Assembly: GCA_018334675.1 (NCBI GenBank)
Contig: JAGXLL010000011.1
Span: forward strand, 51-64,050
Origin: Bacteroidales bacterium
GTDB taxonomy: Bacteria; Bacteroidota; Bacteroidia; Bacteroidales; UBA12077
Reading direction: 5' to 3'
Length of the DNA stretch: 64,000 nucleotides
In this document: one piece after another, positions 1-64,000 of the stretch
Position numbering within the stretch: the stretch's first letter is position 1
How the letters are laid out: every line of letters starts with the position of its first letter
Notes under the pieces: model-generated
What the model was told of the DNA's origin: nothing
Seen by the model: only the letters and a program-made list of their open reading frames with translations
Databases searched by the model: none
Position numbers and translations under genes: made by a program

Positions 1-71
1 TGTCTATTGTCAAATTGTCAAAATCACGTATAGGGCTCTTCACCAAACAATAGAACTTTGTGTTCTTTCTT

Positions 72-118
72 AGCCTTAGCCTCAGCCTTAGCCTTTCATT
101 TTAACAATTCAACAATCT
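72..118. repeat. Simple-sequence block 3' of fabI: four tandem AGCCTY hexamers followed by AACAAT(T)C words
   Basis: Read directly: agccttagcctcagccttagcctt (72-95), then ttaacaattcaacaatc. It abuts the fabI stop codon (minus strand). Confidence 0.6.
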
Positions 119-120
119 AA

Positions 121-1014
121 TCATTCTTCTCCCGTCAAATCCTCCGGCCGGGTCCGATGTTTCACGCCTTCCTCATCCTTACAGTCGCAGACATCATCCA
201 GGTTCTTGTTGTAGATGTCCATGGCGGCGTGGCTCATGCCCATGCTGGAGAATCCTCCATCATGGTATAGGTTCTGCATGGTTACCTTGCGGGTCAGATC
301 AGAAAAAAGTGCAATGCAATAGTTGGCGGCCTCCTCGGCCGTGGCATTGCCCAGGGGCGACATCCGCTCGGAGAAGTCCATAAGTCCTTCAAATCCCATC
401 ACGCCTGAACCGGCTGTAGTGGGCGTAGGCGACTGCGAGATGGTGTTGATGCGGATTTTCTTCTCCCGTCCGTAAATGTAACCAAAGCTTCGGGCGATCG
501 ACTCCAGCAGGGCCTTGGCATCAGCCATGTCATTATAACCATAAAGGGTTCGCTGAGCCGCCACATAGGAGAGCGCAACTACCGATCCCCACTCGTTGAT
601 GGCATCCAGCCCCCGGGCCGTCTGCAGGATCTTGTGAAAGGACAAAGCAGAGATATCCAACGTCTTCTGGAAATAATCGTAGTTGGTATCGTCGTATGTG
701 TTACCTTTTCTAACATTGGGCGACATACCGATGGAATGAAGCACGAAGTCAATCTTACCCCCGAAATGATCCATGGTCTTGTTAAATAAGGTCTCCAGGT
801 CTTCAAGCTTGGTGGCGTCGGCCGGAATGGCCTGGGTGTTCAACTTCTCTGCCAATTCCCGGATACTGCCCATACGAAAGGCTACCGGAGCATTGGTCAG
901 GACAATCTCAGCCCCTTCTTCATGGGCGCGACTGGCTATGTTCCAGGCGATCGACTTCTCATTCAGCGCGCCAAAAACAAGTCCTTTTTTCCCTTTCAGT
1001 AAATTACATGCCAT
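121..1014 (-). CDS. fabI: Enoyl-[acyl-carrier-protein] reductase (NADH), FabI
   Basis: 297-aa ORF. Rossmann N-terminus LKGKKGLVFGALNEKSIAW and FabI catalytic Tyr-x6-Lys context YGYNDMADAKALLES. Confidence 0.9.
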   Translation of the reverse strand: MACNLLKGKKGLVFGALNEKSIAWNIASRAHEEGAEIVLTNAPVAFRMGSIRELAEKLNTQAIPADATKLEDLETLFNKTMDHFGGKIDFVLHSIGMSPNVRKGNTYDDTNYDYFQKTLDISALSFHKILQTARGLDAINEWGSVVALSYVAAQRTLYGYNDMADAKALLESIARSFGYIYGREKKIRINTISQSPTPTTAGSGVMGFEGLMDFSERMSPLGNATAEEAANYCIALFSDLTRKVTMQNLYHDGGFSSMGMSHAAMDIYNKNLDDVCDCKDEEGVKHRTRPEDLTGEE

Positions 1015-1083
1015 AGTGATTCAGTTTTGTAAAAGATGTTTACAAATCAACAGGAATATTGTTCCCACTCAGGTTAAATTCTT

Positions 1084-2742
1084 TTAGGATTTCTGAAGAA
1101 ATTCTCTGGCATTCTGCAGGGCCGTGTCGGTCAGTTCTTCTCCACTGAGCATCTTGGCGATCTCCCGGATGCGTTCCTGATCCTCCAGCGCTTTGATATA
1201 GGTATGCGTGGTATCTTGATCGTCGTGCTTGTATACCAGGTAATGATAGTCGCCCTTGCTGGCAATCTGGGGCAAATGCGTGATGTTGATCACCTGCATA
1301 TTGTCCGACATGGCTTTCATGATCGATCCCATCTTATCGGCGATGTCACCGGAGGTACCGCTGTCGATCTCGTCGAAGATGATGGTGGGCAGGGCCCGTG
1401 TTTCAGCTATCAGCGATTTCAGGCTCAGCATCAGCCGCGAGAGCTCCCCACCGGAGGCTACCCGGGCGATATCCTCGGGCTCTATGTTCTTGTTGGCCGA
1501 AAAAAGAAACTGCACATGGTCCACCCCATATTCATCAAAATCTTCCACCTCCCTGCGTTGTATCTTAAAGGTGGCATGAGCAATGCCCAGTTCCTGTAAC
1601 ATAGAAGTAATGCGTTCCTCTATCCGGGGAATGGCCTGCTGACGCCTCCTGGTCAACTCAACCGCCTTCTTCGAGAGTGCCTCACGTTTTTGTCCCAGCT
1701 CTTTTTCCAGCTCCTCCAGCCTGAAATCATAGGAATTGATCTGTTCCAGCTTCTTCTCCAGGTCATCCTTGATCTGCAGCAATTCCCCGACCGTCGAAAC
1801 ATGATGCTTGTGCTGAAGAGAATAGATCTCATCCAACCGCTGGCGAATATATTCGATCCGCTGGGGATCATGCTCCACCGATTCATTGAGTACTTCAATC
1901 TCATTCGAGAGATCCTGCAGTTCTATATAAGCACTTTCCAGGCGTTCACTGATGTCTTTGGCTTTGGGATAAAAATCCAGGATTTTCTTGATGTAATCCC
2001 CGGCCTCACGCAAACGAACCACGATGGAAGCTTCATCTTCCGAGAGCAGATAAGCGGCCCCACTCAGGTTCTGCTTGATCTCTTCGGCATGGCTCAAGGT
2101 TTCCAGCTCTTCTTCCAGCTCTTCCTGCTCATTCTCCTGCAAACCCACCTTCTCCAACTGATCAAACTGAAACTGATAGTAATCCAGATCGGAGCCGGCT
2201 CGTTCCGAGCGTTCCTTCAGAGACTGGTATTGTTTTTCCAGGTCGCGGTATTCCCGGTACATCCTCCCATATCGCTCCAGCAGATCCTTGTTGCGGGCAT
2301 AGGCATCTACCACATTCAACTGAAAACGGTTGTCCTTCAAAACAAGGTTCTGATGCTGGGAGTGGATATCCACCAGGTACTGCCCCAGCTCCTTGAGCAC
2401 CCGTATGTTCACCGGGGTGTCATTGATAAAGGCCCGGGACTTGCCCTTATTGTTGATCTCCCTCCTTATAATCGTTTCCGGCTCATAATCCAGGTCATGC
2501 TCCTCAAAAACCGGCTCCAGAGAATAGTGCTGTATATCGAAAGCGGCCTCAACCACACATTTGCGCTCCCCATCCTTCAAAACACTGGTATCAGCCCTGT
2601 TGCCCAGGATAAGAGAGAGCGCCCCGATCAGGATAGATTTACCGGCACCCGTCTCACCCGTGATGGTGATGAAACCCGAGGCCCATTCTATCTGAATGTG
2701 ATCGATCAGGGCATAGTTTTGTATCTTGAGCGATTGAAGCAT
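1084..2742 (-). CDS. recN: DNA repair protein RecN
   Basis: 552 aa. Walker A GETGAGKS, long coiled-coil centre, SMC signature ASGGELSRLMLSLK and Walker B IIFDEIDSG. Confidence 0.92.
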   Translation of the reverse strand: MLQSLKIQNYALIDHIQIEWASGFITITGETGAGKSILIGALSLILGNRADTSVLKDGERKCVVEAAFDIQHYSLEPVFEEHDLDYEPETIIRREINNKGKSRAFINDTPVNIRVLKELGQYLVDIHSQHQNLVLKDNRFQLNVVDAYARNKDLLERYGRMYREYRDLEKQYQSLKERSERAGSDLDYYQFQFDQLEKVGLQENEQEELEEELETLSHAEEIKQNLSGAAYLLSEDEASIVVRLREAGDYIKKILDFYPKAKDISERLESAYIELQDLSNEIEVLNESVEHDPQRIEYIRQRLDEIYSLQHKHHVSTVGELLQIKDDLEKKLEQINSYDFRLEELEKELGQKREALSKKAVELTRRRQQAIPRIEERITSMLQELGIAHATFKIQRREVEDFDEYGVDHVQFLFSANKNIEPEDIARVASGGELSRLMLSLKSLIAETRALPTIIFDEIDSGTSGDIADKMGSIMKAMSDNMQVINITHLPQIASKGDYHYLVYKHDDQDTTHTYIKALEDQERIREIAKMLSGEELTDTALQNAREFLQKS

Positions 2743-2750
2743 ATTTTACA

Positions 2751-3662
2751 TCAATTCTCCTGGGTTATTCTCTTGTATTTCTCGCTCTGCGAGGGATCGA
2801 TCTCAGCCAGGATTTCATAGGCCCGGCCGGCCTGTCCCTGAGGCGACTCGGAAAACACGTTGATGAATTCACTGCTCTTGGCTTCAATCATCAGATTCAT
2901 AAAGAACATATAGGGATCTGGCTGCTCCCGGTGCACTTCCTGCAACAACTCCAGACTCTGAAAGATAGCAGAACGGGCCTGGGCCACGTCATCGTGCATC
3001 TTGTCGAGCCCCTGCCGGTGATACTGATAGATGAACTCCCGTATAGGCCCGTATTCGCTGTTCAAAATATTCTCCACCAGCCAGTATCGGTTGCGCCGAC
3101 TTTCAAAGGCTTTCCAGCCTGATCCCCGGGCATTCTGCGCATTGCTCACCACCTGCTGAGCCATCTGAAAATAAGGCGTACCCCCCATCGGCGAAAAGGA
3201 ATCGAAATCGATGCCGATCACGATATAGGCATAATAAGCCAAAATGGAAGTGAGATTCGACTCGAACTGATTGATATCGAATTCCAGAGGCTCATTTTCC
3301 AGATAACGGAACCGGACGTCGTTGTCCTTGAACTGAAACATGGTGGTATTATAGGAAGAATTGTATACCGGCCGGCGGGAACTGACGGTCATGTTGCCGC
3401 TGAACTCATCGCCGGTGCGTTTCTGCATGTTGATCAGGATCTTGCATTCAATGCGCTCGTTGTTCTGGAACTCCTGGTTCGTCCAGATGCGGTTGTTCAT
3501 GAACTCATAGATGTCCTGCTGCAAGGTCTTAAAGATCTGTTTGTTGGTACCCTGGATCTGGTTGGAGATGATCTGAACATTGCACCTGAGTTCCTGGCTG
3601 TGGCCGGCAAGATGAGACAAGCCGGCCAGAATAATCACAAAAAGAAAGGCTTTCTTAACCAT
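2751..3662 (-). CDS. DUF4835-family (PorD-like) secreted protein
   Basis: The ORF-track start at 3803 would overlap coaBC by ~150 nt. The internal ATG at 3662 gives the signal peptide MVKKAFLFVIILAGLSHLAGHSQ. The position between coaBC and recN matches the conserved Bacteroidota arrangement as I recall it. Confidence 0.6.
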   Translation of the reverse strand: MVKKAFLFVIILAGLSHLAGHSQELRCNVQIISNQIQGTNKQIFKTLQQDIYEFMNNRIWTNQEFQNNERIECKILINMQKRTGDEFSGNMTVSSRRPVYNSSYNTTMFQFKDNDVRFRYLENEPLEFDINQFESNLTSILAYYAYIVIGIDFDSFSPMGGTPYFQMAQQVVSNAQNARGSGWKAFESRRNRYWLVENILNSEYGPIREFIYQYHRQGLDKMHDDVAQARSAIFQSLELLQEVHREQPDPYMFFMNLMIEAKSSEFINVFSESPQGQAGRAYEILAEIDPSQSEKYKRITQEN

Positions 3663-4866
3663 TGGTGTATGCCTCCATAATTTTTTGAACAATATCCCTG
3701 GCTGCTTCGTGCTTGGATTTGAGTGGAAATTCCTGCAACTGTCCCTGAGCATCGATGATGGTGATGCGGTTGGTGTCGACCTGAAAACCGGAACCTTCCT
3801 CACTCAGTGAATTGAGTACGATCCAGTCCAGGTTTTTGCCCTGTATCTTCTTTCTGGCATTGGCCAGCTCATCCTGCGTCTCCAGGGCAAAGCCAACCAG
3901 CAGCTGATGCTCCTTCTTCACACTCCCCAATTGTTGGGCAATATCGCGGGTCGGCTCCAGCTCAAGGATCCGGTTTTCCCTGCCCCTTTTCATCTTTTGA
4001 TCATATTGCCTGACCGGCTTGAAGTCGCTCACCGCTGCCGCCAACACAGCGCCATCGGCTTCCTTAAAAAGGGAAGTGGTTTGGTCATACATTTCATCAG
4101 CCGTCTGAACGGCCACGTGATGGATATTGGGGTGTTGAGAAACCAGCGAAACAGGCCCGCTGATCAGATCCACCCGCGCACCACTAGAAGCCAGCGCTTC
4201 GGCTATGGCATACCCCATCTTGCCTGATGAATGGTTGCCAATAAACCGCACCGGGTCGATGGCCTCATAGGTGGGGCCGGCTGTGACCACGAAACGCCTG
4301 CCCTTCAGTTTTTTTTTTGAATCGAAATGTGCTCGGATATGCTCCACGATCTTCTCAGGCTCTTCCATCCGGCCTTTACCAGAGAGGCCGCTGGCCAGCT
4401 CTCCGCTGGCTGCCTCAATGATCATGTTGCCATAGGAACGCAGCTGTTCCACATTCTTCAGGTTGGAGGGATGCTGATACATGTCCAGGTCCATGGCCGG
4501 AGCTACCATCACATCACACTTGGCAGAAAGATAAGTGGTGATCAACAGATTATCGGCAATGCCATGGGCCATCTTGCCCATCGTGTTGGCCGTGGCCGGT
4601 GCGATGATATACAGATCCGCCCAGTTGCCCAAATCCACATGACTGTTCCATTCCCCGTTCTCAGGATTGAAGAAATCCACCAGGATGGGATGTTTAGAAA
4701 GAGTAGCCATGGTCAGCGGTGTGATGAACTCCTTGGCATAAGAGGTCATCACAACACGGATCGCTGCGCCTTCTCTAACCAGCAACCTAACAAGCATAGC
4801 AGCCTTATAAGCTGCTATGCTACCGGTGATACCCACAAGTATATTCTTTCCCTGAAGTGCTGACAT
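3655..4866 (-). CDS. coaBC: Bifunctional phosphopantothenoylcysteine decarboxylase / phosphopantothenate-cysteine ligase
   Basis: 403 aa. Flavoprotein N-domain ILVGITGSIAAYK and CoaB domain VTAGPTYEAIDPVRFIGNHSSGKMG. Confidence 0.92.
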   Translation of the reverse strand: MSALQGKNILVGITGSIAAYKAAMLVRLLVREGAAIRVVMTSYAKEFITPLTMATLSKHPILVDFFNPENGEWNSHVDLGNWADLYIIAPATANTMGKMAHGIADNLLITTYLSAKCDVMVAPAMDLDMYQHPSNLKNVEQLRSYGNMIIEAASGELASGLSGKGRMEEPEKIVEHIRAHFDSKKKLKGRRFVVTAGPTYEAIDPVRFIGNHSSGKMGYAIAEALASSGARVDLISGPVSLVSQHPNIHHVAVQTADEMYDQTTSLFKEADGAVLAAAVSDFKPVRQYDQKMKRGRENRILELEPTRDIAQQLGSVKKEHQLLVGFALETQDELANARKKIQGKNLDWIVLNSLSEEGSGFQVDTNRITIIDAQGQLQEFPLKSKHEAARDIVQKIMEAYTNG

Positions 4867-4875
4867 AGTCAGGCG

Positions 4876-5241
4876 TTATGCATTATTGTCTTCGGAGCCT
4901 TCTGCAGACTGCACCTTCTCAGAGCCAGTAACCGGATTCCTGTAATAAATCTTGCCTTCCAGAAATTCCTGCAACGCGATCAACGTGGGCTTGGGCAGCC
5001 TTTCATAAAACTTCGATATCTCGATTTGCTCCTTGTTCTCAAAGATCTCTTCCAGATTATCGGTGTAGGATGCAAACTCCTCCAGCTTGGTGTTCAACTC
5101 ATCTTTCATCTCAGCGGAAATCTGATTGGCCCGCTTGGAGATGATCACCGTTGCTTCATAAATATTGCCGACACCTTCTTCCAGCTTCTTGATGTCGCGC
5201 GTTTCTGTATTTGAAGAAGCATTGGTCTTCTTATAATCCAT
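4876..5241 (-). CDS. rpoZ: DNA-directed RNA polymerase subunit omega (Bacteroidota type)
   Basis: 121-aa acidic protein with an Rpb6/omega-like core IYEATVIISKRANQI. Conserved position between bamD and coaBC. Confidence 0.7.
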   Translation of the reverse strand: MDYKKTNASSNTETRDIKKLEEGVGNIYEATVIISKRANQISAEMKDELNTKLEEFASYTDNLEEIFENKEQIEISKFYERLPKPTLIALQEFLEGKIYYRNPVTGSEKVQSAEGSEDNNA

Positions 5242-5258
5242 AGCCTAACTCCTTTAAA

Positions 5259-6056
5259 TTAATTTTGCAAATTCTTTTGGGTTCTTTGATATATCCTCTT
5301 TACTTCATTGGAATATTCACTGTCGGGATATTCACTGGTGAAAGTATAATAAGCATCCAGGGTGCTCTGATAACGCTCCTGCTCCTTCTCCTTGATGCTG
5401 TTGGACGCCAGGAGGAATTGAGATTTAAGGATCAGAAACTTGATCTCCTTACGATGGGTGGTATTGGGAAAACGCTTCAGGGTATTCTCCAGGGCAATAA
5501 CCGCCGCTCTGTAATCCTCCATGTCATAATACAACCTGGCCGACTGATAAGCCTTCATGGCCAACTTGTCGGACAGTTCCTGGATCAGTTTGTGGCACTC
5601 GGCAACCTTGGGATGATTGGGATGCCGGGTGATGAACAGGTTGAACTTATTGATGGCTTTCTTGGTATAGCCCTGATCCAGAGCGGGCCGGGGCGAAAGC
5701 TTGTAATTACAGAAAGCACTCTTGAATTCTGCATCATCAGCCCAGTTATGATTACCGAAAGTCTCATAGAACTGCTGATAATGATGCTCGGCCAGGATGT
5801 AATTTTCCTGCTCGAAATAGCTATTCGAAAGATAATACAATACAGTATCAGCCCGGTCGGTAGCCTTCATCACCGGATTCAGCTGCTCGAATAACCCCAC
5901 AGCCTTGGTGTAATCCTCGGCCTTGTAATACTCCAGGGCCTTGTTGTACTTCAACTTATAGTTGGTGCTTTTCAACAGCTTGTCGTACTGACAGGAACTT
6001 CCCACTATGGCCAGCAGAAGAACTGCTGCGGATATTTTAACGATTTTTTGAAGCAT
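5259..6056 (-). CDS. bamD: Outer membrane protein assembly factor BamD (TPR lipoprotein)
   Basis: TPR-like repeats throughout and lipobox AIVGSSC. ATG at 6056 is preferred over the TTG start at 6083 used by the ORF track. Confidence 0.8.
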   Translation of the reverse strand: MLQKIVKISAAVLLLAIVGSSCQYDKLLKSTNYKLKYNKALEYYKAEDYTKAVGLFEQLNPVMKATDRADTVLYYLSNSYFEQENYILAEHHYQQFYETFGNHNWADDAEFKSAFCNYKLSPRPALDQGYTKKAINKFNLFITRHPNHPKVAECHKLIQELSDKLAMKAYQSARLYYDMEDYRAAVIALENTLKRFPNTTHRKEIKFLILKSQFLLASNSIKEKEQERYQSTLDAYYTFTSEYPDSEYSNEVKRIYQRTQKNLQN

Positions 6057-6137
6057 TGTGCAAAAATAATTTATTCCGGTCAAATAATAAAATTATTCAG
6101 ATCTTAACGACGCGATATTATAAAATATTTTCTGCAA

Positions 6138-6168
6138 TTTGAAAATTAACAAAAAAAACATACTTTTG
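6138..6168 (+). promoter_or_regulatory. Bacteroidota sigma-A type promoter (-33 TTTG / -7 TACTTTTG)
   Basis: TTTG at 6138-6141 and TACTTTTG at 6161-6168 with a 19-nt spacer, ~45 nt upstream of the 6213 start. Confidence 0.5.
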
Positions 6169-6212
6169 CTAATTCAATAAGGGTCGAGAGTTTAACGCAA
6201 AAACCTACCATT

Positions 6213-7457
6213 GTGGATTTATTCGAAAAGATAGAAAAAGATAAGGGACCCCTTGGCCAATACATGGAAGAAGCTCATGGTTATTTCGCTTTTCCCAAGC
6301 TGGAAGGGGAAATTTCACCGCATATGACCTTCAGGGGAAAAGAGGTACTCACCTGGAGCCTCAACAATTATATTGGCCTGGCCAACCATCCTGAAGTTCG
6401 GGAAGCCGATGCCCGGGCAGCCAAAGATTATGGTATGGCCTATCCGATGGGCGCCAGGATGATGTCGGGCCAAACGGCAAAGCATGAAGAGCTGGAAAAC
6501 CAGCTGGCCGAATTTGTTGGTAAAGACGATGCCTTTCTTTTGAATTACGGTTACCAGGGAATGGTATCCATCATCGATTCACTGGTCAACAGAAACGATG
6601 TGATCGTATACGACTCCGAATCCCACGCCTGCATACTGGACGGATTGCGTCTGCATATGGGCAAACGCTATGTTTTCCCCCACAACGACATTGAAAAGCT
6701 GGAGAAACAGCTGGAACGTGCAACCAAGCTGGCCGAAAAAAATATGGGCGGCATCCTGGTGATCACCGAAGGGGTATTCGGCATGGCCGGCGACCTGGGT
6801 AAACTGAGCGACATTGTCAAGCTCAAGGAAAAGTATAACTTCCGCCTGCTTGTGGACGATGCCCACGGCTTTGGCACGATGGGTGCCACCGGAGCAGGAA
6901 CCGGCGAACATTTTGGCGTGCAGGACCAAATCGACGTGTATTTTGCCACCTTCGCCAAATCCATGGCAGGTATCGGAGCTTTCGTGGCCTCTAAGGAATA
7001 TATCGTGAATTATTTGCGATACAACATGCGTTCGCAGACCTTCGCCAAATCCCTGCCCATGCCGATGGTTATCGGAGCCCTGAAAAGGCTGGAACTGCTC
7101 AAGACCAGGCCCGGGCTCAGGGAAGACCTGTGGACGGTAGTCAATACCCTTCAGAAAGGACTCAAAGAAGCCGGCTTCAACCTGGGAAAAACCGAATCAC
7201 CGGTCACCCCGGTGTACCTTTCCGGCAGCCTGCCTGAAGGAACCAACATCATCATGGACCTGCGGGAAAACTACAACATCTTCTGCTCACTGGTGGCCTA
7301 TCCGGTCATTCCCAAAGGCGAGCTGCTGATCCGCCTGATCCCTACTGCAAAACATACCGTCGAGGACGTGAACTACACGATCAAAGCGTTCAAGGAAGTG
7401 CATGAGAAACTGGAAAACGGCGACTACCAGTCCGAGCACATCGCCAAGGTGAGCTAG
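6213..7457 (+). CDS. PLP-dependent alpha-oxoamine synthase family enzyme (BioF/Kbl/Spt-like acyltransferase)
   Basis: 414 aa with a GTG start. Motifs NNYIGLANHP and DDAHGFG, and PLP-lysine context TFAKSMAGIG. No biotin or tdh genes adjacent. Confidence 0.85.
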   Translation: MDLFEKIEKDKGPLGQYMEEAHGYFAFPKLEGEISPHMTFRGKEVLTWSLNNYIGLANHPEVREADARAAKDYGMAYPMGARMMSGQTAKHEELENQLAEFVGKDDAFLLNYGYQGMVSIIDSLVNRNDVIVYDSESHACILDGLRLHMGKRYVFPHNDIEKLEKQLERATKLAEKNMGGILVITEGVFGMAGDLGKLSDIVKLKEKYNFRLLVDDAHGFGTMGATGAGTGEHFGVQDQIDVYFATFAKSMAGIGAFVASKEYIVNYLRYNMRSQTFAKSLPMPMVIGALKRLELLKTRPGLREDLWTVVNTLQKGLKEAGFNLGKTESPVTPVYLSGSLPEGTNIIMDLRENYNIFCSLVAYPVIPKGELLIRLIPTAKHTVEDVNYTIKAFKEVHEKLENGDYQSEHIAKVS

Positions 7458-7531
7458 AAGACAGAAGGGATAGAAAGAGAAGAAAGAGAAGAAAGACAGA
7501 AAAGACAAGATAAAAGAAAGGCAGAAAAAAA
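7456..7531. repeat. Polypurine tract (AGAAAG-type words)
   Basis: 76 nt starting at the stop codon of the 6213 gene. By my count all but six positions are A or G on the + strand. Confidence 0.7.
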
Positions 7532-7615
7532 TCGCAGATTATATAGTTTTGAACTGGAAAAAATCTGAGCCAATCAGTGAACTGCAAGTAAAAACCAAGT
7601 TACAATACGCGAAAG

Positions 7616-7645
7616 AAAAGGTCCCGCCGCGGCGGGACCTTTTCT
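7616..7645. terminator. Bidirectional rho-independent terminator between convergent genes
   Basis: aaaaGGTCCCGCCGCGGCGGGACCtttt: a perfect GC-rich hairpin flanked by an A-run and a T-run. Confidence 0.75.
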
Positions 7646-7687
7646 TCTTTCTGGTGTTGCCGGATTTTCGCCGACACTATCTGAAGT

Positions 7688-8722
7688 TTACTTTTCGGCC
7701 TGCTCTTTTTCAGCCGCCTTGGCTTCTTCAAACTCCTTCCTGGATAGATAGCGCTCGGAGTCCAGGGCAGCCTGACAACCTGATCCTGCGGCTGTGACGG
7801 CCTGGCGGTAGATGCTGTCCTGCACGTCACCGCAGGCAAAGACGCCTTCTACATTGGTGTGGGTGGAGCCGGGTTCGGTATTGATGTACCCGGTATCGTC
7901 CATATCCAGCTGCCCCTTGAAGATATCACTGTTGGGCTTGTGGCCAATGGCCAGGAAGAAACCGGAAACGGAGATCTCGTACTCCTCACCATCCCGTTTC
8001 TTGAGCCGCACACCGGTTACACCGTCCTGATCACCCAGCACCTCTTCGGTCTGTGAATTCCAAAGCACCTCAATGTTATCCGTCCTGAATACCCTTTCCT
8101 GCATGATCTTCGAAGCACGCAGCTCATCCCTTCGGTGGATCATATATACCTTTTTGCAGATACCGGCCAGATACAGGGCCTCTTCAGCTGCGGAGTCACC
8201 CCCGCCTACTACGGCCACATCCTGGCCTTTGTAGAAGAAACCATCGCAGGTGGCGCATGCCGAAACACCCATGCCCCTGAATTTCTCTTCCGACTCCAAG
8301 CCAAGGTACTTGGCCGAAGCACCTGTGGCGATGATCAGGGCATCAGCCTGCACTTTCTTCTTATCATCGATGGTTACTGTATAAGGCCGCTGGGAAAGAT
8401 CGGCCGCCGTGGCCATACCAAAGCGCACATCGGTACCGAACCGCTCGGCCTGTTGCTTGAACTCCTCCATCATCTTCGGCCCCTGGATGCCTTCCGGATA
8501 GCCCGGGTAGTTCTCCACATCGGTGGTGGTGGTCAGCTGACCACCCGGTTCCATACCTTCATACATTACCGGATTCAAATTGGCCCGGGCTGCATATATG
8601 GCCGCCGTGTAACCAGCCGGACCCGATCCGACAATCAAAACCTTCACATGTTCCACTTCCCCATTTACGTCCACTTGATTCTGATCATCCTCAATGTTGT
8701 CCATTTTCTTGAATAATGCCAT
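7688..8722 (-). CDS. trxB: Thioredoxin-disulfide reductase
   Basis: 344 aa. FAD motif VLIVGSGPAGYTAA, redox-active CATCDG and NADPH motif VAVVGGGDSAAEEA. Confidence 0.92.
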   Translation of the reverse strand: MALFKKMDNIEDDQNQVDVNGEVEHVKVLIVGSGPAGYTAAIYAARANLNPVMYEGMEPGGQLTTTTDVENYPGYPEGIQGPKMMEEFKQQAERFGTDVRFGMATAADLSQRPYTVTIDDKKKVQADALIIATGASAKYLGLESEEKFRGMGVSACATCDGFFYKGQDVAVVGGGDSAAEEALYLAGICKKVYMIHRRDELRASKIMQERVFRTDNIEVLWNSQTEEVLGDQDGVTGVRLKKRDGEEYEISVSGFFLAIGHKPNSDIFKGQLDMDDTGYINTEPGSTHTNVEGVFACGDVQDSIYRQAVTAAGSGCQAALDSERYLSRKEFEEAKAAEKEQAEK

Positions 8723-9097
8723 AACCTATTAATTTTGATTTTTCTGTTTTTATAACGATGTATCTATATACTTTGATTTTGTAATCCGACGCAAATTTAG
8801 CAATAAATATACCAATTTTAATAGATCATGAAACAGATGATTTTCCGTGCCATATTTTCATACCTGTTGGACGAATGAAAGATCCATTCCTTACACCGGA
8901 TCACTCCAGATGGAAAGAAGGAGGTAAAAACAGGAAATCAGATAAGCCACCTCTCCTTCTGCTAAAAACTGGCAAAGGGATATTGCAGAAAGCTGTCTCC
9001 TAATGGAAAAGGTGGGTGCAACCCGGGAAAAAGCAAAACAATCTGAAACGTGAATGGATAAGGCTGTTGGCAGGACCTCTGAAAAAATGTCAGGGTT

Positions 9098-9230
9098 TTA
9101 GTCCAGCCGGCCGGTATGCTGCGAATCATGCTGGAACATGGGGCCAGGGGGTGTCGGCCAGGCGCGACTCTCCCTGAACGGCATACAGATACCCCTCGTC
9201 CAATCCCAAATAGATGGCATTTGTTACCAA
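9098..9230 (-). pseudogene. C-terminal remnant of a PQQ-like beta-propeller repeat protein (frameshifted)
   Basis: The minus strand reads LVTNAIYLGLDEGYLYAVQGESRLADTPWPHV. After a 1-nt shift it reads QHDSQHTGRLD-stop, resembling the propeller blade and the WPMF.HD..NTGR tail typical of this family. A stop codon lies directly upstream, so only a fragment remains. Confidence 0.4.
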
Positions 9231-9270
9231 TCATCGGATAAGAAAAAATATCACGATTCCTCAGGTAAAA

Positions 9271-9302
9271 TTTGGCAGAAAAAGAATTGTTGCTTACTTT
9301 TG
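9271..9302 (+). promoter_or_regulatory. Bacteroidota-type promoter for tRNA-Pro
   Basis: TTTG at 9271-9274 and TACTTTTG at 9295-9302 with a 20-nt spacer. The tRNA begins at 9316. Confidence 0.55.
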
Positions 9303-9315
9303 CATTCCACTTGTT

Positions 9316-9390
9316 CGGGATGTAGCTCAGTCCGGTTAGAGTACCCGTCTGGGGGGCGGGGGGTCGCGAGTTCAAATCTCGCCATCCCGA
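9316..9390 (+). tRNA. tRNA-Pro (anticodon GGG)
   Basis: Hand-folded cloverleaf. Acceptor CGGGATG/CATCCCG, D-arm GCTC..GAGT, anticodon stem CCCGT/GCGGG with loop CTGGGGG, T-arm GCGAG TTCAAAT CTCGC, discriminator A. No encoded CCA. Confidence 0.93.
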
Positions 9391-9413
9391 CAACATGCAC
9401 TTCAAGCAAAATT

Positions 9414-9455
9414 AAAAGCCTGCAAATCTTATGATTTTCAGGCTTTTTTATTTTT
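9414..9455 (+). terminator. Rho-independent terminator after tRNA-Pro
   Basis: AAAAGCCTG - 16-nt loop - CAGGCTTTT, followed by a T-rich run. Confidence 0.7.
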
Positions 9456-9985
9456 CTTCCATCAATTCAAACCATACAATTTCATCCTAAATGTGCCCTA
9501 TTCGGTGCCCTTTTTTTATTTGTATATTGAGGGCACCTATCTGATGTAAATATTTGTTATACAGATTTTTACATCATAATTTCTGGTGCATGTTGATCTC
9601 ATCTGTAGATAAAAATAGGTGCCCTTTTTCAAATGAAATTATTCACCTTCAAAATGAAATTGTATGAAAACACAAAACACCTTCGGAAGCTGCTCCACCC
9701 CTCAAGCAAAAAGATGCGCCAAAAATTTTTTTATCTCATTGACTTGCTTTTTATGGCAAAAAAATTTTTGACGAAAACCTTGACTTTCCCCACCCCAGGC
9801 ATTTGGTGGCTTAGCCGTTTTGATTAAGGATAAGTGTATTTTATAATCAACATTCTTACAAATACTACCAGCTATTAAATCTTAGAGAATTAATAAGACA
9901 CAGTTTTTACTAGATTATTCAAAAAATGTCAAGTTTATAATACAATTTATTTGACTAATATCGTTATAATCTATAAATTTGCGCT

Positions 9986-10714
9986 ATGGAAACACAATCG
10001 ATCAATAATGAGATAAATGCCAAAATAAACAAAATGCAGCCTGGTAAAGTGTTTGATTATTCCATTTTTAAAAATTACCAGGAAAAGCCACAGGCTGTAG
10101 CAAAAGCATTAAGCCGATTAGAAAAAAACAAAATTATTCAGAGGCTGGAAAAAGGAATTTATTATATCCCTTTACAGTCAAAATATGGAATATTGAAGCC
10201 TTCTGAAGAAAAAATAATAAATGCCTTAAAACAGAAAGAAAAAGGGATTTATGAAACAGGGCTTAATGTTTACAACAGGTTGGGTTTAACCTCACAGGTT
10301 CCCAATAGTATAACTCTGGCCACAAAGATCCAAAAGCCTCCAAAAAATGTTGGGGGGATTAAAATCCAATATACCAAAAAGGACTTTGATATCAGCCGAT
10401 ATGAATCTTACTCACTTCAATTGCTTGATGCCCTCAAAGACTGTAAAAACATTCCCGACAATACCCCGAATGGCGTGATTCGTGTCATGCGATCCAGAAT
10501 TAAGGAATTATCCGTGCAAAAGGTAAAACAATTAATTAAAGCTTCGTTTAATTATCCTCCTTTTGTAAGGGCTATCCTGGGCGCTATGATAGAACTGGAA
10601 TTTTCCGGGAAGGAATCAGCAGTCCTGAAAGAATCATTAAATCCATTAACCAAATATGCGATTCCGGTAAAATCGTTAACTTTACCTAATAAAGCAAAAT
10701 GGGGCATTAAATGA
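9986..10714 (+). CDS. AbiEi-like antitoxin / DUF6088-family transcriptional regulator
   Basis: 242 aa. N-terminal winged-helix pattern VAKALSRLEKNKIIQRLEKGIYYIP and NRLGLTSQVP. ATGA 4-nt overlap with the downstream AbiEii-like ORF. Low-GC context. Confidence 0.7.
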   Translation: METQSINNEINAKINKMQPGKVFDYSIFKNYQEKPQAVAKALSRLEKNKIIQRLEKGIYYIPLQSKYGILKPSEEKIINALKQKEKGIYETGLNVYNRLGLTSQVPNSITLATKIQKPPKNVGGIKIQYTKKDFDISRYESYSLQLLDALKDCKNIPDNTPNGVIRVMRSRIKELSVQKVKQLIKASFNYPPFVRAILGAMIELEFSGKESAVLKESLNPLTKYAIPVKSLTLPNKAKWGIK

Positions 10715-11094
10715 CGTTTCACGAAAATAAAAAAGAATTTAAGGAAGCTATCCTAGCTGCAGGAGAATATTTTGGCATTCGGGAAGTATTAATTGAAAAG
10801 GATTATTGGGTATCCTTTGTACTCAAAAACCTTTCTCAATCAGAATATAAAGATTGGGTAGTATTTAAAGGAGGAACAGCCTTGGCAAAATCATATACCT
10901 TCATTGCCAGGTTCTCCGAAGATATTGATTTAGCATTAATTTCTAAAGAAAAACTTGGAGATGCTAAAAGAAAGACTTTATTCAAAAATATTGAAAATAC
11001 CTTATCCACTGGTCTGGAACCAGTCAATCATCCTGATCCTTTAAAAAAAGGCAGAAACAGAAAAACTTTTGTCTTGTATTCGGCTTTCCTATGA
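10711..11094 (+). pseudogene. AbiEii/AbiGii-family nucleotidyltransferase toxin, 3'-truncated
   Basis: N-terminal signature FKGGTALAKSYTFIARFSEDIDLAL. Only 127 aa remain, which is less than half the family length as I recall it. The reading frame runs into the remnant of a convergent MFS gene. Confidence 0.75.
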
Positions 11095-11755
11095 AGGTTG
11101 CAAAGCTGAGGACAAAAAGCATGACGGCTCTCCGGTTAAGAACCGTTTTCAATACATGGTTGAGATAACTGGTCAAACCAGGTTTTGTTACTGGTTCGGG
11201 ATTATCCAGATAGAAATAAACCAGCAAAGCCACCACCAGTGCCAGTGCAGGAATCAGGAAAGGATAATACCAACTGATGGAAGCCAGCAATCCTCCAGCA
11301 GCAGGAAACAGGGCCATTGAAACACTCATCACACCGCTGTTATAACCCATGACCCGTACTTTCTGATTTCCCCCATAAATGTCACCGATAAGGGTGATGT
11401 TGACAATACCCAGGCAGGCAGCTCCCATTCCCTGAAAGAAACGAAGCACGAGGATCATATCGAACGACCTGAGAAAAAAACACGCTGTACCGCATACCCC
11501 AAATAAAACCAAAGCCACCAACAAAACCTTCTTCCTGCCCCAACGGTCGATAATCATCCCTAAGAATGGGGCCAGCAGAGCCCCGGGCAGGGTAAAAACG
11601 GTGATCAATAAACCAATCTTACTCTCAGAAATATTCAGCTCTTCACTTATTTCCGCCAAAATGGGAATGATGCTGGGTACTCCCGCCAGAGAAAGCAAGG
11701 TGACCGACAAAATAAGATATAAGTTCCTCTTCTGGCGTAAATTCAAAGGGACCAT
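11024..11755 (-). pseudogene. MFS transporter, N-terminal half only (3'-truncated)
   Basis: About six TM segments with the MFS loop motif MIIDRWGRKKVL. Hydrophobic sequence ends at ...VLSFATFI and becomes non-membrane junk (GKPNTRQKFF...) where it meets the AbiEii remnant. Confidence 0.7.
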
Positions 11756-11818
11756 ATAGATTGAATCTTCCGTGAAAATAGGAATTCATTTGCCGAATAT
11801 AATGCAAATACAGAAAAG

Positions 11819-13120
11819 TTATACGACATGGCCGGACAGCCATTGCCTGAATTCCTTGTAATCCGCCGGCATTTGCAGAGCCTGCTTCTCTTTATTCTGA
11901 ATCTCTTTTAAATATATGGGTATATCAATAGACTCACCAATGGCCTCTTCCACCACATCCGGGAACTTGGCCGGGTGGGCTGTTTCAAGGAAAACACCAG
12001 TCTCCCCCTCCTGCAGGTGATGCCGGCATCCCATGTAACCGATGGCGCCATGAGGATCCAGGATATAGCCTGTTTTATTATGAAGATCCCGGATGGCCTC
12101 GGCGGTCTGCTCATCATTGACCACAAATCCCTGAATCAATTGCGAGATCCTCTTGTGATCATCACCAAACATCTCGCGGATGCGGACAAAATTGCTGGGA
12201 TCGCCCACATCCATGGCATTGGAATGGGTCCGCACCGCAGTCCGCGGATTGTATTGGCCCGTCTGAAGGTAATCGGGCACCACCCGGTTGATGTTGGAGG
12301 CAGCTACAAACCGTTTCACCGGCAGGCCCATCTTCCAGGCCATCACCCCCGCCGTGAGGTTGCCATAGTTGCCGCTGGGAACAGAAAAGATCATGTTGTC
12401 CCGCTGTTCGTTCTCCAGCTGACGCCATGCCCAGAAGTAATATACCATCTGGGGCAGGAGCCTGCCCACATTGATGGAATTGGCCGAGGTAAGCACCTTA
12501 CCTCCAAATGATTCCTGATCCGCAAAAGCCCGCTTCACCAGTTTCTGACAATCGTCGAAGGTGCCCTGCACCTCCACGGCTGTTATGTTACCCCCCAGGG
12601 TGGTCAGGGTCTTCTCCTGCAAGGGGCTTACCTTTCCTGAGGGATAGAGCAACACCACCCGGATACCCTGTACATTATAAAAGCTCTTGGCCACCGCGCT
12701 TCCCGTGTCACCTGAGGTGGCCACCAACACGGTGATCTCCTGAGCCGCTTTTTCCGCGATCTTCTTCAGCACCTCGGCCAGAAAACGAGCCCCTACATCC
12801 TTGAAAGCCAGAGAGGGCCCGTGAAACAGCTCAAGCACATAAATATAGCGATCGACCTGCGCCAGGGGCAAGGAAAAGTTGAAGGCCCGGCCGCAGATAT
12901 CCTGAAGCTCGCCCCGGGTGAAGTCTTCCTTTACAAAATCATACAGCACTTCGGTTGCCAGGTCAGTGAATGAATAATTATCTATTTCATCGAAAAATGC
13001 TCCATCTTTTGCTGTAAGACTTATAGGGAAATACAAACCATTGCCCCCGGCAGCACCCTGCAAGACGGCTTCCCTGAATGTTGCGGTTTCCTTTCTATCA
13101 TTGATATTGTAAAAGCGCAT
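11819..13120 (-). CDS. thrC: Threonine synthase
   Basis: 433 aa. PLP-lysine context HGPSLAFKDVGARF and TSGDTGSA loop. Confidence 0.92.
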   Translation of the reverse strand: MRFYNINDRKETATFREAVLQGAAGGNGLYFPISLTAKDGAFFDEIDNYSFTDLATEVLYDFVKEDFTRGELQDICGRAFNFSLPLAQVDRYIYVLELFHGPSLAFKDVGARFLAEVLKKIAEKAAQEITVLVATSGDTGSAVAKSFYNVQGIRVVLLYPSGKVSPLQEKTLTTLGGNITAVEVQGTFDDCQKLVKRAFADQESFGGKVLTSANSINVGRLLPQMVYYFWAWRQLENEQRDNMIFSVPSGNYGNLTAGVMAWKMGLPVKRFVAASNINRVVPDYLQTGQYNPRTAVRTHSNAMDVGDPSNFVRIREMFGDDHKRISQLIQGFVVNDEQTAEAIRDLHNKTGYILDPHGAIGYMGCRHHLQEGETGVFLETAHPAKFPDVVEEAIGESIDIPIYLKEIQNKEKQALQMPADYKEFRQWLSGHVV

Positions 13121-13213
13121 ACATAATACCTTGATTATAGAATATTAATTATGAATTATTTAACCCTGGGTCTTGTGAACTTAGACTCGTGATATAACTT
13201 TTTTTTATCATAC

Positions 13214-13271
13214 TAACATTCAACATTCCAACATTCAATATCCCAACATTCTAACATTCAACCTTCAACAT
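13214..13271. repeat. AACATTC / TTCAAC word array (GAATGTT/GTTGAA in the sense of thrB)
   Basis: taacattcaacattccaacattcaatatcccaacattctaacattcaaccttcaacat: five AACATTC and three TTCAAC words spanning the thrB stop codon. Confidence 0.7.
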
Positions 13272-14226
13272 GGAACCTTTCCAGAACCACCGTTCCCGAT
13301 CTGTCTACCCGGGATATATAAGTAAGGAAATCAATTTGATGCTTCTCATACTCCCTGCTTACTACCTCTTTCACCTGTTCCGCCATTTCCCGGCTGTCGC
13401 ATATGGCAAAAAAGGCAGGGCCCGAGCCGGATATGGTAAAACCCTTAGCTCCATTGGACAGGGCTACCTTTTTCATCTCCTGGTAGCCGGGGATCAGTTC
13501 AGCGCGGTAAGGCTCTGCAACCAGATCTTCCATGGAATCCCCGATCAAATCATAATTGGAAGTATACAAACCGGCGATCAGTCCACCCACATTGCCCCAC
13601 TGTTTGACAGCATCCTTCAGCGCAATCCGGTCCATAATCACCGAACGGCCCAGGTCGGTGCGGATCTCAATCTGCGGATGAAATACCATGGTCCACATCG
13701 ATTCGGGTGGGGGAATATTCACTATATCCAACGGGTTATAGCTGCGGACCAATACGATACCCCCGAGGATGGCCGGGGCCACGTTATCTGCATGTTTGCC
13801 TCCCGAGACCAGGGCTTCCCCCTCCATAGCAAAATTCACCAGTTCCCGTTTGGTATAGGGTCTTCCCAGCAGCTCATTTACTGCCACCACAGCAGCCGCG
13901 GAGCTGGAGGCACTGGAACCCAGTCCGCTTCCGGGCATCACCGACTTGTGGATCTCCAGGTCAAAGCCCTGATGGCTGTCCAGACTTTCCAGCATCTTGC
14001 GTACGGCATGCGAGGCCACATTCTTACCAGGATCGGTGGGTATATCGCTGTAACCGGTCACCTGCACAATGCGTACATCCGGGGTTGTATTCCTGTATGC
14101 GGTGATGGTGTCTCCCGCTCCTTCGATGGGAAAGCCGATGATGTCGAACCCGCTTCCCATATTGGACACGGTGGCAGGGGCGAAAACCTGAACTCCCTGA
14201 TAGGTCTGATTCTTGCTCTGTTTCAA
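13258..14226 (-). CDS. thrB: Homoserine kinase
   Basis: 322 aa. GHMP kinase motif PGSGLGSSASSSAA and N-terminal APATVSNMGSGFD. Confidence 0.9.
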   Translation of the reverse strand: MKQSKNQTYQGVQVFAPATVSNMGSGFDIIGFPIEGAGDTITAYRNTTPDVRIVQVTGYSDIPTDPGKNVASHAVRKMLESLDSHQGFDLEIHKSVMPGSGLGSSASSSAAAVVAVNELLGRPYTKRELVNFAMEGEALVSGGKHADNVAPAILGGIVLVRSYNPLDIVNIPPPESMWTMVFHPQIEIRTDLGRSVIMDRIALKDAVKQWGNVGGLIAGLYTSNYDLIGDSMEDLVAEPYRAELIPGYQEMKKVALSNGAKGFTISGSGPAFFAICDSREMAEQVKEVVSREYEKHQIDFLTYISRVDRSGTVVLERFHVEG

Positions 14227-14284
14227 TAGTAAATGATTGTTTTGTTGTTCTGATAAGCCATTCGAAAATTAACAATTTCTTCTC

Positions 14285-14920
14285 TCACTCCCCTACAATC
14301 TTTGCTTTTCGGATATAATCCAACCCCGGATACTTCTTCCTGAGGTATGCGTTGCCCAGCTGATAGATCGAATCCTGTTTCTCGGCCGGCTCAAAGCCAT
14401 AATCTGAATAAAAGGACTCGACCACCTCCATGCCGTCTACTACCCTGCCAATGGGAGGAAAACCCCGCAGGCCATTGAAATTAATGGTATCCAACTTGAA
14501 ATTATCCTGGTAGTTGATGAAAAGCTGAGTGGTTCGCGAGTCCGCCCCCTCCCGGGCATAGGCCACTGTGCCTTTCAAATTGCTCTGCTTTACCGGTTCA
14601 TCAGGTAGCGGATGTTCCTCCCAGAAGCCATTGACCTGCGGATTATCAGAAATACCAAACTGAACCACATACTCCGGTTGAACCCGGAAGATGGCCACAT
14701 CTGTAAAAAAATCAGTTCTTACCAGCTGATACAACCGGTCTGCTCCCTCCGGACTCCAATTACGGTAAGCCTCTATGGTAAAGGACCCGGCTGTGGTTTG
14801 AAATTCCACCTGAAAAGCATCGGTCGCCTGGAGACTCAATACCGAAGAATCTGGTTGTGCCTGAGTAAGTCCAACAAGAGTCAGAAATAGCAGAGTAAAG
14901 AAAATCAATATCCTTTTCAT
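14285..14920 (-). CDS. Secreted cyclophilin-type peptidyl-prolyl cis-trans isomerase
   Basis: 211 aa. Signal peptide, then cyclophilin core FRVQPEYVVQFG ... GTVAYAREGADSRTTQLFINY. Confidence 0.88.
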   Translation of the reverse strand: MKRILIFFTLLFLTLVGLTQAQPDSSVLSLQATDAFQVEFQTTAGSFTIEAYRNWSPEGADRLYQLVRTDFFTDVAIFRVQPEYVVQFGISDNPQVNGFWEEHPLPDEPVKQSNLKGTVAYAREGADSRTTQLFINYQDNFKLDTINFNGLRGFPPIGRVVDGMEVVESFYSDYGFEPAEKQDSIYQLGNAYLRKKYPGLDYIRKAKIVGE

Positions 14921-14984
14921 ACACTTGATCTTTCAAGTTTACCCGCCGTCATTGGCAGGCAGAAAAAACAGTGAAAGATATAAA

Positions 14985-15272
14985 TTACTGAAGTTCCTCA
15001 TCTTCGGCCAGCAGTTTGGAAGAGGGACCCCAAATGATAAAGGTGACCTCTTTCCACCAATCATATTTCTTGGCATTGTATACATACATGAACACCATCT
15101 TTTTTGCCACCTCCGCATCACCGCTGGTCCACAACACCACCAGCTTATCTGGGGAAGCATCTGCCGGCTGGTTATTCAATTTGACTTTCTCAGATGGCTG
15201 GGCCACGGCAGCAACCTGCATCCAACCCATCATGAGGGCCAGGCTTATCATAAAATACAATCGCTTTTTCAT
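14985..15272 (-). CDS. Small secreted protein resembling the N-terminal half of a DsrE-like protein (possibly truncated)
   Basis: 95 aa. Signal peptide, then LVVLWTSGDAEVAKKMVFMYVYNAKKYDWWKEVTFIIWGPSSKLL. The Cys-containing C-terminal half I expect for this family is absent. Confidence 0.4.
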   Translation of the reverse strand: MKKRLYFMISLALMMGWMQVAAVAQPSEKVKLNNQPADASPDKLVVLWTSGDAEVAKKMVFMYVYNAKKYDWWKEVTFIIWGPSSKLLAEDEELQ

Positions 15273-15318
15273 ATTATCTGGTCTTTAGGAATTGATTAAT
15301 TTTCAGCGTACTTCTTAA

Positions 15319-15403
15319 AGCTTAGTGCAGCGCTCGGTGTTCGCTCCCGGACATTCCCAGCGCTTAGCGCAGCGCTTGGCGCTGCGCTAAGCGCTGTTTT
15401 TTT
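15319..15403. repeat. GCGCTTAGCGC-family palindromic element (perfect 18-bp stem hairpin plus degenerate half copy)
   Basis: CAGCGCTTAGCGCAGCGC (15358-15375), loop TTG, GCGCTGCGCTAAGCGCTG (15379-15396), then T7. A degenerate copy agcttagtgcagcgctcgg lies at 15319-15337. Confidence 0.8.
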
Positions 15404-16093
15404 CTATTTTTTTACCTGGTAGCGTATCCAGAAATGATCGTTTCCCAGGTTTTGGGTATCCAGCACTTTCAACCTGATATGTTCTGAATTCAGTTCCAAT
15501 TCATTGAATATCTTATACTGCCCTTTCTTCACAACGAAAGGAGCCAACACCAGGCTGATCTCATCCACCAGATTCTTCTGCAGCAACGCATTGGTCAGTC
15601 CCGGGCCTGAATCGGTCAGTAGGGTCTCGATGCGAAAATCCAGGCTAAGCTGGCGAAAAGCATCGGCAAGATCGACTTTCTGTTTACCGGTGCGGATAAA
15701 AGGATAATCCCGTTCCTTGAGGTATTCCTGGTAATCTTTGGGTGTGGCATCGGATATCAATACAATGATGTCCTTGAGGTATTCCATCTTGCGGAAATAG
15801 GGCAGCAGGCCTTTCAGCCTGCTCCGGCTGTCCACCACCACCCAGAAGGGCCGGATGTCGGTGGGATCATATTCAGGTCGCCCGGGCTCTGTATCCGCTT
15901 CGGCGGGTATCTCATCCGAGGCATCCAGGATGGTTTGGGAACCCACCAGGTAGGCATCTACCTTCAAACTCGAGGCGATGCTGTAATGGATGCTCAGGTC
16001 TGCCTCAAATCCCTTCAGTGAACCATCCAGGCTAATGGTGTTGTGAAGAATTACCCTGGGCAGGCCTGTGACAATGTTATGTTCGTGATTCAT
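15404..16093 (-). CDS. RibD C-terminal domain / dihydrofolate reductase-family protein
   Basis: Motif RVILHNTISLDGSLKG and overall RibD_C-like pattern. ATG at 16093 is preferred over the TTG at 16117. Confidence 0.72.
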   Translation of the reverse strand: MNHEHNIVTGLPRVILHNTISLDGSLKGFEADLSIHYSIASSLKVDAYLVGSQTILDASDEIPAEADTEPGRPEYDPTDIRPFWVVVDSRSRLKGLLPYFRKMEYLKDIIVLISDATPKDYQEYLKERDYPFIRTGKQKVDLADAFRQLSLDFRIETLLTDSGPGLTNALLQKNLVDEISLVLAPFVVKKGQYKIFNELELNSEHIRLKVLDTQNLGNDHFWIRYQVKK

Positions 16094-16289
16094 ATTTTTG
16101 GGTTTTTGGGAAAGCAACTTTCCATTAGTAGATCATGATCCGATAAGATACAAAATATTATTCATATGGAAAATTCTTGCTCACCTAAAATGACGGCCCG
16201 GCAAATCTATTTATATCATCAACCGGGAATCATGGCATTTGAATGGAATTCAACAAAGCAGGAATGAGTAAAGGGGAAGAAAAGCAGAT

Positions 16290-17255
16290 TCAGAGATTTT
16301 TCCGGATATCCTGCAAGTTTGCATACAGGTCTTCCACCGTCTTCTCATGGATTTCGCCGGATTGAAAGCGATCGATGTACTGTTCGTTGACCGGGTCGAA
16401 CAGGCCATGATGCTTGAACATGCCTGCTTCTTTGTTCCAGGCGATCACCGAAACAATAAAGGGCTCGTTGCGGTTGATCAGATCGAAGTGAATGGGCAGC
16501 TTCTTCTCATCCACCAGGGCCTCCTTACTCAAACCATGCAGTTCAAAATGGCCGTCTTCTCCTGTAAAGGACTGAAGGCGTGGATCTCCGTTCTGCTGTA
16601 TCTCTTCGACATTGATCACCCGCACCAGATAACTGATCTGGTCGGTAGGAAAGGAAGAGATATTGTGGATATCAATCTCCACATGATTATACGCCTGGGA
16701 TTGACCATCCAGGGGTAAGATCCTCAGATCTGCCTTTAACTGGGCCCGCACCCTTTTGTAGAACAAAGCTTCCACCAGCCCGTGGGGAGCAGGCTTGGCC
16801 TCCTTCTCCAGGCGGATGTAATATCGACCGTCGTTGAGAAACTGATGCGGGGGATTGTTGCTTTGGGGCACTTCAAATATGAAATAGTTGCCCTCCTCAT
16901 CGCGTATCTCCTGTATCCGTATGCCGTGGGGATAAGGCACGATGTTGGCGGCGACGAGACCTAAGATCCAGTTCTTGTCCCGAAAAATCGAGGGAATAAG
17001 CCGTCCCTGGCATATCCTGCGCTGAACACGTCCGGTTCTCTGCAACTTTCTCTCCTTGGGGCTGCCGACGATGATCAACCCTCCTTCGGTGTTCAGAAAG
17101 GCACATATCTCCTTGAAAATGCTGTTGATCTTTACCTGTCCGCTTTTAAATTCCAACACCGAGGATTCTTCACGGGGAGTCGAAAAATAATCATTCAGGT
17201 CTGCGCGGGTGATCTCATAGAGATCTTTGCCCAGTATTTGACGCGCCAGATTCAT
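16290..17255 (-). CDS. AlbA_2 (Schlafen-type divergent AAA / putative nucleic-acid-binding) domain protein with unknown C-terminal domain
   Basis: N-terminal EESSVLEFKSGQVKINSIFKEICAFLNTEGGLIIVG matches the AlbA_2 signature. I do not recognise residues ~170-321. Confidence 0.65.
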   Translation of the reverse strand: MNLARQILGKDLYEITRADLNDYFSTPREESSVLEFKSGQVKINSIFKEICAFLNTEGGLIIVGSPKERKLQRTGRVQRRICQGRLIPSIFRDKNWILGLVAANIVPYPHGIRIQEIRDEEGNYFIFEVPQSNNPPHQFLNDGRYYIRLEKEAKPAPHGLVEALFYKRVRAQLKADLRILPLDGQSQAYNHVEIDIHNISSFPTDQISYLVRVINVEEIQQNGDPRLQSFTGEDGHFELHGLSKEALVDEKKLPIHFDLINRNEPFIVSVIAWNKEAGMFKHHGLFDPVNEQYIDRFQSGEIHEKTVEDLYANLQDIRKNL

Positions 17256-17454
17256 AACCTATAAATTTACAATAAAATACGGAAAATTACATGAACATCC
17301 CGCTTACTTTTTGTCGGGTGTCCGCATCTTAAAAGAACGGAAAGTCAACAAGGATAGTATGAGAAAAAGGCTGGGCAGAATAAGGAATGGGGTAAGAAAG
17401 GAGATAGATAAGAAAGGACTGGGTAAGAAAAAGGCCGGATCGAACCAATACAAT

Positions 17455-17502
17455 AAAACCCGGTATGTTGGGAAGATCAAATTCCCACATACCGGGTAAA
17501 AA
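17455..17502 (-). terminator. Rho-independent terminator after the S9 peptidase gene
   Basis: CCCGGTATGT(T)GGGAA - loop - TTCCCACATACCGGG, with a T-run on the minus strand. Confidence 0.7.
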
Positions 17503-17585
17503 TTCTTATTGGAAAGTTATACGTTTACCAGCCGATGCCGGTACATTTTATCAAACGGGTCCGCTTATTTAAAGGATCCGCCGGT

Positions 17586-19622
17586 TTATTTTTTCAGAAC
17601 GTCCTGAATGGATATCGGGGGCATCTCTCCGTCTGCTTTCAGATAGGTATCGAACCAACGAAACATGCGGAGGTTATAGTCATGGCGGTGAGCCGCGCCC
17701 CGATAGCCATGGCCTTCTCCGGGATACATCACCAGGCGCAGGGGCACTTCAGGCTTACGCACCTTCATATGCCGGTATAGCTCCAGTGACTGGCCGGGGT
17801 AGACTCTTGTATCGGCTTTACCATGGGTGATCAGCAAAGGGGTTTGCGCCTTGTCGACATGATAGATGGGGCTGCGCTCCAGATATTTCTGCCAGTTGTT
17901 GTCTTCCCAGAACCATTCCCGGCTGTGCACCAGGTAGAGTTCACGGGGAATATCGCTGGTACCCCAGGAAGAGATGTTGTTGCTGATGCCAAAGTTCATC
18001 ACACCCGCCGCAAAACGATCGGAATAATAGGTAGCCATCCATCCGGTGGCATATCCCCCGTAGGATCCTCCGGTCACCCCTATCTTTTCATTATCGGCAA
18101 TGCCTTCATCGATAAGATGGTCCACGCCATCCACAACATCATCAAACTCTTTGCCGCCGGCATCTACCTGACTGCTCTTGAGGAAATCAATGCCGCGGCC
18201 GGTACTGCCCCGATAGTTAGGATAAAACACGGCGTAACCCTTGCCGGCAGCCACCTGTCCGGGAGAGCTGTAGGAAGTCAGCCAGCCGTTGCTGTAATGC
18301 GCCTCCGGGCCACCATGAACTTTTACGATCGTAGGCACAGGCTGGCCGGAAGTATAATTCACCGGCTTGATCAGCACCCCTTCTATCTCGAGTCCATCAC
18401 GGGCCTCATAAGTAACAACCGACTGCTCACCCATCCGAACATCCCTGAGCCAGGGATTGACATGGGTGATGCGCACCGGTTCACCTACCCCTTCCTTGTA
18501 ATATACTTCATTGGGATGGCGGGCGGTATTGGCCTCGAAAGCAATATGACTGTTGTCGGCCATGGAAAAACTTTCATAGATGGGGCCTCCGGGCTTCAGC
18601 TCATAGCTAAAACCGGAGCCATCGGGTTGGATCGAACCAAAGCCTACCTCTGTGCTTTCGCTGGCTAAAAAATGAATGGTGTTGGCCGAAGTCCAGGCGA
18701 TCTGTTCGAATTTTCCCTTAAAACCCGAATAGATATTCTGTGGTTTGCCCCCATCGGCATCCACCACCATGATCCGTCCGGCAATCACATCATGGATGTC
18801 ATTTCCTGCCAAAAGCGCCAGGCGGTCACCCATAGGGCTCCACTGGATGTCATCCAGCTTGCCCTCATGGTCAATGTTGTCGTTTACAACCTCACCGGTG
18901 CGTGCGCTGATCACTTTCACATCCTGCCTCATGTAATAATCATCCACCAGGGGAGTTGGGGCTACTGCAGCCGCCAGCCGATCGCCATCGGGCGACCAGC
19001 GAAGGGTATAAATCGTCCCCTCTACCTCTAATTCCCGGGCCATGGGGTCGGAAACAGTTAAATCCACCAGGTAGCCTTTTCTGTTTTTCAGCCCTTCTTC
19101 ATAGATCTCCGGTTCTGAAGGCATCGGGCCTGACTGCTCCTTAACCGGCTCAGTGGCAGTAAAAGCCAGCTGTTTCCCGCCGGATGACCACTCATAATCC
19201 CGGATGGAAGTTTCAAACTGAAAGAGCTTCATCGGGCCCCCTCCATGTACCGGCATCTCATAGAGAGCGTTGACAGATTCCCCTTCGGGTTGGGAAAGAA
19301 AGGTAATGGACTCGTGACCGGGCCTGAAACGCACATCTCCCGCATTGGCTGTGGTATAATAGGCAATACGCTCACCAGTGGGGTGATGGTATACATACAG
19401 ATGCACTTCAGCCGAACGGTTTTGCTTCATCGGATCAGCCGGATCTGTAACCGTATAGGCAATATAATTGGCATCTTCGGAGAGTTCAACACTCGTTACA
19501 CTTCTCATTCCGGCCACGTCCTCGGGTGTCAGAACCCGGTTTTGTGCAATAACAGAAAAAGAAACACCGATGCCGAGGATCAGCATCAGAAAAGACCTTT
19601 TTAAACTTGTTCGAATATTCAT
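17586..19622 (-). CDS. S9-family serine peptidase (prolyl oligopeptidase / acylaminoacyl-peptidase type) with N-terminal beta-propeller
   Basis: 678 aa. Signal peptide, catalytic Ser GVTGGSYGGY, Asp in ITHGKADTRV and His in YPGEGHG. Confidence 0.9.
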   Translation of the reverse strand: MNIRTSLKRSFLMLILGIGVSFSVIAQNRVLTPEDVAGMRSVTSVELSEDANYIAYTVTDPADPMKQNRSAEVHLYVYHHPTGERIAYYTTANAGDVRFRPGHESITFLSQPEGESVNALYEMPVHGGGPMKLFQFETSIRDYEWSSGGKQLAFTATEPVKEQSGPMPSEPEIYEEGLKNRKGYLVDLTVSDPMARELEVEGTIYTLRWSPDGDRLAAAVAPTPLVDDYYMRQDVKVISARTGEVVNDNIDHEGKLDDIQWSPMGDRLALLAGNDIHDVIAGRIMVVDADGGKPQNIYSGFKGKFEQIAWTSANTIHFLASESTEVGFGSIQPDGSGFSYELKPGGPIYESFSMADNSHIAFEANTARHPNEVYYKEGVGEPVRITHVNPWLRDVRMGEQSVVTYEARDGLEIEGVLIKPVNYTSGQPVPTIVKVHGGPEAHYSNGWLTSYSSPGQVAAGKGYAVFYPNYRGSTGRGIDFLKSSQVDAGGKEFDDVVDGVDHLIDEGIADNEKIGVTGGSYGGYATGWMATYYSDRFAAGVMNFGISNNISSWGTSDIPRELYLVHSREWFWEDNNWQKYLERSPIYHVDKAQTPLLITHGKADTRVYPGQSLELYRHMKVRKPEVPLRLVMYPGEGHGYRGAAHRHDYNLRMFRWFDTYLKADGEMPPISIQDVLKK

Positions 19623-19750
19623 AAGTTTTTATTTTGATTGGAAAATGTATTGCGGGGTATTTCAAAAACATCTAAGCCTTGGAATGGCTTCATGCAATCC
19701 CTTATTTATTTATAACAAAATACAACCCTGGTGGTTGAAAACCCATCTCA

Positions 19751-19785
19751 AAAAAAAGGATGCCAGCGGAGTGGCATCCTTTTTC
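19751..19785 (-). terminator. Rho-independent terminator after the M16 peptidase gene
   Basis: aaaaaaaAGGATGCCA gcggag TGGCATCCTtttt: a perfect 9-bp stem. On the minus strand it is followed by T8. Confidence 0.78.
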
Positions 19786-19801
19786 CATTCAAACAGCAGG
19801 T

Positions 19802-22789
19802 TTATAAGGTGAAGGTATCCTTAAACAATTGTTCTTCAGATTTGATCTTATCTTCGTTTCCGTATACACACAAGGCGCTTTGCTCGAGGATTCTATCCAC
19901 AAAGTCGGCCATCTCCTGTATGTCTCCGGCAGTGGTGGCAAGGACGGCATCGCGAGCGGCCTGAACCTCTTTCTCACTGGTATTGGTCAGATAGTAGGAT
20001 AAGGCTGCCTCTCCTTCCTGCGAAGGTGAACGGGGCCTATCCATGTTGGAGATGGTTCCGATGATGAAACGGGTCATCTCATCTTCTCCCGGGGAGAATT
20101 TTCTGAGGAAATCGGCCGAGCCATCGATATTTTCAATGGTTCCTTTCAGATTCGGATCGCGGTAAGAGGCAAAATAGAAGTTGCCCGATTCGGAGAACCC
20201 GCAGAAACCTCCGTATGCACCTCCGATCACCCGGATCTGATTGTTCAGCCACTCCCGGGAAAGGATCTGATTGAGCACCCGAATCTTGCCATCGTATTCA
20301 AAACCCAGTTTCTTGAAGTTGTAACCTTTGGTCACATACTGAACTTTAGAAGGGGTGAGCATGCCTTCATTCCTGTTTTCGAATTCAAAGGACCACTCGT
20401 GAACAGCCAGCTCCTGATCCGGCATGTCCTGAACCAAACCCTTCAGACCTTCATTGTAGTCAGGCAGATCTTTCCCATCGCAGGCCACGTAAACCTTCAT
20501 ATTGGCCTTATTGAACAGCAATCCAGCCACTTCCTGAAGGTTGGCCACAATCTCATCATACTTCTCGTCATAGTTCTCCATCAAACCCGTGATAAACTCA
20601 TAGTAGGAATAGCCACCCGTGAGTTCCTGGAATTTGCCCTGGTTCGAATAGTAAGAGGAAAGCCGGTTCATGGCCATTCCCAGTCCGTTGCGCTGGGTCA
20701 TGGCATACAGTCTGGATTGGTGCTTGGTCAAAAGGGTCTTCAGGCGTTCCTTATCATCAATCTTCGATCGATACAGGATCTCATCGGCCATCTCAAATAA
20801 TTTCCCGGTCTTATCATTGAGCACCTTACTGCCGACTTCAAAATGAGCCAGGAGGTTCTGGTCATTGTGATCCGCCAGGTCTGTTCTTAAACTGGTGGAG
20901 AAACCGCCCAGATGGGTGTTCAGAGCAGTATTCAGCTCACCGAAAGAATAATTTTCCGTGTTCAGATCTCCAAGCAGGGTTGCCAGCATCTTCATATATG
21001 GGATCTGCTCCTTAGGGATGACACGGCCATCAAACAAAAGTTTGCTGTACAGAATGTTATTGGTGAAGGTATTATAATGGAGCTGTTGGATTCCGTGAGC
21101 GGTTTTTTCTTCAATATCATAATATTCGGCTTCCGGATTGATCTCTTCCAGTTCCAGCAAGGGAACTTCCGCCAGGTCTTCCGGATCATCCTTTCTTTTC
21201 TGATAAGCAATAAGTTCCTCCGTCTCCTTAATTAAACTTTCCATCTCCGCCTCAGAAAGAGGGGTCTTAAATTCGGATAAATCCTGAGCGATTCTTTTAT
21301 TCCTTTCAGCCTGTAATCCGGGTTTGGGCACCAGGGCAATCAAAAGGGAGTGGGGATTATCCAGGAATTCAGTTTGAATCAAATTCTCGAGTTCTCCGGC
21401 TTTCACCGCTTCCTTGGTCGCGGCCAGCGGGCCTTCCCACTTCAGGGTTAAGAACGGATCATCCGCATAAAGCCAGCCATTTCTTGCCTGGAACAGGTAG
21501 GTCAAGCCTTTTTGGGCATTATCACCTTCCCGGAGCCTGAACTCATGGCGATTCATGATGCCGGTGAGCATATCGCGGTCAATGCCTTCCTCTGCAACCT
21601 GCTCCAGGGTTTGCTCAACAACCTGGTGAAACTTCTTCTTGTCTTCCAGGTTGGCGTTTCTGACGTTCAACTGGAAAACACCCTGTTTATTGGACGAATA
21701 ATAGGCGCCAATATCCCGGCCTATTCCAGCCTCCTGGAGTGCCAGTCTAACCGGGCCTGATTCATGATTGACCAAAGCCTCGGCCAACAGGCTCATCTTA
21801 AACTGCATCTCCTGATTGGCACCTTTCCCGGTTACCCAGTCCATGGTCAGGAAAGTCTTATTATCAGTACCGGCCGACTGGGCCACAGGGTAATATTCCA
21901 CCACATCCTTCATCTGATCAAAGGGCTCCTGCAGCTTGATGGCGACCTCCTTCTCCTGCCGCTCAAATTTCGACAGGTATTCCTGGTTGATGAAAGCCAG
22001 GTCGCTGTCCAGGTCCGAATTGCCATACAAATACAAATAACTGTTTTCAGGATGGTAATATTTCTTGTGGAAATTGATGAACTGCTCATAAGTAAGGTCA
22101 GGAATGGCCTCCGGATGACCTCCGGAAGAATAGCCATAGGTGTTGTCGGGGAACAAATTTTTATCGATGTGGTAACCCAGCTCCCTGGAAGGACTGGAAT
22201 AGGCCCCCTTCATCTCATTGTAAACCACTCCCTTGTACTCTACAGGGGCATCTTTGGAAGTAAGCTCATGGTGCCAGGCTTCCTGTTTGAAGATCCTCGG
22301 ATCATCGTATATCCTGGGAAAGAACACGGCATCCAGATACACATGCATCAGGTTGCGAAAATCCTTGTCATTCATACTGGCCACCGGATACATAGTTGCA
22401 TCGCTGCTGGTCATGGCATTTAAGAAGGTGTTCAGTGAACCTTTCGTCAGCACGGTAAAAGGGCTCTTCACCGGGAAGTTTTTGGAGCCATTCAGCACGG
22501 AGTGCTCAATGATGTGCGGTGTACCGCAATCGCTCTGGGGAAGGGTCTTAAACGAGGCGCAAAAAGTCTTGTTCTTGTCTTCGTTGGCAAGCTTCATTAA
22601 GCGGGCTCCGCTCTTCTCATGTTCAAAATAATACGCATCGGAATTGACTTCCTGAATAAATTCCTTTTTGATCAGTTTAAAGCCATGATAGGTTGAACCT
22701 ACCTGGTACTTCTCCGACTGGCATGAAATCAAAAAAAGGGAGGCTGCCAGCACCCCCAGTAAAACAGTTTGTAAGGACTTGATTCTCAT
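19802..22789 (-). CDS. M16-family zinc metallopeptidase (insulinase / PreP-like, ~1000 aa)
   Basis: 995 aa. Signal/lipobox region LFLISC and inverted zinc motif HIIEHSVLNGS (HxxEH). Confidence 0.9.
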   Translation of the reverse strand: MRIKSLQTVLLGVLAASLFLISCQSEKYQVGSTYHGFKLIKKEFIQEVNSDAYYFEHEKSGARLMKLANEDKNKTFCASFKTLPQSDCGTPHIIEHSVLNGSKNFPVKSPFTVLTKGSLNTFLNAMTSSDATMYPVASMNDKDFRNLMHVYLDAVFFPRIYDDPRIFKQEAWHHELTSKDAPVEYKGVVYNEMKGAYSSPSRELGYHIDKNLFPDNTYGYSSGGHPEAIPDLTYEQFINFHKKYYHPENSYLYLYGNSDLDSDLAFINQEYLSKFERQEKEVAIKLQEPFDQMKDVVEYYPVAQSAGTDNKTFLTMDWVTGKGANQEMQFKMSLLAEALVNHESGPVRLALQEAGIGRDIGAYYSSNKQGVFQLNVRNANLEDKKKFHQVVEQTLEQVAEEGIDRDMLTGIMNRHEFRLREGDNAQKGLTYLFQARNGWLYADDPFLTLKWEGPLAATKEAVKAGELENLIQTEFLDNPHSLLIALVPKPGLQAERNKRIAQDLSEFKTPLSEAEMESLIKETEELIAYQKRKDDPEDLAEVPLLELEEINPEAEYYDIEEKTAHGIQQLHYNTFTNNILYSKLLFDGRVIPKEQIPYMKMLATLLGDLNTENYSFGELNTALNTHLGGFSTSLRTDLADHNDQNLLAHFEVGSKVLNDKTGKLFEMADEILYRSKIDDKERLKTLLTKHQSRLYAMTQRNGLGMAMNRLSSYYSNQGKFQELTGGYSYYEFITGLMENYDEKYDEIVANLQEVAGLLFNKANMKVYVACDGKDLPDYNEGLKGLVQDMPDQELAVHEWSFEFENRNEGMLTPSKVQYVTKGYNFKKLGFEYDGKIRVLNQILSREWLNNQIRVIGGAYGGFCGFSESGNFYFASYRDPNLKGTIENIDGSADFLRKFSPGEDEMTRFIIGTISNMDRPRSPSQEGEAALSYYLTNTSEKEVQAARDAVLATTAGDIQEMADFVDRILEQSALCVYGNEDKIKSEEQLFKDTFTL

Positions 22790-22799
22790 CTTATCTTTT

Positions 22800-23322
22800 T
22801 TAAAGGTGAAACGTAAATGAAAGATACGCTTTTTTTATAAAAATCTCCCACCCAGCTGAATTTTTCCATCTATTTTTGCAATATGTTATGAAGCACCTTT
22901 GAATGGGACCTTGACGGATATTTTTTGTCTTCCGGCTCCACAATGCAAAACACTCTGTGGTCATGGAGACGACAGGAAGTACGTCGATAGGGCGTTTCCA
23001 GACGATCAAGCCGGCGATCCAGAAAAAGAAGAATAAATCCATACATCACGGACCTATGATCCAGGTAGGTTTTTGAATCCCGAAGATTGAACATATAGGC
23101 CCTCAGCGCGGCAACGGCATTCATAGCGGCGCCCGACCAGGCATGCAACAGGCTGAAATGGAGGGTGAAGAATAACGTAGCAAATAGCTGGGCGATCAGA
23201 GTGAAGGAACGTTTGTCCTTCTGAAAGGAAATGACGATCCCCAGCAAACCCAGAAAACCAATAAACTGTATAAAGTAGGGATTCATGATTGAAGATTGTG
23301 ATACCCGGAAAAGATGGTTCAC
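22800..23322 (-). pseudogene. YgjV-family inner membrane protein gene interrupted by one frameshift
   Basis: The N-half is in one frame (MNPYFIQFIGFLGLLGIV... to VMYGFILLF). The C-half is in another frame (WIAGLIVWKRPIDVLPVVSMTTECFALWSRKTKNIR...NRWKNSAGWE). Both align by eye to E. coli YgjV. The switch falls at the A5/T5 run at 23021-23035. Confidence 0.6.
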
Positions 23323-23684
23323 AATAGGTTCTTTTTCCTTCCCTTTTTATGCAGTAAAATATCGGTATCTTCCACAGTAATCATACAGCCTGTTCGGATC
23401 TTATCGAAATAAGGCAGCAGGATCTTTTCCGAGAAATTCTCAATTTTTTCTGCCTCATCGATGATCTCCACGACCATGGGCAGTTTTTCCGAAACCTCCC
23501 AGAATTTGCGGGAATGGACCACATGGCTCGAGCCATACCCCATAGAGCCGTTCAGTACTGTTGCGCCTGCCATGTCATACCTTTTGGCGGCATACACAAT
23601 CATTTCATAGAGAGGACTATGACGGAACTTATCGGTGGAGCTGATAAATACCCGCAAAATCTTAGCTTTTCCCTGGGTTTGCAT
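23319..23684 (-). CDS. DUF190 (PII-like) protein commonly linked to crcB
   Basis: 121 aa. KILRVFISSTDKFRHSPLYEMIVYAAKRYDMAGATVLNGSMGYG pattern. Sits directly downstream of crcB. Confidence 0.8.
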   Translation of the reverse strand: MQTQGKAKILRVFISSTDKFRHSPLYEMIVYAAKRYDMAGATVLNGSMGYGSSHVVHSRKFWEVSEKLPMVVEIIDEAEKIENFSEKILLPYFDKIRTGCMITVEDTDILLHKKGRKKNLL

Positions 23685-23687
23685 AAT

Positions 23688-24074
23688 TCAGATCATTTTG
23701 GTGAGGTAGTTACCTAAAAATACAGCCATTATACCTATGAAGATACTCAATCCGGTGTAAAAAGCAAAATGAAAAAAATCGCCGTCGCGCAGCAAAGCCA
23801 CGTTCTCATTGATAAAAGTTGAAAAAGTGGTAAAGCTCCCGCAGAAACCAACAGTTAAAAACAACCGCCATTCCGGAGTTAACAGGTTTTCCTTAACTGA
23901 AAGCCCGTAAAGAAAACCAATGAAAAGACTTCCCATCATATTAACGATAAATGTGCCATAGGGAAAAGCGGACAGGGCCATGTTCTGAATGAGCCTGGAT
24001 AGTAAAAAACGCGAAACACTACCCAAAAACCCGCCGGTTCCGATGATCAATAACAGACGCCACATAAAATGCAC
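23688..24074 (-). CDS. crcB: Fluoride efflux channel CrcB
   Basis: 128 aa with 4 TM. GGFLGSVSRF and GFCGSFTTFSTF motifs. Confidence 0.92.
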   Translation of the reverse strand: MHFMWRLLLIIGTGGFLGSVSRFLLSRLIQNMALSAFPYGTFIVNMMGSLFIGFLYGLSVKENLLTPEWRLFLTVGFCGSFTTFSTFINENVALLRDGDFFHFAFYTGLSIFIGIMAVFLGNYLTKMI

Positions 24075-24098
24075 TTTCGTTGATTACGTATAAAACAT

Positions 24099-24148
24099 GC
24101 AGGAGTCATCAGCATTTAAGGCAGTTAAAGGTGAACCCCATCACCTGA
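24099..24148 (-). promoter_or_regulatory. Fluoride riboswitch (crcB RNA motif)
   Basis: The minus strand reads AGGUGAUGGGGUUCACCUUUAACUGCCUUAAAUGCUGAUGACUCCUGC. This gives P1 AGGUG/CACCU, a conserved GAUGGnGUUC core, an AAC linker and CUGAUGACUCC pseudoknot partner. It lies ~25 nt upstream of the crcB start. Confidence 0.85.
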
Positions 24149-24412
24149 GGCTCAAAAATAGTAAAAACCAGCGAGAATCAAACCTTGATTGCCCCGGATG
24201 TTTTTCGTACCTGCATCATGAAAACAGGTTCTTCCGGCAAATGTGTAGGTGAAATGTGAAAATAAACTGGAAGTCACAGGTCCGGGAGCTTCCCCTCCAT
24301 CCATAGACCCTGGCGTAAATTTACAACCGCCCACAGGAAATTTCTGGATGAAAAGATTGACATCTCAGGTATTCTTTGATAACTTAATGCTGCGACATAA
24401 AAACCGAGAATT

Positions 24413-25198
24413 ATGCCGGAACTGCCAGATGTAGAAATATTCAGACGCTATGCGGAAGAACATGCCCTGAATCAGGAAATAAAGAAAGTTTCAATAGAGG
24501 ATGACAAGATTGCCGCAACATCGCCCCAAACCATTTCCGAGTCACTCAGGGATCGTCAACTAAAAAAAGCCGAACGGATAGGCAAATACCTGTTTCTGCC
24601 CACAGAGCGGCAATCGGTGCTGGTGATGCACTTCGGCATGACCGGCTGGCTGGAGTACCAGAAGCACGAAAAGTCTCAATACACAAAGGCTTCCCTGAAT
24701 TTTAGCAATGGGTATCACCTCTGTTTTGTTAATCCCCGCAAACTTGGCAGGTTACACATTACCGACAACATCCAGGAATTTTGCCGTTATATGGAAATAG
24801 GACCCGATGCCCTTGCCATTGGTGAGGGGGATTTTATTCAAAAGATGAAGAAAAAAAGGGGCATGCTCAAATCCGCCCTGATGGATCAAAGCTTTCTATC
24901 CGGTCTGGGCAACATATATTCCGATGAGATCCTCTTTCAGGCCGGGCTTCATCCCAAAACCAGGATATCCAGGCTGAACGAAGCCCATATCGGCCATCTG
25001 TTCAGCCGGATGAAAGAAGTATTAAGCCTGGCCATCGAACACCGGGCCAATCCGGACAACATGCCGGACCATTTTATCATACCCCATAGGAAAGAAGGAT
25101 CCATATGCCCTTCCTGCGGCGGCGAAGTTCAAAAGGATAAACTATCCGGCCGGGGATACTACTTTTGCCCGAGGTGCCAGGCAGGAGAGGAAGAATGA
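24413..25198 (+). CDS. Fpg/Nei-family DNA glycosylase/AP lyase
   Basis: 261 aa. N-terminal MPELPDVE and C-terminal zinc finger CPSCGGEV...YFCPRCQ. Confidence 0.82.
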   Translation: MPELPDVEIFRRYAEEHALNQEIKKVSIEDDKIAATSPQTISESLRDRQLKKAERIGKYLFLPTERQSVLVMHFGMTGWLEYQKHEKSQYTKASLNFSNGYHLCFVNPRKLGRLHITDNIQEFCRYMEIGPDALAIGEGDFIQKMKKKRGMLKSALMDQSFLSGLGNIYSDEILFQAGLHPKTRISRLNEAHIGHLFSRMKEVLSLAIEHRANPDNMPDHFIIPHRKEGSICPSCGGEVQKDKLSGRGYYFCPRCQAGEEE

Positions 25199-25244
25199 AA
25201 AAAAATGCTACCTTTAGGGGCATGCAATAAGTAAATTTATAAAT

Positions 25245-25937
25245 ATGTCGAGTTCGGGAGTATTATATCGCTTGATCGCCATCAGTGCGGCCGTTGTCAT
25301 TGCAGGAATAATCCTGTCCGGACCTCCAGGGGTGTATGTGGTTTCCCTGTTCCACCCCCAGCCTGAATGGACCGATGCAGCTACCTTCATCGACCATTAT
25401 CATCCCATCCAGGCTTTTCCCTTTGCCGGAGGGTTCCTCCTGATACTGGGGTTCACTTTTTTCATTGCCGCTGCCAGCCAACTGGCGGTGCTTCCCACTC
25501 AGAAAGTACCTGCCACCCTGGCCATCATCTTTTCTGCCGCTTTTGCCGTGATGGTAGGCATTAATTATACCCTCCAACTGGCCTGGGTTCCGGAATTGGT
25601 TCGGCAGGGCGATCCGGGGCTCTCCCGCATTACCATGCAAAACCCTAATTCGATCGGATGGGTGCTGGAGATGTTCGGCTATGCCTTTCTCGGCCTGTCC
25701 ACATGGGCCATTTCACTGGTTTTCTGGGGAAGCAGGATGATGAACACCATCCGTTTCCTGCTGATCGCCAATGGCTTTATCAGCATTATAGGTGCCATCC
25801 TGACCACCGGCGGAATGAGCTGGTTATATGAAACACCGGGTATCATCAGTTATGTGCTTTGGAACCTGCTGATCATCGTCACGATGGCACTCGTTTATTT
25901 TGAGTTTCGCAGAAGGAGGCTTCGCGGAGGACAATAA
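25245..25937 (+). CDS. Integral membrane protein, function unknown
   Basis: 230 aa with about six hydrophobic segments. No recognised motif. Confidence 0.5.
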   Translation: MSSSGVLYRLIAISAAVVIAGIILSGPPGVYVVSLFHPQPEWTDAATFIDHYHPIQAFPFAGGFLLILGFTFFIAAASQLAVLPTQKVPATLAIIFSAAFAVMVGINYTLQLAWVPELVRQGDPGLSRITMQNPNSIGWVLEMFGYAFLGLSTWAISLVFWGSRMMNTIRFLLIANGFISIIGAILTTGGMSWLYETPGIISYVLWNLLIIVTMALVYFEFRRRRLRGGQ

Positions 25938-25939
25938 TT

Positions 25940-26386
25940 TCAGGTCAACAAGCGAGATGCCAGCTCCAGTCCTGTTGCAGCCATCAGGGTGATCAGCCCA
26001 CTCCACAATACCACTCCGGTAAGCAGGAAAACCATCAGACGACGGGTTCGTTTGATCAGGGCCAATCCCAGCAAAGTAGAAAGAATCGGACCAATCAGGC
26101 CACAAGCAATCAACCCGAGGACTGCCACTCCATATCGTTCCATCAGTCTGGTGAAGCGGCCCTGCTGTTTCTCAACGTGCTTCTCACCAAATCGCCCCAA
26201 AACCCACTTCTTGAGCCTTTCTCCTGATAACAACAACACCAGCACCACAGTGATGGATCCCAACGCTGTGAACGCAGCCGTGACAAACGGGTGCGCATCT
26301 ATGGCGAAACCCACTGATATACCTTTCCAGATACCGGTGATACCGGCCAGATAAATGGTGGAGATTTGCACCCAAAGATTGCCCAT
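25940..26386 (-). CDS. Small integral membrane protein (possibly small multidrug-export-like)
   Basis: 148 aa with four hydrophobic segments. The family assignment is from memory only and is weak. Confidence 0.45.
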   Translation of the reverse strand: MGNLWVQISTIYLAGITGIWKGISVGFAIDAHPFVTAAFTALGSITVVLVLLLSGERLKKWVLGRFGEKHVEKQQGRFTRLMERYGVAVLGLIACGLIGPILSTLLGLALIKRTRRLMVFLLTGVVLWSGLITLMAATGLELASRLLT

Positions 26387-26477
26387 GCCAGGATTCTGAT
26401 TTATGGATGGATACTGTTTGGCAATCCCAAATTACAAACAAATTTTAATACCGCATAACCCCCATTCCTGCGAAGTA

Positions 26478-27062
26478 TCAACTCTTGTATGCCATATTCT
26501 CGGCCACAATCAGAAAATGGTTGGGCAGTTCCTGATGCGTCCGGATCGAACTGAAAGGAACGGTTTCCAGTTGCTTGATCACCTCATCTTCCCGGTAGCG
26601 TTTGCTTACAGGTGGTCCATGTGCGGTATCCTTCTTTTTCCAGTCTACAACGGCCAAACGTCCTTCAGGCTTCAGCACCCGTGCACATTCTTTCAGCAAA
26701 GCATGGGGATCATGGAATTCATGATGCAGGTTGATCATCACCAATACATCGGCTATATCATCTGGAAGGGGAATAACGGACTCCTCCATCTGAACCGGTT
26801 CGATGCGGGGATGCAGGGGGCTCACTTCTCGGTGTATATACTCGATCATGGCCTCCGAAATATCCAGGGCGTAAACCTTCTTCACTCCTTTCATCTCAGC
26901 AAAACGCACACTAAAAAAACCTGTCCCCGCTCCCAGATCGATCACAGTTTCGGGACGATCCACAGCCAGTGGCTTCCAGATGACCCCGGGAGGTATATCC
27001 TTGAGCCTTTGCGGATCGTTAAGATGCTCGAGTTTCGCCGGATCAAATTTGAATCCTTCCAT
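26478..27062 (-). CDS. Class I SAM-dependent methyltransferase
   Basis: 194 aa. Motif I VIDLGAGTGFFSVRFA and post-I acidic residue YALDIS. Confidence 0.85.
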   Translation of the reverse strand: MEGFKFDPAKLEHLNDPQRLKDIPPGVIWKPLAVDRPETVIDLGAGTGFFSVRFAEMKGVKKVYALDISEAMIEYIHREVSPLHPRIEPVQMEESVIPLPDDIADVLVMINLHHEFHDPHALLKECARVLKPEGRLAVVDWKKKDTAHGPPVSKRYREDEVIKQLETVPFSSIRTHQELPNHFLIVAENMAYKS

Positions 27063-27071
27063 AGCTCCGAT

Positions 27072-27785
27072 TTAATGCTGATTCGTATTCTTAATGATTT
27101 CAGGTATGTGCGAGATGTTGTCCACTTTAATCAGCGCGGGATGAGAAAGGTCCGACTCATCCAGCTCCTCATGTTTCCAGGTAGTGTGAAAAGGAACATA
27201 TACCCCATAAGATCCCAGCCCAAGTACAGGTAGAATATCCGATCTCAAAGAATTGCCCACCATCATAAAAGATTCAGGGGGCACATCCAGATGATTCAGC
27301 ATCTTCTTATAATCGCCTTCCTGCTTATCACTCATAATCTCGATGTGGTGAAAATAGCCTTCCAGCCCCGACTTTCTTAGCTTCCTTTCCTGGTCCAGCA
27401 AATCCCCCTTGGTGGCTACTATGAGTCTGAACTGCTCTCTGTGAAGTTCATCCAGCACCTCACGCACGCCATCAATAAGCTGAACAGGTTTGTTGATCAG
27501 ATCCTTGCCCAACTCAAGTATCTTATGGATGGTGCCTGCCGAGACCTGATCGCTGCTGATCCTCAGGGCAGTCTCAACCATAGATAAAATAAAACTCTTG
27601 GCTCCATAGCCGTATAACGGTATGTTGCCTACCTCGGTTTGGTAAAGCAGTTTTTCCACCTGCTCGCAGGGTGCATAATCACTTAATAAGGTACAAAAGC
27701 GCCTGGTGGTATCATAAAAGTAGGGTTCATTCACCCATAGGGTATCATCTGCATCAAATCCAATCACCTGAATTTTATTCATCAT
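27072..27785 (-). CDS. HAD-superfamily hydrolase
   Basis: 237 aa. Motif I IGFDADDTLW, motif II ATKG and motif III/IV MVGNSLRSD. Confidence 0.85.
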   Translation of the reverse strand: MMNKIQVIGFDADDTLWVNEPYFYDTTRRFCTLLSDYAPCEQVEKLLYQTEVGNIPLYGYGAKSFILSMVETALRISSDQVSAGTIHKILELGKDLINKPVQLIDGVREVLDELHREQFRLIVATKGDLLDQERKLRKSGLEGYFHHIEIMSDKQEGDYKKMLNHLDVPPESFMMVGNSLRSDILPVLGLGSYGVYVPFHTTWKHEELDESDLSHPALIKVDNISHIPEIIKNTNQH

Positions 27786-28055
27786 AACTTGCTATACAAA
27801 AATAAAGGGTTTACGGTTCAATCCAACCCTGGTGAGAAAATTTCTCTGCCGCTTATCACCGCCTTTTCCTGGGTGCACTTCGCGATATTAACGGTGGGGC
27901 TCCATCGCCACAGATAAGTAACGGCAAGGTTATGTATCCGGCGTCAAACTCCGGACAGAGAACCCTGCCGCAAACAGCAGTTACTTTGTTGCAAAAAAAT
28001 ATCATCCAGCCCCTTTGCTGATCAGCAAATCAAACCGGAAAAGAGGATGTTGGCT

Positions 28056-28610
28056 TTATTTCTCACCTAGTCCGGGAAATTTGTTGCGCACATATTCCAC
28101 ACCTTCCTTGGTGAAACGATAATGAGCCTGTCTGCCGACCTTGCTGACCTGCTCAACCAATTTGCGGGCTTTTTCAGCGTTCTTCATCAGATTGGAGGGA
28201 TTGCTCACCTTTATATCGTTTGCCTTAAGCGTGTTGGTAACATCCCGCACCTTAAATGTATTCTCTCCAGAGGCAAGCTGATTCAAATAAGCGGCTATCA
28301 GAGCCTTATCCGTATTCTTTAGCTTCTTGGGTACACTCCTCATCCATTCACCAACCTGATTGGCCTGGGTGGAAGTTTTCGCCTTGGGAGCGGCTTTCTT
28401 TCTGGTTTTAGTTTTAGTCGTTGCAGACTTCCGGGTAGTGGTTTTGGGTTTCGCTGTTTTGGTTTTGGTTTTGGTTCCGGTTACCTTCTCCTGAATACCA
28501 AGCTTTTCCTCCATCTCACGATATTGCTTGGTAACAAAATCTGAAGGCCCTTCAATGGAAATCTCAACTTCACCTACTTTAACATTAATTTTAGAATTGT
28601 TCTCATTCAT
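28056..28610 (-). CDS. Hypothetical protein with Lys/Thr-rich basic linker and winged-helix-like C-terminal domain
   Basis: 184 aa. N-domain, then TKTKTKTAKPKTTTRKSATTKTKTRKKAAPKAKT, then a C-terminal ~90-aa domain. Divergent from the giant-protein operon across an 800-nt AT-rich region. Confidence 0.55.
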   Translation of the reverse strand: MNENNSKINVKVGEVEISIEGPSDFVTKQYREMEEKLGIQEKVTGTKTKTKTAKPKTTTRKSATTKTKTRKKAAPKAKTSTQANQVGEWMRSVPKKLKNTDKALIAAYLNQLASGENTFKVRDVTNTLKANDIKVSNPSNLMKNAEKARKLVEQVSKVGRQAHYRFTKEGVEYVRNKFPGLGEK

Positions 28611-29322
28611 AACGATACATTTTTAATAGATAAATACAATTTTTCGAATACTTAAATATGGGTATACTAATTATATAATTCACTGAAAAAAACATTAACT
28701 GCGAAATGATGGCCACGCTCCTGTAATTCTTTAATAGATACAAGGCCGATCAGCTTTTTGTTTATATTTTCCTTATATAATTACTCAAAGAAAACGATTT
28801 TCCCTCGTATACAACGAAAAAACAAACGCGGGTAAAACACTTATTTACAGATCAATAACCCAATAAACAAACGCAGTATGACAATAGAACTATACCAATA
28901 ATGGGTATAAATATATAGTATAATATAATTGAATCCAAATAGTTGATTGATTATTTGGATCATTTATCAAAAAATGAATAGACTTTTCCACTTATTGAAT
29001 AATAATTCCTTCCTTATAAGTATTAGATAAAAAATTACATTTGATTAAAGATCAGAATTATAGCATTAAGATCCATATGAATGGATTATTTACCATAGTT
29101 CATTCTTCCATCATCATCTAATATGAATAGGAAAACACAAAAGAGTACTTATTTTCAATACCATACAGCATCAAGGCCGCTCCCGGTAAAAATTTTCCTC
29201 TTTTTTTTGACCCACTCCAGAATTAATTACGTGCTTACCCAATAAGGATAAAACCACAATTTTTGCTAATCAATCTTCAAATGGATTACAAGTCAAAATT
29301 GAAATCACAATAAAAAAACGGC

Positions 29323-29419
29323 ATTATGAAACCCACATGCACGATCTTACACAACAAGGACATGATTAAGCATGGGGGTTACATATGACCATAATAAATA
29401 AAAAGATAATCATATGAAA
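29323..29419 (+). promoter_or_regulatory. Conserved leader element copy A, containing a 20-codon uORF (29326-29388) and a hairpin over the main start codon
   Basis: 97 nt nearly identical to 55226-55322. The uORF encodes MKPTCTILHNKDMIKHGGYI. CATATGA (29382-29388) and TCATATG (29410-29416) form an inverted repeat that includes the uORF stop and the main ATG. Confidence 0.6.
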
Positions 29420-32400
29420 CATCAGCATGTTGTAGGCTATCGATTCCTTCTGCTCCTTGTATGGGCTATTTTTAGTGTATTAAAAACAAATGCTCAGGAT
29501 AACCCGGTAAGCATATCGGTACAGGTCATTCCTCCTTATTCGCCTTATTTTTCAGATTATATTGGCGAGAGCGGGAATATTACTTCCGAGTACAATGACT
29601 TGATCATGGTCACCCTCCAAAACACCGATATGAGCAACAGTTATCAGTTAAAGCTCATACCAACAATTTCATCCAACACGAATGTTTCAGTGGAAGTTCA
29701 GCCCGGCTTCACTCCCACCCGTCCGATCAGCCTGGCACCAGGAGAGACGAGGGTCCTCAACATGTCTGATTTAAAAGGCTATAATTCCAACCTCAACAAC
29801 AACCACATAGCCTATTCAGGGGTAAGCTACAACGAACTGGTGCAAACCGGGGTTCTACCTGAAGGCAATTATACGGTATGTATACAGGCCTATGACTATA
29901 ACACCTCCACACCTTTATCAAACAGTGAGCCGGGAGGCTGCAGCGCCGGCTTCTTGGTCTCTCATCCTGATCCACCGCAAATCACCTTTCCCGTGAACGG
30001 GTCGGAGATACTGGCGGGGGATCCACAAAACCTTCAGTTCAGCTGGACACCCCCGGCCGGCGGATCCGGTAATTATCAATACAACGTGCGTATTGTGGAG
30101 TTATCCGGCACCCAGCTGGATCCGTATTTCGTGATGAACAACAGCAACTATGCCTTTTACAGGGAGCAGGGTTTGATGGTACCTTCCCTGTTATATGACA
30201 TGAGCAAACCCACCCTGGAGCCTGGTAATACTTATGCTGTAAGGGTAACGGCCAATGATCCGCAGAGCCAGACGATGATCAAGAACCAGGGTCAGAGCGA
30301 GATACATGTATTCCGTGTACAGCAGGACACCGCTTTGTTGGCCGACACCACCTCCGAAGAGACAGCAGAGGAACAGCCAGCTTTTGCTTGCGGGGGAGAT
30401 TGTGATTTTGACCTCTCGGGCGTTGACCGCACGCCGGTTACCACTTTCCAAACCGGCGACATCATAAAAGTGGGCCATTATGAGGTACAGATCACAGGCG
30501 GCAACTGGTCGGGCGATCAGCTTACGGGAGAAGGAAAGATCCTGGCCACCGACTACATCCCTGTGGCTGTGAATGCCGATCTGATCAACCTGCAAATCAA
30601 TTCAAACGGCCGTGCCTTCAATGGCAAGGTGCAAGCTCAAGCCGGCAACACCAACCTTTTCAATCAAAGCATGCTTTCCGACATGGCCGGTCAGATCAAC
30701 CTCCCTCAAACGGATCCTTCCATCCTGTTCAACCAACTGAGTGATCCGGGCAGGCTACTGGCCAATCTTCAAAATGAAGCCACCATGGATCTGCCGTTGG
30801 GTATTGGGGCACCCGGCGACTACTATACGGTGGCTCTGGTGGGCATGGTGCTCAAACCTGAGAAAGCTACCATCAACACAGCCGCTATGATGGCGGCACC
30901 CGAAGAACAAAATAAATACCTGGCTTTTGGCGCCAAGAATGTGTGCATCAATCCCTCCGGTCTGGCAGCTTCTGATTCGATCCAAATGTCGCTGTTGGAG
31001 GATGTGAACATTCGGTTCTCCGATGATGTAAGCATGAAGCTTTCCACAACAGCCGGCAACGCCAGCACCTATGCAACAGCAGGATGTGAAGGCTTTGGCC
31101 GGGTATATGCTCAGGGCGATCTGATCATGTCGCCGGAAGTAATACGATATGAGAATCCTGATGGAACACAAAACACCCAGGATACGGTTAAGCTCAGCTT
31201 TGCCACCTCGTTTTCAGACTGGTCCGATTGGTTGATCGCCGCCAACCTCTTCGATGAGAACCGGCGCTATCAGTTCCCCGAGATGGAAGATTACAGCTTC
31301 CGGATTCAGCAAATGGTGCTGGATCACAGCGACCTGCGCAACGACCCCTCCCTGGTATTCCCCGACCAATATGCCTCGGCCGACCGCAATGCAACATGGA
31401 AAGGTCTGTACATCAAAGCCTTTAATATGATGATGCCCCGTTTCATCGACAAGAACGATGATCAACGCATCGAACTAACCGGTCGCAACATTCTGATCGA
31501 TCAGCATGGGGTTTCCACTTTCATCGAAGCCAACAACGTGCTTACTCAAAATGAAGGCAGACTGGGCGACTGGGCCTTCTCCATGGACTATCTGGCACTG
31601 GAGTTGGTAGCCAGCAGGCTGGACTCGGCCTCTATGAAAGGAGAGCTGCTGATGCCAATCTCCGATTCCAGCTTCAGCTATACCACTCATATGAGTTACC
31701 TCAACAGCCGGCTGGACTATGATTTCAATTTGGTTACCGCCGACGTGATCAATGTGCCCATGTGGTATGCGCAAATGGACCTGTATGAATCTTCCAGGCT
31801 GGATCTGACGATCAACACCAACAATGAGGTGACGATCCAGGCCATCCTCAACGGAAAACTTACCCTGGACAGTGAAGTCGGCGATTTCGACCAGGTGAAG
31901 ATCGGCGGTCTGGAGTTTGAGCAACTGGTCCTTCGCAATAAACCCCAATATATCAGAATGGACGGGGCCATGGCATTGGATGCCTCGGCCTCACCATCCC
32001 TGATGGGCTTTGGACTGAATCTGGGAGGCAACGGATCGGGATCCAACTCCGAATCCGGGGCTCTAAACGGTAGCCTGGACATTGGCCTGGATGAAGTGAG
32101 TTCCCGACGCACAGCCCTTTTCATGGATATGGGAATAAACTTCACCGGAAAGGGGGAGAGCAATTCGCTCTCAGGCAATACACGAATCAGCCTCGAAGCC
32201 CGCTATAATCCTCAACAGGTGAAATGGGAAAACGCCTCGGCTTCCATCGAACAAATTGAACTCGATGCCAACATGGGGATTATGGACATCTATGGGATGA
32301 TCCGGTTCTTTAAGGACAACCCGGTCTATGGAAAAGGTTTCCAGGGTACGCTTAACAGCCGGTTCTTAGAAACCATCAACGTGGATGTGAATGGACTGTT

Positions 32401-35356
32401 CGGTTCGGTAGACGACTACCGCTACTTCTATGTAGACGGCAAAGCCTCTTTTGGAGTCGGCGGCCTGGGTTTCTTCGGCCTCGGCATGTATGGCTTCGGC
32501 GGAGGTCTGGCCTACAATATGGAAAATACGTCCCTGCCCACTACCGACGACATCGCCCAAAACACATCAGGCGTACAGTCCGATTATGAACCCAAAGAAG
32601 GATCCTTGGCACTGAAGGCCACAGTAATGATGGGCCTCCAGGGTGATCCTAAGCCCTGGAACTCCGATGTGACCTTTGAAGTAGGATGGAACAATCAAAG
32701 CGGGCTGACCCGAATCGATATCGGTGGCGACTCCTATTTCATGCAGGAGCTGGCCGACCGGTCCAACCCCAAATTCAAAGGGACCCTGGACATGACCTAC
32801 AACTTTAACCAACAGCGGTTCATGGCAGCCGCCCAGACCGACATCCGTATACCTGCGCAGGATCCCAACATAACAGGAAATATGCCGGCCAACTTCCTGT
32901 TCGATTTTCAGCGGGGAGGAGGCCTGAGTGAGTGGTACATCAAATTTGGCGAACCCAGCGACCGCATCATCACCCATGTTGCCATCACCGAGGATATCTC
33001 CTTCACCAACGGCTCCTATTTCATGACCGGCTCGAACATTCCGGGCATGCCGCCTCCGCCACCCGCTATACTCCAGGAACTCGACATCAGCCAATCCAGT
33101 CAGCTGGCCCGACCCAATAACCATGCCATTGAAGCGGGAGCAGGTTTTGCCCACGGCCTCAAACTCGACTTCGAGCTGAACGAGATGGATGCAGTGATCT
33201 GCAACATCGACGCCCGTCTGATAGCTGGCTATGATATATCTGTCATGGACTGGTCGAGAGAAGGCATCCTGTGCAACGGCCGTTCAGAGTTTGGCGTGAA
33301 TGACTGGTATGCCAAAGGCCAGCTCTACTTCCTGGCCAGCGCACATTTCTATGGCAAAGGACCGAAGGAGATGACCTATTTCAGAACCTCGCTGGCCGCA
33401 CTGGCACAAGGAGGGCTGCCCAATCCCACCGGTGTGCGCGGCAAGGTACAGGCTACCTTCGACGTGGGCTGGAAAACCTGGAAACCTTCCAAAGAATTCT
33501 ACATCGGAGAGATATGTGAGATGTCCATTCCGGAAGATGCCGAGCCGGATATCGAAAATCCATACCAGGACGCCCAGTTCATCTCCAGGGTGAGCCCCGA
33601 CCAGGGAGGGGACAATATATCACCTATTGTAGTCCCTGAAGTCGAATTCAACTACCCGGTGGAAAAAATCAAAAATTTCACTTTCCCGGATGGAATGGGC
33701 GGAACAGTCAGCAAAACCTATAAGATCGGGTATGATCTCTACATCCGCGAAAACGGTTCTTCCAACCGCATCGACCTGAGCTCGGCTCCTTCCGGCAACA
33801 ACAGAGAACTGGAGATCACCATGAACGAACAATTGAAGCCGGAAACGGCCTATGAGATCGCAGCGGAAGCCACCCTCCTTCAAAAATCCGGGAACAACTG
33901 GAATGAAGTACGTGAAGGCAACCGCATCGTTCACGAGAAAGTCTCCAACACTTTCATAACCGGTAAGAAAGAGAAATTCAGTGACATCGATATAGCAGAA
34001 ATGACGCCGGTGAAACGGCAACGATACTTTAAAAAAGGAGACCATCCACAGGGATTGATCCGTTTCCGCACGAACATGGATGGATTCTTCAATCAGTATT
34101 CCGGTAAGCAGATTCAGGTGAAGTTCACTTCCCTCGATGAATCCGACGAGCATGTGGTGGATGCCAGCCTCTACAGCGACCGGCTCACATACCCCATGCC
34201 CGATCTGAATAAGGAAACCATCTACAGCGTTAAGATCCTTGCAGTAGACAGGGAGGAAGAAAGTTCAACATCTTCCGGCTATGGATGGTTCGGCAACAAC
34301 GGGTTTGCATTTTCTGTGCTGAACAATTCCGGCTCCAGCCAATCAGGTAGTTCGCAAAGCGGTTCCGGAAGCACCCAATCCGGAGGCTTCTCCACCGGCG
34401 TTCAAAGCACCCAATACAATTTTAACACCAACGCCACGGCCGCCGATGACCTGGAGCTGGACCCCACTGTTTTCGCTCCGGTGCTCTATGAATATCACTT
34501 CCGCACCAGTATGTTCAACACCCTGGGTGAGAAACTCAACAGCCTGCAGGATGCTGAAGTGTCCCTGGCCTATCAGAATGTGGGAGCTGAGACCGCTAAG
34601 AAGCTTACGATACGTCTTCAGGGCCCCGAGCGCTTTGAGGGATACCTCCAGAATCAAAACAATGAACTGGAATTTGAAGAGGTGACATATCGCCTCGAGC
34701 ACAACAACGGTGTAGAGGACGACTTTTTACCTGACTGGTACCTCAATAACGTGAATTATACTGTAAACAGCAGCCAATCCTGGACTGAAAAGGTTACCTA
34801 TCAGGTGCTCCGGCAAACAACCCCGTATGAAGCCTTTGGTCAGGACCCCTACCAGTTGAAAGGTTACTGGCAGGGAAGCGGCATATTGCCATCGTATTTT
34901 GACGGACCTCTTAGTGACCGCAACATCCAATACGGATGGGAACCCGACTACTCCAACTCCGGTAACTCCACGGGTTACGGATACCATACATCCTCCAACA
35001 CGCAGAACATCAATTTCAGTGCGAGCGGCACATTCGTGAATGCCAACGACCTGTCCCTGGGCAGCGATGCATATGACGCCTCCGAACTGACCACTGTGAT
35101 GGCTGTGGAAGTGACACTGGAACGTAAGATCCTGCGCGAATTCCAGAATGAAACGGTCCCGGCCGTGGAAGTGGCCAAACAATATGAAACAGGAGGTCCC
35201 GGTCAACCGGGTGGGGCACCTGGCACGAGTGGTGGCATGAGCACCACAGACCTGGAAAGCGCCCAATACCTATCCATGCCCAATGGCAATTACCAGATCC
35301 GGCTACGTATGACCGAAGGCAACACGTTAACTAAAACCGTCTACTTCAACTTTTAA
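29414..35356 (+). CDS. Giant (1980 aa) secreted beta-rich protein of unknown function
   Basis: Uninterrupted 5.9-kb ORF. Signal peptide ...VWAIFSVLKTNAQ, two N-terminal beta-sandwich-like modules, a Gly-zipper-like stretch, a PPPPP hinge and an S/G/Q linker. No catalytic motif recognised. Confidence 0.85.
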   Translation: MKHQHVVGYRFLLLLVWAIFSVLKTNAQDNPVSISVQVIPPYSPYFSDYIGESGNITSEYNDLIMVTLQNTDMSNSYQLKLIPTISSNTNVSVEVQPGFTPTRPISLAPGETRVLNMSDLKGYNSNLNNNHIAYSGVSYNELVQTGVLPEGNYTVCIQAYDYNTSTPLSNSEPGGCSAGFLVSHPDPPQITFPVNGSEILAGDPQNLQFSWTPPAGGSGNYQYNVRIVELSGTQLDPYFVMNNSNYAFYREQGLMVPSLLYDMSKPTLEPGNTYAVRVTANDPQSQTMIKNQGQSEIHVFRVQQDTALLADTTSEETAEEQPAFACGGDCDFDLSGVDRTPVTTFQTGDIIKVGHYEVQITGGNWSGDQLTGEGKILATDYIPVAVNADLINLQINSNGRAFNGKVQAQAGNTNLFNQSMLSDMAGQINLPQTDPSILFNQLSDPGRLLANLQNEATMDLPLGIGAPGDYYTVALVGMVLKPEKATINTAAMMAAPEEQNKYLAFGAKNVCINPSGLAASDSIQMSLLEDVNIRFSDDVSMKLSTTAGNASTYATAGCEGFGRVYAQGDLIMSPEVIRYENPDGTQNTQDTVKLSFATSFSDWSDWLIAANLFDENRRYQFPEMEDYSFRIQQMVLDHSDLRNDPSLVFPDQYASADRNATWKGLYIKAFNMMMPRFIDKNDDQRIELTGRNILIDQHGVSTFIEANNVLTQNEGRLGDWAFSMDYLALELVASRLDSASMKGELLMPISDSSFSYTTHMSYLNSRLDYDFNLVTADVINVPMWYAQMDLYESSRLDLTINTNNEVTIQAILNGKLTLDSEVGDFDQVKIGGLEFEQLVLRNKPQYIRMDGAMALDASASPSLMGFGLNLGGNGSGSNSESGALNGSLDIGLDEVSSRRTALFMDMGINFTGKGESNSLSGNTRISLEARYNPQQVKWENASASIEQIELDANMGIMDIYGMIRFFKDNPVYGKGFQGTLNSRFLETINVDVNGLFGSVDDYRYFYVDGKASFGVGGLGFFGLGMYGFGGGLAYNMENTSLPTTDDIAQNTSGVQSDYEPKEGSLALKATVMMGLQGDPKPWNSDVTFEVGWNNQSGLTRIDIGGDSYFMQELADRSNPKFKGTLDMTYNFNQQRFMAAAQTDIRIPAQDPNITGNMPANFLFDFQRGGGLSEWYIKFGEPSDRIITHVAITEDISFTNGSYFMTGSNIPGMPPPPPAILQELDISQSSQLARPNNHAIEAGAGFAHGLKLDFELNEMDAVICNIDARLIAGYDISVMDWSREGILCNGRSEFGVNDWYAKGQLYFLASAHFYGKGPKEMTYFRTSLAALAQGGLPNPTGVRGKVQATFDVGWKTWKPSKEFYIGEICEMSIPEDAEPDIENPYQDAQFISRVSPDQGGDNISPIVVPEVEFNYPVEKIKNFTFPDGMGGTVSKTYKIGYDLYIRENGSSNRIDLSSAPSGNNRELEITMNEQLKPETAYEIAAEATLLQKSGNNWNEVREGNRIVHEKVSNTFITGKKEKFSDIDIAEMTPVKRQRYFKKGDHPQGLIRFRTNMDGFFNQYSGKQIQVKFTSLDESDEHVVDASLYSDRLTYPMPDLNKETIYSVKILAVDREEESSTSSGYGWFGNNGFAFSVLNNSGSSQSGSSQSGSGSTQSGGFSTGVQSTQYNFNTNATAADDLELDPTVFAPVLYEYHFRTSMFNTLGEKLNSLQDAEVSLAYQNVGAETAKKLTIRLQGPERFEGYLQNQNNELEFEEVTYRLEHNNGVEDDFLPDWYLNNVNYTVNSSQSWTEKVTYQVLRQTTPYEAFGQDPYQLKGYWQGSGILPSYFDGPLSDRNIQYGWEPDYSNSGNSTGYGYHTSSNTQNINFSASGTFVNANDLSLGSDAYDASELTTVMAVEVTLERKILREFQNETVPAVEVAKQYETGGPGQPGGAPGTSGGMSTTDLESAQYLSMPNGNYQIRLRMTEGNTLTKTVYFNF

Positions 35357-35368
35357 AAACATTCAACC

Positions 35369-37423
35369 ATGAAATATTTCATAATAGGCTCGATGATCAT
35401 GCTGATGAGCATTACCGCTTATGCACAACAGAGCAACAGCAGCTTCCGGGTATTTTCAAAATACCAAAACGGCCAGGTGTATCTTAAGATACAGCCCATC
35501 GAAACCCAGGCCTGGTATGAAGCCCGGCAGAAAGGTTATGTCATTGAGAGAAAGGAACTGAATGGGGAAGAACCCTTTCAGGTAATCTCCTCCTCGCCTC
35601 TTGTTCCTTATTCACAGGAACGCATGAGGCAATTGGCACAGGAAGATCCATATACAGGTGAGCTCATGACCGTCCTTTACGATATGGAACAGATGGAAAA
35701 CCCTGATGAAATGAATTTTCCGCAGCTGGAAGAAAGGGCGAACAACCTGACAGGTACGATCTTCCTGCATTTCTATCTCTCATGCATGTCGCCTACCAGC
35801 AGCGAAGCTTCCGGTCTTCAGTTCACCGACATCGAAGCGCAGGCGAACCGGCAATATCAATACCGTGTGCGCATTAAAGGGGAAGAAGAAAATAGTGCGT
35901 CCGCGCGGGTAAACACATTCCGTGAAACGAGCCAGTCCCTGCCAATGGTCAACCTCAGGGGATTGGACAAAGCGGTTCAAATCAACTGGTACCATAAGGA
36001 TTATAGAGAGGTATACATTGGATATCGCATTGAAAAATCGGCCGACAGGAACAACTGGGGCTATCTGGGAGAGGCCCCCATCATCTATAACAAACGTGTA
36101 TCGAGTGAATCAGAAGATCTTGAACCGGGATATATTTACGAGGGAGACAGCCTGGAACGAAACTACAAGCCCTACTATTACCGGCTGACCGGCATCGACT
36201 TCTTCGGTCACCGCATGGGTCCCGGCCAGGTCTTTGAGGTTAGGGGCAGGGACCTTCAGGCTCCCGGCCAACCCCGGCAAGTTGAACTTGCCCATCAGGA
36301 TAACGGCAGCATGGAGCTCAGCTGGGATTATCCGGTCAACCAGACACCTGATCTGGCCGGTTTCTTTATTGGCCGGGGCCCGGAGCCTGAAGGTCCTTTC
36401 AAGCAAGTAAACCGGAATATGCTTCCCCCAAAATCCCGAAGCTACCAACTCGATCAACCCACTGAGCCCGGCATCACCTACTATGTTGTGACCGCCCTGG
36501 ATACAGCCGGCAACTATAAAAATTCCCTGACTGTATACGAATCGGTGCCCGATAACACACCTCCGGCTACACCTGATCGGCTGACAGGTTCAATCGACAC
36601 CAGTGGCGTGGTCACCCTTACCTGGCCGCGTGGAGAAGAAAACGACCTGATGGGTTACCGCCTCTACCGTTCCAACCAACCCGATCATGAATACGTACAG
36701 ATAACCCATGCCCCCCTGGCCGATACGATCCTGCGGGATACCATCACACTGCGAACACTAACCAAAGAAGTATTCTATAAAATAGTGGCGGTGGACAACA
36801 ATTATAACCACTCTCCCTTCTCTGCACCCGAGAAGGTGATAAGACCTGATGTGGTGCCCCCCGTGCCACCCCGTATCCGCAGCGTATCTCTGAATAACAA
36901 TACGGTGTCCGTTAAATGGGCAGCCAGCTCCAGCCGCGATGTGGAAGAAAATATCCTGCTCAGGCAGGACGGTGATGAATGGATGCAGGCAGGCACCTTT
37001 ACAGACCAAACCTCCTTCCGGGAGCCCCTTCCCGCCGACCGGCAACAAATAGTCTATGCCATGGTAGCCCGGGATAAAAGCGGCCTGTATTCCGATACAT
37101 CCGACACCCGTTCCGTTCGAAGCATAAAATTCTATAAACTGGAAACCGCCGCGGGCATTGAAGCCCGTTACAACCAGGAAGAGAAAAGGGTGCAGATCAA
37201 GTGGGACGGCCCGGGAGGAGACAATATATTCTATATCATATACAGAGGAACCCCGGAAAAAGGTCTCCGCATGTACCAAACTGCCGACAACGGAAAATCC
37301 AGTTTCTCAGACAACCGGCTGGTGCCGGGCAGGGAATACCAGTATGCCATCCGGGTAAAACGAGCCGATGGCAAAACCAGCCCGCTCAGCGACCGGGTAA
37401 CGGTACAGGTTAACAATCCATAA
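35369..37423 (+). CDS. Secreted protein with ~6 fibronectin-type-III-like repeats
   Basis: 684 aa. Signal peptide MKYFIIGSMIMLMSITAYAQQ. Recurrent FN3-style strands (YIGYRIEKS, GFFIGRG, MGYRLYRSN, FYIIYRG; YQYRVRI, YQYAIRV). Begins 12 nt after the giant ORF. Confidence 0.8.
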   Translation: MKYFIIGSMIMLMSITAYAQQSNSSFRVFSKYQNGQVYLKIQPIETQAWYEARQKGYVIERKELNGEEPFQVISSSPLVPYSQERMRQLAQEDPYTGELMTVLYDMEQMENPDEMNFPQLEERANNLTGTIFLHFYLSCMSPTSSEASGLQFTDIEAQANRQYQYRVRIKGEEENSASARVNTFRETSQSLPMVNLRGLDKAVQINWYHKDYREVYIGYRIEKSADRNNWGYLGEAPIIYNKRVSSESEDLEPGYIYEGDSLERNYKPYYYRLTGIDFFGHRMGPGQVFEVRGRDLQAPGQPRQVELAHQDNGSMELSWDYPVNQTPDLAGFFIGRGPEPEGPFKQVNRNMLPPKSRSYQLDQPTEPGITYYVVTALDTAGNYKNSLTVYESVPDNTPPATPDRLTGSIDTSGVVTLTWPRGEENDLMGYRLYRSNQPDHEYVQITHAPLADTILRDTITLRTLTKEVFYKIVAVDNNYNHSPFSAPEKVIRPDVVPPVPPRIRSVSLNNNTVSVKWAASSSRDVEENILLRQDGDEWMQAGTFTDQTSFREPLPADRQQIVYAMVARDKSGLYSDTSDTRSVRSIKFYKLETAAGIEARYNQEEKRVQIKWDGPGGDNIFYIIYRGTPEKGLRMYQTADNGKSSFSDNRLVPGREYQYAIRVKRADGKTSPLSDRVTVQVNNP

Positions 37424-37507
37424 TAAACCGTCCATCTCTATGGAAAAACACGAATGATAACAGCGACAAACAGGATAAACACCCAATTGATAAACCAAAA
37501 AAACAGG

Positions 37508-39178
37508 ATGATGCGTATATTGATACTACTATTGCTTGGGGCTTTGGCCATGCCCCACTTCACATCGGCACAGGATATCGGACAGGTAGGAAAAGGCGAT
37601 GCCCTGGATCTAACCGGATCACTAAGCTTCAGCACAGGCTACTACAATACCAGCCTGGGCTATAACCGGCAAGATCCTTTTGCCTACAGGCTTACAGGTA
37701 ACGCTGTGTTGTCGGTCTATAACTGGCAGATTCCCTTTACGCTCTCCTATGCCAATCAGCAGTTCAACTCCAGCAATCCCTTTCAACAGTTTGGCATATC
37801 ACCCCGTTACAAATGGATCAGGATGCATGCAGGCTACTCCAGCATGTCCTTTTCCCCCTACACCCTGAACAACCATACCTTCCTGGGTGGAGGCCTGGAA
37901 ATCACTCCCGGTAAGTTCCGCTTTAGCGTGATGTATGGCAGGCTACGTGAACGCCAGAGCATGGTTGAGAACCAACTGATGTCTTTCAGGCCGCCTGCCT
38001 ATAAACGATTGGGCTATGGCATGAAGATCGGCTATGGCACGGCACAGAACCACCTCGATCTGATTGTTTTCAAGGGCAAAGACGATACCACTTCCCTGTC
38101 CCCTTCTGCCAACCTACCCATTCTTCCTGCCGAAAACCTTGTAGTGGGTATATCTACACGGTTGCAGCTGCTGAAAAATGTGAGTTGGGAGGTACATGCC
38201 AGCGGAAGCGCTTATACACGTAACCTTTACTCCGATCCTTTGGCGGCCGAAGAGATCAACCTACCCAATTTCCTCACCAACTTATATGAACCCAGGTTCT
38301 CGAGCCGGTTCAATTATGCGGGTCACACCTCCCTGAACCTTCAGCTGGGCAACTTCGGCATCAAAGGAACCTACCGCAGGGTGCAGCCCGAATACAAGTC
38401 CATGGGCGTGTATTACCTGAAAAATGATGTGGAACAATATACCATCGCCCCGAACTTCCGGCTTTTCAAAGGCAGGGTAAGCCTCTCCGCCTCCCTGGGC
38501 ATCGAACAGGACAACCTGATGGACAACAAGGCGGTCACCACCCACCGGCAGATCGGATCGGCCAATCTGAACTGGAACACACGCGGGGCTTTCGGCATGA
38601 ACGTACAGTACTCCAACTATCAACTTGATCAAAATCCCGCCTTGCTGAATCTCAACGACACCACCAAAATAGCCCGGGTCAACAGGAACCTGTCGGTCAT
38701 GCCCCGGCTCATCTACCGGAAGGATCAAAAAACACACCAAATAACCCTCTATGCCAATAATCAAACTCTGACCGACAACAATCCCTTTACAGCAGAGATG
38801 ACCGAGACCGACTCCTATACCGGTAACCTGTCCTATGGATACCGCAACGCCAAAAGCGGATGGAACACGAAATCCAGCCTGAACTATACCCAATTGCAAA
38901 CCCCGGTCAATGAGATAGTACGCTATGGCATCACCGCAGGCATTGGCAAAAGCTTGTTTGACGACCGCCTGCAAACAAATCTCAGGACATCCTACAGCCG
39001 GAACAATGTGGACCAGAGCAATGCCGGCCACATCCTGAATTTTCACCTGAATCTGGGATACCGGGTACAATCAGGACATTCACTCAACCTGACGTTAAAG
39101 CTGACGGACAACGAAACCTCCAATGTCAATTTCACGGAAAACATGGCGAATCTGCAGTATACGTACCGGTTCAGATAA
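37508..39178 (+). CDS. Putative outer-membrane beta-barrel (porin-like) protein
   Basis: ATG at 37508 gives the signal peptide MMRILILLLLGALAMPHFTSAQ. Alternating-hydrophobic strand pattern throughout and a C-terminal ...LQYTYRF aromatic OMP signature. Confidence 0.72.
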   Translation: MMRILILLLLGALAMPHFTSAQDIGQVGKGDALDLTGSLSFSTGYYNTSLGYNRQDPFAYRLTGNAVLSVYNWQIPFTLSYANQQFNSSNPFQQFGISPRYKWIRMHAGYSSMSFSPYTLNNHTFLGGGLEITPGKFRFSVMYGRLRERQSMVENQLMSFRPPAYKRLGYGMKIGYGTAQNHLDLIVFKGKDDTTSLSPSANLPILPAENLVVGISTRLQLLKNVSWEVHASGSAYTRNLYSDPLAAEEINLPNFLTNLYEPRFSSRFNYAGHTSLNLQLGNFGIKGTYRRVQPEYKSMGVYYLKNDVEQYTIAPNFRLFKGRVSLSASLGIEQDNLMDNKAVTTHRQIGSANLNWNTRGAFGMNVQYSNYQLDQNPALLNLNDTTKIARVNRNLSVMPRLIYRKDQKTHQITLYANNQTLTDNNPFTAEMTETDSYTGNLSYGYRNAKSGWNTKSSLNYTQLQTPVNEIVRYGITAGIGKSLFDDRLQTNLRTSYSRNNVDQSNAGHILNFHLNLGYRVQSGHSLNLTLKLTDNETSNVNFTENMANLQYTYRFR

Positions 39179-39184
39179 AACCAA

Positions 39185-39310
39185 AAATTGAAGTTAGAGT
39201 TGAAAAAAGTTGAAAGTTGAAAAGAAATTAAAGGTTGAAAAAAGTTGAACGTGGAAAAAAGTTGAAAGATTAACATTGAACATTCAATTCAACATCCTAA
39301 CATTCAACAT
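39185..39310. repeat. Opposed GTTGAA word arrays between convergent genes
   Basis: Six exact GTTGAA words on the + strand (39198-39266), then AACATTC/TTCAAC words (39270-39310), which read GAATGTT/GTTGAA on the - strand. Confidence 0.75.
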
Positions 39311-40603
39311 TTACATCTGTCCGATAAACCCTCCGGTAAGACGTGTGAGGTTGGTTCGTGAGTCGATCAGGTTGTATATCGAGCGCAGCCTTTGAAGGGC
39401 AGCATTGATATATATAAGTTGTATGTCCCGGTAATTAAAGGAGTTGATGGTTCCGTTGCGGAACTTCTCCTGGGCGATCTCCAGGTTGAGCTCGGCTGCC
39501 TCCAGATTCTCTTCAGCCACCTGCAACAGGTTGGTGCGCACATCATAGCGGTCGTATTCATTATAGAGCACATTGATCAGGCTGTGTTTGATCTCATCCG
39601 TCTCGGTTTGCGTGATCTCTTCATTGACTCTGGCCACCTCAACGGCACGTTTACGGGTACCGCCCGTATAGATGTCGTAGCTCAGGGTGAGGTTGGCAAA
39701 AGGCGATATGGATTCACGGGTAACCGGGTCGAGTCCTTCATTTTGGGTTCTCGACCATGAATTGTCGACCCCTGCTGAAAGTCTTAGCGAAGGATACAGG
39801 TCACTTTCCTGCAGCCTCACCTGGTCTTTCTGCAGCATCAGGTTGGCATATTGGTTCTGAAGGGTCTGGTTATTGGAAAGCATCTTATCCAACAAATCAC
39901 TGAGCTTGTAGGAAGAAGTATCTGCCTGGAAGGAGTCGGTGAAGTTCCACCGCTGATTGGGCTCTTCTCCAAGAACAAAATTCAGGTTGCGGATGGCGTT
40001 GCGCAGCACGACCTGCTGATTCAGATAGGCAGAGGAATCTTCAAGGTACACATTCTTGGCCTGAAGCACATCGTAGCTCAGTGCACTGCCCAGCTCCCGG
40101 CGCATCACCTCATAGCGGTAACGGTCGCCCGAGAGGCGCATCACCCGCTGAAGCACCTCGAGCTGTTCCTCTTGTAGGAGGACGTTATAATATCCCTGAA
40201 TGACATCCTGTATGGTGTTTTCCACTACCACGGCTGAACGGCCTTTGGCAAGGGTTTCCAGAGTATTCAGCCTGCTCTTGGTGACCTGAACCCGGTAACC
40301 ATCAAAAAGGGTCCAGTTCAGACCTATACCCCCGAAAAGGTTATTGGAGGAAGAATTGTTGAGGGCATCGAAGTTGTTGGAAGAGGTGGCATCGAAACCC
40401 ACCCTGGGATATCGCCCGGCGGTGCCCCAGTTGTTGTTGATCGAGGCAATCTCTTCCTGGGACTTGGAGATAATGATGCCGTAATTGTTGTCAAGTGCTT
40501 TTTCCAGGGCCGCTGAAAGTGTCAGGTTCTCCTGGGCCGGCAGGCCTGAAGCAAGCAGAAGCAATCCCGGGAGGGCTGCCGCATATTTTATGATTCGAAA
40601 CAT
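39311..40603 (-). CDS. TolC-family outer membrane efflux protein
   Basis: 430 aa. Signal peptide, LTLSAALEKALDNNYGI start and duplicated coiled-coil/barrel repeat pattern. Last gene of the RND operon. Confidence 0.88.
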   Translation of the reverse strand: MFRIIKYAAALPGLLLLASGLPAQENLTLSAALEKALDNNYGIIISKSQEEIASINNNWGTAGRYPRVGFDATSSNNFDALNNSSSNNLFGGIGLNWTLFDGYRVQVTKSRLNTLETLAKGRSAVVVENTIQDVIQGYYNVLLQEEQLEVLQRVMRLSGDRYRYEVMRRELGSALSYDVLQAKNVYLEDSSAYLNQQVVLRNAIRNLNFVLGEEPNQRWNFTDSFQADTSSYKLSDLLDKMLSNNQTLQNQYANLMLQKDQVRLQESDLYPSLRLSAGVDNSWSRTQNEGLDPVTRESISPFANLTLSYDIYTGGTRKRAVEVARVNEEITQTETDEIKHSLINVLYNEYDRYDVRTNLLQVAEENLEAAELNLEIAQEKFRNGTINSFNYRDIQLIYINAALQRLRSIYNLIDSRTNLTRLTGGFIGQM

Positions 40604-40696
40604 ATTTTCATCTTTTTTTGAGCGTATGTGAATACAAGGTTCCTAAAAACTCCAGATTGTCCATGGGGTCTACCCGTTTAATACTTTTGAAACGTT

Positions 40697-43600
40697 CTAC
40701 TTTTCTTTATCCTCTTGCGATCCGGAGGAGAGGCTGCTGTTGTTGGCCTCCATGACTGCTCCTGTACCGTTGGTTTCATACCTCCTTCGGCGGTTTTGCA
40801 GCATGATGGCCACTTCAACCTCTTCCGGCCGGGGCTTGGTGCCTGTCCATAGATATTTGAAGTACACCCGCACATCGTTCAGCAACATGATCAGCACGGG
40901 AAAGAATATCAGAATAAAGATGGTTCCGATAAATACACCATAGGCCAGGCTGATGGCCATAGGTATCAGAAACTGTGCCTGAACGCTCTTTTCCAGGATG
41001 ATCGGAAACAGACCGACTGTAGTGGTGATACTGGTCAGGATGATGGGGCGAAGCCTTAATTTCCCTGCCTCCACCACAGCATCTCTCACCTTATGGCCTT
41101 TGAGAAGCAAATTATCGTATTTGGCAAGGAACACGATGGCGTCATTGATGATCACACCAGTCAGGGCAATCATCCCCCAAAGACTTATGATGGACAGGGG
41201 TTTTCCATGAATGCCATGCCCCCAGAAAACTCCGAGCATCGAGAGGGGGATCATGGCCAGGATGATCACCGTTTGATTGACGCTCTTAAAATGCAGCACC
41301 ATCACGAATATGATGATGATGAAGGCGATCAAAAAGTACCCTCCCACCCGGGAAAGGGCTTCATTGCTGTGTTTGGCCTGCCCCTGCTCCATATATCGTA
41401 TCCCGCTGAAACGCGCTTGCACCTGCGGCATGATCTCACGCTCAATCTGCCCGATGATCTCCGGGACCGATGCATAGGGGTCGACCGTCTCGGCTTCAAC
41501 ACGTATCTCGCGCGAACCGTTATAGCGATTGATGGCCACCGGGCCCCGTTCCAGATGATAATCGGCCAGCTCGATCAAAGGGAATTCCCCGCCGGGGGTC
41601 TTGATCTTCATCTTCTCCATCTGACCGCGGGTGAGTCGATCATCTTTGGGATACCGCACCCAAACCCGAAGCTCATCGCGGCCATCCTGCAGGCGTTGTG
41701 CCTGGCCGCCGTAGAAACCCTGCCGGACCTGGGTGGCAATAGCAGCCTCGTCCAGCCCGAGGAAATAGGCTTTGGGCTTAAGATCCAGCCGTACCTCCTG
41801 CTTGCCCAGGGCCACATTCTCCGTGATATCCTTAAGCTGGGGCAGCTCCGTAAGGAGATCCATCAAATAGTTCTTGGCCTCCTCCAGCTCATCCAGGTTC
41901 CTCGACATCAACCCGATGGACACGGGTGAGCCCCAGCGGCTTCTTCCTCCGGCAGTATATTTTCGCGCTTCGGGCACCGGACCGATCTTCTCACGAACCA
42001 TATTGGCAATCTTATAACCACTCAACGGCAACCCTTCCAGGTCAACCGGATAGACACGGATATTACCTGCATGCGCCCCCCTTTCCTGCCCCCGGAAAGC
42101 AAAGCCCATGGTCGAGCTCACACGCTCAATGATATCGGTATCCGTGTCCACCTGTTCCTTCAAATCATCATTCACCTCCCAGATGGCAGCCTCAAAGCGC
42201 CTGAGGTATTCCTTGGTCTGTTTTTCTCCATCACCCGGGGTGAAAGCCACATTCACCTCAAAACTGTCGAAATCCACCATCGGAAAGAAGGTATTCTTGA
42301 TGTGGCCTCCGTAGTACAAGCCGGCGGTGATCAGTATCAAGGCAATGGGAATGGCCACTACCGCATGGCGGTATTTCACCAGCCAATGCAGCATGTAATG
42401 ATAGATGCTCTCGCGCAGCCAGATAATGAAACCTTCAAAATACCTCTTGATTCCTTTTCTCTTGGCCTGATGGCTTTTGCGGTTCAACACGCGGTGGCTG
42501 CTCAGGTGAGCCGGAAGGACAAAGAAAGCCTCGAAAAGGGAAAAGAACAGGGCGCCCACTACCACAATGGCCATGTGGTACATCATCTCCATACGGGTGC
42601 CCGACAAAAACAACAACGGTGAGAAGGCCACAATGGTAGTGGTGATGGATGTCAGCACGGCCGGTAAGACCTCCATGGTACCCTCCACAGCAGCTTTCAT
42701 CGGACTCATACCGTTTTCAAAATACAAATAGATGTTTTCCGCGATCACAATCCCATCATCCACCAATATACCGATCACCAGGATCATACCGAAAAGAGAG
42801 ATCATGTTGATGGTAATGCCCAACTGATAAGCCATTATGAACATCGCCAGGAAGCTGAAGGGAATACCGAAAGATACCCAGAGGGACAGACGGATGCTCA
42901 GAAAAAGTGAAAGAGACAAAACCACCAGCAACAACCCGATCGTCCCGTTTTTGGTAAGCAGATCGAGCCGGCTTTGCAAGATATCCAGAAAAGCCCTGGA
43001 CACATCCAGCTGCACACCCTGATTCCGGGCATTAAAATCCTCCATGTACTGGTTGGCATATTCGGTTATGGCCTCCAGGTCCTCTTCCGGAAGCTTCTCC
43101 ACATTGATGGAGATGGCTTGTTGACCATTGACCCAGGACTCATAGGAAGTATCGGCAAATTTCTTCTTGACTTCGGCTACATCCCGGATACGCAAGAAGC
43201 CACCATCGGGTTTTCCCCTGAGGATGATATGACCGATCTTATTGGGATCGGTGCTGCGTGAACGCAACCGGATGAGCAGTTCCTCCTCGGCCGATTTGAT
43301 CTGACCACCCGATATATCGCGGTTATTCGAGCGTATGGCATTCATGATCTCAGCAAAGGTCAGGTCGTAGCGCAGCAAAGCCTCTTCTTTTATCTCAACG
43401 GAGAGTTCAGGAGAAGGGAAGCCGGATAGGCTGACCTGGCTCATCACACCTGAATTGAATAGATCCTCCTCGATGCGTTGGGCATGGTCTTTCAGGGTCA
43501 TCAAATCCACCTGCGACCCATCAACCGGCCGCAGAGACATACGCACCCCCGGCGAACGGGAGCGCCTCTTGGAAACAATAGGACGCTCTGCCGCGGAGGG

Positions 43601-43963
43601 CAAAGCCGAGATGCCATCCACCGCATTCTTAACCTCCATCAATACCTCGTCGATGGGGTATTCGCCGGTGGTTTCAATGGTCACACTCGAGGAGTTCTCC
43701 ATAGAAGTGGAAGTGATCTCCTTGATTCCCACAATACCCCTCACCGCTTCTTCTATACGCGCAGTAATACCTTCTTCCATCTCTTCGGGCGAAGCACCCG
43801 GATAAAAAACAGAGACACTGATGTAACGACTCTCCCGCTCCGGGAAAAAAGCCTTGTTCATGTTGAGCAGGCTGTAACCACCGGCCAGCAAAACAAAAGC
43901 AATGATCAGATTGGCATATATAGGGTATTCAACAAAACGCTCTACAATTCTTCTCATAATCAT
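40697..43963 (-). CDS. RND efflux transporter permease (AcrB/CzcA superfamily)
   Basis: 1088 aa. 12-TM architecture with two large periplasmic loops. N-terminus RFVEYPIYANLIIAFVLLAGGYSL. Confidence 0.92.
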   Translation of the reverse strand: MIMRRIVERFVEYPIYANLIIAFVLLAGGYSLLNMNKAFFPERESRYISVSVFYPGASPEEMEEGITARIEEAVRGIVGIKEITSTSMENSSSVTIETTGEYPIDEVLMEVKNAVDGISALPSAAERPIVSKRRSRSPGVRMSLRPVDGSQVDLMTLKDHAQRIEEDLFNSGVMSQVSLSGFPSPELSVEIKEEALLRYDLTFAEIMNAIRSNNRDISGGQIKSAEEELLIRLRSRSTDPNKIGHIILRGKPDGGFLRIRDVAEVKKKFADTSYESWVNGQQAISINVEKLPEEDLEAITEYANQYMEDFNARNQGVQLDVSRAFLDILQSRLDLLTKNGTIGLLLVVLSLSLFLSIRLSLWVSFGIPFSFLAMFIMAYQLGITINMISLFGMILVIGILVDDGIVIAENIYLYFENGMSPMKAAVEGTMEVLPAVLTSITTTIVAFSPLLFLSGTRMEMMYHMAIVVVGALFFSLFEAFFVLPAHLSSHRVLNRKSHQAKRKGIKRYFEGFIIWLRESIYHYMLHWLVKYRHAVVAIPIALILITAGLYYGGHIKNTFFPMVDFDSFEVNVAFTPGDGEKQTKEYLRRFEAAIWEVNDDLKEQVDTDTDIIERVSSTMGFAFRGQERGAHAGNIRVYPVDLEGLPLSGYKIANMVREKIGPVPEARKYTAGGRSRWGSPVSIGLMSRNLDELEEAKNYLMDLLTELPQLKDITENVALGKQEVRLDLKPKAYFLGLDEAAIATQVRQGFYGGQAQRLQDGRDELRVWVRYPKDDRLTRGQMEKMKIKTPGGEFPLIELADYHLERGPVAINRYNGSREIRVEAETVDPYASVPEIIGQIEREIMPQVQARFSGIRYMEQGQAKHSNEALSRVGGYFLIAFIIIIFVMVLHFKSVNQTVIILAMIPLSMLGVFWGHGIHGKPLSIISLWGMIALTGVIINDAIVFLAKYDNLLLKGHKVRDAVVEAGKLRLRPIILTSITTTVGLFPIILEKSVQAQFLIPMAISLAYGVFIGTIFILIFFPVLIMLLNDVRVYFKYLWTGTKPRPEEVEVAIMLQNRRRRYETNGTGAVMEANNSSLSSGSQEDKEK

Positions 43964-43984
43964 TCATTCAATTGAAAAGGGTTA

Positions 43985-45172
43985 TCACTGGCCGGATGTG
44001 TCTGTGGCGGCAGGGGCCTGCATGCCGGCTTGTCCTTCCCCCTGGTTATGGATCTCTACTTTGGTTCCTTCCTGAACGTTAATCAAGGGCTGCATCACCA
44101 ACATATCACCTTCCGATATACCCTTGAACAAGAGGGTTTTCTCGTTGACTTTTACGATGTCGATGGTGCGCTTGTGAAGTCGGTTATCATTGACAATAAA
44201 GACCTCATTGGAATTAAAAACCACGTTTCTGGGCACTTCCATCACCCCTTCCACCGGATGCCCCGGAAATGTGGCGCTCAGATATTCACCGGCCAGCAAA
44301 GGCTTTTCTTTGTTGTTGCGCACACGTACAAAGACGCCTTGCGACTGATTATCCGCATCGACAAAAGAATTTTTTCTTACTACACGACCTTTCCATTGTA
44401 CATCACGATTGTCGGAATGGATCGCAACCTCATCACCGATCTTCACCCATCTGGCATCAAAACGCTCCAGCGGCACTTCCAGCTCCAGCATATCGGTCCG
44501 GATGATATGGGCCACCCGGCCTCCCATGTTGGTATAAGCGCCGGCTTCCATATACACATCCTTGTAGGTGCCATCAAAAGGTGCCACCACCTTGTGACGG
44601 CTCAGCCGAAGCTCATCCTGCTTGATATCATAATATTCACTGAGCACGTTCCGGCTGGCAAGGAATATGCGAAGCTGTTCCTTCTTTACCTCCGGAAAGG
44701 AAGGCAACTTCCTGTCTAAATCGATCGAATTAAAAAACGCCCGGAAACGTTTTTCATCTCCGGGGTAATCAATGGCCAGATCAGGCAGCAGGCTGGCCAG
44801 ATTATGCAGAAAGCGGCTCTTCTTCGACTTAAGTGCCAGGGCCGCCTCATCCGGATATATGGTGAAAAGAACATCTCCCCGGGAAAAACGACTACCCTTT
44901 TTCAGGGGAATATCGGAAACCAGAATCTTACCCGAAGCCTCTGCCACTACATCCACTGTTGCCAGTGAAGTTAGTCTGCCATCGGCCTGCACCGGCGATA
45001 CCACTTGCTGATACATTACAGGTTCAGCACGTACATATCTTTTTGCCTCAACAGGGGCCCGCTTGGGCGGCTCTTCCCCCTGCGCAATCAAAAATCGCAT
45101 GATCCCATAGGCCAATCCCACAATAAAGATGAAGGCGGCCACAATAATAATTCGGCGGTCAATTTTTTTCAT
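43985..45172 (-). CDS. RND efflux periplasmic adaptor (membrane fusion protein)
   Basis: 395 aa. N-terminal anchor, lipoyl/beta-barrel-like segments. First gene of the MFP-RND-TolC operon. Confidence 0.86.
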   Translation of the reverse strand: MKKIDRRIIIVAAFIFIVGLAYGIMRFLIAQGEEPPKRAPVEAKRYVRAEPVMYQQVVSPVQADGRLTSLATVDVVAEASGKILVSDIPLKKGSRFSRGDVLFTIYPDEAALALKSKKSRFLHNLASLLPDLAIDYPGDEKRFRAFFNSIDLDRKLPSFPEVKKEQLRIFLASRNVLSEYYDIKQDELRLSRHKVVAPFDGTYKDVYMEAGAYTNMGGRVAHIIRTDMLELEVPLERFDARWVKIGDEVAIHSDNRDVQWKGRVVRKNSFVDADNQSQGVFVRVRNNKEKPLLAGEYLSATFPGHPVEGVMEVPRNVVFNSNEVFIVNDNRLHKRTIDIVKVNEKTLLFKGISEGDMLVMQPLINVQEGTKVEIHNQGEGQAGMQAPAATDTSGQ

Positions 45173-45269
45173 ACATCTGTTCCATTTTTTAAGGCTATCT
45201 GAAACACTCCATATTCAGGAAAGTTTAAGCCCTGAATGCGATTGAAAAACACCTTCCAGGCAAAAAAGT

Positions 45270-45524
45270 TTAATGCGGGACGGTCTTTCTGTTTAAAAAT
45301 CCTTCTAATTTATTAAACAATGGCAGGGTGGGCCAAAAAGGCAGGTCCCACTCATCCGCCGTATCGCTAACCGGATCCAGGTAAAGATGGCGGCACAGCC
45401 TTTCAATGGTTTGTATCTCATCATCTTCCAGATGAAAATCAAACACCTCCAGGTTGGCCTGCTTATGATGGGGAATAGCTGCTTTGGGAGGGGTAAGGCA
45501 CTCGAAAATGAGACCGATGTGGCA
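45270..45524 (-). pseudogene. C-terminal fragment of an aldo/keto reductase
   Basis: The minus strand reads ...LTPPKAAIPHHKQANLEVFDFHLEDDEIQTIERL...-stop. This resembles the AKR tail (IPKS..P.RI..N..VFDF.L...E...I..L). It is preceded by an in-frame stop, so only ~84 codons remain. Confidence 0.45.
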
Positions 45525-45683
45525 TCATTCCCTGTTGAAAAGACACAATCTGGGGTGAGACTAAAACTTCAACCCTCTGGTGCTAAAAATATAGGAAAAA
45601 TTCCGTATTTATACATATTTTTTAAATATCCGGTGCCTGCCATTCCATTTTTTTCATAACTTGTATAAGATAAAGGCATTAGA

Positions 45684-46150
45684 ATGAGGAACTGGTATGA
45701 ACTTTATTTTGGAAAAACGCGCACCCAGGTTCTGACGCCGCCTGCCATGCTCCGGTCTTACATCAGGAAATATCTGATGTACGAGAACCGGGAAGGCAGA
45801 CACATTGATCGTCCCCTCCGGGCTCTACCCAACGGATTTACAGAGATTTTTCTGCATCTGGAGGGCAGTCAGGTATAACCACCGGTGGTCATTTCTACCT
45901 GAACCGGGCCTATACATTCACCTAATCTGTGCATGGCCTCAACATCTCCCTTCTTCAAATGCTATATGGCCATAAGGCCTTCCAGGCCTTACATATACCC
46001 GGCACGTTATCTCAAAAACCATCCAGCCAAGACATTTTGGCCGTTTTTGACGGTGGAAACCCGGAAGAGATCAAAGGCCCGTTCAACCGGCAAAAGATCT
46101 TCTATGATATTGAAGATCTTCATGGGTAAAACCCGGATAATAAAGGGGCC
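45684..46150 (+). pseudogene. Remnant of an AraC-family regulator (N-terminal DUF6597-like part only, frames broken)
   Basis: MRNWYEL...LTPPAMLRSYIRKYLMYE...LRALPNGFTEIFLHLEG fits the N-terminal sensor-domain pattern. The ORF stops after 64 codons. Downstream frames are fragmented and no HTH domain is present. Confidence 0.38.
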
Positions 46151-46428
46151 AGGGTGATTAGTGCAATTCCCCATGAATATCGGTCTACCCTAAGAAACAA
46201 TTGACAGGCTTTTTCTCTTTTCACTATTGCCTGGTGTCAATAAATATGCAGCCATCCACTCTCCTGTGATAGGATAAAAATTAAGCCAAACCAGGACAAA
46301 AAATTCATAAAATTTGACAGCTGCCTTTTGAATTCATATCTTAAGGGTTTTAAACAGATGGGTGGGATCTTCTTTGAATGCTCCAACCCATCTCTCTAAT
46401 ATGTTTAACCAAATCCAACATGTCGATT

Positions 46429-48678
46429 ATGAAAAAATTTTCAAACCGTTTCTTTGTGCCCCTTTTAATCGGGGTAGCTTTGTTATTTGTATGGACCTCC
46501 TGCGAAGATCAATCCTTCCGAAAACCGGAGGATTTGCAGCCTCAAATTTCTGAATCATCACCTGTTGCAGGTGAAGCGATAGAAGATCAATACATTGTTG
46601 TGCTGAAAAAAGGAGCACGGCCCTCCAAAGTCCTATCAGAACATGGTATGGAAGCTCAACATGTCTACCATCATGCCATCAATGGTTTCTCCTTAAATAT
46701 ACCGAACAATCGGGCATTAGAAGCCTTAGGAAACAATAAGAATGTAAAGTACATAGAAAAGGATTTAAAAGTGAAAGCGTTCGCCCAAACACTGCCCACC
46801 GGTGTGGATCGAATACAGGCCGACCTGAACAGTACCGCTGCCATTGACAATACCCACCAGGAGCTCGATGTGGATATTGTTATCCTGGATACGGGTATTG
46901 ATGATGATCATCCGGACCTGAATGTAGCAGGTGGATATAATTTCTCCCGTGGACCCTCCAGCAAGTGGGATGATGGCAACGGGCACGGCACCCACACAGC
47001 CGGAAGTGCAGCTGCCATGGACAACTCGGAAGGGGTTGTCGGAGTGGCGCCGGGTGCCCGCCTCTGGGCAGCCAAAGTACTGGACAACAGAGGAAGCGGT
47101 TCCATTTCCGATATCATTGCCGGCATCGATTGGGTCACCCAGAATGCCGACAAATTTGAAGTAGCCAATATGAGCCTGGGGGCTACCGGCTCAAGCAGCT
47201 CCATGCGGGAAGCCATTCAGAGCAGTGTCAGCGCAGGAGTGGTATACGTAGTAGCTGCCGGGAATGATGGTTCCGACGTATATGGAAGCGACGGCCAGCT
47301 GGGAGGCGATGATGACATCATTCCGGCAGCCTATCCTGAAGTGGCTACCATCTCCGCTCTGGCTGACTCTGATGGCCAGGCAGGCGGTTCGGGAAGTGAA
47401 ACCAGCTATGGCAGCGATGACTCTTTTGCCAGCTTCAGCAATTACAGCACTGCAGTGACCACCGACAATCCCGTCAGCTCTCCAGGCGCAGCTATAGATC
47501 TGATGCTGCCAGGGGTGGACATCTACTCCACCTACAAAGGAGGTGGTTATTCCACCATGAGTGGAACAAGCATGTCTTCACCTCATGGAGCGGGTTTGGC
47601 TGCTTTGTACATTGTCGCTAACAATTCCAGCCATGCCTCTGCTTCAGATGTATACAACATCCGACAGGCCTTGATTGACGCTGGTGTTGAGCAATCCAGC
47701 GAATACGGGCTGGCTACCCAGAATGACCCGGATGACAACCCCGAACACCTGGGTTGGGCCAGCAGCAGTAGCAGCGGCGCTCCCTCGGTTTCCTGGGTCA
47801 ATCCCCTCGATGGTGAAACTGTTTCCGGAACCGTTACCCTGGAAGTCAACGCATCCGATGCCGACGGTTCCGTCGGCCAGGTTGAATTTTTCGTAGACGG
47901 AAGCCTCGTCGGAACCGACAGCGATGGGTCCGATGGCTGGACAACCAGCTGGACCACAGGAACCGATGGTGAATACACCCTGAAAGCTGTTGCTACTGAT
48001 AATGATAACAATACAGGTGATGCCAGCATCACTGTTACAGTAGACAACACCGACGATGCCCCCACGGTTTCCTGGGTCAATCCCACCGAGGGTGAGACCG
48101 TCAGCGGCACAGTCACCATGGAAGCCGATGCCTCGGACGATGGATCGGTGACCCAGGTGGAATTTTTCGTAGACGGAAATCCCGTAGGGACCGACAGCGA
48201 TGGTTCCGATGGCTGGACCAACAGCTGGGATTCCAACAATGTAGCCGACGGTGACCATACTTTTACTGCTGAGGCAACCGATGATGCCTCGCAGACCTCA
48301 TCCGCACAGATTAACGTGACGGTAAGCAACACCACCAGCGGAGGCGGCATGTTTGTCTCGGACATCAGCTTCAGGTCATTTGGCCCGCATCTGGGTGCCA
48401 CCGTTACCATCCGTTACGACTCTGATGGAGATGGCGTGGCCGAATCCTCCGATGACCCGGTCAGCAACGCTTCAGTCAGTCTGACATTGGATTACGAAGA
48501 TGGCACTACAGTCAACAACTACTCCGGAACAACGGATTCTGCCGGTCAGATCGAATTTAAGTGGAAACAAGCCCCAAGTGGTTCTTATGAGGCAGAAGTA
48601 ACCGAGCTCACACATACCTCGTATACATGGGATCCTTCCCTGGACCTGGATAATCCGGATTCATATACATTGCAATAA
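46429..48678 (+). CDS. S8-family subtilisin-like serine peptidase lipoprotein with I9 propeptide and tandem Ig-like C-terminal repeats
   Basis: Lipobox LLFVWTSC. Catalytic Asp ILDTGID, His GHGTHTAG and Ser SGTSMSSPH. Two ~93-aa repeats (47779-48057, 48058-48333). Confidence 0.9.
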   Translation: MKKFSNRFFVPLLIGVALLFVWTSCEDQSFRKPEDLQPQISESSPVAGEAIEDQYIVVLKKGARPSKVLSEHGMEAQHVYHHAINGFSLNIPNNRALEALGNNKNVKYIEKDLKVKAFAQTLPTGVDRIQADLNSTAAIDNTHQELDVDIVILDTGIDDDHPDLNVAGGYNFSRGPSSKWDDGNGHGTHTAGSAAAMDNSEGVVGVAPGARLWAAKVLDNRGSGSISDIIAGIDWVTQNADKFEVANMSLGATGSSSSMREAIQSSVSAGVVYVVAAGNDGSDVYGSDGQLGGDDDIIPAAYPEVATISALADSDGQAGGSGSETSYGSDDSFASFSNYSTAVTTDNPVSSPGAAIDLMLPGVDIYSTYKGGGYSTMSGTSMSSPHGAGLAALYIVANNSSHASASDVYNIRQALIDAGVEQSSEYGLATQNDPDDNPEHLGWASSSSSGAPSVSWVNPLDGETVSGTVTLEVNASDADGSVGQVEFFVDGSLVGTDSDGSDGWTTSWTTGTDGEYTLKAVATDNDNNTGDASITVTVDNTDDAPTVSWVNPTEGETVSGTVTMEADASDDGSVTQVEFFVDGNPVGTDSDGSDGWTNSWDSNNVADGDHTFTAEATDDASQTSSAQINVTVSNTTSGGGMFVSDISFRSFGPHLGATVTIRYDSDGDGVAESSDDPVSNASVSLTLDYEDGTTVNNYSGTTDSAGQIEFKWKQAPSGSYEAEVTELTHTSYTWDPSLDLDNPDSYTLQ

Positions 48679-48701
48679 GGAAATCTACAGTTTATTTATA
48701 C

Positions 48702-48738
48702 AAAAAGAGGAGGGGTCAGTCGACCTCTCCTCTTTTTG
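48702..48738 (+). terminator. Rho-independent terminator after the S8 peptidase gene
   Basis: aaaaaGAGGAGGGGTC agtc GACCTCTCCTCttttt. Confidence 0.8.
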
Positions 48739-49070
48739 TTCCTTTTAATGAAGCAACATCCGAAAATCCTTGCACCGCGAAAGCAACACGAACCAGACCC
48801 CTGATCGCCTGATTGTTGTTCCCTTTAGATAAATAACCCAACAAAAATCATTAAAGATGCCCGGCAGGATCAAGGGCGCCCTAATGGATGATGAACAAAA
48901 AACCCCGGTAGAACACAAACCCGAAATGATCTTTCTCGACATCCATATACCTCAAAAAGACGGTTTCGTGCTGCCGGATGATTTCCAGTAGCTTTCCTTC
49001 AGGCCTGATATTAATCTTGCCCGATTTTTTATTTTCTTTGCATCAAGAACAATACAAGAGAATAACAGAA

Positions 49071-49934
49071 ATGGACCAATCCAACCGCACACGCCTGGGA
49101 AACACCGAAGGCTGGCTCTCCATTGCAGGGAATGTTTCGCTGTTCGTTCTCAAATACTGGGCAGGTCTGGTGAGCGGATCGGTGGCGATCATCGCCGACG
49201 CCTGGCACACCCTGTCGGATTCCCTAAGTTCCATTATTGTGCTGGTGGCCATAAAAATTTCCAAAAAACCGGCGGACAGAGAACATCCTTTCGGCCATGG
49301 CCGGGCCGAGCTGATCGCTTCCCTTTTCATCGGGGTGCTGCTGGCGGTGATCACCTATAACTTCATCATTGAAAGTGTCCATAAACTACAGACTCATGAA
49401 TCGGTCCAATATGGCACCATAGCAGTGGTAGCGATGATAACCTCCATCCTCGTAAAAGAAGGCCTGGCCCAGTATGCTTTTTGGGCAGGTAAAAAAACCT
49501 CTTCCAACACCCTGAAGGCTGATGGCTGGCACCACCGCAGCGATGCCATCTCTTCGGTGATGATCCTGGTAGGGATCTTTCTTGGAAAATATTTCTGGTG
49601 GATCGATGGTGTTTTAGGCATCCTGGTAGCCGCGATGATTGGCTGGGCCGCCTACAGCATCATCCGCGATGCCGTCCAACCGCTGATGGGAGAAAAACCC
49701 TCTGAAAAACTGATGGGCCACCTTCGACAAATAAGCCATCAGGTCCTGGGTTTCGATCCCAAGCCCCATCACCTGCATATTCACCGTTACGGGGAACATG
49801 TGGAATTGACTTTCCATATCCACCTGGATGGAGCCCTGAGCCTGGAGGAAGCCCATGACTACATCGTAAAGCTGGAAAAAGCGGTGGAACAGCACCTGGA
49901 GATGACCGCCACCATACACGCCGAACCAAGGTAA
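49071..49934 (+). CDS. Cation diffusion facilitator (CDF) family metal efflux transporter
   Basis: ATG at 49071 (MDQSNRTRLG...). Motifs IIADAWHTLSD and WHHRSDAISS, plus a C-terminal cytoplasmic domain. Confidence 0.88.
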   Translation: MDQSNRTRLGNTEGWLSIAGNVSLFVLKYWAGLVSGSVAIIADAWHTLSDSLSSIIVLVAIKISKKPADREHPFGHGRAELIASLFIGVLLAVITYNFIIESVHKLQTHESVQYGTIAVVAMITSILVKEGLAQYAFWAGKKTSSNTLKADGWHHRSDAISSVMILVGIFLGKYFWWIDGVLGILVAAMIGWAAYSIIRDAVQPLMGEKPSEKLMGHLRQISHQVLGFDPKPHHLHIHRYGEHVELTFHIHLDGALSLEEAHDYIVKLEKAVEQHLEMTATIHAEPR

Positions 49935-49954
49935 AAATCATCCTTCCCCTCTTT

Positions 49955-50023
49955 CAGCGCTTAGCGCCTTCCTCCTATTAGCGCTAAGCGTCCTAAAGGC
50001 GCTAAGCGCTAATAGGAGGAAGG
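49955..50023. repeat. GCGCTTAGCGC-family palindromic element (24-bp stem, one mismatch)
   Basis: CAGCGCTTAGCGC (49955-49967) is identical to 15358-15370. Arms ccttcctcctattagcgctaagcg (49967-49990) and cgctaagcgctaataggaggaagg (50000-50023). Confidence 0.8.
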
Positions 50024-50094
50024 AGGAGGACCATTTCATAAGTTGGTGAACTTGTTTTATCTTCGTATTTCTTATTATAGATAAAACACAGATC

Positions 50095-52227
50095 ATGGAC
50101 CAGACCTATACATCAACCATTGCCGGGGCCCTTCAGGTTCAGCCATGGCAGGTAAGCAACACCCTTTCTCTGTTCGAGAACGGAGCGACCATACCCTTCA
50201 TCAGCCGTTACCGCAAAGAAAAAACAGGCAACCTGGATGAGATGCTCATTGCCAATATCCAGGAACATCACGAAAGATTAAAGGAACTGGACAAACGCAG
50301 AGATACCATCCTAAAAACCATAGAGGAACAAGGCCAGCTGAGCGAAGAGTTGGAAAAGAAGATCCGGCAGGCTCCCAACCTTCAGGAGCTGGAAGACCTG
50401 TATCTGCCGTACAAACCCAAGAAAAGAACCCGCGCCACCAAGGCACGGGAAAAGGGGCTGGAGCCCCTGGCCACCTTCATCTATCAACAAGACGATGGGG
50501 ATCCCCTGCAAAAAGCCGCTGAGTTTGCCGGCCATAAGGTAACCGATGCTGACCAGGCCCTGCAGGGAGCCCGCGACATCATTGCCGAATGGGTGAATGA
50601 GGACCGGCAGGCCCGCAACAAAATCCGAAAGCTTTTCCATGATCAGGCCCTGGTCGAGGCTGCAGCAATAAAAGGCAAAGAAGAAGAAGGACAGAAATAC
50701 AAAGACTATTTTGAGTGGTCGGAGCTTCTGAGAAAAACACCTTCTCACCGATATCTGGCCATTATGCGGGGCGAAAAAGAAGGTATTCTGAGGGTGGGCA
50801 TTGGGCCCGACAAAGAAGAAGCCATCTCCATGCTGGAAGATCTTCTCATACACATCGCCAATCCTTGCTCCCAACAGGTTACCCAAGCCATCCAGGACAG
50901 TTATAAAAGGCTGATGGCCCCCTCGATGGAAAATGAAATGAAAGCCTTCTATAAAGAAAAGGCCGATGACGAGGCCATACGCGTTTTTGCCGAAAACCTC
51001 AGGCAACTGCTCCTGGCACCGCCCCTGGGCCAAAAAAGGGTGATGGCCATCGATCCGGGATTCCGTACTGGCTGTAAAATAGTCTGCCTGGATGAACAAG
51101 GCAACCTGCTTTACAACGAAACCATATACCCCCATAAACCGCAAGAGGAAACACGGCAGGCCGCCAAGAAGCTCACGACCCTCTCTGCTTCCCACCGGAT
51201 CCAGGCCATTGCCATCGGCAACGGAACAGCCAGCCGGGAAACAGAACAATTCATCCGCAAACTGAAATTCGACCAGGACATCAACGTGTTCACAGTCAGT
51301 GAAGACGGGGCATCGGTATACTCTGCCTCTCAAGTGGCCCGGGAAGAATTCCCCGATTATGATGTTACCGTACGCGGTGCGGTATCCATCGGCAGACGCC
51401 TGATGGATCCACTGGCCGAACTGGTGAAGATCGATCCCAAATCCATTGGCGTAGGCCAGTATCAACACGATGTGGACCAAAACAAACTCAAAAATAAACT
51501 CAATCAGGTTGTGGAAAGTTGTGTCAACCTGGTGGGCGTCAATGTCAATACCGCCAGCAAACACCTGCTGACCTATGTCTCGGGCCTGGGCCCGCAGCTG
51601 GCCGGTAACATGGTAGAATACAGAAAAAAGCACGGGCCTTTCCGGAAAAGGAAGGAATTCAAACATGTCAAACGCATGGGCGATAAGGCCTTTCAGCAAT
51701 GCGCCGGCTTCCTGAGAATACCCCAGGCAGCCAACCCGCTCGACAACAGCGCCGTACACCCGGAAAGCTACCCCATCGTGGAAAAGATGGCTTCTGATAC
51801 CGGCACGGACGTAAAAGAGCTGATTAAAAACAAGGCTTTGCGTGACAAGATCGATCTTAATCAGTATGTGAGTGAGGAAACAGGTCTCCCTACCCTAAAG
51901 GATATCCTGGCCGAGTTGGAAAAACCCGGACGCGACCCCCGGCAAAAGATCCAATCCTTTGATTTTGATCAAAGCATCCGATCCATCGAAGACCTCCGGA
52001 AGGGAATGATCCTGCCCGGTATCATCAACAACATCACCAACTTCGGTGCTTTCGTGGACATCGGTATCAAGCATAACGGGCTGATCCACATCTCCAACCT
52101 GGCCAACCGCTACGTATCCAATCCCGCCGATATAGTTAAGCTCCATCAGCATGTACGGGTAAAAGTGATAGATATTGATATCCACCGGGGTAGAATCCAA
52201 CTCAGCCTGAAGGATGTGAACCAATAA
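50095..52227 (+). CDS. tex: Tex-family RNA-binding transcription accessory protein
   Basis: 710 aa. N-terminal TIPFISRYRKE, YqgF/RuvC-like and HhH regions, and a C-terminal S1 domain GIINNITNFGAFVDIG. Confidence 0.92.
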   Translation: MDQTYTSTIAGALQVQPWQVSNTLSLFENGATIPFISRYRKEKTGNLDEMLIANIQEHHERLKELDKRRDTILKTIEEQGQLSEELEKKIRQAPNLQELEDLYLPYKPKKRTRATKAREKGLEPLATFIYQQDDGDPLQKAAEFAGHKVTDADQALQGARDIIAEWVNEDRQARNKIRKLFHDQALVEAAAIKGKEEEGQKYKDYFEWSELLRKTPSHRYLAIMRGEKEGILRVGIGPDKEEAISMLEDLLIHIANPCSQQVTQAIQDSYKRLMAPSMENEMKAFYKEKADDEAIRVFAENLRQLLLAPPLGQKRVMAIDPGFRTGCKIVCLDEQGNLLYNETIYPHKPQEETRQAAKKLTTLSASHRIQAIAIGNGTASRETEQFIRKLKFDQDINVFTVSEDGASVYSASQVAREEFPDYDVTVRGAVSIGRRLMDPLAELVKIDPKSIGVGQYQHDVDQNKLKNKLNQVVESCVNLVGVNVNTASKHLLTYVSGLGPQLAGNMVEYRKKHGPFRKRKEFKHVKRMGDKAFQQCAGFLRIPQAANPLDNSAVHPESYPIVEKMASDTGTDVKELIKNKALRDKIDLNQYVSEETGLPTLKDILAELEKPGRDPRQKIQSFDFDQSIRSIEDLRKGMILPGIINNITNFGAFVDIGIKHNGLIHISNLANRYVSNPADIVKLHQHVRVKVIDIDIHRGRIQLSLKDVNQ

Positions 52228-52376
52228 ATTTTAACCGGTGTGGTAAACAATCTGGCTGATCCGCGAGTTATAAAGAATATAAAGATTAAATTCATGTAAA
52301 AATAACTTTGATTCATTGTTAACTATTCCTTAATTGAATATCTTGTACCCGAAATCTTTTAATCTGCTTTGGAATC

Positions 52377-52820
52377 ATGGAAAAACAGGAAAACCAGGAA
52401 TTAAAGGACAACGCTAAAAAAACAAAAGCCGGTAAGCACCCGGAAAACCAGAAGAAATCGGGTAAAAACAAGGAAGAAGGGGAAAAAACCAATGGGGCGA
52501 CCCGTACGACTGAAGCGGCTAAGCTTGAAAAAATTGACATGCAGGAAAAAACCCTTTATGAAGAAATTAAGCAGTATTCAAAGGAAATCAACAAGACCGT
52601 CAAAGCGTTGTTGAAGAGAAAAGAGGAAATGGACCAGGCCCAAAAGGAAAAGGAGAAAGCTGACAAAGAGCTGAAAAAGGTGGAGAAGAAAATGCAAAAA
52701 CGCCGGGAAACCCTACATCAGGCCGAGAAAACCTTCAAGGAAAAAGAACGGGGATACAATGAAATGCTCCAAAAGATCGAGAATCAAAAAAAAGTGCTTG
52801 AGAAGCTGCAGGAAGCCTGA
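52377..52820 (+). CDS. Lys/Glu-rich coiled-coil protein, function unknown
   Basis: 147 aa with highly charged heptad-like sequence. Sits immediately upstream of the CHAD gene. Confidence 0.5.
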   Translation: MEKQENQELKDNAKKTKAGKHPENQKKSGKNKEEGEKTNGATRTTEAAKLEKIDMQEKTLYEEIKQYSKEINKTVKALLKRKEEMDQAQKEKEKADKELKKVEKKMQKRRETLHQAEKTFKEKERGYNEMLQKIENQKKVLEKLQEA

Positions 52821-52867
52821 GTCACCATTTCTTAACCAGCAATTGTTGAATTATAACCGGATGGACC

Positions 52868-53737
52868 TTGGCTAAATCGGTAGAAAAATTATTTGAAAAA
52901 TACCTGTCGAAGTTTGAGAAAGAATTGTTCCGGGCTGTCAATACCGAAGATGAGGAAGCCATTCACGACTTACGGGTTTCAATCAAGAAGATCCGGGCAC
53001 TCTTACTATTCCTCGAAGAAGCAGGGTTTGCCAATATCAAATCCGAATACCCCTATTTGACGAAGCTGAAAAAGCTCTTCAAAAAAGCCGGTAAACTAAG
53101 GGAAATACACATCCACAAAAAGCTCTATCACCACTACCGGGAAAAAACGGGCAGGGACTTTCCGCAGTTATTGGAACACCTTGAAAGGATGGAAGAAGAT
53201 AACCGCCAGGCTTATCATGAAACCATGCCAGGTATCAAGCTTCGCAAATTCTATCAGCAGGCCGATGACCTGCAGCATGCCATAAAAAAAATTTCCCGTT
53301 CCACTTTGAATAAAAGGCTGTTTACCTTCATCCAAACCCGGGTGGAGACATGCTATGGATTTATGTTTGAACCCCATTACGAACAACACCTGCATCAAAT
53401 CAGGAAATACCTCAAGCACATCCGTTTTATCATAGGTCAGAAAGTAGGGGACATGCATGAATTGTTCCAGGAAGAACTTACTTTCGAGGATACCAAAAAG
53501 GTAGAAGATATCCTGGGAGAATGGCATGACCGGGATGAGTTCCGCAAACTGCTGGAGGAATACAGCCAAATAACCGAAAAAAATGGGGATGGAACAACGA
53601 AAAAGCTGCTCGGGGAATACTTAAATCAGGTCAAACAGGACATACAGACCGATATAACAAAGCTCCGGCCGGAACTGGTCCATGTTTTTTCCTTGATGAG
53701 AAATATGCTTTCCAGAGATCGCCGGCAAATGGAGTGA
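52868..53737 (+). CDS. CHAD domain-containing protein
   Basis: 289 aa with a TTG start. CHAD signature EEAIHDLRVSIKKIRALLLFLEE and a second HLHQIRKYLKHIRF helix. Confidence 0.7.
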   Translation: MAKSVEKLFEKYLSKFEKELFRAVNTEDEEAIHDLRVSIKKIRALLLFLEEAGFANIKSEYPYLTKLKKLFKKAGKLREIHIHKKLYHHYREKTGRDFPQLLEHLERMEEDNRQAYHETMPGIKLRKFYQQADDLQHAIKKISRSTLNKRLFTFIQTRVETCYGFMFEPHYEQHLHQIRKYLKHIRFIIGQKVGDMHELFQEELTFEDTKKVEDILGEWHDRDEFRKLLEEYSQITEKNGDGTTKKLLGEYLNQVKQDIQTDITKLRPELVHVFSLMRNMLSRDRRQME

Positions 53738-53786
53738 TGAAAAATCTACAGCACAGCCGGAGGATACCAACCTTTACCCTGGAGCC

Positions 53787-54707
53787 TCATCGCAGCACCT
53801 TGCGTTGCTTCATATCATACCGCTGGCCTTTATGAAGGAAGTAGAACTGCTCCTGCCCTTCGGAAAGCTGATATACAGTATCCCGCTCAGCGGACCAGCG
53901 TGTGCCGTCGTAGATGGCCACATAATGCTCTCCTACAACCCGGAAAGTATCTTTTTCAACCACGATCCCGGTGTTCTCATCGAGTCCGATTCCCAGCAGC
54001 CCGGGTCTTTCCCGGAGCACTTCAAACATGTCGAAATGGCGGTTTCGGGCCAGAAGATGCTGATCCACCGCAATATTCTCAATGAAAGACAACCCTTTCT
54101 CATGATCTCCCATCATAATGGTGTTGCTTCGGGTGTCCCCCCGCACCAGGTACGACCCCTGAATAGTTGCTCCTGCTGATGAACCGGCTATCACACCCCC
54201 GCGGTCAAGCAAACGTTCTAATTCTCTATGAACCCTGGTATGAAGATAGGAATCGCTCAACCGCCATTGCCTTCCCCCCATAAACCATACCCCTGGGGCG
54301 TCTCTTATTGGCTGAACAAAAGCCTCACTGTTCGCTTCTTCCCGGTCGCGGGTATGCAGAATATGTACCTCCGTGAAACCATACCCGGCGAAACGTTCTT
54401 TCTGGCGTTTCATAAAATGATCATCCTGCATGCCTGCATCGCTGCGCGCTGTTGGAATGATTACCACCGGCTCCCCCGGCCCTCCCACCAGCTCTTGAAA
54501 CATGGGAAGAAACAGGCTGTCGCTGGCGTTACCACCGATTAGCAATAAGGTTCCCCGCTCCGGTCCACGGGTTACCGGCCTTCCTTCTACAAGCCCCTGA
54601 TGTTCAGGCTGTACACCTTCAAAACTTTGACTCAGAGCTGGATAAATATTAAGCACAAGAGAAATTGTAAAGATCCATGTGCCTGTAATAAAAATCTTTC
54701 GCATCAT
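53787..54707 (-). CDS. S51-family peptidase (cyanophycinase-like, type 1 glutamine amidotransferase-like fold), secreted
   Basis: 306 aa. Signal peptide, LLLIGGNASD and nucleophile context IAGSSAGATIQG. Confidence 0.8.
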   Translation of the reverse strand: MMRKIFITGTWIFTISLVLNIYPALSQSFEGVQPEHQGLVEGRPVTRGPERGTLLLIGGNASDSLFLPMFQELVGGPGEPVVIIPTARSDAGMQDDHFMKRQKERFAGYGFTEVHILHTRDREEANSEAFVQPIRDAPGVWFMGGRQWRLSDSYLHTRVHRELERLLDRGGVIAGSSAGATIQGSYLVRGDTRSNTIMMGDHEKGLSFIENIAVDQHLLARNRHFDMFEVLRERPGLLGIGLDENTGIVVEKDTFRVVGEHYVAIYDGTRWSAERDTVYQLSEGQEQFYFLHKGQRYDMKQRKVLR

Positions 54708-55225
54708 ATGGAAATTCGTCTGTTTATTGTTTGATTTTCAAAGGTCAGATGGAACTTACCATTTGTAAATAACCAGGTTTGTGAGGAAGATATTGATTAT
54801 TTTCTCATGGACGTTTCATTTTTATATCTTATCAAGTGCCAAATCCCGGATGCATTAGTCAATCACTCTATAAACTGCAAGGGTGAGGGGTACCGATATC
54901 CGGGTCCTTACAAAAGTAGAAAAAATTCCCTGAACAAAAGGTTTGCTCATATATTAAGATCCTCGAATCAAGAATCCGATGAGGGAAAAACTTCGCCTGT
55001 ACCCACAACCCGGGTTGCTATTCATTATGTTTTCAGGATCTATCAACCTCCATCCCCCTTTTATAATGCCATAGAACTCGATGTCTATCAGCTACATATC
55101 ATAATTCCAGACTTCAAGGTACACTATTTAGACTCATTCAATATAATAGATTCGTTTTTATTCCATTCACGGATTTTTTTAATTTTATGCATTTGCTCGG
55201 AATTTGAACAGACGCAAAATCTGAT

Positions 55226-55322
55226 ATTATGAAACCCCCATCCAGTAATCTACACAACAAGGACATGTTTAAGCATGGGGGTTACATATGACCGTAATAA
55301 ATAAAAAGATAATCATATGAAA
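55226..55322 (+). promoter_or_regulatory. Conserved leader element copy B, containing a 20-codon uORF (55229-55291) and a hairpin over the main start codon
   Basis: Near-identical to 29323-29419. The uORF encodes MKPPSSNLHNKDMFKHGGYI. Perfect 9-bp stem AACCCCCAT/ATGGGGGTT and the CATATGA/TCATATG inverted repeat. Confidence 0.6.
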
Positions 55323-56237
55323 AGAAGAGACTTCATTAAAAAGAGTATAGGTGCGGGATTATTCACCGGATCCCTGCTTTCCATGGGTAGTTATGGTAAG
55401 GTTTTCGCCAACACGGTGAACAACAGCGCAGCCAATTATGATCTGGTGGCTATTAAAGGAGGCGAACCGGACAAGATGTTCGAAAAGGCAATGGAGGCCA
55501 TGGGTGGCATGAGCAAATATGTCAAACCCGGGCAGAAGGTAGTTGTCAAACCCAATATCGGATGGGATGTGGTTCCTGAAAAAGCGGCCAACACCAACCC
55601 CAAGCTGGTAAGTGCCATCATAAAGCAATGCTATGAGGCGGGTGCATCAAAAGTTTATGTATTTGATCATACCTGTGATGAATGGAGGAAGACTTACAAC
55701 AACAGCGGCATTGAGAGAGCGGCCAAAGATGCCGGGGCAACGGTAGCACCCGGGCATACCGAAAGCTATTACCAACCGGTAAGTATACCCCAGGGCAAAA
55801 CCCTCAAGGAAGCCAAAGAACATGAACTGATCCTGGAATCCGATGTCTTCATCAATGTGCCCATATTGAAGGATCACAACTCTGCCCGCATGACGATCGC
55901 CATGAAGAACCTGATGGGTGTTATCTGGGACCGCAGTTTCTGGCACCGCAACGGGCTGCACCAGTGTATCGCCGATTTTGCTTCCTATCGCCAGCCTGAC
56001 CTCAACATTGTGGATGCCTATCGGGTGATGCTCAGAAACGGGCCCAGAGGCGTTTCTGTCAATGACGTCACCACGATGAAGTATCAAATCATATCGGACG
56101 ACATTGTTGCTGCAGATGCTTCTTCTGCCAAGATATTCGGCTCCGACGAGCGGGTACCCCATATCAAGATGGGCGATGAGATGGGCTATGGCCAGGCCGA
56201 CCTGTCCAAGCTAAATATTGGAAGATTAAAGATGTGA
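55317..56237 (+). CDS. Tat-exported DUF362 domain protein
   Basis: 306 aa. Twin-arginine signal MKRRDFIKKSIGAGLF. DUF362-like core (VVVKPNIGW ... INVPILKDHN). Confidence 0.85.
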   Translation: MKRRDFIKKSIGAGLFTGSLLSMGSYGKVFANTVNNSAANYDLVAIKGGEPDKMFEKAMEAMGGMSKYVKPGQKVVVKPNIGWDVVPEKAANTNPKLVSAIIKQCYEAGASKVYVFDHTCDEWRKTYNNSGIERAAKDAGATVAPGHTESYYQPVSIPQGKTLKEAKEHELILESDVFINVPILKDHNSARMTIAMKNLMGVIWDRSFWHRNGLHQCIADFASYRQPDLNIVDAYRVMLRNGPRGVSVNDVTTMKYQIISDDIVAADASSAKIFGSDERVPHIKMGDEMGYGQADLSKLNIGRLKM

Positions 56238-56241
56238 GTGT

Positions 56242-57879
56242 ATGAAAAAATACAAGGTTTTAAAGAAGATCAGGGTCCTCATTTCGCTGGTTTTCCTGGT
56301 CTTGTTGGGAGGTTTTTTTCTTGATTTTTTAGGCACTTTCTCAACCGGGTTCATCACAGGTTTTGTTTTCCCGCAGTTTGTGCCCTCGCTACTCAAATTT
56401 TTCAACGTCTTCACCTGGGTGGCCACTGGCTTTATCGTGGTGCTGATCCTTACCCTTTTGTTCGGCAGGGTATATTGCTCTACCATCTGTCCGCTGGGTA
56501 TCATGCAGGATGTGATCAGCTGGTTAAGGCGCAGATTCCGGAAAAGGAAAAAACCTAACTACCATTATCTTAAAGCCTTGCATTGGTTGCGATATGGAAT
56601 AGTGGGCGCAACCCTGGCTTTTCTTGCCAGCGGCAGCGTCATCGTACTTTCCATCTTCGACCCTTACAGCACCTTCGGACGGATTGTATCCGATTTATTC
56701 CGCCCCCTGCTCACCCGGGGAAATAACCTGTTGTCGGGGATACTCAAAAATTTTGACATATACGGTCTGTACCATGTCGATTTACAACCCCTGCACATTG
56801 GTGTCATGGCGATACCTCTTGCATTCCTTATTGCGGTGGTATGGATGTCCCTTACAAGCGGCAGGCTTTACTGCAACACCGTTTGTCCTGTCGGCACATT
56901 CCTCGGGCTGGTGTCCAAATTATCTTTGTTTCAAATACGGTTAAATCCCAACAGCTGTACAAAATGCGGTATTTGTGAAAAAAGGTGCAAAGCCAACTGC
57001 ATCGACACCAAAAATATGCGCGTGGACTTTGACCGCTGTGTAGGTTGCTTCAACTGTCTTCAATCCTGTCCTTTCTCGGCAGCAGAATATAGTTTGAATC
57101 CGCTCTATAAAAAGCTGACTCTGCCGGAGCCATCCGCCTCCCCAATACCAAATACCTCTGCATCCGGCAAAGAAGGAGTTGGGGATAAAGCCAGCCACCA
57201 TAAAACAGATGTGGGAAAACGCAAGTTCCTGGCCGGCATAGCCCTGGCTTTTTTCAGTGTCACCAAATTATCAAAAGCCCAGGAGCTGGTCTCCTACAAC
57301 GCCACCACCCCGGTGAAACGGGAAAATCCGGTATCCCCCCCAGGAGCCGACTCCACCGACCGTTTCAATGATGCCTGCACTGCCTGCCATTTATGTGTCA
57401 ATGTATGCCCCACACAAGTATTGCAACCATCTTTGCTGGAATACGGATTAAGGGGACTGATGCAACCCCGCATGGATTATCATGCCGGTTTCTGCAATTA
57501 TGATTGTGTGGCTTGCACAGAAGTATGCCCGACCGGAGCTATTTTGCCCCTTCTGCTGGAGGATAAGAAAAGGGTTCAACTGGGCAAAGCCCAGTTTGTG
57601 AAGGAAAACTGCATTGTGGAAACCGAGGGTACCGATTGCGGATCCTGTTCAGAGCACTGTCCTACCAAGGCCGTGGATATGGTGGATTACAAAAATGGGC
57701 TCCGCATTCCCGAGGTAACCGAAGACATCTGCGTAGGATGCGGGGCCTGTGAATATGCCTGTCCCACCCACCCATACAAAGCCATATACGTGGAAGGCAA
57801 TCCGGTGCACTTGCAGGCTCAAAAACCCAAGCAGGAAAAGGTAAAAAGAGAGGAACCCGAGGAAGATTTCCCCTTCTGA
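56242..57879 (+). CDS. Membrane-bound polyferredoxin (NapH/MauN-like TM domain plus multiple 4Fe-4S clusters)
   Basis: 545 aa. TM segments with CSTICPLG and CNTVCPVG. Ferredoxin motifs CTKCGICEKRC, CVGCFNCLQSCP, CTACHLCVNVCP, CVACTEVCP, CGSCSEHCP and CVGCGACEYACP. Confidence 0.87.
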   Translation: MKKYKVLKKIRVLISLVFLVLLGGFFLDFLGTFSTGFITGFVFPQFVPSLLKFFNVFTWVATGFIVVLILTLLFGRVYCSTICPLGIMQDVISWLRRRFRKRKKPNYHYLKALHWLRYGIVGATLAFLASGSVIVLSIFDPYSTFGRIVSDLFRPLLTRGNNLLSGILKNFDIYGLYHVDLQPLHIGVMAIPLAFLIAVVWMSLTSGRLYCNTVCPVGTFLGLVSKLSLFQIRLNPNSCTKCGICEKRCKANCIDTKNMRVDFDRCVGCFNCLQSCPFSAAEYSLNPLYKKLTLPEPSASPIPNTSASGKEGVGDKASHHKTDVGKRKFLAGIALAFFSVTKLSKAQELVSYNATTPVKRENPVSPPGADSTDRFNDACTACHLCVNVCPTQVLQPSLLEYGLRGLMQPRMDYHAGFCNYDCVACTEVCPTGAILPLLLEDKKRVQLGKAQFVKENCIVETEGTDCGSCSEHCPTKAVDMVDYKNGLRIPEVTEDICVGCGACEYACPTHPYKAIYVEGNPVHLQAQKPKQEKVKREEPEEDFPF

Positions 57880-58290
57880 TCACTCCGTGCCTTCTTCTTC
57901 CAAATACCGGCTCAAGACCGAAAAAATCCGGCTTTTCCTTACCGGTTTGGAGATATAATCATTGCATCCGGCTTCCAGGCTGATCTCGCGGTCATCCGAC
58001 ATCGCATAAGCCGTTAGGGCTACAATAGGAATATCGTTATTAAAGGTGCGAATCTTTCGGGTGGCCTCCAAACCATCCATCTCGGGCATCTTGATATCCA
58101 TCAGGATAAGATCGATACCCGGATGATCTTCCAGCAGTTGTATAACCTCCTGCCCGTTGCGGGCCCGGTGTATCTCGATCTGTGTCTGCCTTAACACGAT
58201 CTGCAGATACTTGAAGTTGCTGTCTTCATCCTCAGCGATCAATAAGCTGTAATCTTGCCAGTTTTTCTGCCCTTCGTCGTTTTGATTCAT
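57880..58290 (-). CDS. Stand-alone response regulator receiver (CheY-like, no output domain)
   Basis: 136 aa. LIAEDEDSN, phospho-acceptor LILMDIKMPEMDG and conserved Lys in YISKP. Confidence 0.88.
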   Translation of the reverse strand: MNQNDEGQKNWQDYSLLIAEDEDSNFKYLQIVLRQTQIEIHRARNGQEVIQLLEDHPGIDLILMDIKMPEMDGLEATRKIRTFNNDIPIVALTAYAMSDDREISLEAGCNDYISKPVRKSRIFSVLSRYLEEEGTE

Positions 58291-58295
58291 AGTAC

Positions 58296-61200
58296 TTAGG
58301 TGTTGCGATTATCTTTGAGGGGCAGGGTGAAGTAAAAGACCGAACCCTCATGGGGAATCGATTCCAGCCAGATCCTGCCTCCCATCATCTCGATCAGGAT
58401 CTTGCTGATGGTCAACCCTAAACCAGCCCCCCGGTATAATTTTTCCCGGTTGTATTCAATTTTTGTAAATCTTTGAAATATCAACCGTTGCTGCTTTTTG
58501 CTGATGCCGATTCCCGTATCGCTTACGTAGCAGCGGGCCCATGGTTTCCCCCCTTCTTCCAACAAATCGTAGCCAAACTCTACCATACCGGCATCGGTGA
58601 ATTTCACGGCATTATCGATCAGGTTGCTAAACACCTGTTTTACCCGGTAAGGATCTCCCATGATCTGGAAATCCGAAAGTTTCTGATCGCCATATATCTC
58701 CAGGTCTACATCTTTATATGCCACTGTTTCTTTGAAGGCATCCTTCAGCTCTTCAAGAATATTATCCATGGCACAATCCACTTTTTTGACCTCAAGCTGT
58801 CCGGCATCGATCTTAGCCAGGTCGATGATGTTGTCGATCAAGTTCAACAAAGTATGGCTATGAATGTTGATTTGATTGATCAGTTCTTTTCGAATATCAT
58901 AATTGATATCTTCGTCATTGAGCAGGTTGGTAAAACCTACAATCGCGTTCATGGGGGTTCGGATCTCATGCGACATGTTTGCCAAAAATGAGCTCTTAAG
59001 CTGGTTGGCTTCTTCGGCCTGCTCTTTGGCCTTCTTCAGATCCCGGGTACGCTGTTCGACAAGCTGCTCCAGATGGGTTCTATGCTGCTCCAGCTCTTCA
59101 TTCTGCTTTTCGATGAACTCTTTCTGTTCTTTCAGATAATCCCGCTGGGCTTCGATCTCGCTTTTCTGCCGCTTGATCTCTTCTTCTGCCAGCTTGATCT
59201 TGCTGATGTTGCTGTCGATAGCAATGACCTTTTCCACGTTATCATCATTATTCATGATGGGCGTCAGGGTTGTATGGGTCCAGATCTGTTCACCCGTTTT
59301 GGTCTGGTTCCTGCTCTCAAAGGTTTTTGTCTCTTTATCCTGCAAACAGGCACTCAACGGTTCCCGCAAAGCAGCAAGCAACCGGCTGGATTGAGTTGCA
59401 TCATGCAGATCATGGATCTCATAGCCATACAACCGGGTAAAGCCTTCATTCACCCATTCCGGATAGCCCTCCCGGTTAAGGATCATCACGGCATTATCCG
59501 TCTCCCGTGCCACAATGGAAAGTTGCTCGATCTCCCGGGTACGCTCTTCCACCATCTTTCCCAGAAGCAGGTTGGAACGCTTCAAACCCGATGTATACAG
59601 ACGGAAACCCAACCAGATCAAACCCATACCTGCCAGCACATAAAAAACAATGGCTAGGGGATGGCCATACCACGGACCATTAATGGTGAAACGCCAGGCA
59701 GCCACCTGGCTCTGCTTACCGTAAATGTTGCGTGCCCGCACATGAAACACGTAATGGCCCGCTTTCAGATTGGTATATCGTACACGGTCCATCTTCTCCC
59801 AGGGCGACCAGTTGCGGTTAAAGCCTTCCAGGTAATGGCTGTATTCAACTTCTTCAGGGGCAATGAAATCGCCCGCACTGTAGCGAAAAACCACGGTGTT
59901 ATTCTTATAATCTATCTCCCGGGAGGTCGATCCGGGTTGGCCCGAAACCACCTGTCTGTCCCCCCCGGATTCAGTATAGAAGGTTCCATGGAAAATGGTG
60001 GAATCACCATCAAGGGATACCTCACGGATAAGAGCCTGATAAGGCTTATGCTGAAAAAGAGGATTGGGCTGATACCGGCACAAACCTTCAGAGCCCCCGA
60101 ACCACACAACATGGCCTGTATCTGCATAAATGGACAGCACCATCATCTCAGGAATGCGTTGAAAAGGGGTCGCCGTCCAACTCAACCTCCCTTCTCCATT
60201 GGGTATACCGTGGACAATGGATCCCTTCCGGTTGTTCAATCCCGACATCCATACCTGGCCTGTTGTGTCATGGTCCAGGGCAAAAACGCACCTTTCCGGC
60301 TTAGGTATAAGCGCCATAAAGCTTGAATCCGGAACAAATGTATCGTTATTTGGCTGATACCGGTAGATCCCATTTTCCGTAGCAAAAAGCACCTTGTTGC
60401 AGTACCGGTAGACGTTGATATTCCGAAGGGAAGGAAAAACCGCATCATTGCCGTATAGATCAATGGAATCGGGGATAGAGTCCCTATGATTGAAATGCAG
60501 CCTGTAAACACCATTCCGGAAAGTTGCCAGCCAAAGGTTCCCCGCATCGTCTTCGGCCATGCTTCGAACATTGTGGAGTATCCCCCGAAGGCTGCCCCGA
60601 TCATGAAAGACCCCCCGGCGGTATTCCAGCCGCTGCAGGCCGTCATTAAGTCCGAGATACAAGACATGGGAAGCATCTCCGGGGCTATGCATAGCATAAA
60701 CATTGTCTATACCCCATACCTTCTCCAACTTATTCCCATCAATCCTGAAAAGACCGGTATTGGTACCCACAAGTAGATGCTCTGTCTCATCAGGAGCACG
60801 ATATATGTAGAAATTCCAGCACTGTTCCTTATAATCCGATAAACGGGTGATACGACCTTCTTCCATATAATAAATGCCATTCTCGGTAGCTATATACAAC
60901 CGATCTCCCTTGCGCTGAAGATCAGCTATATACCCCCGCAACCCGTTCCGGGAATTCCAATAAGTGATGGGCGAGGCCAGTTCGATGCGCGCGATGCCAT
61001 TGCTGGTGGCTACCCACAGATTGTTTCGGCGATCCCGGTAAAGATTGTATACCGTTCCCGTGAGCAACCCATCCCTTTCATCGATCACCTTAACAATGGC
61101 CCCCTCACGATCCATCAATACCACCCCTCCCATGGAAGTGCCCACAGCCATATAATTGCCTACCTTAACCAACCCCTTATACAATTGATTCTCCTGAAAA

Positions 61201-61955
61201 TATTCCACATCAGGGCTTTCAAGAGGTTCTGCGCGCATACGCTCCATATCAAGGACATAAAAACGGTCGCGGGCAGTAAAAAGAAACCGGCTACCTTCCA
61301 GGTGTGTAATGGTTTCCACTCCGGTAACAAACTGCCATCCATTCATCACCTGTTGCAGGGTATCGGAATCGACCCGGAATAAACCCTTCTCCCCGGCCAA
61401 AAAATAATAATGACCCCGGTATATAAATGTAGCTTCAATATTCAAATCGCCGGTCTTTTCAAAAACCTGATAAACTTTCATATGGGCTCCGTCATAGCGG
61501 AATATGCTCTTATAAGTGTGAAAAAAAACATCCCCATTAAGCAGGTTTATGTTCCAGATCTCATAAAAAGGCTGATGTTCGGAAGGAATAAGATGGGTTA
61601 AGGAAACAAAGCGCAGCTTTCCGTTTTCATCGGGACGGAGATAGCCAATCTCGCCGTATGAACCTACATAAACCCTTCCCTGGCTGTCAACAGCTAATGA
61701 CCGTGCAGTGGTCTTTCCCGGGAGCTCGATTAAATCCCACGATATCCCGTCAAATTCAAGGACGCCGTTCACATTGCCAAAATACATTATACCCCGGTGA
61801 TCTTGCACTATATCCCAGGTTTGCGGATGCTGATTGTAGATCTGCGGAGGATAATTGGTCATAAAAGGGGTCCCCATATATTCCGGCAATTGCGCTGTGC
61901 CTGTATATACGGAAGTCAAAAGGAAAATCCCCACAAAAATTACCGCCCTGATCAT
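58296..61955 (-). CDS. Sensor histidine kinase with periplasmic two-component-regulator propeller + Y_Y_Y domains, PAS and coiled coil
   Basis: Propeller repeats, TM, PAS, H-box [17 protein letters not shown]-box and G-boxes ([14 protein letters not shown]). ATG at 61955 ([13 protein letters not shown]...) is preferred over 62000. Confidence 0.88.
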
Positions 61956-61986
61956 GAGAGAAATTTGGATGAAGTTAAGAAATATT

Positions 61987-62757
61987 TTAGTTGAATTCAA
62001 TCAGCCCATATTCCAGAGGGCTTCCGTTTCCATATTTTTTGTTTCGGCGGTATACCATTGTTAGCGAAACCAATAACAAAATCACTCCCAGAAAAAATAC
62101 TACCCAGTTGAAATGAACAGGTACATAATGGTAAAACAGCTCTTCCACTTCTTCCTGCAAACCCTGCCCGTTTTTCAGCATCTGAGGGTTAAGATGGTTG
62201 AGTAAATAGCTGGTATAATCCCAGATAAAAGAAACAAAAACTACCAAGGCCCCCGATAGCAAAATCACCCATTCAACGGGTTCCATATAGAAACGGAAAC
62301 CCGACTTCCTGTTGAAATAGCGTATTACAAGGGCATACAGCACCATAATCACTGAAATGATGATCGGAGCGATGACGGGCCCGGACCAGGTAACAGGGAT
62401 CAGGAACAACACATCCCATGTCATCAAAGAATCAGGCCAACCCAGCAACAGTTTCAGGAAGATATAGTAAAAAATATCCCAAACAGCAAAAATATAAAGG
62501 AAGTTGGCAAAACGCTGCATAAAACTCCGGGAAGTCATGGCAGCCGCGCTAACGATCATAATCAGAGAAAAAAATTCCCGGATCAGCTCCGTTACACCTG
62601 TATGAGGTTCTATATGCTCCAGAGGAAAGGCAAACCCTTCAGGGTAGTATAGTTCCCTGAGATAGACAACAATGGAGCTTTCAAAAAATCCCATAGAAAC
62701 ACCAAAGAGGGTGATCCACAAAAAGGGACGATTCAAGCGTTGCGCAACTGCCCGCAT
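61987..62757 (-). CDS. Integral membrane protein, function unknown
   Basis: 256 aa with ~7 hydrophobic segments. No recognised motif. Confidence 0.5.
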
Positions 62758-62863
62758 AGATTTTTGTTTTCTGTAACGAAAAAATTCGCTCCCTTATGAT
62801 GATTTACCGAAATAATATCGTTCCTGATACAGTTTGAAAATATTAATTTTGCATGTGAAACGT

Positions 62864-62916
62864 CCATGACAAAACAATCATTAATATCACAAAAGGAGAT
62901 GATTATTTTGTCATGG
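62864..62916. repeat. 18-bp inverted repeat in a divergent promoter region
   Basis: CCATGACAAAACAATCAT (62864-62881) and ATGATTATTTTGTCATGG (62899-62916). One mismatch, 17-nt spacer. Confidence 0.65.
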
Positions 62917-62980
62917 TAAGTTACACAAGGCCAAAACATTGAATTAAAAAATAAACTTGTGAAACAAAAATATTGTGATT

Positions 62981-64000
62981 GTGCTATATCCAAAAAATTT
63001 TGAAGAGAAGATCGGGTTCGACAAGGTGCGGGAAAAGATCAAGTCTCATTGCCTAAGCGATTTGGGCAGGGAAAAGAGTGAACGCATCCGCTTTTCCACC
63101 TCACCGGCATTCATCAGCAGATTAATCGAACAGGTGGATGAGTTCAGGGAGATCTTGGATATGGAGGAGAATTTTCCATTGGATCACTGCATTCCTATGC
63201 GCGAATCCCTTGAGAAGATCAGAATTGAAGGGAAATATCTGGAAGAAGAGGAAGTATTTCAACTGCGCCTTAACCAATCTACCATTAAGAATGTGTTGGG
63301 GTTCTTTAAAAACAAACACCAAGAAGACAAGTGTCCCGGGCTCTGGCAGTTATCAAAAAAAATCAGGATATACCCCTATATCACGGATCGCATCGACCAG
63401 ATCCTCAATAACAAGGGGGAAATCAAGGATACTGCTTCCCCCGAGCTCAAGAGGCTCAGAAGGGAGATCGCAGAGAAAGAATCAGGGATATCCAGCCGCA
63501 TCGGACGGATATTCAAGGATCTGAAGCAACAGGGAGTAGTCGGGGAGGATGCTTCCCTGGCTATCCGGGAAGGAAGATCTGTGATCCCTGTTGATTCACA
63601 TCTGAAAAGAAAAATCCCCGGTGTCATACAAGATGAATCCGCCACCGGTAAAACCGTATATATTGAACCCAACGAGATCGTAGAGATCAACAACCAGCTT
63701 AAAGAGCTGCGATACGACGTGCGCAGGGAGATTATACGCATTCTTAGCGAATTTGCCGATGATATCCGGCCTTACCTCGATGAATTGTTACAGGCAATGG
63801 ATTTTCTCGGCACCATCGACTTCATAAGGGCTAAAGCCCTTTTCGCCCGGGAGATTCATGCCATCAAACCCGCACAGGTCAACCATCCCCATATACACTG
63901 GTACCAGGCCGTCCATCCCCTGCTCTATTTGAACCTGAAAAAGGAAAACCGCCAGGTAGTGCCCCTCGACATCGCCCTGGACAATAACAAACAACGCATA
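62981..64000 (+). CDS. mutS2: Endonuclease MutS2 (5' part; runs off the window end)
   Basis: Not in the ORF track because it has no stop codon in the window. The frame reads (M)LYPKNFEEKIGFDKVREKIKSHCLS...IREGRSVIPVDSHLKRKIPGVIQDESATGKTVYIEP, typical of MutS2. GTG start at 62981 (or 62975). Confidence 0.85.
   Translation, partial: MLYPKNFEEKIGFDKVREKIKSHCLSDLGREKSERIRFSTSPAFISRLIEQVDEFREILDMEENFPLDHCIPMRESLEKIRIEGKYLEEEEVFQLRLNQSTIKNVLGFFKNKHQEDKCPGLWQLSKKIRIYPYITDRIDQILNNKGEIKDTASPELKRLRREIAEKESGISSRIGRIFKDLKQQGVVGEDASLAIREGRSVIPVDSHLKRKIPGVIQDESATGKTVYIEPNEIVEINNQLKELRYDVRREIIRILSEFADDIRPYLDELLQAMDFLGTIDFIRAKALFAREIHAIKPAQVNHPHIHWYQAVHPLLYLNLKKENRQVVPLDIALDNNKQRI

Follow-up and report, generated by a model that had tools for sequence, protein, structure and literature searches.

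Three co-directional genes in a 64,000-nucleotide window of a contig from an uncultured Bacteroidales bacterium (JAGXLL010000011.1; the window is the whole stretch analyzed) raise the question of whether a giant secreted protein, an FN3-repeat protein, and a putative outer-membrane (OM) beta-barrel belong to one envelope system and, if so, to which. The three plus-strand ORFs (Table 1) code for 1980, 684, and 574 aa. The first two genes are separated by 12 nt, and translation of the FN3 protein probably depends on that of the giant upstream (translational coupling). The second gap amounts to 30 nt for the longest ORF of the barrel gene and to 84 nt for an internal MMRIL start; barrel homologues start at this MMRIL, hence the gaps of 12 and about 85 nt given in a first-pass annotation are correct. 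Signal peptides were read by eye from the protein sequences. In agreement with that annotation, all three proteins carry a Sec signal peptide, and no lipobox Cys was found in any of the three. The cleavage sites read FSVLKTNA/QD for the giant, leaving Gln as mature N-terminus, MSITAYA/QQ for the FN3 protein (signal peptide aa 1-19), and MPHFTSA/QD for the barrel (aa 1-21).

Table 1. Features of the three-gene locus (positions in the window).
Feature	Position	Strand	Remarks
AT-rich intergenic spacer, 803 nt	28611..29413	.	5' of the giant gene
Giant secreted protein, TANFOR type, 'type I' beta-rich body, 1980 aa	29414..35356	+	
Sec (SPase I) signal peptide of giant, aa 1-27	29414..29494	+	Read from sequence; no lipobox Cys
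TANFOR-like Ig-type domain, aa 32-182	29507..29959	+	TIGR02542 match
FN3-like second module of giant, aa 186-305	29969..30328	+	Motif PGNTYAVRVTANDP
Beta-rich core of giant, aa ~330-1390	30401..33583	+	AF2, strand analysis, profile mapping
Ig-like region, then S/G/Q-rich linker (aa ~1636-1668)	33584..34513	+	Sub-threshold Pfam Big_5, Ig_Rha78A_N
Lineage-specific C-terminal region of giant, aa 1701-1980	34514..35353	+	
FN3-repeat protein, putative accessory, 684 aa	35369..37423	+	Starts 12 nt past the giant stop codon
Predicted OM beta-barrel, ~26 strands, 556 aa	37508..39178 (longest ORF from 37454)	+	Homology-supported start

Searches of the trio proteins against Pfam (E ≤ 1) revealed no usher, Omp85/POTRA, TonB-dependent receptor/plug, LptD, PorP/SprF, T9SS CTD, or TPS domain, and the same secretion and OM families were absent from the NCBIfam results. 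Judged by profile, none of the characterised secretion-system families fits the trio, which had initially been noted to match none by motif. The N-terminus of the giant matched TIGR02542 (TANFOR) at model positions 4-144/145 with E ~2e-8 to 3e-9; the scores of 34-37 bits fall under the NCBI cut-off of 67 bits. This TANFOR-like domain contains an invariant pair, Cys156/Cys176, and an LPEGNY motif; invariant Cys pairs also occur in the family. Two N-terminal modules with GNY-type ends had been noticed before and are real: the first ends with EGNYTVC..AYD (aa 150) and the second, FN3-like, with GNTYAVRVTAND (aa 271). Together they form a ~300-aa N-terminal module which is common to all giants of the family and is their best-conserved part. 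Since its N-terminus consists of a TANFOR-like and an FN3-like domain, the giant belongs to the TANFOR class, proposed as a class of Bacteroidetes polymorphic toxins (Jana, Salomon & Bosis 2020; PMC7073777). An orthologous trio of Marinilabilia salmonicolor (1993, 686, and 553 aa), whose giant is 61% identical to that of the window, is tabulated there without interpretation (Supplemental Data 1, row 320). Enrichment of Fn3 near TANFOR genes was also noted; neither the barrel partner nor the export route was recognised (PMC7073777). The trio, listed in the first-pass annotation as a candidate undescribed system, is therefore not wholly undescribed; the barrel is.

The barrel is the new element of the trio. 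It matched nothing in Pfam, NCBIfam, or the PDB sequences, and its previously undescribed family, comprising at least 1,820 clusters at 50% identity, is without a Pfam or NCBIfam model. An OM barrel had been proposed from amphipathic strand periodicity and the C-terminal YTYRF, and AF2 indeed predicted a barrel of ~26 strands (pLDDT 86.1, pTM 0.75) with neither a plug nor a periplasmic domain. The best Foldseek match was MtrB (6r2q_B, E 3e-11, TMq 0.55), followed by the FimD/PapC ushers (E ~1e-9); LptD-size barrels were similar as well. MtrB ensheathes a protein threaded through it, whereas Ig-fold subunits are what ushers let pass. From the DSSP strand count and the Foldseek matches, which also serve to infer barrel closure, we judge the predicted lumen wide enough for an Ig-sized domain. 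The 26-strand sheath/plug complexes MtrB-MtrA-MtrC and LptD-LptE resemble the trio in being three-component operons, and a barrel of such size can hold a folded partner domain; however, the partner proteins are unrelated and those of the trio lack the CxxCH haem motif, and the barrel has no LptD/OstA or MtrB sequence match. Chaperone-usher systems (FimD/PapC, FimC/PapD) share with the trio, besides the pore, an Ig-fold accessory protein, Ig-fold modules being found in the trio also at the N-terminus of the cargo. The trio differs in lacking the usher plug, the N-/C-terminal usher domains, and Usher/PapD profile matches, and its cargo is one giant polypeptide instead of polymerising pilins.

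Conservation of the trio was analyzed in two samples. The barrel-seeded sample comprised 82 loci, each from a different species and all with the barrel; wherever the contig allows, a giant with the N-terminal module comes directly after it (gap ~0-20 nt). An FN3 protein of ~660-720 aa was found in 60 of these loci, each time right after the giant. The TANFOR-seeded sample was collected with a DNA motif for LPEGNYxxCxxAxD and yielded 118 loci, all within TANFOR-profile ORFs; it covers modules with that exact motif and overlaps taxonomically with the first sample. Upstream sequence of 2,300 nt or more was available for 70 loci, and 57 of these have the barrel gene as their immediate upstream neighbor; a barrel truncated at the block edge was found in 26 of the other 48. 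One apparent exception has its barrel downstream, like the window. Furthermore, TANFOR genes coding for 852-1956 aa were found at eight loci of Flavobacteriaceae; each of these possesses a barrel homologue directly upstream, and in two of them NADAR, an immunity-like gene, follows. Thus, nearly all sampled loci place a barrel beside a TANFOR-type gene, whichever of the two was the seed and toxin-plus-immunity loci included. Apparently, the barrel is the missing export/anchoring partner of TANFOR giants and toxins.

The trio is co-conserved, as the synteny comparison called for by the annotation now reveals, throughout Bacteroidota and in Ignavibacteria, Kapaibacteria, and Chloroherpeton. Close relatives retain the order giant, FN3 protein, barrel in three unrelated genomic contexts. 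Identity across the family is 25-41% for the N-terminal module and 29-39% for the barrel, whereas the giant body diverges or is exchanged for unrelated sequence (type II) or toxins. In Pedobacter frigidisoli, which has two systems, the barrels group by giant type and not with each other. Additionally, one metagenome contig encodes a natural fusion (P0302/L098), in which a signal peptide, the TANFOR module, an FN3-like domain, and the barrel form one polypeptide. Three unrelated secreted-protein genes lying side by side by chance would explain the missing annotation and nothing else; the genes remain adjacent in five or more bacterial classes and occur in two orders, their junctions overlap or measure 12 nt, and one fusion exists. 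This leaves the explanation practically no probability, and the synteny data already refute it. On the comparative sequence evidence, the three genes are a genuine self-contained module, and the window harbors one representative of a three-gene type that is widespread among Bacteroidota and relatives and is built on a cognate barrel-giant pair.

What this module does is best explained, with a probability that we put somewhat above even, by a dedicated two-partner-like OM export or display system in which the conserved N-terminal module would address the giant, the cognate barrel would serve as its conduit or anchor, and the FN3 protein would play an accessory part. The comparative genomics thus favors the passenger/accessory/barrel logic suggested initially. 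All three proteins would cross the inner membrane via Sec, and the barrel would insert into the OM without a plug or periplasmic domain. The N-terminal module of the giant would then dock in or on the barrel, and the rest would pass to the cell surface or stay anchored there; gene adjacency would also be compatible with anchoring or assembly in which nothing is translocated. The body behind the proposed address varies, being here the ~1,100-aa beta-rich core plus the lineage-specific C-terminal region and in other loci a toxin with its immunity gene. The FN3 protein, constant in length, may act as a periplasmic or surface chaperone, adaptor, or stalk. Of the approximately six FN3-like repeats assigned to it earlier, four are clear domains (aa ~297-680); they are preceded by an N-terminal region of ~275 aa with no assignable fold. 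Toxin-type Flavobacteriaceae loci are without this protein, and their barrel bears a helical tail of ~250 aa; hence, the FN3 protein is not essential to the giant-barrel pair.

The proposed module resembles TPS/CDI (TpsB-TpsA, CdiB-CdiA; type Vb) in that a dedicated OM barrel gene lies beside a giant cargo whose conserved N-terminus is the pairing element and whose body and C-terminus vary, including toxin-plus-immunity versions. In contrast to TpsB, which has 16 strands, the barrel has ~26, is not of the Omp85 type, and lacks POTRA; the address is an Ig/FN3-type module instead of a beta-helical TPS domain, and the FN3 protein is additional. Inverse autotransporters (intimin/invasin; type Ve) likewise have an N-terminal membrane-proximal element, behind which lies a C-terminal passenger with many Ig-like domains, and they unite address and barrel in one chain as in the fusion described above. 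However, barrel and passenger of the trio are normally encoded by separate genes, no IAT_beta match was obtained, and ~26 strands compare with 12 in inverse autotransporters.

The giant could instead be cargo of the T9SS, the barrel serving just as surface attachment or shuttle partner like SprF/PorP (type-B CTD) or PorV, a reading we consider unlikely. In SprB-SprF (T9SS type-B), too, the gene of a giant Bacteroidota surface protein adjoins that of its own OM barrel from a small family, often with T9SS substrates nearby. However, the conserved element of the trio is N-terminal, and it is toward the C-terminus that the giant is least conserved; no type A or type B CTD was detected in the giant or the FN3 protein at E ≤ 1. 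The barrel matches neither PorP/SprF nor PorV models and is far larger than these barrels of ~14 strands. The T9SS is present in >95% of TANFOR-encoding genomes, SprB-repeat and Por_Secre_tail genes are enriched near TANFOR genes, and T9SS export of TANFOR proteins has been a matter of speculation (PMC7073777). Such genes also adjoin relatives L083, L085, L087, L297, and L298, but the genes scanned at 22870-28610 and 39311-48678 of the window gave no Por_Secre_tail match.

A polymorphic toxin for contact-dependent antagonism, with toxin and immunity protein unrecognised and barrel and FN3 protein as delivery apparatus (a Bacteroidota analogue of CdiB/CdiA), appears rather improbable. The giant shares its N-terminal module with bona fide toxin-type TANFOR proteins (PMC7073777), which are likewise very large, start with a Sec signal and a TANFOR domain, and adjoin an Fn3 protein; an ART-like C-terminus and NADAR occur in L087 and L093. 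Furthermore, a flexible S/G/Q linker precedes the last ~280 aa of the giant, and in distant type-I giants other sequence (8-14% identity) takes their place. Nine close relatives, however, keep this region at 42-59% identity instead of swapping it, and no toxin family was matched by the last 450 aa, whether in this giant or in 60 others, nor any Pfam family by the C-terminal region (here aa 1701-1980). Unlike the TANFOR toxins, the giant scores under the TIGR02542 cut-off; a toxin is not recognisable at its C-terminus, nor is an immunity gene evident beside the trio; no small co-directional gene follows the barrel, the next gene being TolC-like and convergent.

The core of the giant was modeled by AF2 as nearly all beta (pLDDT 75.6, pTM 0.41), in line with the beta-rich core initially described. 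It is built of long amphipathic strands (10-18 residues), with strict hydrophobic/charged alternation at aa 805-1351. The Gly-rich stretch (aa 1016), part of a conserved strand pair at aa ~1013-1038, the PPPPP break (aa 1213), and the S/G/Q linker (aa 1639) were all found as annotated. In locus L093, the same core is present as a stand-alone secreted protein. Foldseek returned only OM barrels, full-length LptD, and the ApoB100 beta-belt with TM-scores of 0.12-0.16, too low to assign a fold; since weak local matches to the OM barrels LptD and SlpA occurred, the giant might itself be membrane-associated. These matches, the strand alternation, and the LptD-size barrel would suit a stable envelope machine, LptD/LptE- or AsmA-like, with the core as a sheet binding lipid or hydrophobic molecules or as a second barrel and the 26-strand barrel as its OM end. 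We regard this as quite improbable: LptD, OstA, and AsmA profiles gave no match, and the module has a patchy distribution, is duplicated in some cases, and occurs in unrelated contexts, while the body is replaced and barrel and N-terminal module persist, which argues against an essential biogenesis machine.

Finally, the AT-rich region of ~800 nt noted upstream of the giant gene was confirmed, but the unusual regulation and the uORF leader shared with a redox operon were not: the divergent neighbors across the spacer encode a 184-aa protein of unknown function, a HAD hydrolase, and a SAM methyltransferase. The spacer had no Rfam match, and no conservation was found 5' of the orthologous trios L083 and L085. 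It contains a single Bacteroidetes-type -7 motif (TAnnTTTG), located at 29036.

The trio had been singled out in the first-pass annotation as three co-directional genes with gaps of 12 nt and about 85 nt, each encoding a product with a signal peptide, and the corresponding open reading frames were recovered (see table). The genes of the giant and the FN3 protein are 12 nt apart; homologues of the barrel begin at an internal MMRIL, so that the second junction measures 84 nt. Read by eye, all three signal sequences possess n-, h- and c-regions and end TNA/QD (giant), AYA/QQ (FN3 protein) and TSA/QD (barrel), following the cleavage pattern small-x-Ala, then Gln; a lipobox Cys is absent from all three. 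Gln is thus the first residue of each predicted mature protein. Substrates of Bacteroidetes signal peptidase I typically have a mature N-terminal Gln (pyroglutamate), and the predicted N-termini fit a native Bacteroidota envelope location. GC contents of the three genes (0.50-0.53) are near that of the window.

Coordinates of the trio, of neighboring features in the window and of features in loci from other genomes or contigs
Feature	Sequence	Position	Strand	Remarks
GC dip	window	9000-11000		GC 0.34-0.39 (vs about 0.48-0.50)
tRNA-Pro	window	9316-9391		sole tRNA gene
184-aa protein	window	28056-28610	-	K/T/P-rich low-complexity center; no Pfam/NCBIfam match; diverges from spacer
Giant, ORF	window	29414-35356	+	1980 aa
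Giant, first mature codon	window	29495	+	Gln
FN3 protein, ORF	window	35369-37423	+	684 aa
FN3 protein, first mature codon	window	35426	+	Gln
Barrel, longest ORF	window	37454-39178	+	574 aa
Barrel, internal start	window	37508	+	MMRIL
Barrel, first mature codon	window	37571	+	Gln
RND efflux operon	window	39311-45172	-	TolC-like OEP, AcrB-family pump, HlyD-family adaptor; converges on barrel gene end
Subtilase	window	46378-48678	+	Peptidase_S8 + I9 propeptide, two Big_7 Ig domains; no T9SS CTD at E ≤ 0.001
Collagen-like lipoprotein	L001	8469-9989		directly upstream of barrel
Fusion protein P0302	L098	4827-7676		ORF extends upstream to MEQQISNF... start
Barrel to core protein, Allomuricauda sp. 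d1	L093	7524-19818		core encoded separately

Protein 3 had been proposed to be an outer-membrane barrel, and structure prediction bore this out. The AlphaFold2 model, calculated with 46 homologues (pLDDT 86.1, pTM 0.75), consists of about 26 β-strands (25 of them long, one short) and no further element, lacking both a plug and a periplasmic domain. A Foldseek search of the PDB returned first MtrB (6r2q_B, E 3e-11, TMq 0.55), which is the sheath of the Mtr complex, followed by the FimD/PapC usher pores, where the resemblance is limited to the barrel body (E 1e-9, TMq 0.26-0.46), and then by SlpA, TonB-dependent barrels and LptD. The sequence had no match in Pfam, NCBIfam, PADLOC or PDB, and Pfam assigned none of the 46 homologues to a family. 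An exhaustive profile search among 1.84 billion representatives yielded 3,533 relatives at E ≤ 1e-3, of which 1,820 also passed E ≤ 1e-30; almost all of the best 150 listed are 545-585 aa long. With thousands of relatives, uniform length and no profile, the barrel hence belongs to a large, uniform, unannotated outer-membrane family. Among GTDB representatives, no close relative of the window's own barrel was found.

The sequence landmarks reported for the giant were all located: EGNYTVC at aa 150, GNTYAV at 271, a Gly-rich stretch at 1016, PPPPP at 1213 and an S/G/Q linker at 1639. Profile TIGR02542 (TANFOR) matched aa 32-182 over model positions 4-144 of 145 (E 2.3e-8 to 3.2e-9); the score of 34-37 bits is below the 67-bit cut-off of NCBIfam, and the match is therefore to be read as homology, not as a curated call. 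An FN3-like domain follows. The AlphaFold2 model of aa 320-1500 is of moderate confidence (pLDDT 75.6, pTM 0.41) and is made up nearly entirely of long antiparallel strands, with strict hydrophobic/charged alternation from aa ~805 to 1351. The Foldseek matches of this core were confined to outer-membrane barrels, full-length LptD and the ApoB β-belt, at TM 0.12-0.16, which is local resemblance and not a fold assignment. Searching the PDB with the giant profile returned nothing. Alignment of the barrel and giant profiles with hhalign revealed no relation; hence, the giant does not contain a copy of the barrel. Beyond the Gly-rich linker, the terminal folded segment is only about 35 aa long. Among nine close relatives the C-terminus is conserved; its final residues VYFNF were considered as an OMP β-signal and set aside, being conserved among close relatives only.

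The FN3 protein contains four clear FN3 domains at aa ~297-680, preceded by an N-terminal region of about 275 aa, and generic FN3 arrays were its sole matches in the PDB. Its family (median length 668 aa) was found in 60 of the 82 barrel-seeded loci, that is, loci sampled via the barrel; the gene lies 12 nt downstream of that of the giant or overlaps it.

Profile searches of all three proteins against Pfam, NCBIfam and PADLOC gave no system-level match to any characterized secretion system. The first-pass annotation had seen a likeness to two-partner secretion, usher systems and SprB-SprF pairs without a motif match; the defining features of each were looked for and none was found. Unlike in two-partner secretion (type Vb), the barrel is not an Omp85/POTRA protein (Pfam: no ShlB, POTRA or Bac_surface_Ag match at E ≤ 1), and the N-terminus of the giant carries TANFOR and FN3-like domains and not a TPS domain, a haemagglutination-activity domain being matched there by neither Pfam nor NCBIfam. 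Usher and PapD profiles of chaperone-usher systems did not match either, nor did the Plug and TonB_dep_Rec profiles of TonB-dependent or SusC-like receptors, from which the plugless barrel model also differs. Likeness to the Mtr porin-cytochrome complex is structural only, and CxxCH haem motifs occur in none of the three proteins. With respect to LptD/LptE, no LptD/OstA profile matched and the operon contains no lipoprotein; furthermore, the module is patchy in distribution, sometimes duplicated and modular, which argues against a stable envelope machine handling lipid or hydrophobic molecules, a reading that we consider very improbable.

A scan for the barrel, with one genome per species, gathered 80 loci from Sphingobacteriales, Chitinophagales, Cytophagales, Flavobacteriales and Bacteroidales, and also from Lentimicrobiaceae, Ignavibacteria, Kapaibacterium and one Chloroherpeton MAG. 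The trio proved to be co-conserved across Bacteroidota and beyond. The barrel is present in all sampled barrel-seeded loci, and a giant follows it within about 0-20 nt wherever the contig allows. The usual gene order is barrel, giant, FN3 protein; in Pedobacter africanus and Filimonas lacunae a barrel homologue stands directly before the genes for a giant (2,356-2,509 aa) and an FN3 protein (666-678 aa). The window has a cyclic permutation of this order, giant, FN3 protein, barrel, as do its close relatives, namely two metagenome contigs and one Marinilabilia MAG. The genes flanking the trio all differ among these close relatives, and the module is therefore self-contained. The pairing that defines the family, a barrel gene adjoining a gene for a TANFOR+FN3 module, was seen in the window and in almost every locus sampled. 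A fortuitous neighborhood of these genes is refuted, and the barrel-TANFOR association at the gene level is close to certain.

In Sphingobacteriaceae, a fourth gene directly upstream of the barrel (L001 and 32 other loci) encodes a collagen-like lipoprotein with GxxGxxG and 'GDYYLD...LYGPK' repeats. It was set aside as a member of the module, being confined to this family and absent from the window. Near Sphingobacteriaceae barrels, genes for a LytTR response regulator and a histidine kinase are likewise conserved.

When the giant was compared with distant giants, aa ~1-300 were usually the only aligned part (29-41% identity). Profile mapping distinguished type I giants, in which the core of the window's giant is present, from type II giants, e.g. 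of Pedobacter, which share the first ~300 aa only; toxin-type proteins share aa ~14-440. Identity to distant type I giants was 25-41% in the N-terminal module, 17-27% in the core and 8-14% at aa 1701-1940. The N-terminal 'address' of TANFOR and FN3-like domains and the barrel are conserved, and the body of the giant is interchangeable. Pedobacter frigidisoli RP-3-11 harbors two complete systems (L025, L076) with different giant types, and its two barrels join barrels of other genera having the same giant type, not each other, in a neighbor-joining tree calculated without support values. Furthermore, protein P0302 unites signal peptide, TANFOR domain, FN3-like domain and barrel in one chain; the domain matches reached 115 and 539 bits, and its sole source is a single metagenome contig. 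Both the clustering of barrels by giant type and this fusion are hints of a physical, cognate relationship. A second TANFOR giant is encoded downstream of the fusion.

The TANFOR class was defined with 339 proteins by Jana, Salomon & Bosis 2020 (PMC7073777), who found C-terminal toxins and immunity genes for many members, Sec signals in most, and enrichment of Fn3, PKD, SprB and T9SS-CTD domains near the genes; export by the T9SS was the authors' speculation. Supplemental Data 1 of that study contains the orthologous trio of Marinilabilia salmonicolor (1,993 aa, 686 aa at +11 nt and 553 aa at +74 nt), the first protein being 61% identical to the giant and accepted as TANFOR at E 4e-13, and its Salibacter and Dyadobacter rows contain barrel-sized neighbors of 559-561 aa; trio and neighbors were left uninterpreted (PMC7073777). 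The literature searched, outside subscription journals and including papers citing the 2020 study, describes neither the barrel nor an export route. The finding itself is real; the term 'undescribed' used in the first-pass annotation holds for the barrel as a partner, which is new, but not for the giant, a member of a published bioinformatic class, nor for the trio, which is in the published supplement.

Export by the T9SS, with the barrel serving as an attachment partner, would agree with the speculation of 2020. However, no CTD (type A, TIGR04183/PF18962; type B, TIGR04131) was detected on the giant or the FN3 protein at E ≤ 1, the adjoining barrel is not of the PorP/SprF family (no PorP_SprF match on it or on 45 homologues), and the conserved element is N-terminal; we regard this route as unlikely. 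The giant shares the N-terminal TANFOR domain and the Sec signal peptide with the toxin class, but Pfam and NCBIfam recognized no toxin family at its C-terminus and no immunity-like gene lies immediately downstream, where the FN3 protein and barrel genes are followed by a convergent TolC-like gene. Pfam also found no toxin domain in the C-terminal 450 aa of 61 giants and picked up only two upstream SprB/CTD proteins. An unrecognized toxin with CDI-like delivery would be compatible with export or display by the barrel but shows no toxin or immunity signature, and we consider it unlikely.

The association was also approached from the TANFOR side. Homology searches led to further TANFOR-type proteins, whose loci likewise have the order giant, FN3 protein, barrel (L086, L088, L297). 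A degenerate DNA motif for LPEGNYxxCxxAxD identified 118 loci, all within TANFOR-profile ORFs. In this sample, which overlaps the barrel-seeded one taxonomically and is limited to modules with that exact motif, the barrel was located immediately upstream in 57 of the 70 loci (81%) having enough upstream sequence. It was truncated by the block edge in 26 of the 48 remaining loci, and, as in the window, it lies downstream in at least one apparent exception. Three motif-bearing contigs (L231, L233, L245) were assigned to MAGs of Hyphomicrobiales, Breoghania and Halioglobus; either this is binning contamination or the module occurs rarely outside Bacteroidota and their relatives.

Toxin-type loci were found to contain the barrel, too. 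In Flavobacterium sp. ASW18X, a protein of 808-817 aa, homologous to the barrel over its first ~555 aa (31% identity, E 1e-62), directly precedes a TANFOR protein of 1,886 aa. The C-terminus of the TANFOR protein appears ART-like by eye, and a NADAR gene is next. Six toxin-type C-termini had no Pfam match, although L087 shows an ART-like R-S-E pattern by eye. In each of the eight related Flavobacteriaceae loci the barrel gene precedes that of a TANFOR protein (852-1,956 aa), and none of these loci encodes an FN3 protein. The Flavobacteriaceae barrel variant (L093, also L087 and L089-L096) bears a K/E-rich helical C-terminal tail of ~250 aa, giving ~808 aa in total, and the immunity-like NADAR gene follows the TANFOR gene in L087 and L093. 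In L093, from Allomuricauda sp. d1, the genes for barrel, TANFOR protein and NADAR protein are followed by one for a secreted 1,634-aa protein with its own signal peptide that corresponds to the β core of the giant; the β-rich core of ~1,100 aa thus also exists as a stand-alone secreted protein.

What the data show directly is that the genes are associated, that the architecture is modular, that protein 3 models as a barrel, that the products carry Sec signals and that homology to known machineries is absent. On balance, we favor the view that the module is a dedicated, two-partner-like outer-membrane export or display system. The N-terminal module would dock in or on the barrel, the body of the giant would be transferred to the cell surface or retained there, and the FN3 protein of constant length may act as chaperone, adaptor or stalk. 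Elsewhere, folded domains sit within barrels of such size, namely LptE in LptD, MtrA in MtrB and the plugs of ushers. The new point is the barrel family as a near-universal partner of the TANFOR address; partner-barrel secretion is a known kind of logic, here assembled from unrelated parts. More tentatively, the barrel family and the TANFOR+FN3 module may constitute a new type of secretion system, unrelated to Omp85, usher, T9SS and Slam. Such a pathway would be widespread in Bacteroidota and relatives and would handle polymorphic toxins as well as giant β-rich surface proteins; in its large-cargo versions the ~670-aa FN3 protein would be the dedicated accessory. The exit route of TANFOR proteins was left open in 2020, and the barrel beside their genes, toxin-type loci included, provides a testable hypothesis. 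Confirmation would mean that a major phylum possesses a new outer-membrane route for export or display, and would assign a function to at least 1,800 clusters (50% identity) of 'hypothetical' barrels; the ~300-aa address could serve as a portable surface-display tool.

The AT-rich region upstream of the giant gene, estimated before at ~800 nt, measures 803 nt. Its divergent neighbors encode a 184-aa protein, a HAD hydrolase and a SAM methyltransferase, Rfam gave no match, and nothing is conserved with the upstream regions of the orthologous trios L083 and L085, whose spacers measure 48 and 245 nt. A uORF-containing leader shared with a redox operon, as proposed in the first-pass annotation, is not supported and was dropped. 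Beyond the trio, the converging RND efflux operon has no relation to the module in other genomes. The AcrB homologue of this uncultured Bacteroidales bacterium shares 86-90% identity with those of several MAGs. A subtilase gene is also present in the window. The GC dip adjoining the tRNA-Pro gene could mark an integration site or an island.

Follow-up and report, generated by a model that had tools for sequence, protein, structure and literature searches.

Two segments of the 64,000-nt stretch of Bacteroidales DNA analysed here (the window), at 29323-29419 and 55226-55322, are nearly identical, and each runs into the start codon of a different gene. The question raised by this locus is what such a repeat does there: whether it is a conserved regulatory leader of two operons, as the original prediction proposed, or a sequence that has moved into both places. 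Comparison with related metagenome contigs argues for the latter. The two segments, copies A and B, are very probably small non-autonomous mobile repeats without terminal inverted repeats, which target ATGAA in an uncultured Bacteroidales lineage.

Copies of the repeat in the window

Copies A and B align without gaps at 88 of 97 positions, which bears out the nine mismatches counted in the original prediction. Seven of these lie, as it had noted, in one patch (repeat positions 13-25, 29335-29347), and the remaining two are at 29365 and 29391. The module is also discrete, with no larger duplication around it, the 100-nt flanks on each side being only 27-29% identical. A 42-nt core has exactly two occurrences in the window, and 100 shuffles gave an expectation of 0. 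The final ATG of copy A (29414) opens a 1980-aa ORF (29414-35356, +) for a secreted protein with a signal peptide and without a significant Pfam domain. Relatives of this protein in a collection of 5.8 billion proteins are distant, with at most 38% identity over the N-terminal 500 aa, and a 684-aa fn3-containing protein comes after it. The final ATG of copy B (55317) opens 55317-56237, encoding a Tat-signal DUF362 protein, with a poly-ferredoxin gene next.

The 20-codon ATG...TGA upstream reading frame (uORF1) described earlier is present in both copies, as MKPTCTILHNKDMIKHGGYI and MKPPSSNLHNKDMFKHGGYI, and in copy A it starts at the gene's original ATGAAA. Three further parts had been missed. 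A second frame, uORF2, overlaps the uORF1 stop with its ATG and the main ATG with its TGA, so that two ATGA overlaps in copies A and B link uORF1 to uORF2 and uORF2 to the main ORF. There are also two stems, AAACCnCAT/ATGGGGGTT and CATATGA/TCATATG, of which the second contains the main start codon. Folding into both stems was significant with either parameter set, with z = -4.1 (A) and -1.6 (B) as RNA, and z = -4.0 (A) and -2.3 (B) as DNA. The features of the four copies found in the window are as follows.

29326-29419 (+): copy A, full 88-nt unit plus regenerated ATGAAA; covariance model 101 bits, E 7e-18
55229-55322 (+): copy B, subtype as copy A; covariance model 105 bits, E 2e-18
29326-29388 in A, 55229-55291 in B (+): uORF1, 20 codons plus TGA
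29385-29417 in A (MTIINKKIII), 55288-55320 in B (MTVINKKIII) (+): uORF2, 10 codons, by direct reading
29330-29338 in A (AACCCACAT), 55233-55241 in B (+): stem 1 5' arm, pairing with the 3' arm
29372-29380 in A (ATGGGGGTT), 55275-55283 in B (+): stem 1 3' arm, from fold, covariation and RNAalifold
29350-29368 in A, 55253-55271 in B (+): near-invariant loop core CACAACAAGGACATGATTA, from column entropy
29382-29388 in A, 55285-55291 in B (+): stem 2 5' arm CATATGA, including the uORF1 stop and the uORF2 start
29410-29416 in A, 55313-55319 in B (+): stem 2 3' arm TCATATG, including the main-ORF start codon
62855-62964 (+): copy C; nhmmer E 8.5e-7, covariance model 47 bits, E 5e-7
54705-54819 (-): copy D, decayed, copy-C subtype; covariance model 25 bits, E 0.013, borderline

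The older copy C and the decayed copy D were not part of the original prediction. Copy C differs in subtype from A and B (GTGAAACGTCCATGAC...GTCATGG...CACAAG...CTTGTGAAA) and belongs to the ACGTCCATGAC subtype, which is also present in metagenome contigs L029 and L034. It is flanked by GTGAAA at both ends and its stem 2 is CACAAG/CTTGTG, so that the change of ATG to GTG at both junctions is matched by an internal change of CAT to CAC. Both stems are retained through compensatory changes, with a strong DNA fold (z = -4.7), and the copy precedes, by a few tens of bases, a MutS2-like reading frame with a provisional start. Copy D, read by eye as ATGAAACGTCCATGAG...ATGGTAAGTTCCAT...CCATATG, ends at the ATG (54707-54705) of an S51 peptidase gene (53787-54707); its structure is lost (fold z = 0.16, not significant). 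All four units in the window face a gene start. A 141-aa ORF at 54807-55232 (+), without a Pfam match, spans the intergenic region, enters copy B and overlaps copy D antisense; it is almost certainly not a gene.

Family members, subtypes and conserved structure

A core-pattern scan of JGI metagenomes yielded 26 further contigs from two datasets, all the extra copies coming from a few metagenomes and from short-read assemblies, where repeat arrays can be mis-assembled. A profile (nhmmer) gave 66 matches in these 26 contigs and the window. The matches form 38 arrays, the longest with five units, in which units recur every 88-92 nt, and a covariance model gave the same picture with 53 hits. Among 185,579 GTDB species-representative genomes there were 0 hits with a 21-mer and a 23-base degenerate core, so a family with that core is in no representative genome. 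A scan of IMG/VR for the core also returned 0 hits, and blastn against plasmid and phage collections gave no match. Contig L034 is syntenic with 49.5-54.2 kb of the window at ~74% nucleotide identity, which indicates that the contigs with units come from relatives of the window's organism. Judged by the names on homologous proteins, the host lineage is uncultured Bacteroidales, the one lineage to which the family is limited so far.

Units are 88-92 nt long, with variants of 104-137 nt. Stem 1 defines several subtypes, namely CCCCCAT/ATGGGGG, CCTGCAT/ATGCAGG, CCCTCAT/ATGAGGG and CTTTCATGAT/ATCATGGAAG, together with a longer subtype, ACGTCCATGAC/GTCATGG, and a further one consisting of 133-137-nt variants with an extra module. 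Neighbours within an array are of different subtypes and have a mean identity of 0.779, against 0.787 for random pairs. Since neighbours are no closer than random pairs, the arrays are best read as growing by repeated insertion at the ATGAA junction, and local tandem duplication was rejected as their origin on the same comparison.

In the long variants (L011 7720-7867, L020 2275-2410, L021 2652-2785, L026 4971-5107, L029 865-1001 and L034 ~1000-1207), the tail after stem 1 is swapped for either of two modules, both ending TTTATACGA before the next ATGAAA. One module has its own GAGGGTT/AACCCTC hairpin and TTTG...AATTTTATAC, resembling the native promoter box of the DUF362 operon, and the 135-137-nt variants might carry a promoter. 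No promoter was seen in the standard unit, which has no visible TTTG...TAnnTTTG pair.

An alignment of 43 distinct units was used for the analysis of stems and uORFs. Stem 1 has the general form AAACCnnCAT / ATGnnGGTT and encloses a 33-nt loop, and stem 2, with the gene's start codon included, has the form CATnnG / CnnATG and a loop of ~28 nt; the two differ in sequence. Pairing is found in 85.5% of stem cells, and shifting the 3' partners by 1-3 columns lowers this to 38% or less. For covariation the score is 0.177 (0.105 +/- 0.009 in shuffles), and both sides have changed in 55 cells (33 +/- 6 in shuffles), a number reached in 0 of 500 shuffles. For example, stem 1 pair 9-52 is CG in 21 units, UA in 16 and UG in 4, and pair 10-51 is GC in 16, CG in 14, UA in 2 and UG in 2. 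For stem 2, pair 62-94 is CG in 14, AU in 12 and UA in 5, and pair 61-95 is AU in 36 and GC in 3. Stem 1 was recovered independently by RNAalifold. Alternatively, stem 1 could be extended by the CAT of stem 2, which is complementary to the left-hand ATG as well. Mismatches within the stems are G.T in 16 cases versus A.C in 10, which gives no pointer to RNA or single-stranded DNA as the relevant form.

The loop core, ACACAACAAGGAsATGrTTA, is more conserved than the stems, with an entropy near 0 in every codon position outside alignment columns 36 and 40. The variable patch noted between copies A and B corresponds to the most variable part of the family, the inner 5' arm of stem 1 and the 5' loop. 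No terminal inverted repeats were found, the left end reading ATGAAACC... or CCCCCAT... and the right end ...ATAACCGT. The tail of the unit is A-rich with stop codons, and has A at -6, -12 and -13 and C at -3 relative to the regenerated ATG. Initiation in Flavobacterium johnsoniae is favored by A at -3, -6, -12 and -13 and by low secondary structure, and in Bacteroidetes AUG is depleted near start codons, where structure and nearby AUGs strongly influence initiation (PMC6847099). By analogy with these initiation rules, and given the AUG depletion, the extra AUGs within the unit are likely used.

Placement at start codons and empty sites

Of the 34 arrays followed by a called ORF on the 3' side, 32 point towards the start of a gene in the same orientation, and no array at all lies inside an ORF. 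For approximately 21 of the 38 arrays, the final ATG of the last unit itself opens an ORF of at least 80 aa. When eight downstream proteins were scanned, several Pfam domains began within the first few residues, which identifies the final ATGs as genuine start codons. The downstream genes are unrelated to each other: pheT lies behind two units, purA behind three and an aromatic amino-acid lyase gene behind five, and others encode DPP-IV, a methylglyoxal synthase-like protein, an M48 peptidase, an NAD-epimerase and an OmpA-family protein.

The junctions define a short shared sequence. Left junctions are nearly always ATGAAA, and the sixth base of the right junction varies (AAA, AAC, AAT) in step with the second codon of the gene, often differing between left and right; this variation suggests that the shared target is ATGAA. 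ATGAA(A) in these genomes is mostly the start codon of a gene followed by a Lys or Asn codon. As far as the junctions go, the ATGAA(A) flanks would fit equally well a 5-6 bp target duplication or insertion 3' of a fixed target. By eye, the internal CATnnG 'guide' has no match to the left flank beyond ATG.

The DUF362 protein downstream of copy B has many close metagenome relatives on contigs with conserved gene order, which allowed us to compare the same start codon with and without a unit.

L036, 97% protein identity to the window: site empty
L001-L003, 96% protein identity to the window: site empty
L006-L009, 86% protein identity to the window: site empty
L037, 84% protein identity to the window: site filled
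L004, 83% protein identity to the window: site filled

The empty orthologous loci read ...ATTATGAAAAGAAG... at the start, and the covariance model of the element has no match in them. For L001-L003 the start is ...AAATCTGAAATTATGAAAAGAAGAGAC..., in the fuller context ...AAAATCTGAAATTATGAAAAGAAGAGAC.... The window site reads ...AAAATCTGATATTATGAAA, then 88 nt ending ...ATCATATGAAA, then AGAAGAGAC.... The orthologous loci without a unit identify copy B as an insertion. More generally, the unit is, as judged from these alignments, an insertion made in a single orientation at ATGAA(A). For copy A no orthologous empty site was found, the relatives of the 1980-aa protein being only at most 38% identical.

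The units in L004 and L037 are of other subtypes, with a different stem-1 sequence and a longer tail, and the uORF of the L004 unit is in another frame (MTPIKKPTQQGDD). The nearest relative of copy B is copy A, at 90% identity; to these units at its own site copy B is only 77-80% identical. Copy B being closer to copy A than to the same-site units, the same start codon appears to have been hit more than once, most likely through independent insertions.

A motif, ACTATTTAGACTCAtTcAATATAA (~55120-55150), stands ahead of the DUF362-ferredoxin operon, with a TAnnTTTA-like box ~40-60 nt downstream of it. Both are kept in all orthologous loci (L001, L004, L006, L037), with or without the repeat. They are candidates for an operator and a promoter, which may belong with the neighbouring response regulator (57880-58290) and Y_Y_Y hybrid sensor kinase (58296-61955).

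Possible explanations and comparison with known repeats

The reading that we favor, a mobile repeat inserting at ATGAA, would account for the layout of the units. Insertion leaves ATGAA(A) on both sides. The gene keeps an intact start codon at the 3' end of the element, and the start codon that it had before now opens a short uORF in the new 5' UTR. Each inserted unit recreates the target, and later insertions then pile up as tandem arrays of mixed subtypes. After insertion the unit would be transcribed from the gene's own promoter; this transcription start is suggested, for copy B, by the conserved TAnnTTTA-like box upstream of it. Bacteroidetes do without Shine-Dalgarno sites, and translation of the gene could proceed either by direct initiation on the A-rich tail or by termination-reinitiation after the uORF(s), a route that the two ATGA overlaps in A and B would fit. 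Either way of initiating would explain how a gene stays expressed even behind 3-5 units, and why units are tolerated before essential genes.

The conserved stems and the loop core may be recognition features for an enzyme supplied in trans. Neither the window ORFs, scanned against Pfam, nor the 37 fetched loci contained an autonomous partner or transposase, and no transposase beside partial copies, or ORF between stem 1 and the tail, was found; L035, L013 and L023 carry ordinary genes. Since no enzyme was seen in the window or beside any copy, we infer mobility only from insertion polymorphism and comparative data. Single-strand HUH/Y1 transposition (IS200/IS605-like, 'peel and paste') is the most likely mechanism, which we propose tentatively: the units are small, carry hairpins, have no terminal inverted repeats, and insert strand-specifically at a fixed short target. 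The ends of IS200/IS605 elements are short-looped hairpins, unlike the 33-nt loop of stem 1, and this counts against it, as do the failure to find a Y1 enzyme in the window or beside any copy and the possibility of a strict 5-6 bp target duplication.

A further and rather unlikely reading is an undescribed tiny hairpin mobile element that homes to start codons. With its complementarity to the ATG or GTG of both junctions, the internal CAY adjoining stem 1 would help to select the start-codon target in the manner of guide-target pairing. The uORF(s) and the A-rich tail would then form a built-in translational relay that keeps essential genes expressed.

The possible explanations that do not invoke mobility of this kind are less probable. 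Recent gene conversion or chance duplication in one strain would agree with A and B being mutually closest (90%), and the original prediction had itself raised the case of an element confined to these two sites in one strain. Its probability is close to nil, with ~66 related units of several subtypes in 28 other contigs from at least four independent datasets, and two older copies (C and D) within the window itself. An exapted structured 5'-UTR element, whose stems act in mRNA and set the translation of many genes, has more in its favor and is nonetheless improbable. Stem 2 might mask the AUG or the 5' end might be stabilised, and an RNA-binding factor might bind the loop. Compensatory changes occur in both stems, one of which holds the start codon, the loop core is conserved more than the stems, and old copy C keeps both stems with coordinated CAT to CAC and ATG to GTG changes. 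Units are tolerated before pheT and purA, and initiation in Bacteroidetes is strongly influenced by structure and nearby AUGs (PMC6847099). However, G.U-compatible mismatches are not in excess over A.C, the covariation could come from source copies selected for mobility, and the structure is gone in copy D. That near-identical strains may have or lack the unit also speaks against its being essential at a particular gene. Integron attC or tyrosine-recombinase core sites, or a classical MITE moved by a DDE transposase, are highly improbable. The imperfect palindrome, with AAC...GTT closing the base of stem 1, and the arrays of unlike units sharing a core recall the former, and the flanking direct repeat ATGAA could be a target duplication, but the junctions between empty and filled sites are in ATGAAA and not at the stem GTT. 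The copies are scattered over many loci, not gathered in one array by an integrase, there are no terminal inverted repeats, and no integrase or transposase is nearby. For attC in particular, the cores match only at AAC/GTT, which together with the junctions and the dispersal led us to reject it.

A regulatory leader peptide or attenuator, in which the 20-codon uORF senses a condition and controls the downstream operons, would agree with the uORF being open for 20-28 codons from the first ATG in most units, ending 4-27 nt before the next ATG. The ATGA chain of uORF1, uORF2 and the main ATG in A and B, and the position of the main ATG in stem 2, would also suit it. It is nevertheless very unlikely, and the idea of a conserved regulatory leader of two operons does not hold: the element is absent at the closest orthologous loci, and dozens of copies and mixed arrays stand before functionally unrelated genes, housekeeping genes among them. 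The uORF peptide, moreover, is not conserved beyond its nucleotides. The peptide differs by subtype, a 1-nt indel giving another C-terminal half, and the ATGACCCCC variants encode a wholly different one. Early stops occur in 5 of the 43 units, the ATG is lost in 5 and the frame reads through in 2; variability at the three codon positions is 0.43, 0.32 and 0.54, with no clear third-position excess. No terminator-like structure comes after the unit, and scans for sigma-70 promoters and intrinsic terminators gave nothing above shuffled expectation, the sigma-70 model being unsuited to Bacteroidetes promoters. A riboswitch is not indicated either, as the element matches no Rfam family and the downstream genes are unrelated. 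The Rfam search gave no hit at the gathering threshold and only noise up to E = 10, consistent with the earlier statement that no described Bacteroidota leader peptide or riboswitch with this sequence was known.

Taken as mobile repeats, the units appear to constitute a family of small non-autonomous intergenic repeats for which we found no earlier description. In the literature on start-codon-targeting repeats we found only analogues in Neisseria (REP2) and Borrelia, and by function and layout the closest analogue is REP2, along with Borrelia IR-A/IR-B. REP2 and the Borrelia plasmid repeats IR-A/IR-B are small intergenic repeats that lack terminal inverted repeats, contain two internal stem-loops, lie directly upstream of unrelated ORFs, supply a 5' UTR and a fused ATG, and are present in tens of copies per genome (PMC3184786, Delihas 2011). 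REP2 is 120-150 bp, proteobacterial, and carries a promoter and a Shine-Dalgarno site (PMC3184786). Much like REP2, the present units have no terminal inverted repeats, have two internal stem-loops, are placed upstream of ORFs and supply the ATG. They differ from REP2, as it is described, in phylum and size, and they begin with ATGAAA (the uORF), stack in mixed arrays, and have empty and filled sites that display start-codon insertion.

The resemblance to IS200/IS605 PATEs and to REP/REPIN-RAYT systems lies in the lack of terminal inverted repeats, in the hairpins and in strand-specific insertion by a fixed short sequence, and units of this size could move by single-strand 'peel and paste'. 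REPs measure 20-40 nt and are mostly found at the 3' ends of genes. Compared with PATEs, the present stems are long-looped (33 and ~28 nt) and unlike in sequence. Neither a Y1 transposase nor a RAYT turned up in the 64-kb window. To our knowledge, an ATGAA target that reappears at the 3' end of the element has not been described for IS200/IS605-derived or REP families.

With classical MITEs (Correia, Nezha, Chunjie) the units share being short, non-coding, multicopy and polymorphic between relatives, and MITEs are likewise co-transcribed with neighbour genes and able to fold (PMC10969869). The present element differs in being without terminal inverted repeats, in having a flanking repeat that is always about ATGAA(A), where MITEs have target duplications of variable sequence, and in its strict start-codon placement and orientation; a review of prokaryotic MITEs leaves start-codon placement unmentioned (PMC10969869). 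Rickettsia palindromic elements (RPE) are also small and ORF-bearing, with insertion compatible with host-gene expression. RPEs, however, insert in frame within coding regions and add peptide, whereas the present units precede the start codon and end their own ORF.

If the mobile-repeat reading is true, a selfish repeat can occupy the most sensitive positions of a gene without killing it. It would do so by copying or duplicating the start codon, terminating its own frame and offering an A-rich initiation region, which suits a phylum that ignores Shine-Dalgarno sequences. The family would allow uORFs, reinitiation and start-codon masking to be studied in a natural Bacteroidetes system, and would point to an enzyme with a 5-6 nt target coinciding with gene starts. 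In practice, such units would break contigs in metagenome assemblies of this lineage, give rise to spurious small ORFs and pass falsely for 'conserved leaders'.

Several other features of the window were annotated. A fluoride riboswitch (Rfam RF01734, 54.7 bits) at 24093-24154 (-) lies directly upstream of crcB (23688-24065, -) and DUF190 (23319-23684, -), an ordinary, well-known arrangement. A tRNA gene (9316-9390, +) comes before a DUF6088 (AbiEi-like) ORF and a truncated AbiEii toxin ORF of 127 aa, matching profile positions 3-69 of 238 (region 9986-11755), with a 243-aa MFS fragment on the opposite strand nearby; the region may be the remnant of a tRNA-integrated island. At 39199-39285, a run of 17-18-nt direct repeats (GTTGAAAAAAGTTGAAAG...) occupies the intergenic space between an ORF ending at 39178 (+) and a TolC-like OEP gene (39311-40603, -). 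Finally, two pairs of 80-91-nt direct repeats, 76-84% identical and spaced by 276-279 nt, are found at 47779-48228 inside a 766-aa ORF (46378-48678), and these look like tandem protein-domain repeats.

Follow-up and report, generated by a model that had tools for sequence, protein, structure and literature searches.

The window analyzed here, a 64,000-nt stretch of a Bacteroidales contig, contains a two-gene redox operon (55317..57879, plus strand) that codes for a Tat-signal DUF362 protein (55317-56237) and a polyferredoxin (56242-57879). An exact look-up of the DUF362 protein gave no record. The operon is preceded by a leader, copy B, that occupies 55229..55322 on the plus strand, including the ATGAAA that flanks it at either end (55229-55234 and 55317-55322), and that matches the covariance model described below with 80 bits (E 2e-15). 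Copy B contains an upstream open reading frame (uORF; 55229..55291) of 20 codons plus TGA, which runs from the ATG at 55229-55231 to the stop at 55289-55291 and encodes the peptide MKPPSSNLHNKDMFKHGGYI. Two predicted helices shape the leader. The first, P1 (55233..55283), pairs AACCCCCAT (55233-55241) with ATGGGGGTT (55275-55283, uORF codons 16-19) through 9 bp without a mismatch, and this region folds with -12.5 kcal/mol. The second, P2 (55285..55319), pairs CATATGA (55285-55291) with TCATATG (55313-55319) through 7 bp across a 21-nt, A/U-rich loop (55292-55312) and folds with -4.0 kcal/mol; its 5' arm holds the uORF stop, and its 3' arm holds the main ATG (55317-55319).

A near-identical leader, copy A (29326..29419, plus strand; covariance-model match of 74 bits), has the same layout, with a uORF at 29326-29388, P1 at 29332-29340/29370-29377, P2 at 29382-29388/29410-29416, and the main ATG at 29414. 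P1 of copy A has one A.G mismatch and gains two extra pairs (CATGC/GCATG), for an energy of -15.5 kcal/mol, while P2 is at -4.0 kcal/mol as in copy B. The two copies have in common a 43-nt core, which is matched twice in the window (0 expected), and they differ at 2 positions in the 3' 65 nt and at 7 of the 18 nt in uORF codons 4-8; the repeat is far beyond chance. Downstream of copy A (29414..39178, plus strand) are genes for a 1980-aa protein (N-terminal TANFOR), a 684-aa FN3 (fibronectin type III) protein, and a 574-aa protein. The likeness of the 1980-aa N terminus (29414-29960) to the TANFOR domain is weak (TIGR02542; E 9e-9, below the cut-off), and this protein is nearly an orphan, with closest homologs of only 33-38% identity among 5.8 billion proteins.

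In its description of these two leaders, the initial annotation was accurate: the hairpins, the 20-codon uORF, the near-identical second copy, a P1 that is perfect in copy B and has one mismatch in copy A, the CATATGA/TCATATG pairing of uORF stop and main ATG around a 21-nt A-rich loop in both copies, and the genes downstream are all present as described. The fold prediction that it had proposed as a check also agrees, in that ViennaRNA places P1 and P2 in the minimum-free-energy fold of both copies. Relative to shuffled sequence, the z-scores are -4.6 for copy A and -1.7 for copy B, so that copy B, as a single sequence, folds no better than expected by chance.

A covariance model built from 50 type I sequences detected 93 elements in the collected loci, and it found four in the window, of which copies C and D are new. 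Copy C (54705..54819, minus strand; 39.6 bits, E 2e-6) is degenerate and type II-like, with a mini-uORF (ATG AAA CGT CCA TGA) and a P1 that is long and rich in A/T. It points away from copy B and lies upstream of a gene for a cyanophycinase-like S51 peptidase (54707..53787, minus strand). Copy C is full length in the window, but its 3' ATG is mutated to ACG; in a 96%-identical relative (L247, 1116-1200), only the 3' 29 nt of it remain (TTTGAAAATTAACAAATAAACACATGAAA), and after them comes an ORF of 5 codons, the stop of which overlaps the start of the peptidase gene (ATATGATG). This remnant, together with the mutated copy C, indicates that cassettes decay and undergo partial deletion. A mechanically listed 141-aa ORF (54807-55232) crosses copy C and the divergent promoter region in antisense and terminates at the ATGA of the copy B uORF; it has no Pfam match and is most likely not a gene. 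Copy D (62855..62964, plus strand; 35 bits, E 2e-5) is also type II-like, with 5' GTGAAAC, an 18-bp P1, and a P2 (CACAAG/CTTGTG) that differs from the consensus by three compensatory pairs. Its end lies 17 nt upstream of the GTG start of mutS2 (62981).

The DUF362 leader is one copy of a dispersed family of structured repeats of ~90-115 nt, comprising the four copies in the window and about 95 in ~45 uncultured Bacteroidales genomes. Nearly all copies end on the start codon of a real gene, their 3' ATG opening a long ORF in most cases, and these genes are functionally unrelated. A degenerate-pattern search of genome_contigs returned 77 sites, almost all in Bacteroidales/Rikenellaceae metagenome-assembled genomes and at most 9 per assembly, while the same pattern had 0 matches in 2.9 M viral contigs. 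An exact 29-base pattern from the window had 0 matches in genome_contigs; the GTDB representatives do not include this species. Of 80 loci that encode relatives of DUF362, just two (L012 and L051) have a similar leader, and the covariance model, when run on 648 kb of DUF362 loci from many phyla, found nothing beyond elements already known. One metagenome scan yielded two near copies, one before a Tat-signal Fe-S gene and the other an orphan without a 5' ATG. At L082 (2978-4197), a cassette of the window subtype with a GTG uORF start precedes the gene for a Tat-signal Fe-S protein that looks reductive dehalogenase-like by eye, for which Pfam gave TAT_signal and 4Fe-4S (Fer4) only; the leader on this second Tat redox enzyme probably reflects no more than chance, given MK(K/R) starts.

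The type I consensus reads TATGAAA-CCCACATG-(variable small hairpin)-ACACAAACAAGAATGAAAATA..-CATGTGGGTT-C-CATGTG-ACCTTTAAAATCAAAATTATTTA-CACATG-AAA. In the type II variant, the first helix is replaced by an 18-20-bp A/T-rich hairpin, and the uORF has 4 codons (MKQA*, MKRP*). Just after the 5' arm of P1, the elements at L099 (7412-7528), L158 (1600-1715), and L106 (1838-1952) have, in place of the small variable hairpin, an unrelated one that is rich in G+C (e.g., CCCGCCATGGCGGG), suggesting that a hairpin, rather than a given sequence, is required there. Cassettes can also lie in arrays: L091 (4480-5300, minus strand) contains three within 640 nt, two of them in tandem, interspersed with short tandem repeats (CCCACTAT three times, runs of CTTTAAAC, and CTCAATTAA four times), and partial cassettes of a similar kind are present in L119 and L134, from the same assembly. 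Tandem units have one ATGAAA in common.

Evidence for the two helices comes from comparing homologous elements. RNAalifold, run on a MAFFT alignment of 50 elements, returned exactly P1 and P2, with 97.4% of the helix cells paired. Cells that had changed on both sides numbered 21, compared to 4.2 +/- 1.7 in shuffles (reached in 0 of 500), and sliding the partner by 1 to 3 columns lowered the paired fraction to 17-55%. Covariation is present in P1, at its fourth variable pair (AU 30, UA 8, GC 3, CG 2) and at a second pair (CG 45, UA 3), and in P2 (GC 43, AU 5), whose arms are in near-perfect association across the 93 elements. The search pattern fixed part of the 3' side of the elements and not the 5' arm of P1; compensatory variants that are independent of the pattern are found in L167 (CCTCCATG/CATGGAGG), L249 (CCTGCAT/ATGCAGG and CATACG/CGTATG), and copy D (CACAAG/CTTGTG). 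This comparative evidence indicates that both hairpins are real and are maintained by compensatory changes. Mean fold energies are -15.6 kcal/mol for P1, which begins 4 nt downstream of the 5' AUG, and -4.9 kcal/mol for P2, which pairs the new AUG with an upstream CAUAUG/CAUGUG over a 21-nt A/U-rich loop. Among helix mismatches, 28 are G.U and 15 are A.C, an excess that is a weak hint of folding on the sense strand. For the mutually exclusive helices of a leader-peptide attenuator, a competing pairing is available between the 5' AUG and the CAU in the 5' arm of P2 (AUG-A-AAC/GUU-C-CAU); copy D, which changes all three sites together, is the only informative case. A pseudoknot or kissing interaction between loops 1 and 2 was rejected, as cognate loop pairs (-2.70 kcal/mol) and non-cognate pairs (-2.68 kcal/mol) score alike.

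How the cassette came to lie at a start codon can be read from filled and empty alleles of the DUF362 gene. The leader is missing from orthologs whose products are 97% (L246), 96% (L247 and L248), 86% (L252), and 79% (L254-L256) identical in amino acids to the window protein, and it is present in those of 84% (L249) and 83% (L250) identity, a patchy pattern that needs at least two gain or loss events. Upstream of the empty alleles, the sequence is homologous to that of the window up to the start codon. In the 96-97% identical orthologs, the 5' untranslated region (UTR) runs directly into ATGAAAAGAAGA, and in the window the same UTR leads to ATGAAA and then to 88 nt (55235-55322, missing from those orthologs) that end in a second ATGAAA. 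The junction thus reads ...gacgcaaaatctgatattATGAAA[88 nt]agaagagac in the window and ...gacgaaaaatctgaaattATGAAAagaagagac in L247 and L248. On the evidence of these alleles, the cassette is an insertion at the DUF362 start codon. Given the empty orthologs and the homologous UTR, the uORF begins at the old start codon of the DUF362 gene, which still has its native 5' UTR before it, and because the insert ends in a second ATGAAA that runs into codon 3, the DUF362 protein is unchanged.

A second gene, trpB, agrees. Two of its alleles are filled (L166 and L167), L168 and many others are empty, and, filled or empty, an upstream stop lies 6 nt before the (old) ATG and the length of the N terminus is kept. 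At copy A, the comparison meets a best homolog of the giant protein's N terminus that is only 38% identical. A scan with a 20-nt core, free of any 3' constraint, gave 40 matches, of which 37 end in ATGAAA, and this hexamer flanks nearly all copies whereas empty alleles hold a single ATGAAA. Exceptions to the ending in which ATGAAA is fused to the gene are copies C and D, L122 (7899-7991), and L165. Deviating 3' hexamers occur in copy C (ATGATG), L122 (ATGAGC), and L165 (ATGAAT), in all of which the 5' copy is still ATGAAA, and this retention argues against a plain target-site duplication.

The filled and empty alleles also bear on the proposal that a shared leader implies co-regulation of the redox and envelope operons, which is not supported. 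The two further copies in the window precede genes for a cyanophycinase-like peptidase and mutS2, and DUF362 orthologs at 97%, 96%, 86%, and 79% identity do without the leader. Moreover, 57 downstream proteins from other genomes matched 79 Pfam families, none more than twice; the genes encode, for example, fucosidases, FabI, FabG, KdpC, TonB-dependent receptors, peptidases, TrpB, and response regulators. Many of the downstream proteins have signal peptides, as expected for genes beginning MK. The cassette is a portable insertion and not a regulator specific to the redox and envelope operons.

A different feature is likely to be the real transcription factor site of the DUF362 operon: an imperfect palindrome at 55126-55144 (ATTTAGACTCATTCAATAT; consensus ATTTAGA-N5-TCTAAAT), ~170-190 nt upstream of the DUF362 start. 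Similar palindromes lie upstream of DUF362 operons in many Bacteroidales loci (L012, L013, L024, L027, L032, L247, L249, L250, L252, and L254), and L020 has a perfect one (ATTTAGATTAATTCTAAAT). A counterpart was sought upstream of copy A and is absent there, and so a transcription factor site common to both operons was rejected.

We surveyed the uORF in the 56 elements with a recognizable 5' start. The stop lies in the 5' arm of P2, as in the window, in 12/56; in the P2 loop in 13/56; overlapping the main ATG in 2/56; and more than 30 nt upstream of it in 23/56. In the remaining 6/56, which form one ortholog group, the uORF runs in frame into the gene without a stop. Together, 27/56 uORFs, including those of copies A and B, end within 30 nt of the main AUG. 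Although the 5' ATG is conserved, the frame, length, and stop position are not, with all three frames used and lengths of 4-32 codons, and conservation of the peptide is limited to MK(P/S)(T/A/S)C, whose codons consist of helix-forming bases. A conserved leader peptide was rejected on account of these varying frames and lengths, and the lack of a conserved frame argues that the uORF peptide is irrelevant. The in-frame group consists of orthologous lipoprotein genes (L092, L116, L120, L123, L124, and L152) in which the stop-free stretch from the 5' ATG to the gene has 32 codons, or 34 in L116 after a 6-nt indel; here, the cassette could be translated as an N-terminal extension before the lipoprotein signal peptide.

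The uORF AUG itself is very likely a true initiation site, a prediction that follows from its being the ancestral gene start with its native 5' UTR. In operons, the 5' AUG overlaps the stop of the upstream gene or follows it by 4-9 nt, and in L122 it forms an ATGA overlap with the stop of a 1054-codon ORF. P1 is much stronger than P2 and begins 4 nt after the uORF AUG, and it should therefore hinder rather than favor initiation there.

These findings support, in part and in a more general form, the mechanism put forward in the initial annotation, namely, a dedicated translational switch, common to both operons for their co-regulation, whereby the hairpin that holds the main AUG is melted by ribosomes that terminate on the uORF. 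What stands is that both hairpins, P2 included, covary; that the main start lies in the 3' arm of P2 throughout the family; that the uORF AUG is a credible start site; and that the uORF ends within 30 nt of the main AUG in nearly half of the surveyed elements, with its stop inside the 5' arm of P2 in copies A and B. What does not stand is the geometry as a family feature, since the stop position varies and falls in the 5' arm of P2 in so few elements. The uORF stops early in 23/56, has 4 codons in type II, and is fused in frame to the gene in 6 cases, and P1 should impede its initiation. The presence of four copies in the window and ~95 elsewhere before unrelated genes, the 96-97% identical orthologs without the leader, and the lack of the DUF362 palindrome upstream of copy A are likewise at odds with a switch built for two operons, which we regard as quite improbable.

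We lean toward the view that the dispersed start-codon cassette is a self-contained translation initiation module with a generic structural brake and is not operon specific. From its anatomy and its insertion, both of which are directly observed, we infer the following translational steps. P1 would restrain initiation at the old AUG. Ribosomes that do start there, by way of the native initiation region or through coupling to an upstream cistron, would unwind P1. If the short ORF ends within P2, as it does in copies A and B, these ribosomes would also unwind P2 and restart at the new AUG. Direct loading of ribosomes on the A/U-rich loop of the weak P2 may offer a second route. The net result would be a module akin to a bicistronic design, such that the gene stays expressed after the insertion and gains a structure-dependent brake. 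Bacteroidota do not use Shine-Dalgarno pairing in initiation. An inspection by eye of the sense strand of the element for a Bacteroidetes-type TAnnTTTG/TTTG promoter motif found none.

One observation that the translation module does not account for is the strong conservation of the loop sequences (ACACAAACAAGAAUGAAAAUA and UUUAAAAUCAAAAUUAUUUA). Conserved unpaired stretches, above all the CA-rich stretch ACACAA(A)CAAG(A/G)A of the P1 loop, could instead point to a riboregulator to which a protein, a small RNA, or a small molecule binds at the loops, placing the genes in a genome-wide posttranscriptional regulon. Loop variants are genome specific, and the start codon lies inside a helix, as such a regulator might have it; the similarity of copies within a genome would then reflect co-evolution with the trans-acting factor. 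Both this reading and its account of within-genome similarity seem improbable to us. The target genes lack a functional theme, the presence of the cassette varies among near-identical orthologs, elements differ greatly between genomes with 96% identical TrpB, and the loop-loop pseudoknot has no advantage in cognate pairs. Also, no Rfam family was matched even at E <= 10, where a search of 55100-55400 gave only a meaningless 14-bit miRNA match.

Similarity among copies follows genomes to a marked degree. Copies are 86.5% identical within genomes and 70.6% identical between them, and P1 loops are 76% identical within assemblies and 51% identical between them (each reached in 0/500 permutations). 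Between genomes with 96% identical TrpB, the orthologous trpB elements have diverged far more than the sequences that flank them. The likeness within assemblies and the divergent trpB elements together point to turnover, gene conversion, or repeated insertion.

A rival reading is a purely selfish, non-autonomous DNA element whose helices would form in single-strand DNA to serve excision and integration, with RNA folding only incidental. Clean filled and empty alleles, tandem arrays with a common ATGAAA, and concerted evolution within genomes are all in keeping with it, as is complementarity between internal sequence and the junctions: the 5' ATGAAAC is complementary to GTTCCAT (one mismatch), CATGTG is complementary to CACATG, and copy D changes all three sites together (GTG/CAC/GTG). 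A possible variant is that an HUH-type nuclease acts on the element, with the central GTTC-CATGTG as an internal guide to the ATGAAAC target and to the element's own CACATG end. However, the cassette has no terminal inverted repeats, its layout is unlike the two subterminal hairpins of IS200/IS605, and no transposase or autonomous copy was found in 1.5 Mb of sequence, nor were there any matches in viral contigs. Its orientation is always sense to the gene, its 3' end is almost always a predicted working start codon, and the 2:1 excess of G.U over A.C favors the sense strand. We consider a purely selfish origin unlikely. 5' halves that lack a 3' half would hint at an autonomous parent; in the 1.5 Mb, there were none except degenerate type II fragments, and no mobilization machinery or linked gene was found for the cassette.

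The complementarity of GTTC-CATGTG to both junctions may reflect either an RNA switch or a guide in DNA like those of single-strand transposons. This leaves room for a more tentative proposal that combines mobility with function, in which a non-autonomous mobile element, of a class not described before, homes to ATGAAA starts, perhaps via an internal guide that pairs with the target and with the element's own end, and the replacement start codon and folded module make its insertions tolerated; we hold this to be possible, if on the doubtful side. If it is true, the same brake or switch would sit on dozens to hundreds of unrelated genes per Bacteroidota genome.

Comparison with known systems helps to place the cassette. 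In translationally coupled leader cistrons and bicistronic designs, a short upstream ORF likewise ends near or over the real start, and translation of the leader can open structure around the second start. About half of the cassettes (27/56) have a leader ORF that ends at or near the main start, while 23/56 and the type II elements do not. The cassette is further unlike these designs in that its leader cistron has no Shine-Dalgarno sequence, the first AUG is immediately followed by a stable helix, the ORF often has just 4-12 codons or is fused in frame, and the whole is a dispersed repeat and not a feature of a single gene. Leader-peptide attenuators of the trp, erm, and cat kinds have a conserved peptide or regulatory codons in a fixed frame, and riboswitches have a conserved aptamer before genes of coherent function; the cassette lacks the former, and its 79 Pfam families and variable presence among 96-97% identical orthologs differ from the latter. 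RNA thermometers such as fourU and ROSE likewise have a weak helix at the AUG (~-4 to -5 kcal/mol) that could melt with temperature or ribosomes, but the cassette lacks a Shine-Dalgarno sequence that could be masked, has an upstream AUG and a second, strong helix, is multicopy, and shows no link to heat shock or virulence genes. Programmed translational bypass, as in T4 gene 60 and the mitochondrial byp elements, calls for matching take-off and landing codons, a stop immediately behind the take-off codon, and a landing site that lacks a start codon. The cassette has ATGAAA as the match at either end, yet its 5' AAA is not followed by a stop, and bypass is unlikely because an AUG is present where ribosomes would land.

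As a genomic object, the cassette is like ERIC/IRU, the Correia elements of Neisseria, the pneumococcal BOX and RUP elements, and the Rickettsia palindromic elements, all of which are ~100 nt, multicopy, and hairpin forming, vary in presence among strains, and lie inside transcripts; the Rickettsia elements also lie inside ORFs, as in the in-frame lipoprotein group. Those repeats are palindromic overall or bounded by terminal inverted repeats, and they are found in either orientation without favoring start codons, whereas the cassette is always in sense orientation and flanked by ATGAAA, and its last six bases are a start codon plus a Lys codon. REP/BIME sequences are imperfect palindromes of 20-40 nt, mostly downstream of genes and in both orientations, unlike a sense-oriented cassette of 90-115 nt at gene starts. 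MITEs are similarly small, non-coding, multicopy, and variable in presence, as is the cassette, but its two ends (CCCNCATG... and ...TTTACAC or ...AATCAT) do not form an inverted repeat. With IS200/IS605, PATEs, and REP/RAYT, the cassette has in common strand-specific hairpins, a lack of terminal inverted repeats, insertion beside a short specific sequence, and internal sequence complementary to its junctions, much as guides pair with cleavage sites. It differs in that P1 spans half of the element, the P2 loop is 21 nt, and there is no subterminal hairpin for each end; in its 6-nt flanking repeat, since IS200/IS605 make no target duplication; and in that no TnpA or RAYT gene is linked to it and no split or autonomous copies were seen in 1.5 Mb. 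By analogy, therefore, the cassette most resembles coupled leader cistrons in function and the ERIC, Correia, and Rickettsia repeats as a genomic object, and it lacks defining features of each system that we compared.

If our reading is correct, hundreds of genes in a widespread uncultured Bacteroidales group carry an inserted, folded leader in which the original start codon has become a uORF start and the cassette supplies the replacement. This would amount to a natural experiment on start choice, structure, and re-initiation by ribosomes that work without Shine-Dalgarno pairing, and it would point to an insertion mechanism of unusual target precision, the start codon, that has not been described before. 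We find a repeat family on start codons more interesting than the co-regulation first proposed. In practical terms, cassette repeats will mislead gene callers and regulon predictions, as a shared leader does not amount to shared regulation, and the cassette may serve as a portable translation part for Bacteroidota.

The ~90-nt start-codon repeat is apparently undescribed until now; a full-text literature search returned no description of such an element, which is weak negative evidence. At gathering thresholds, Rfam 15 finds in the window only a tRNA and a fluoride riboswitch, both of which lie elsewhere. The fluoride riboswitch (RF01734, 54.7 bits) is at 24093-24154 on the minus strand, upstream of small minus-strand ORFs at 23688-24074 and below, and the tRNA gene (RF00005, 62.4 bits) is at 9316-9390.
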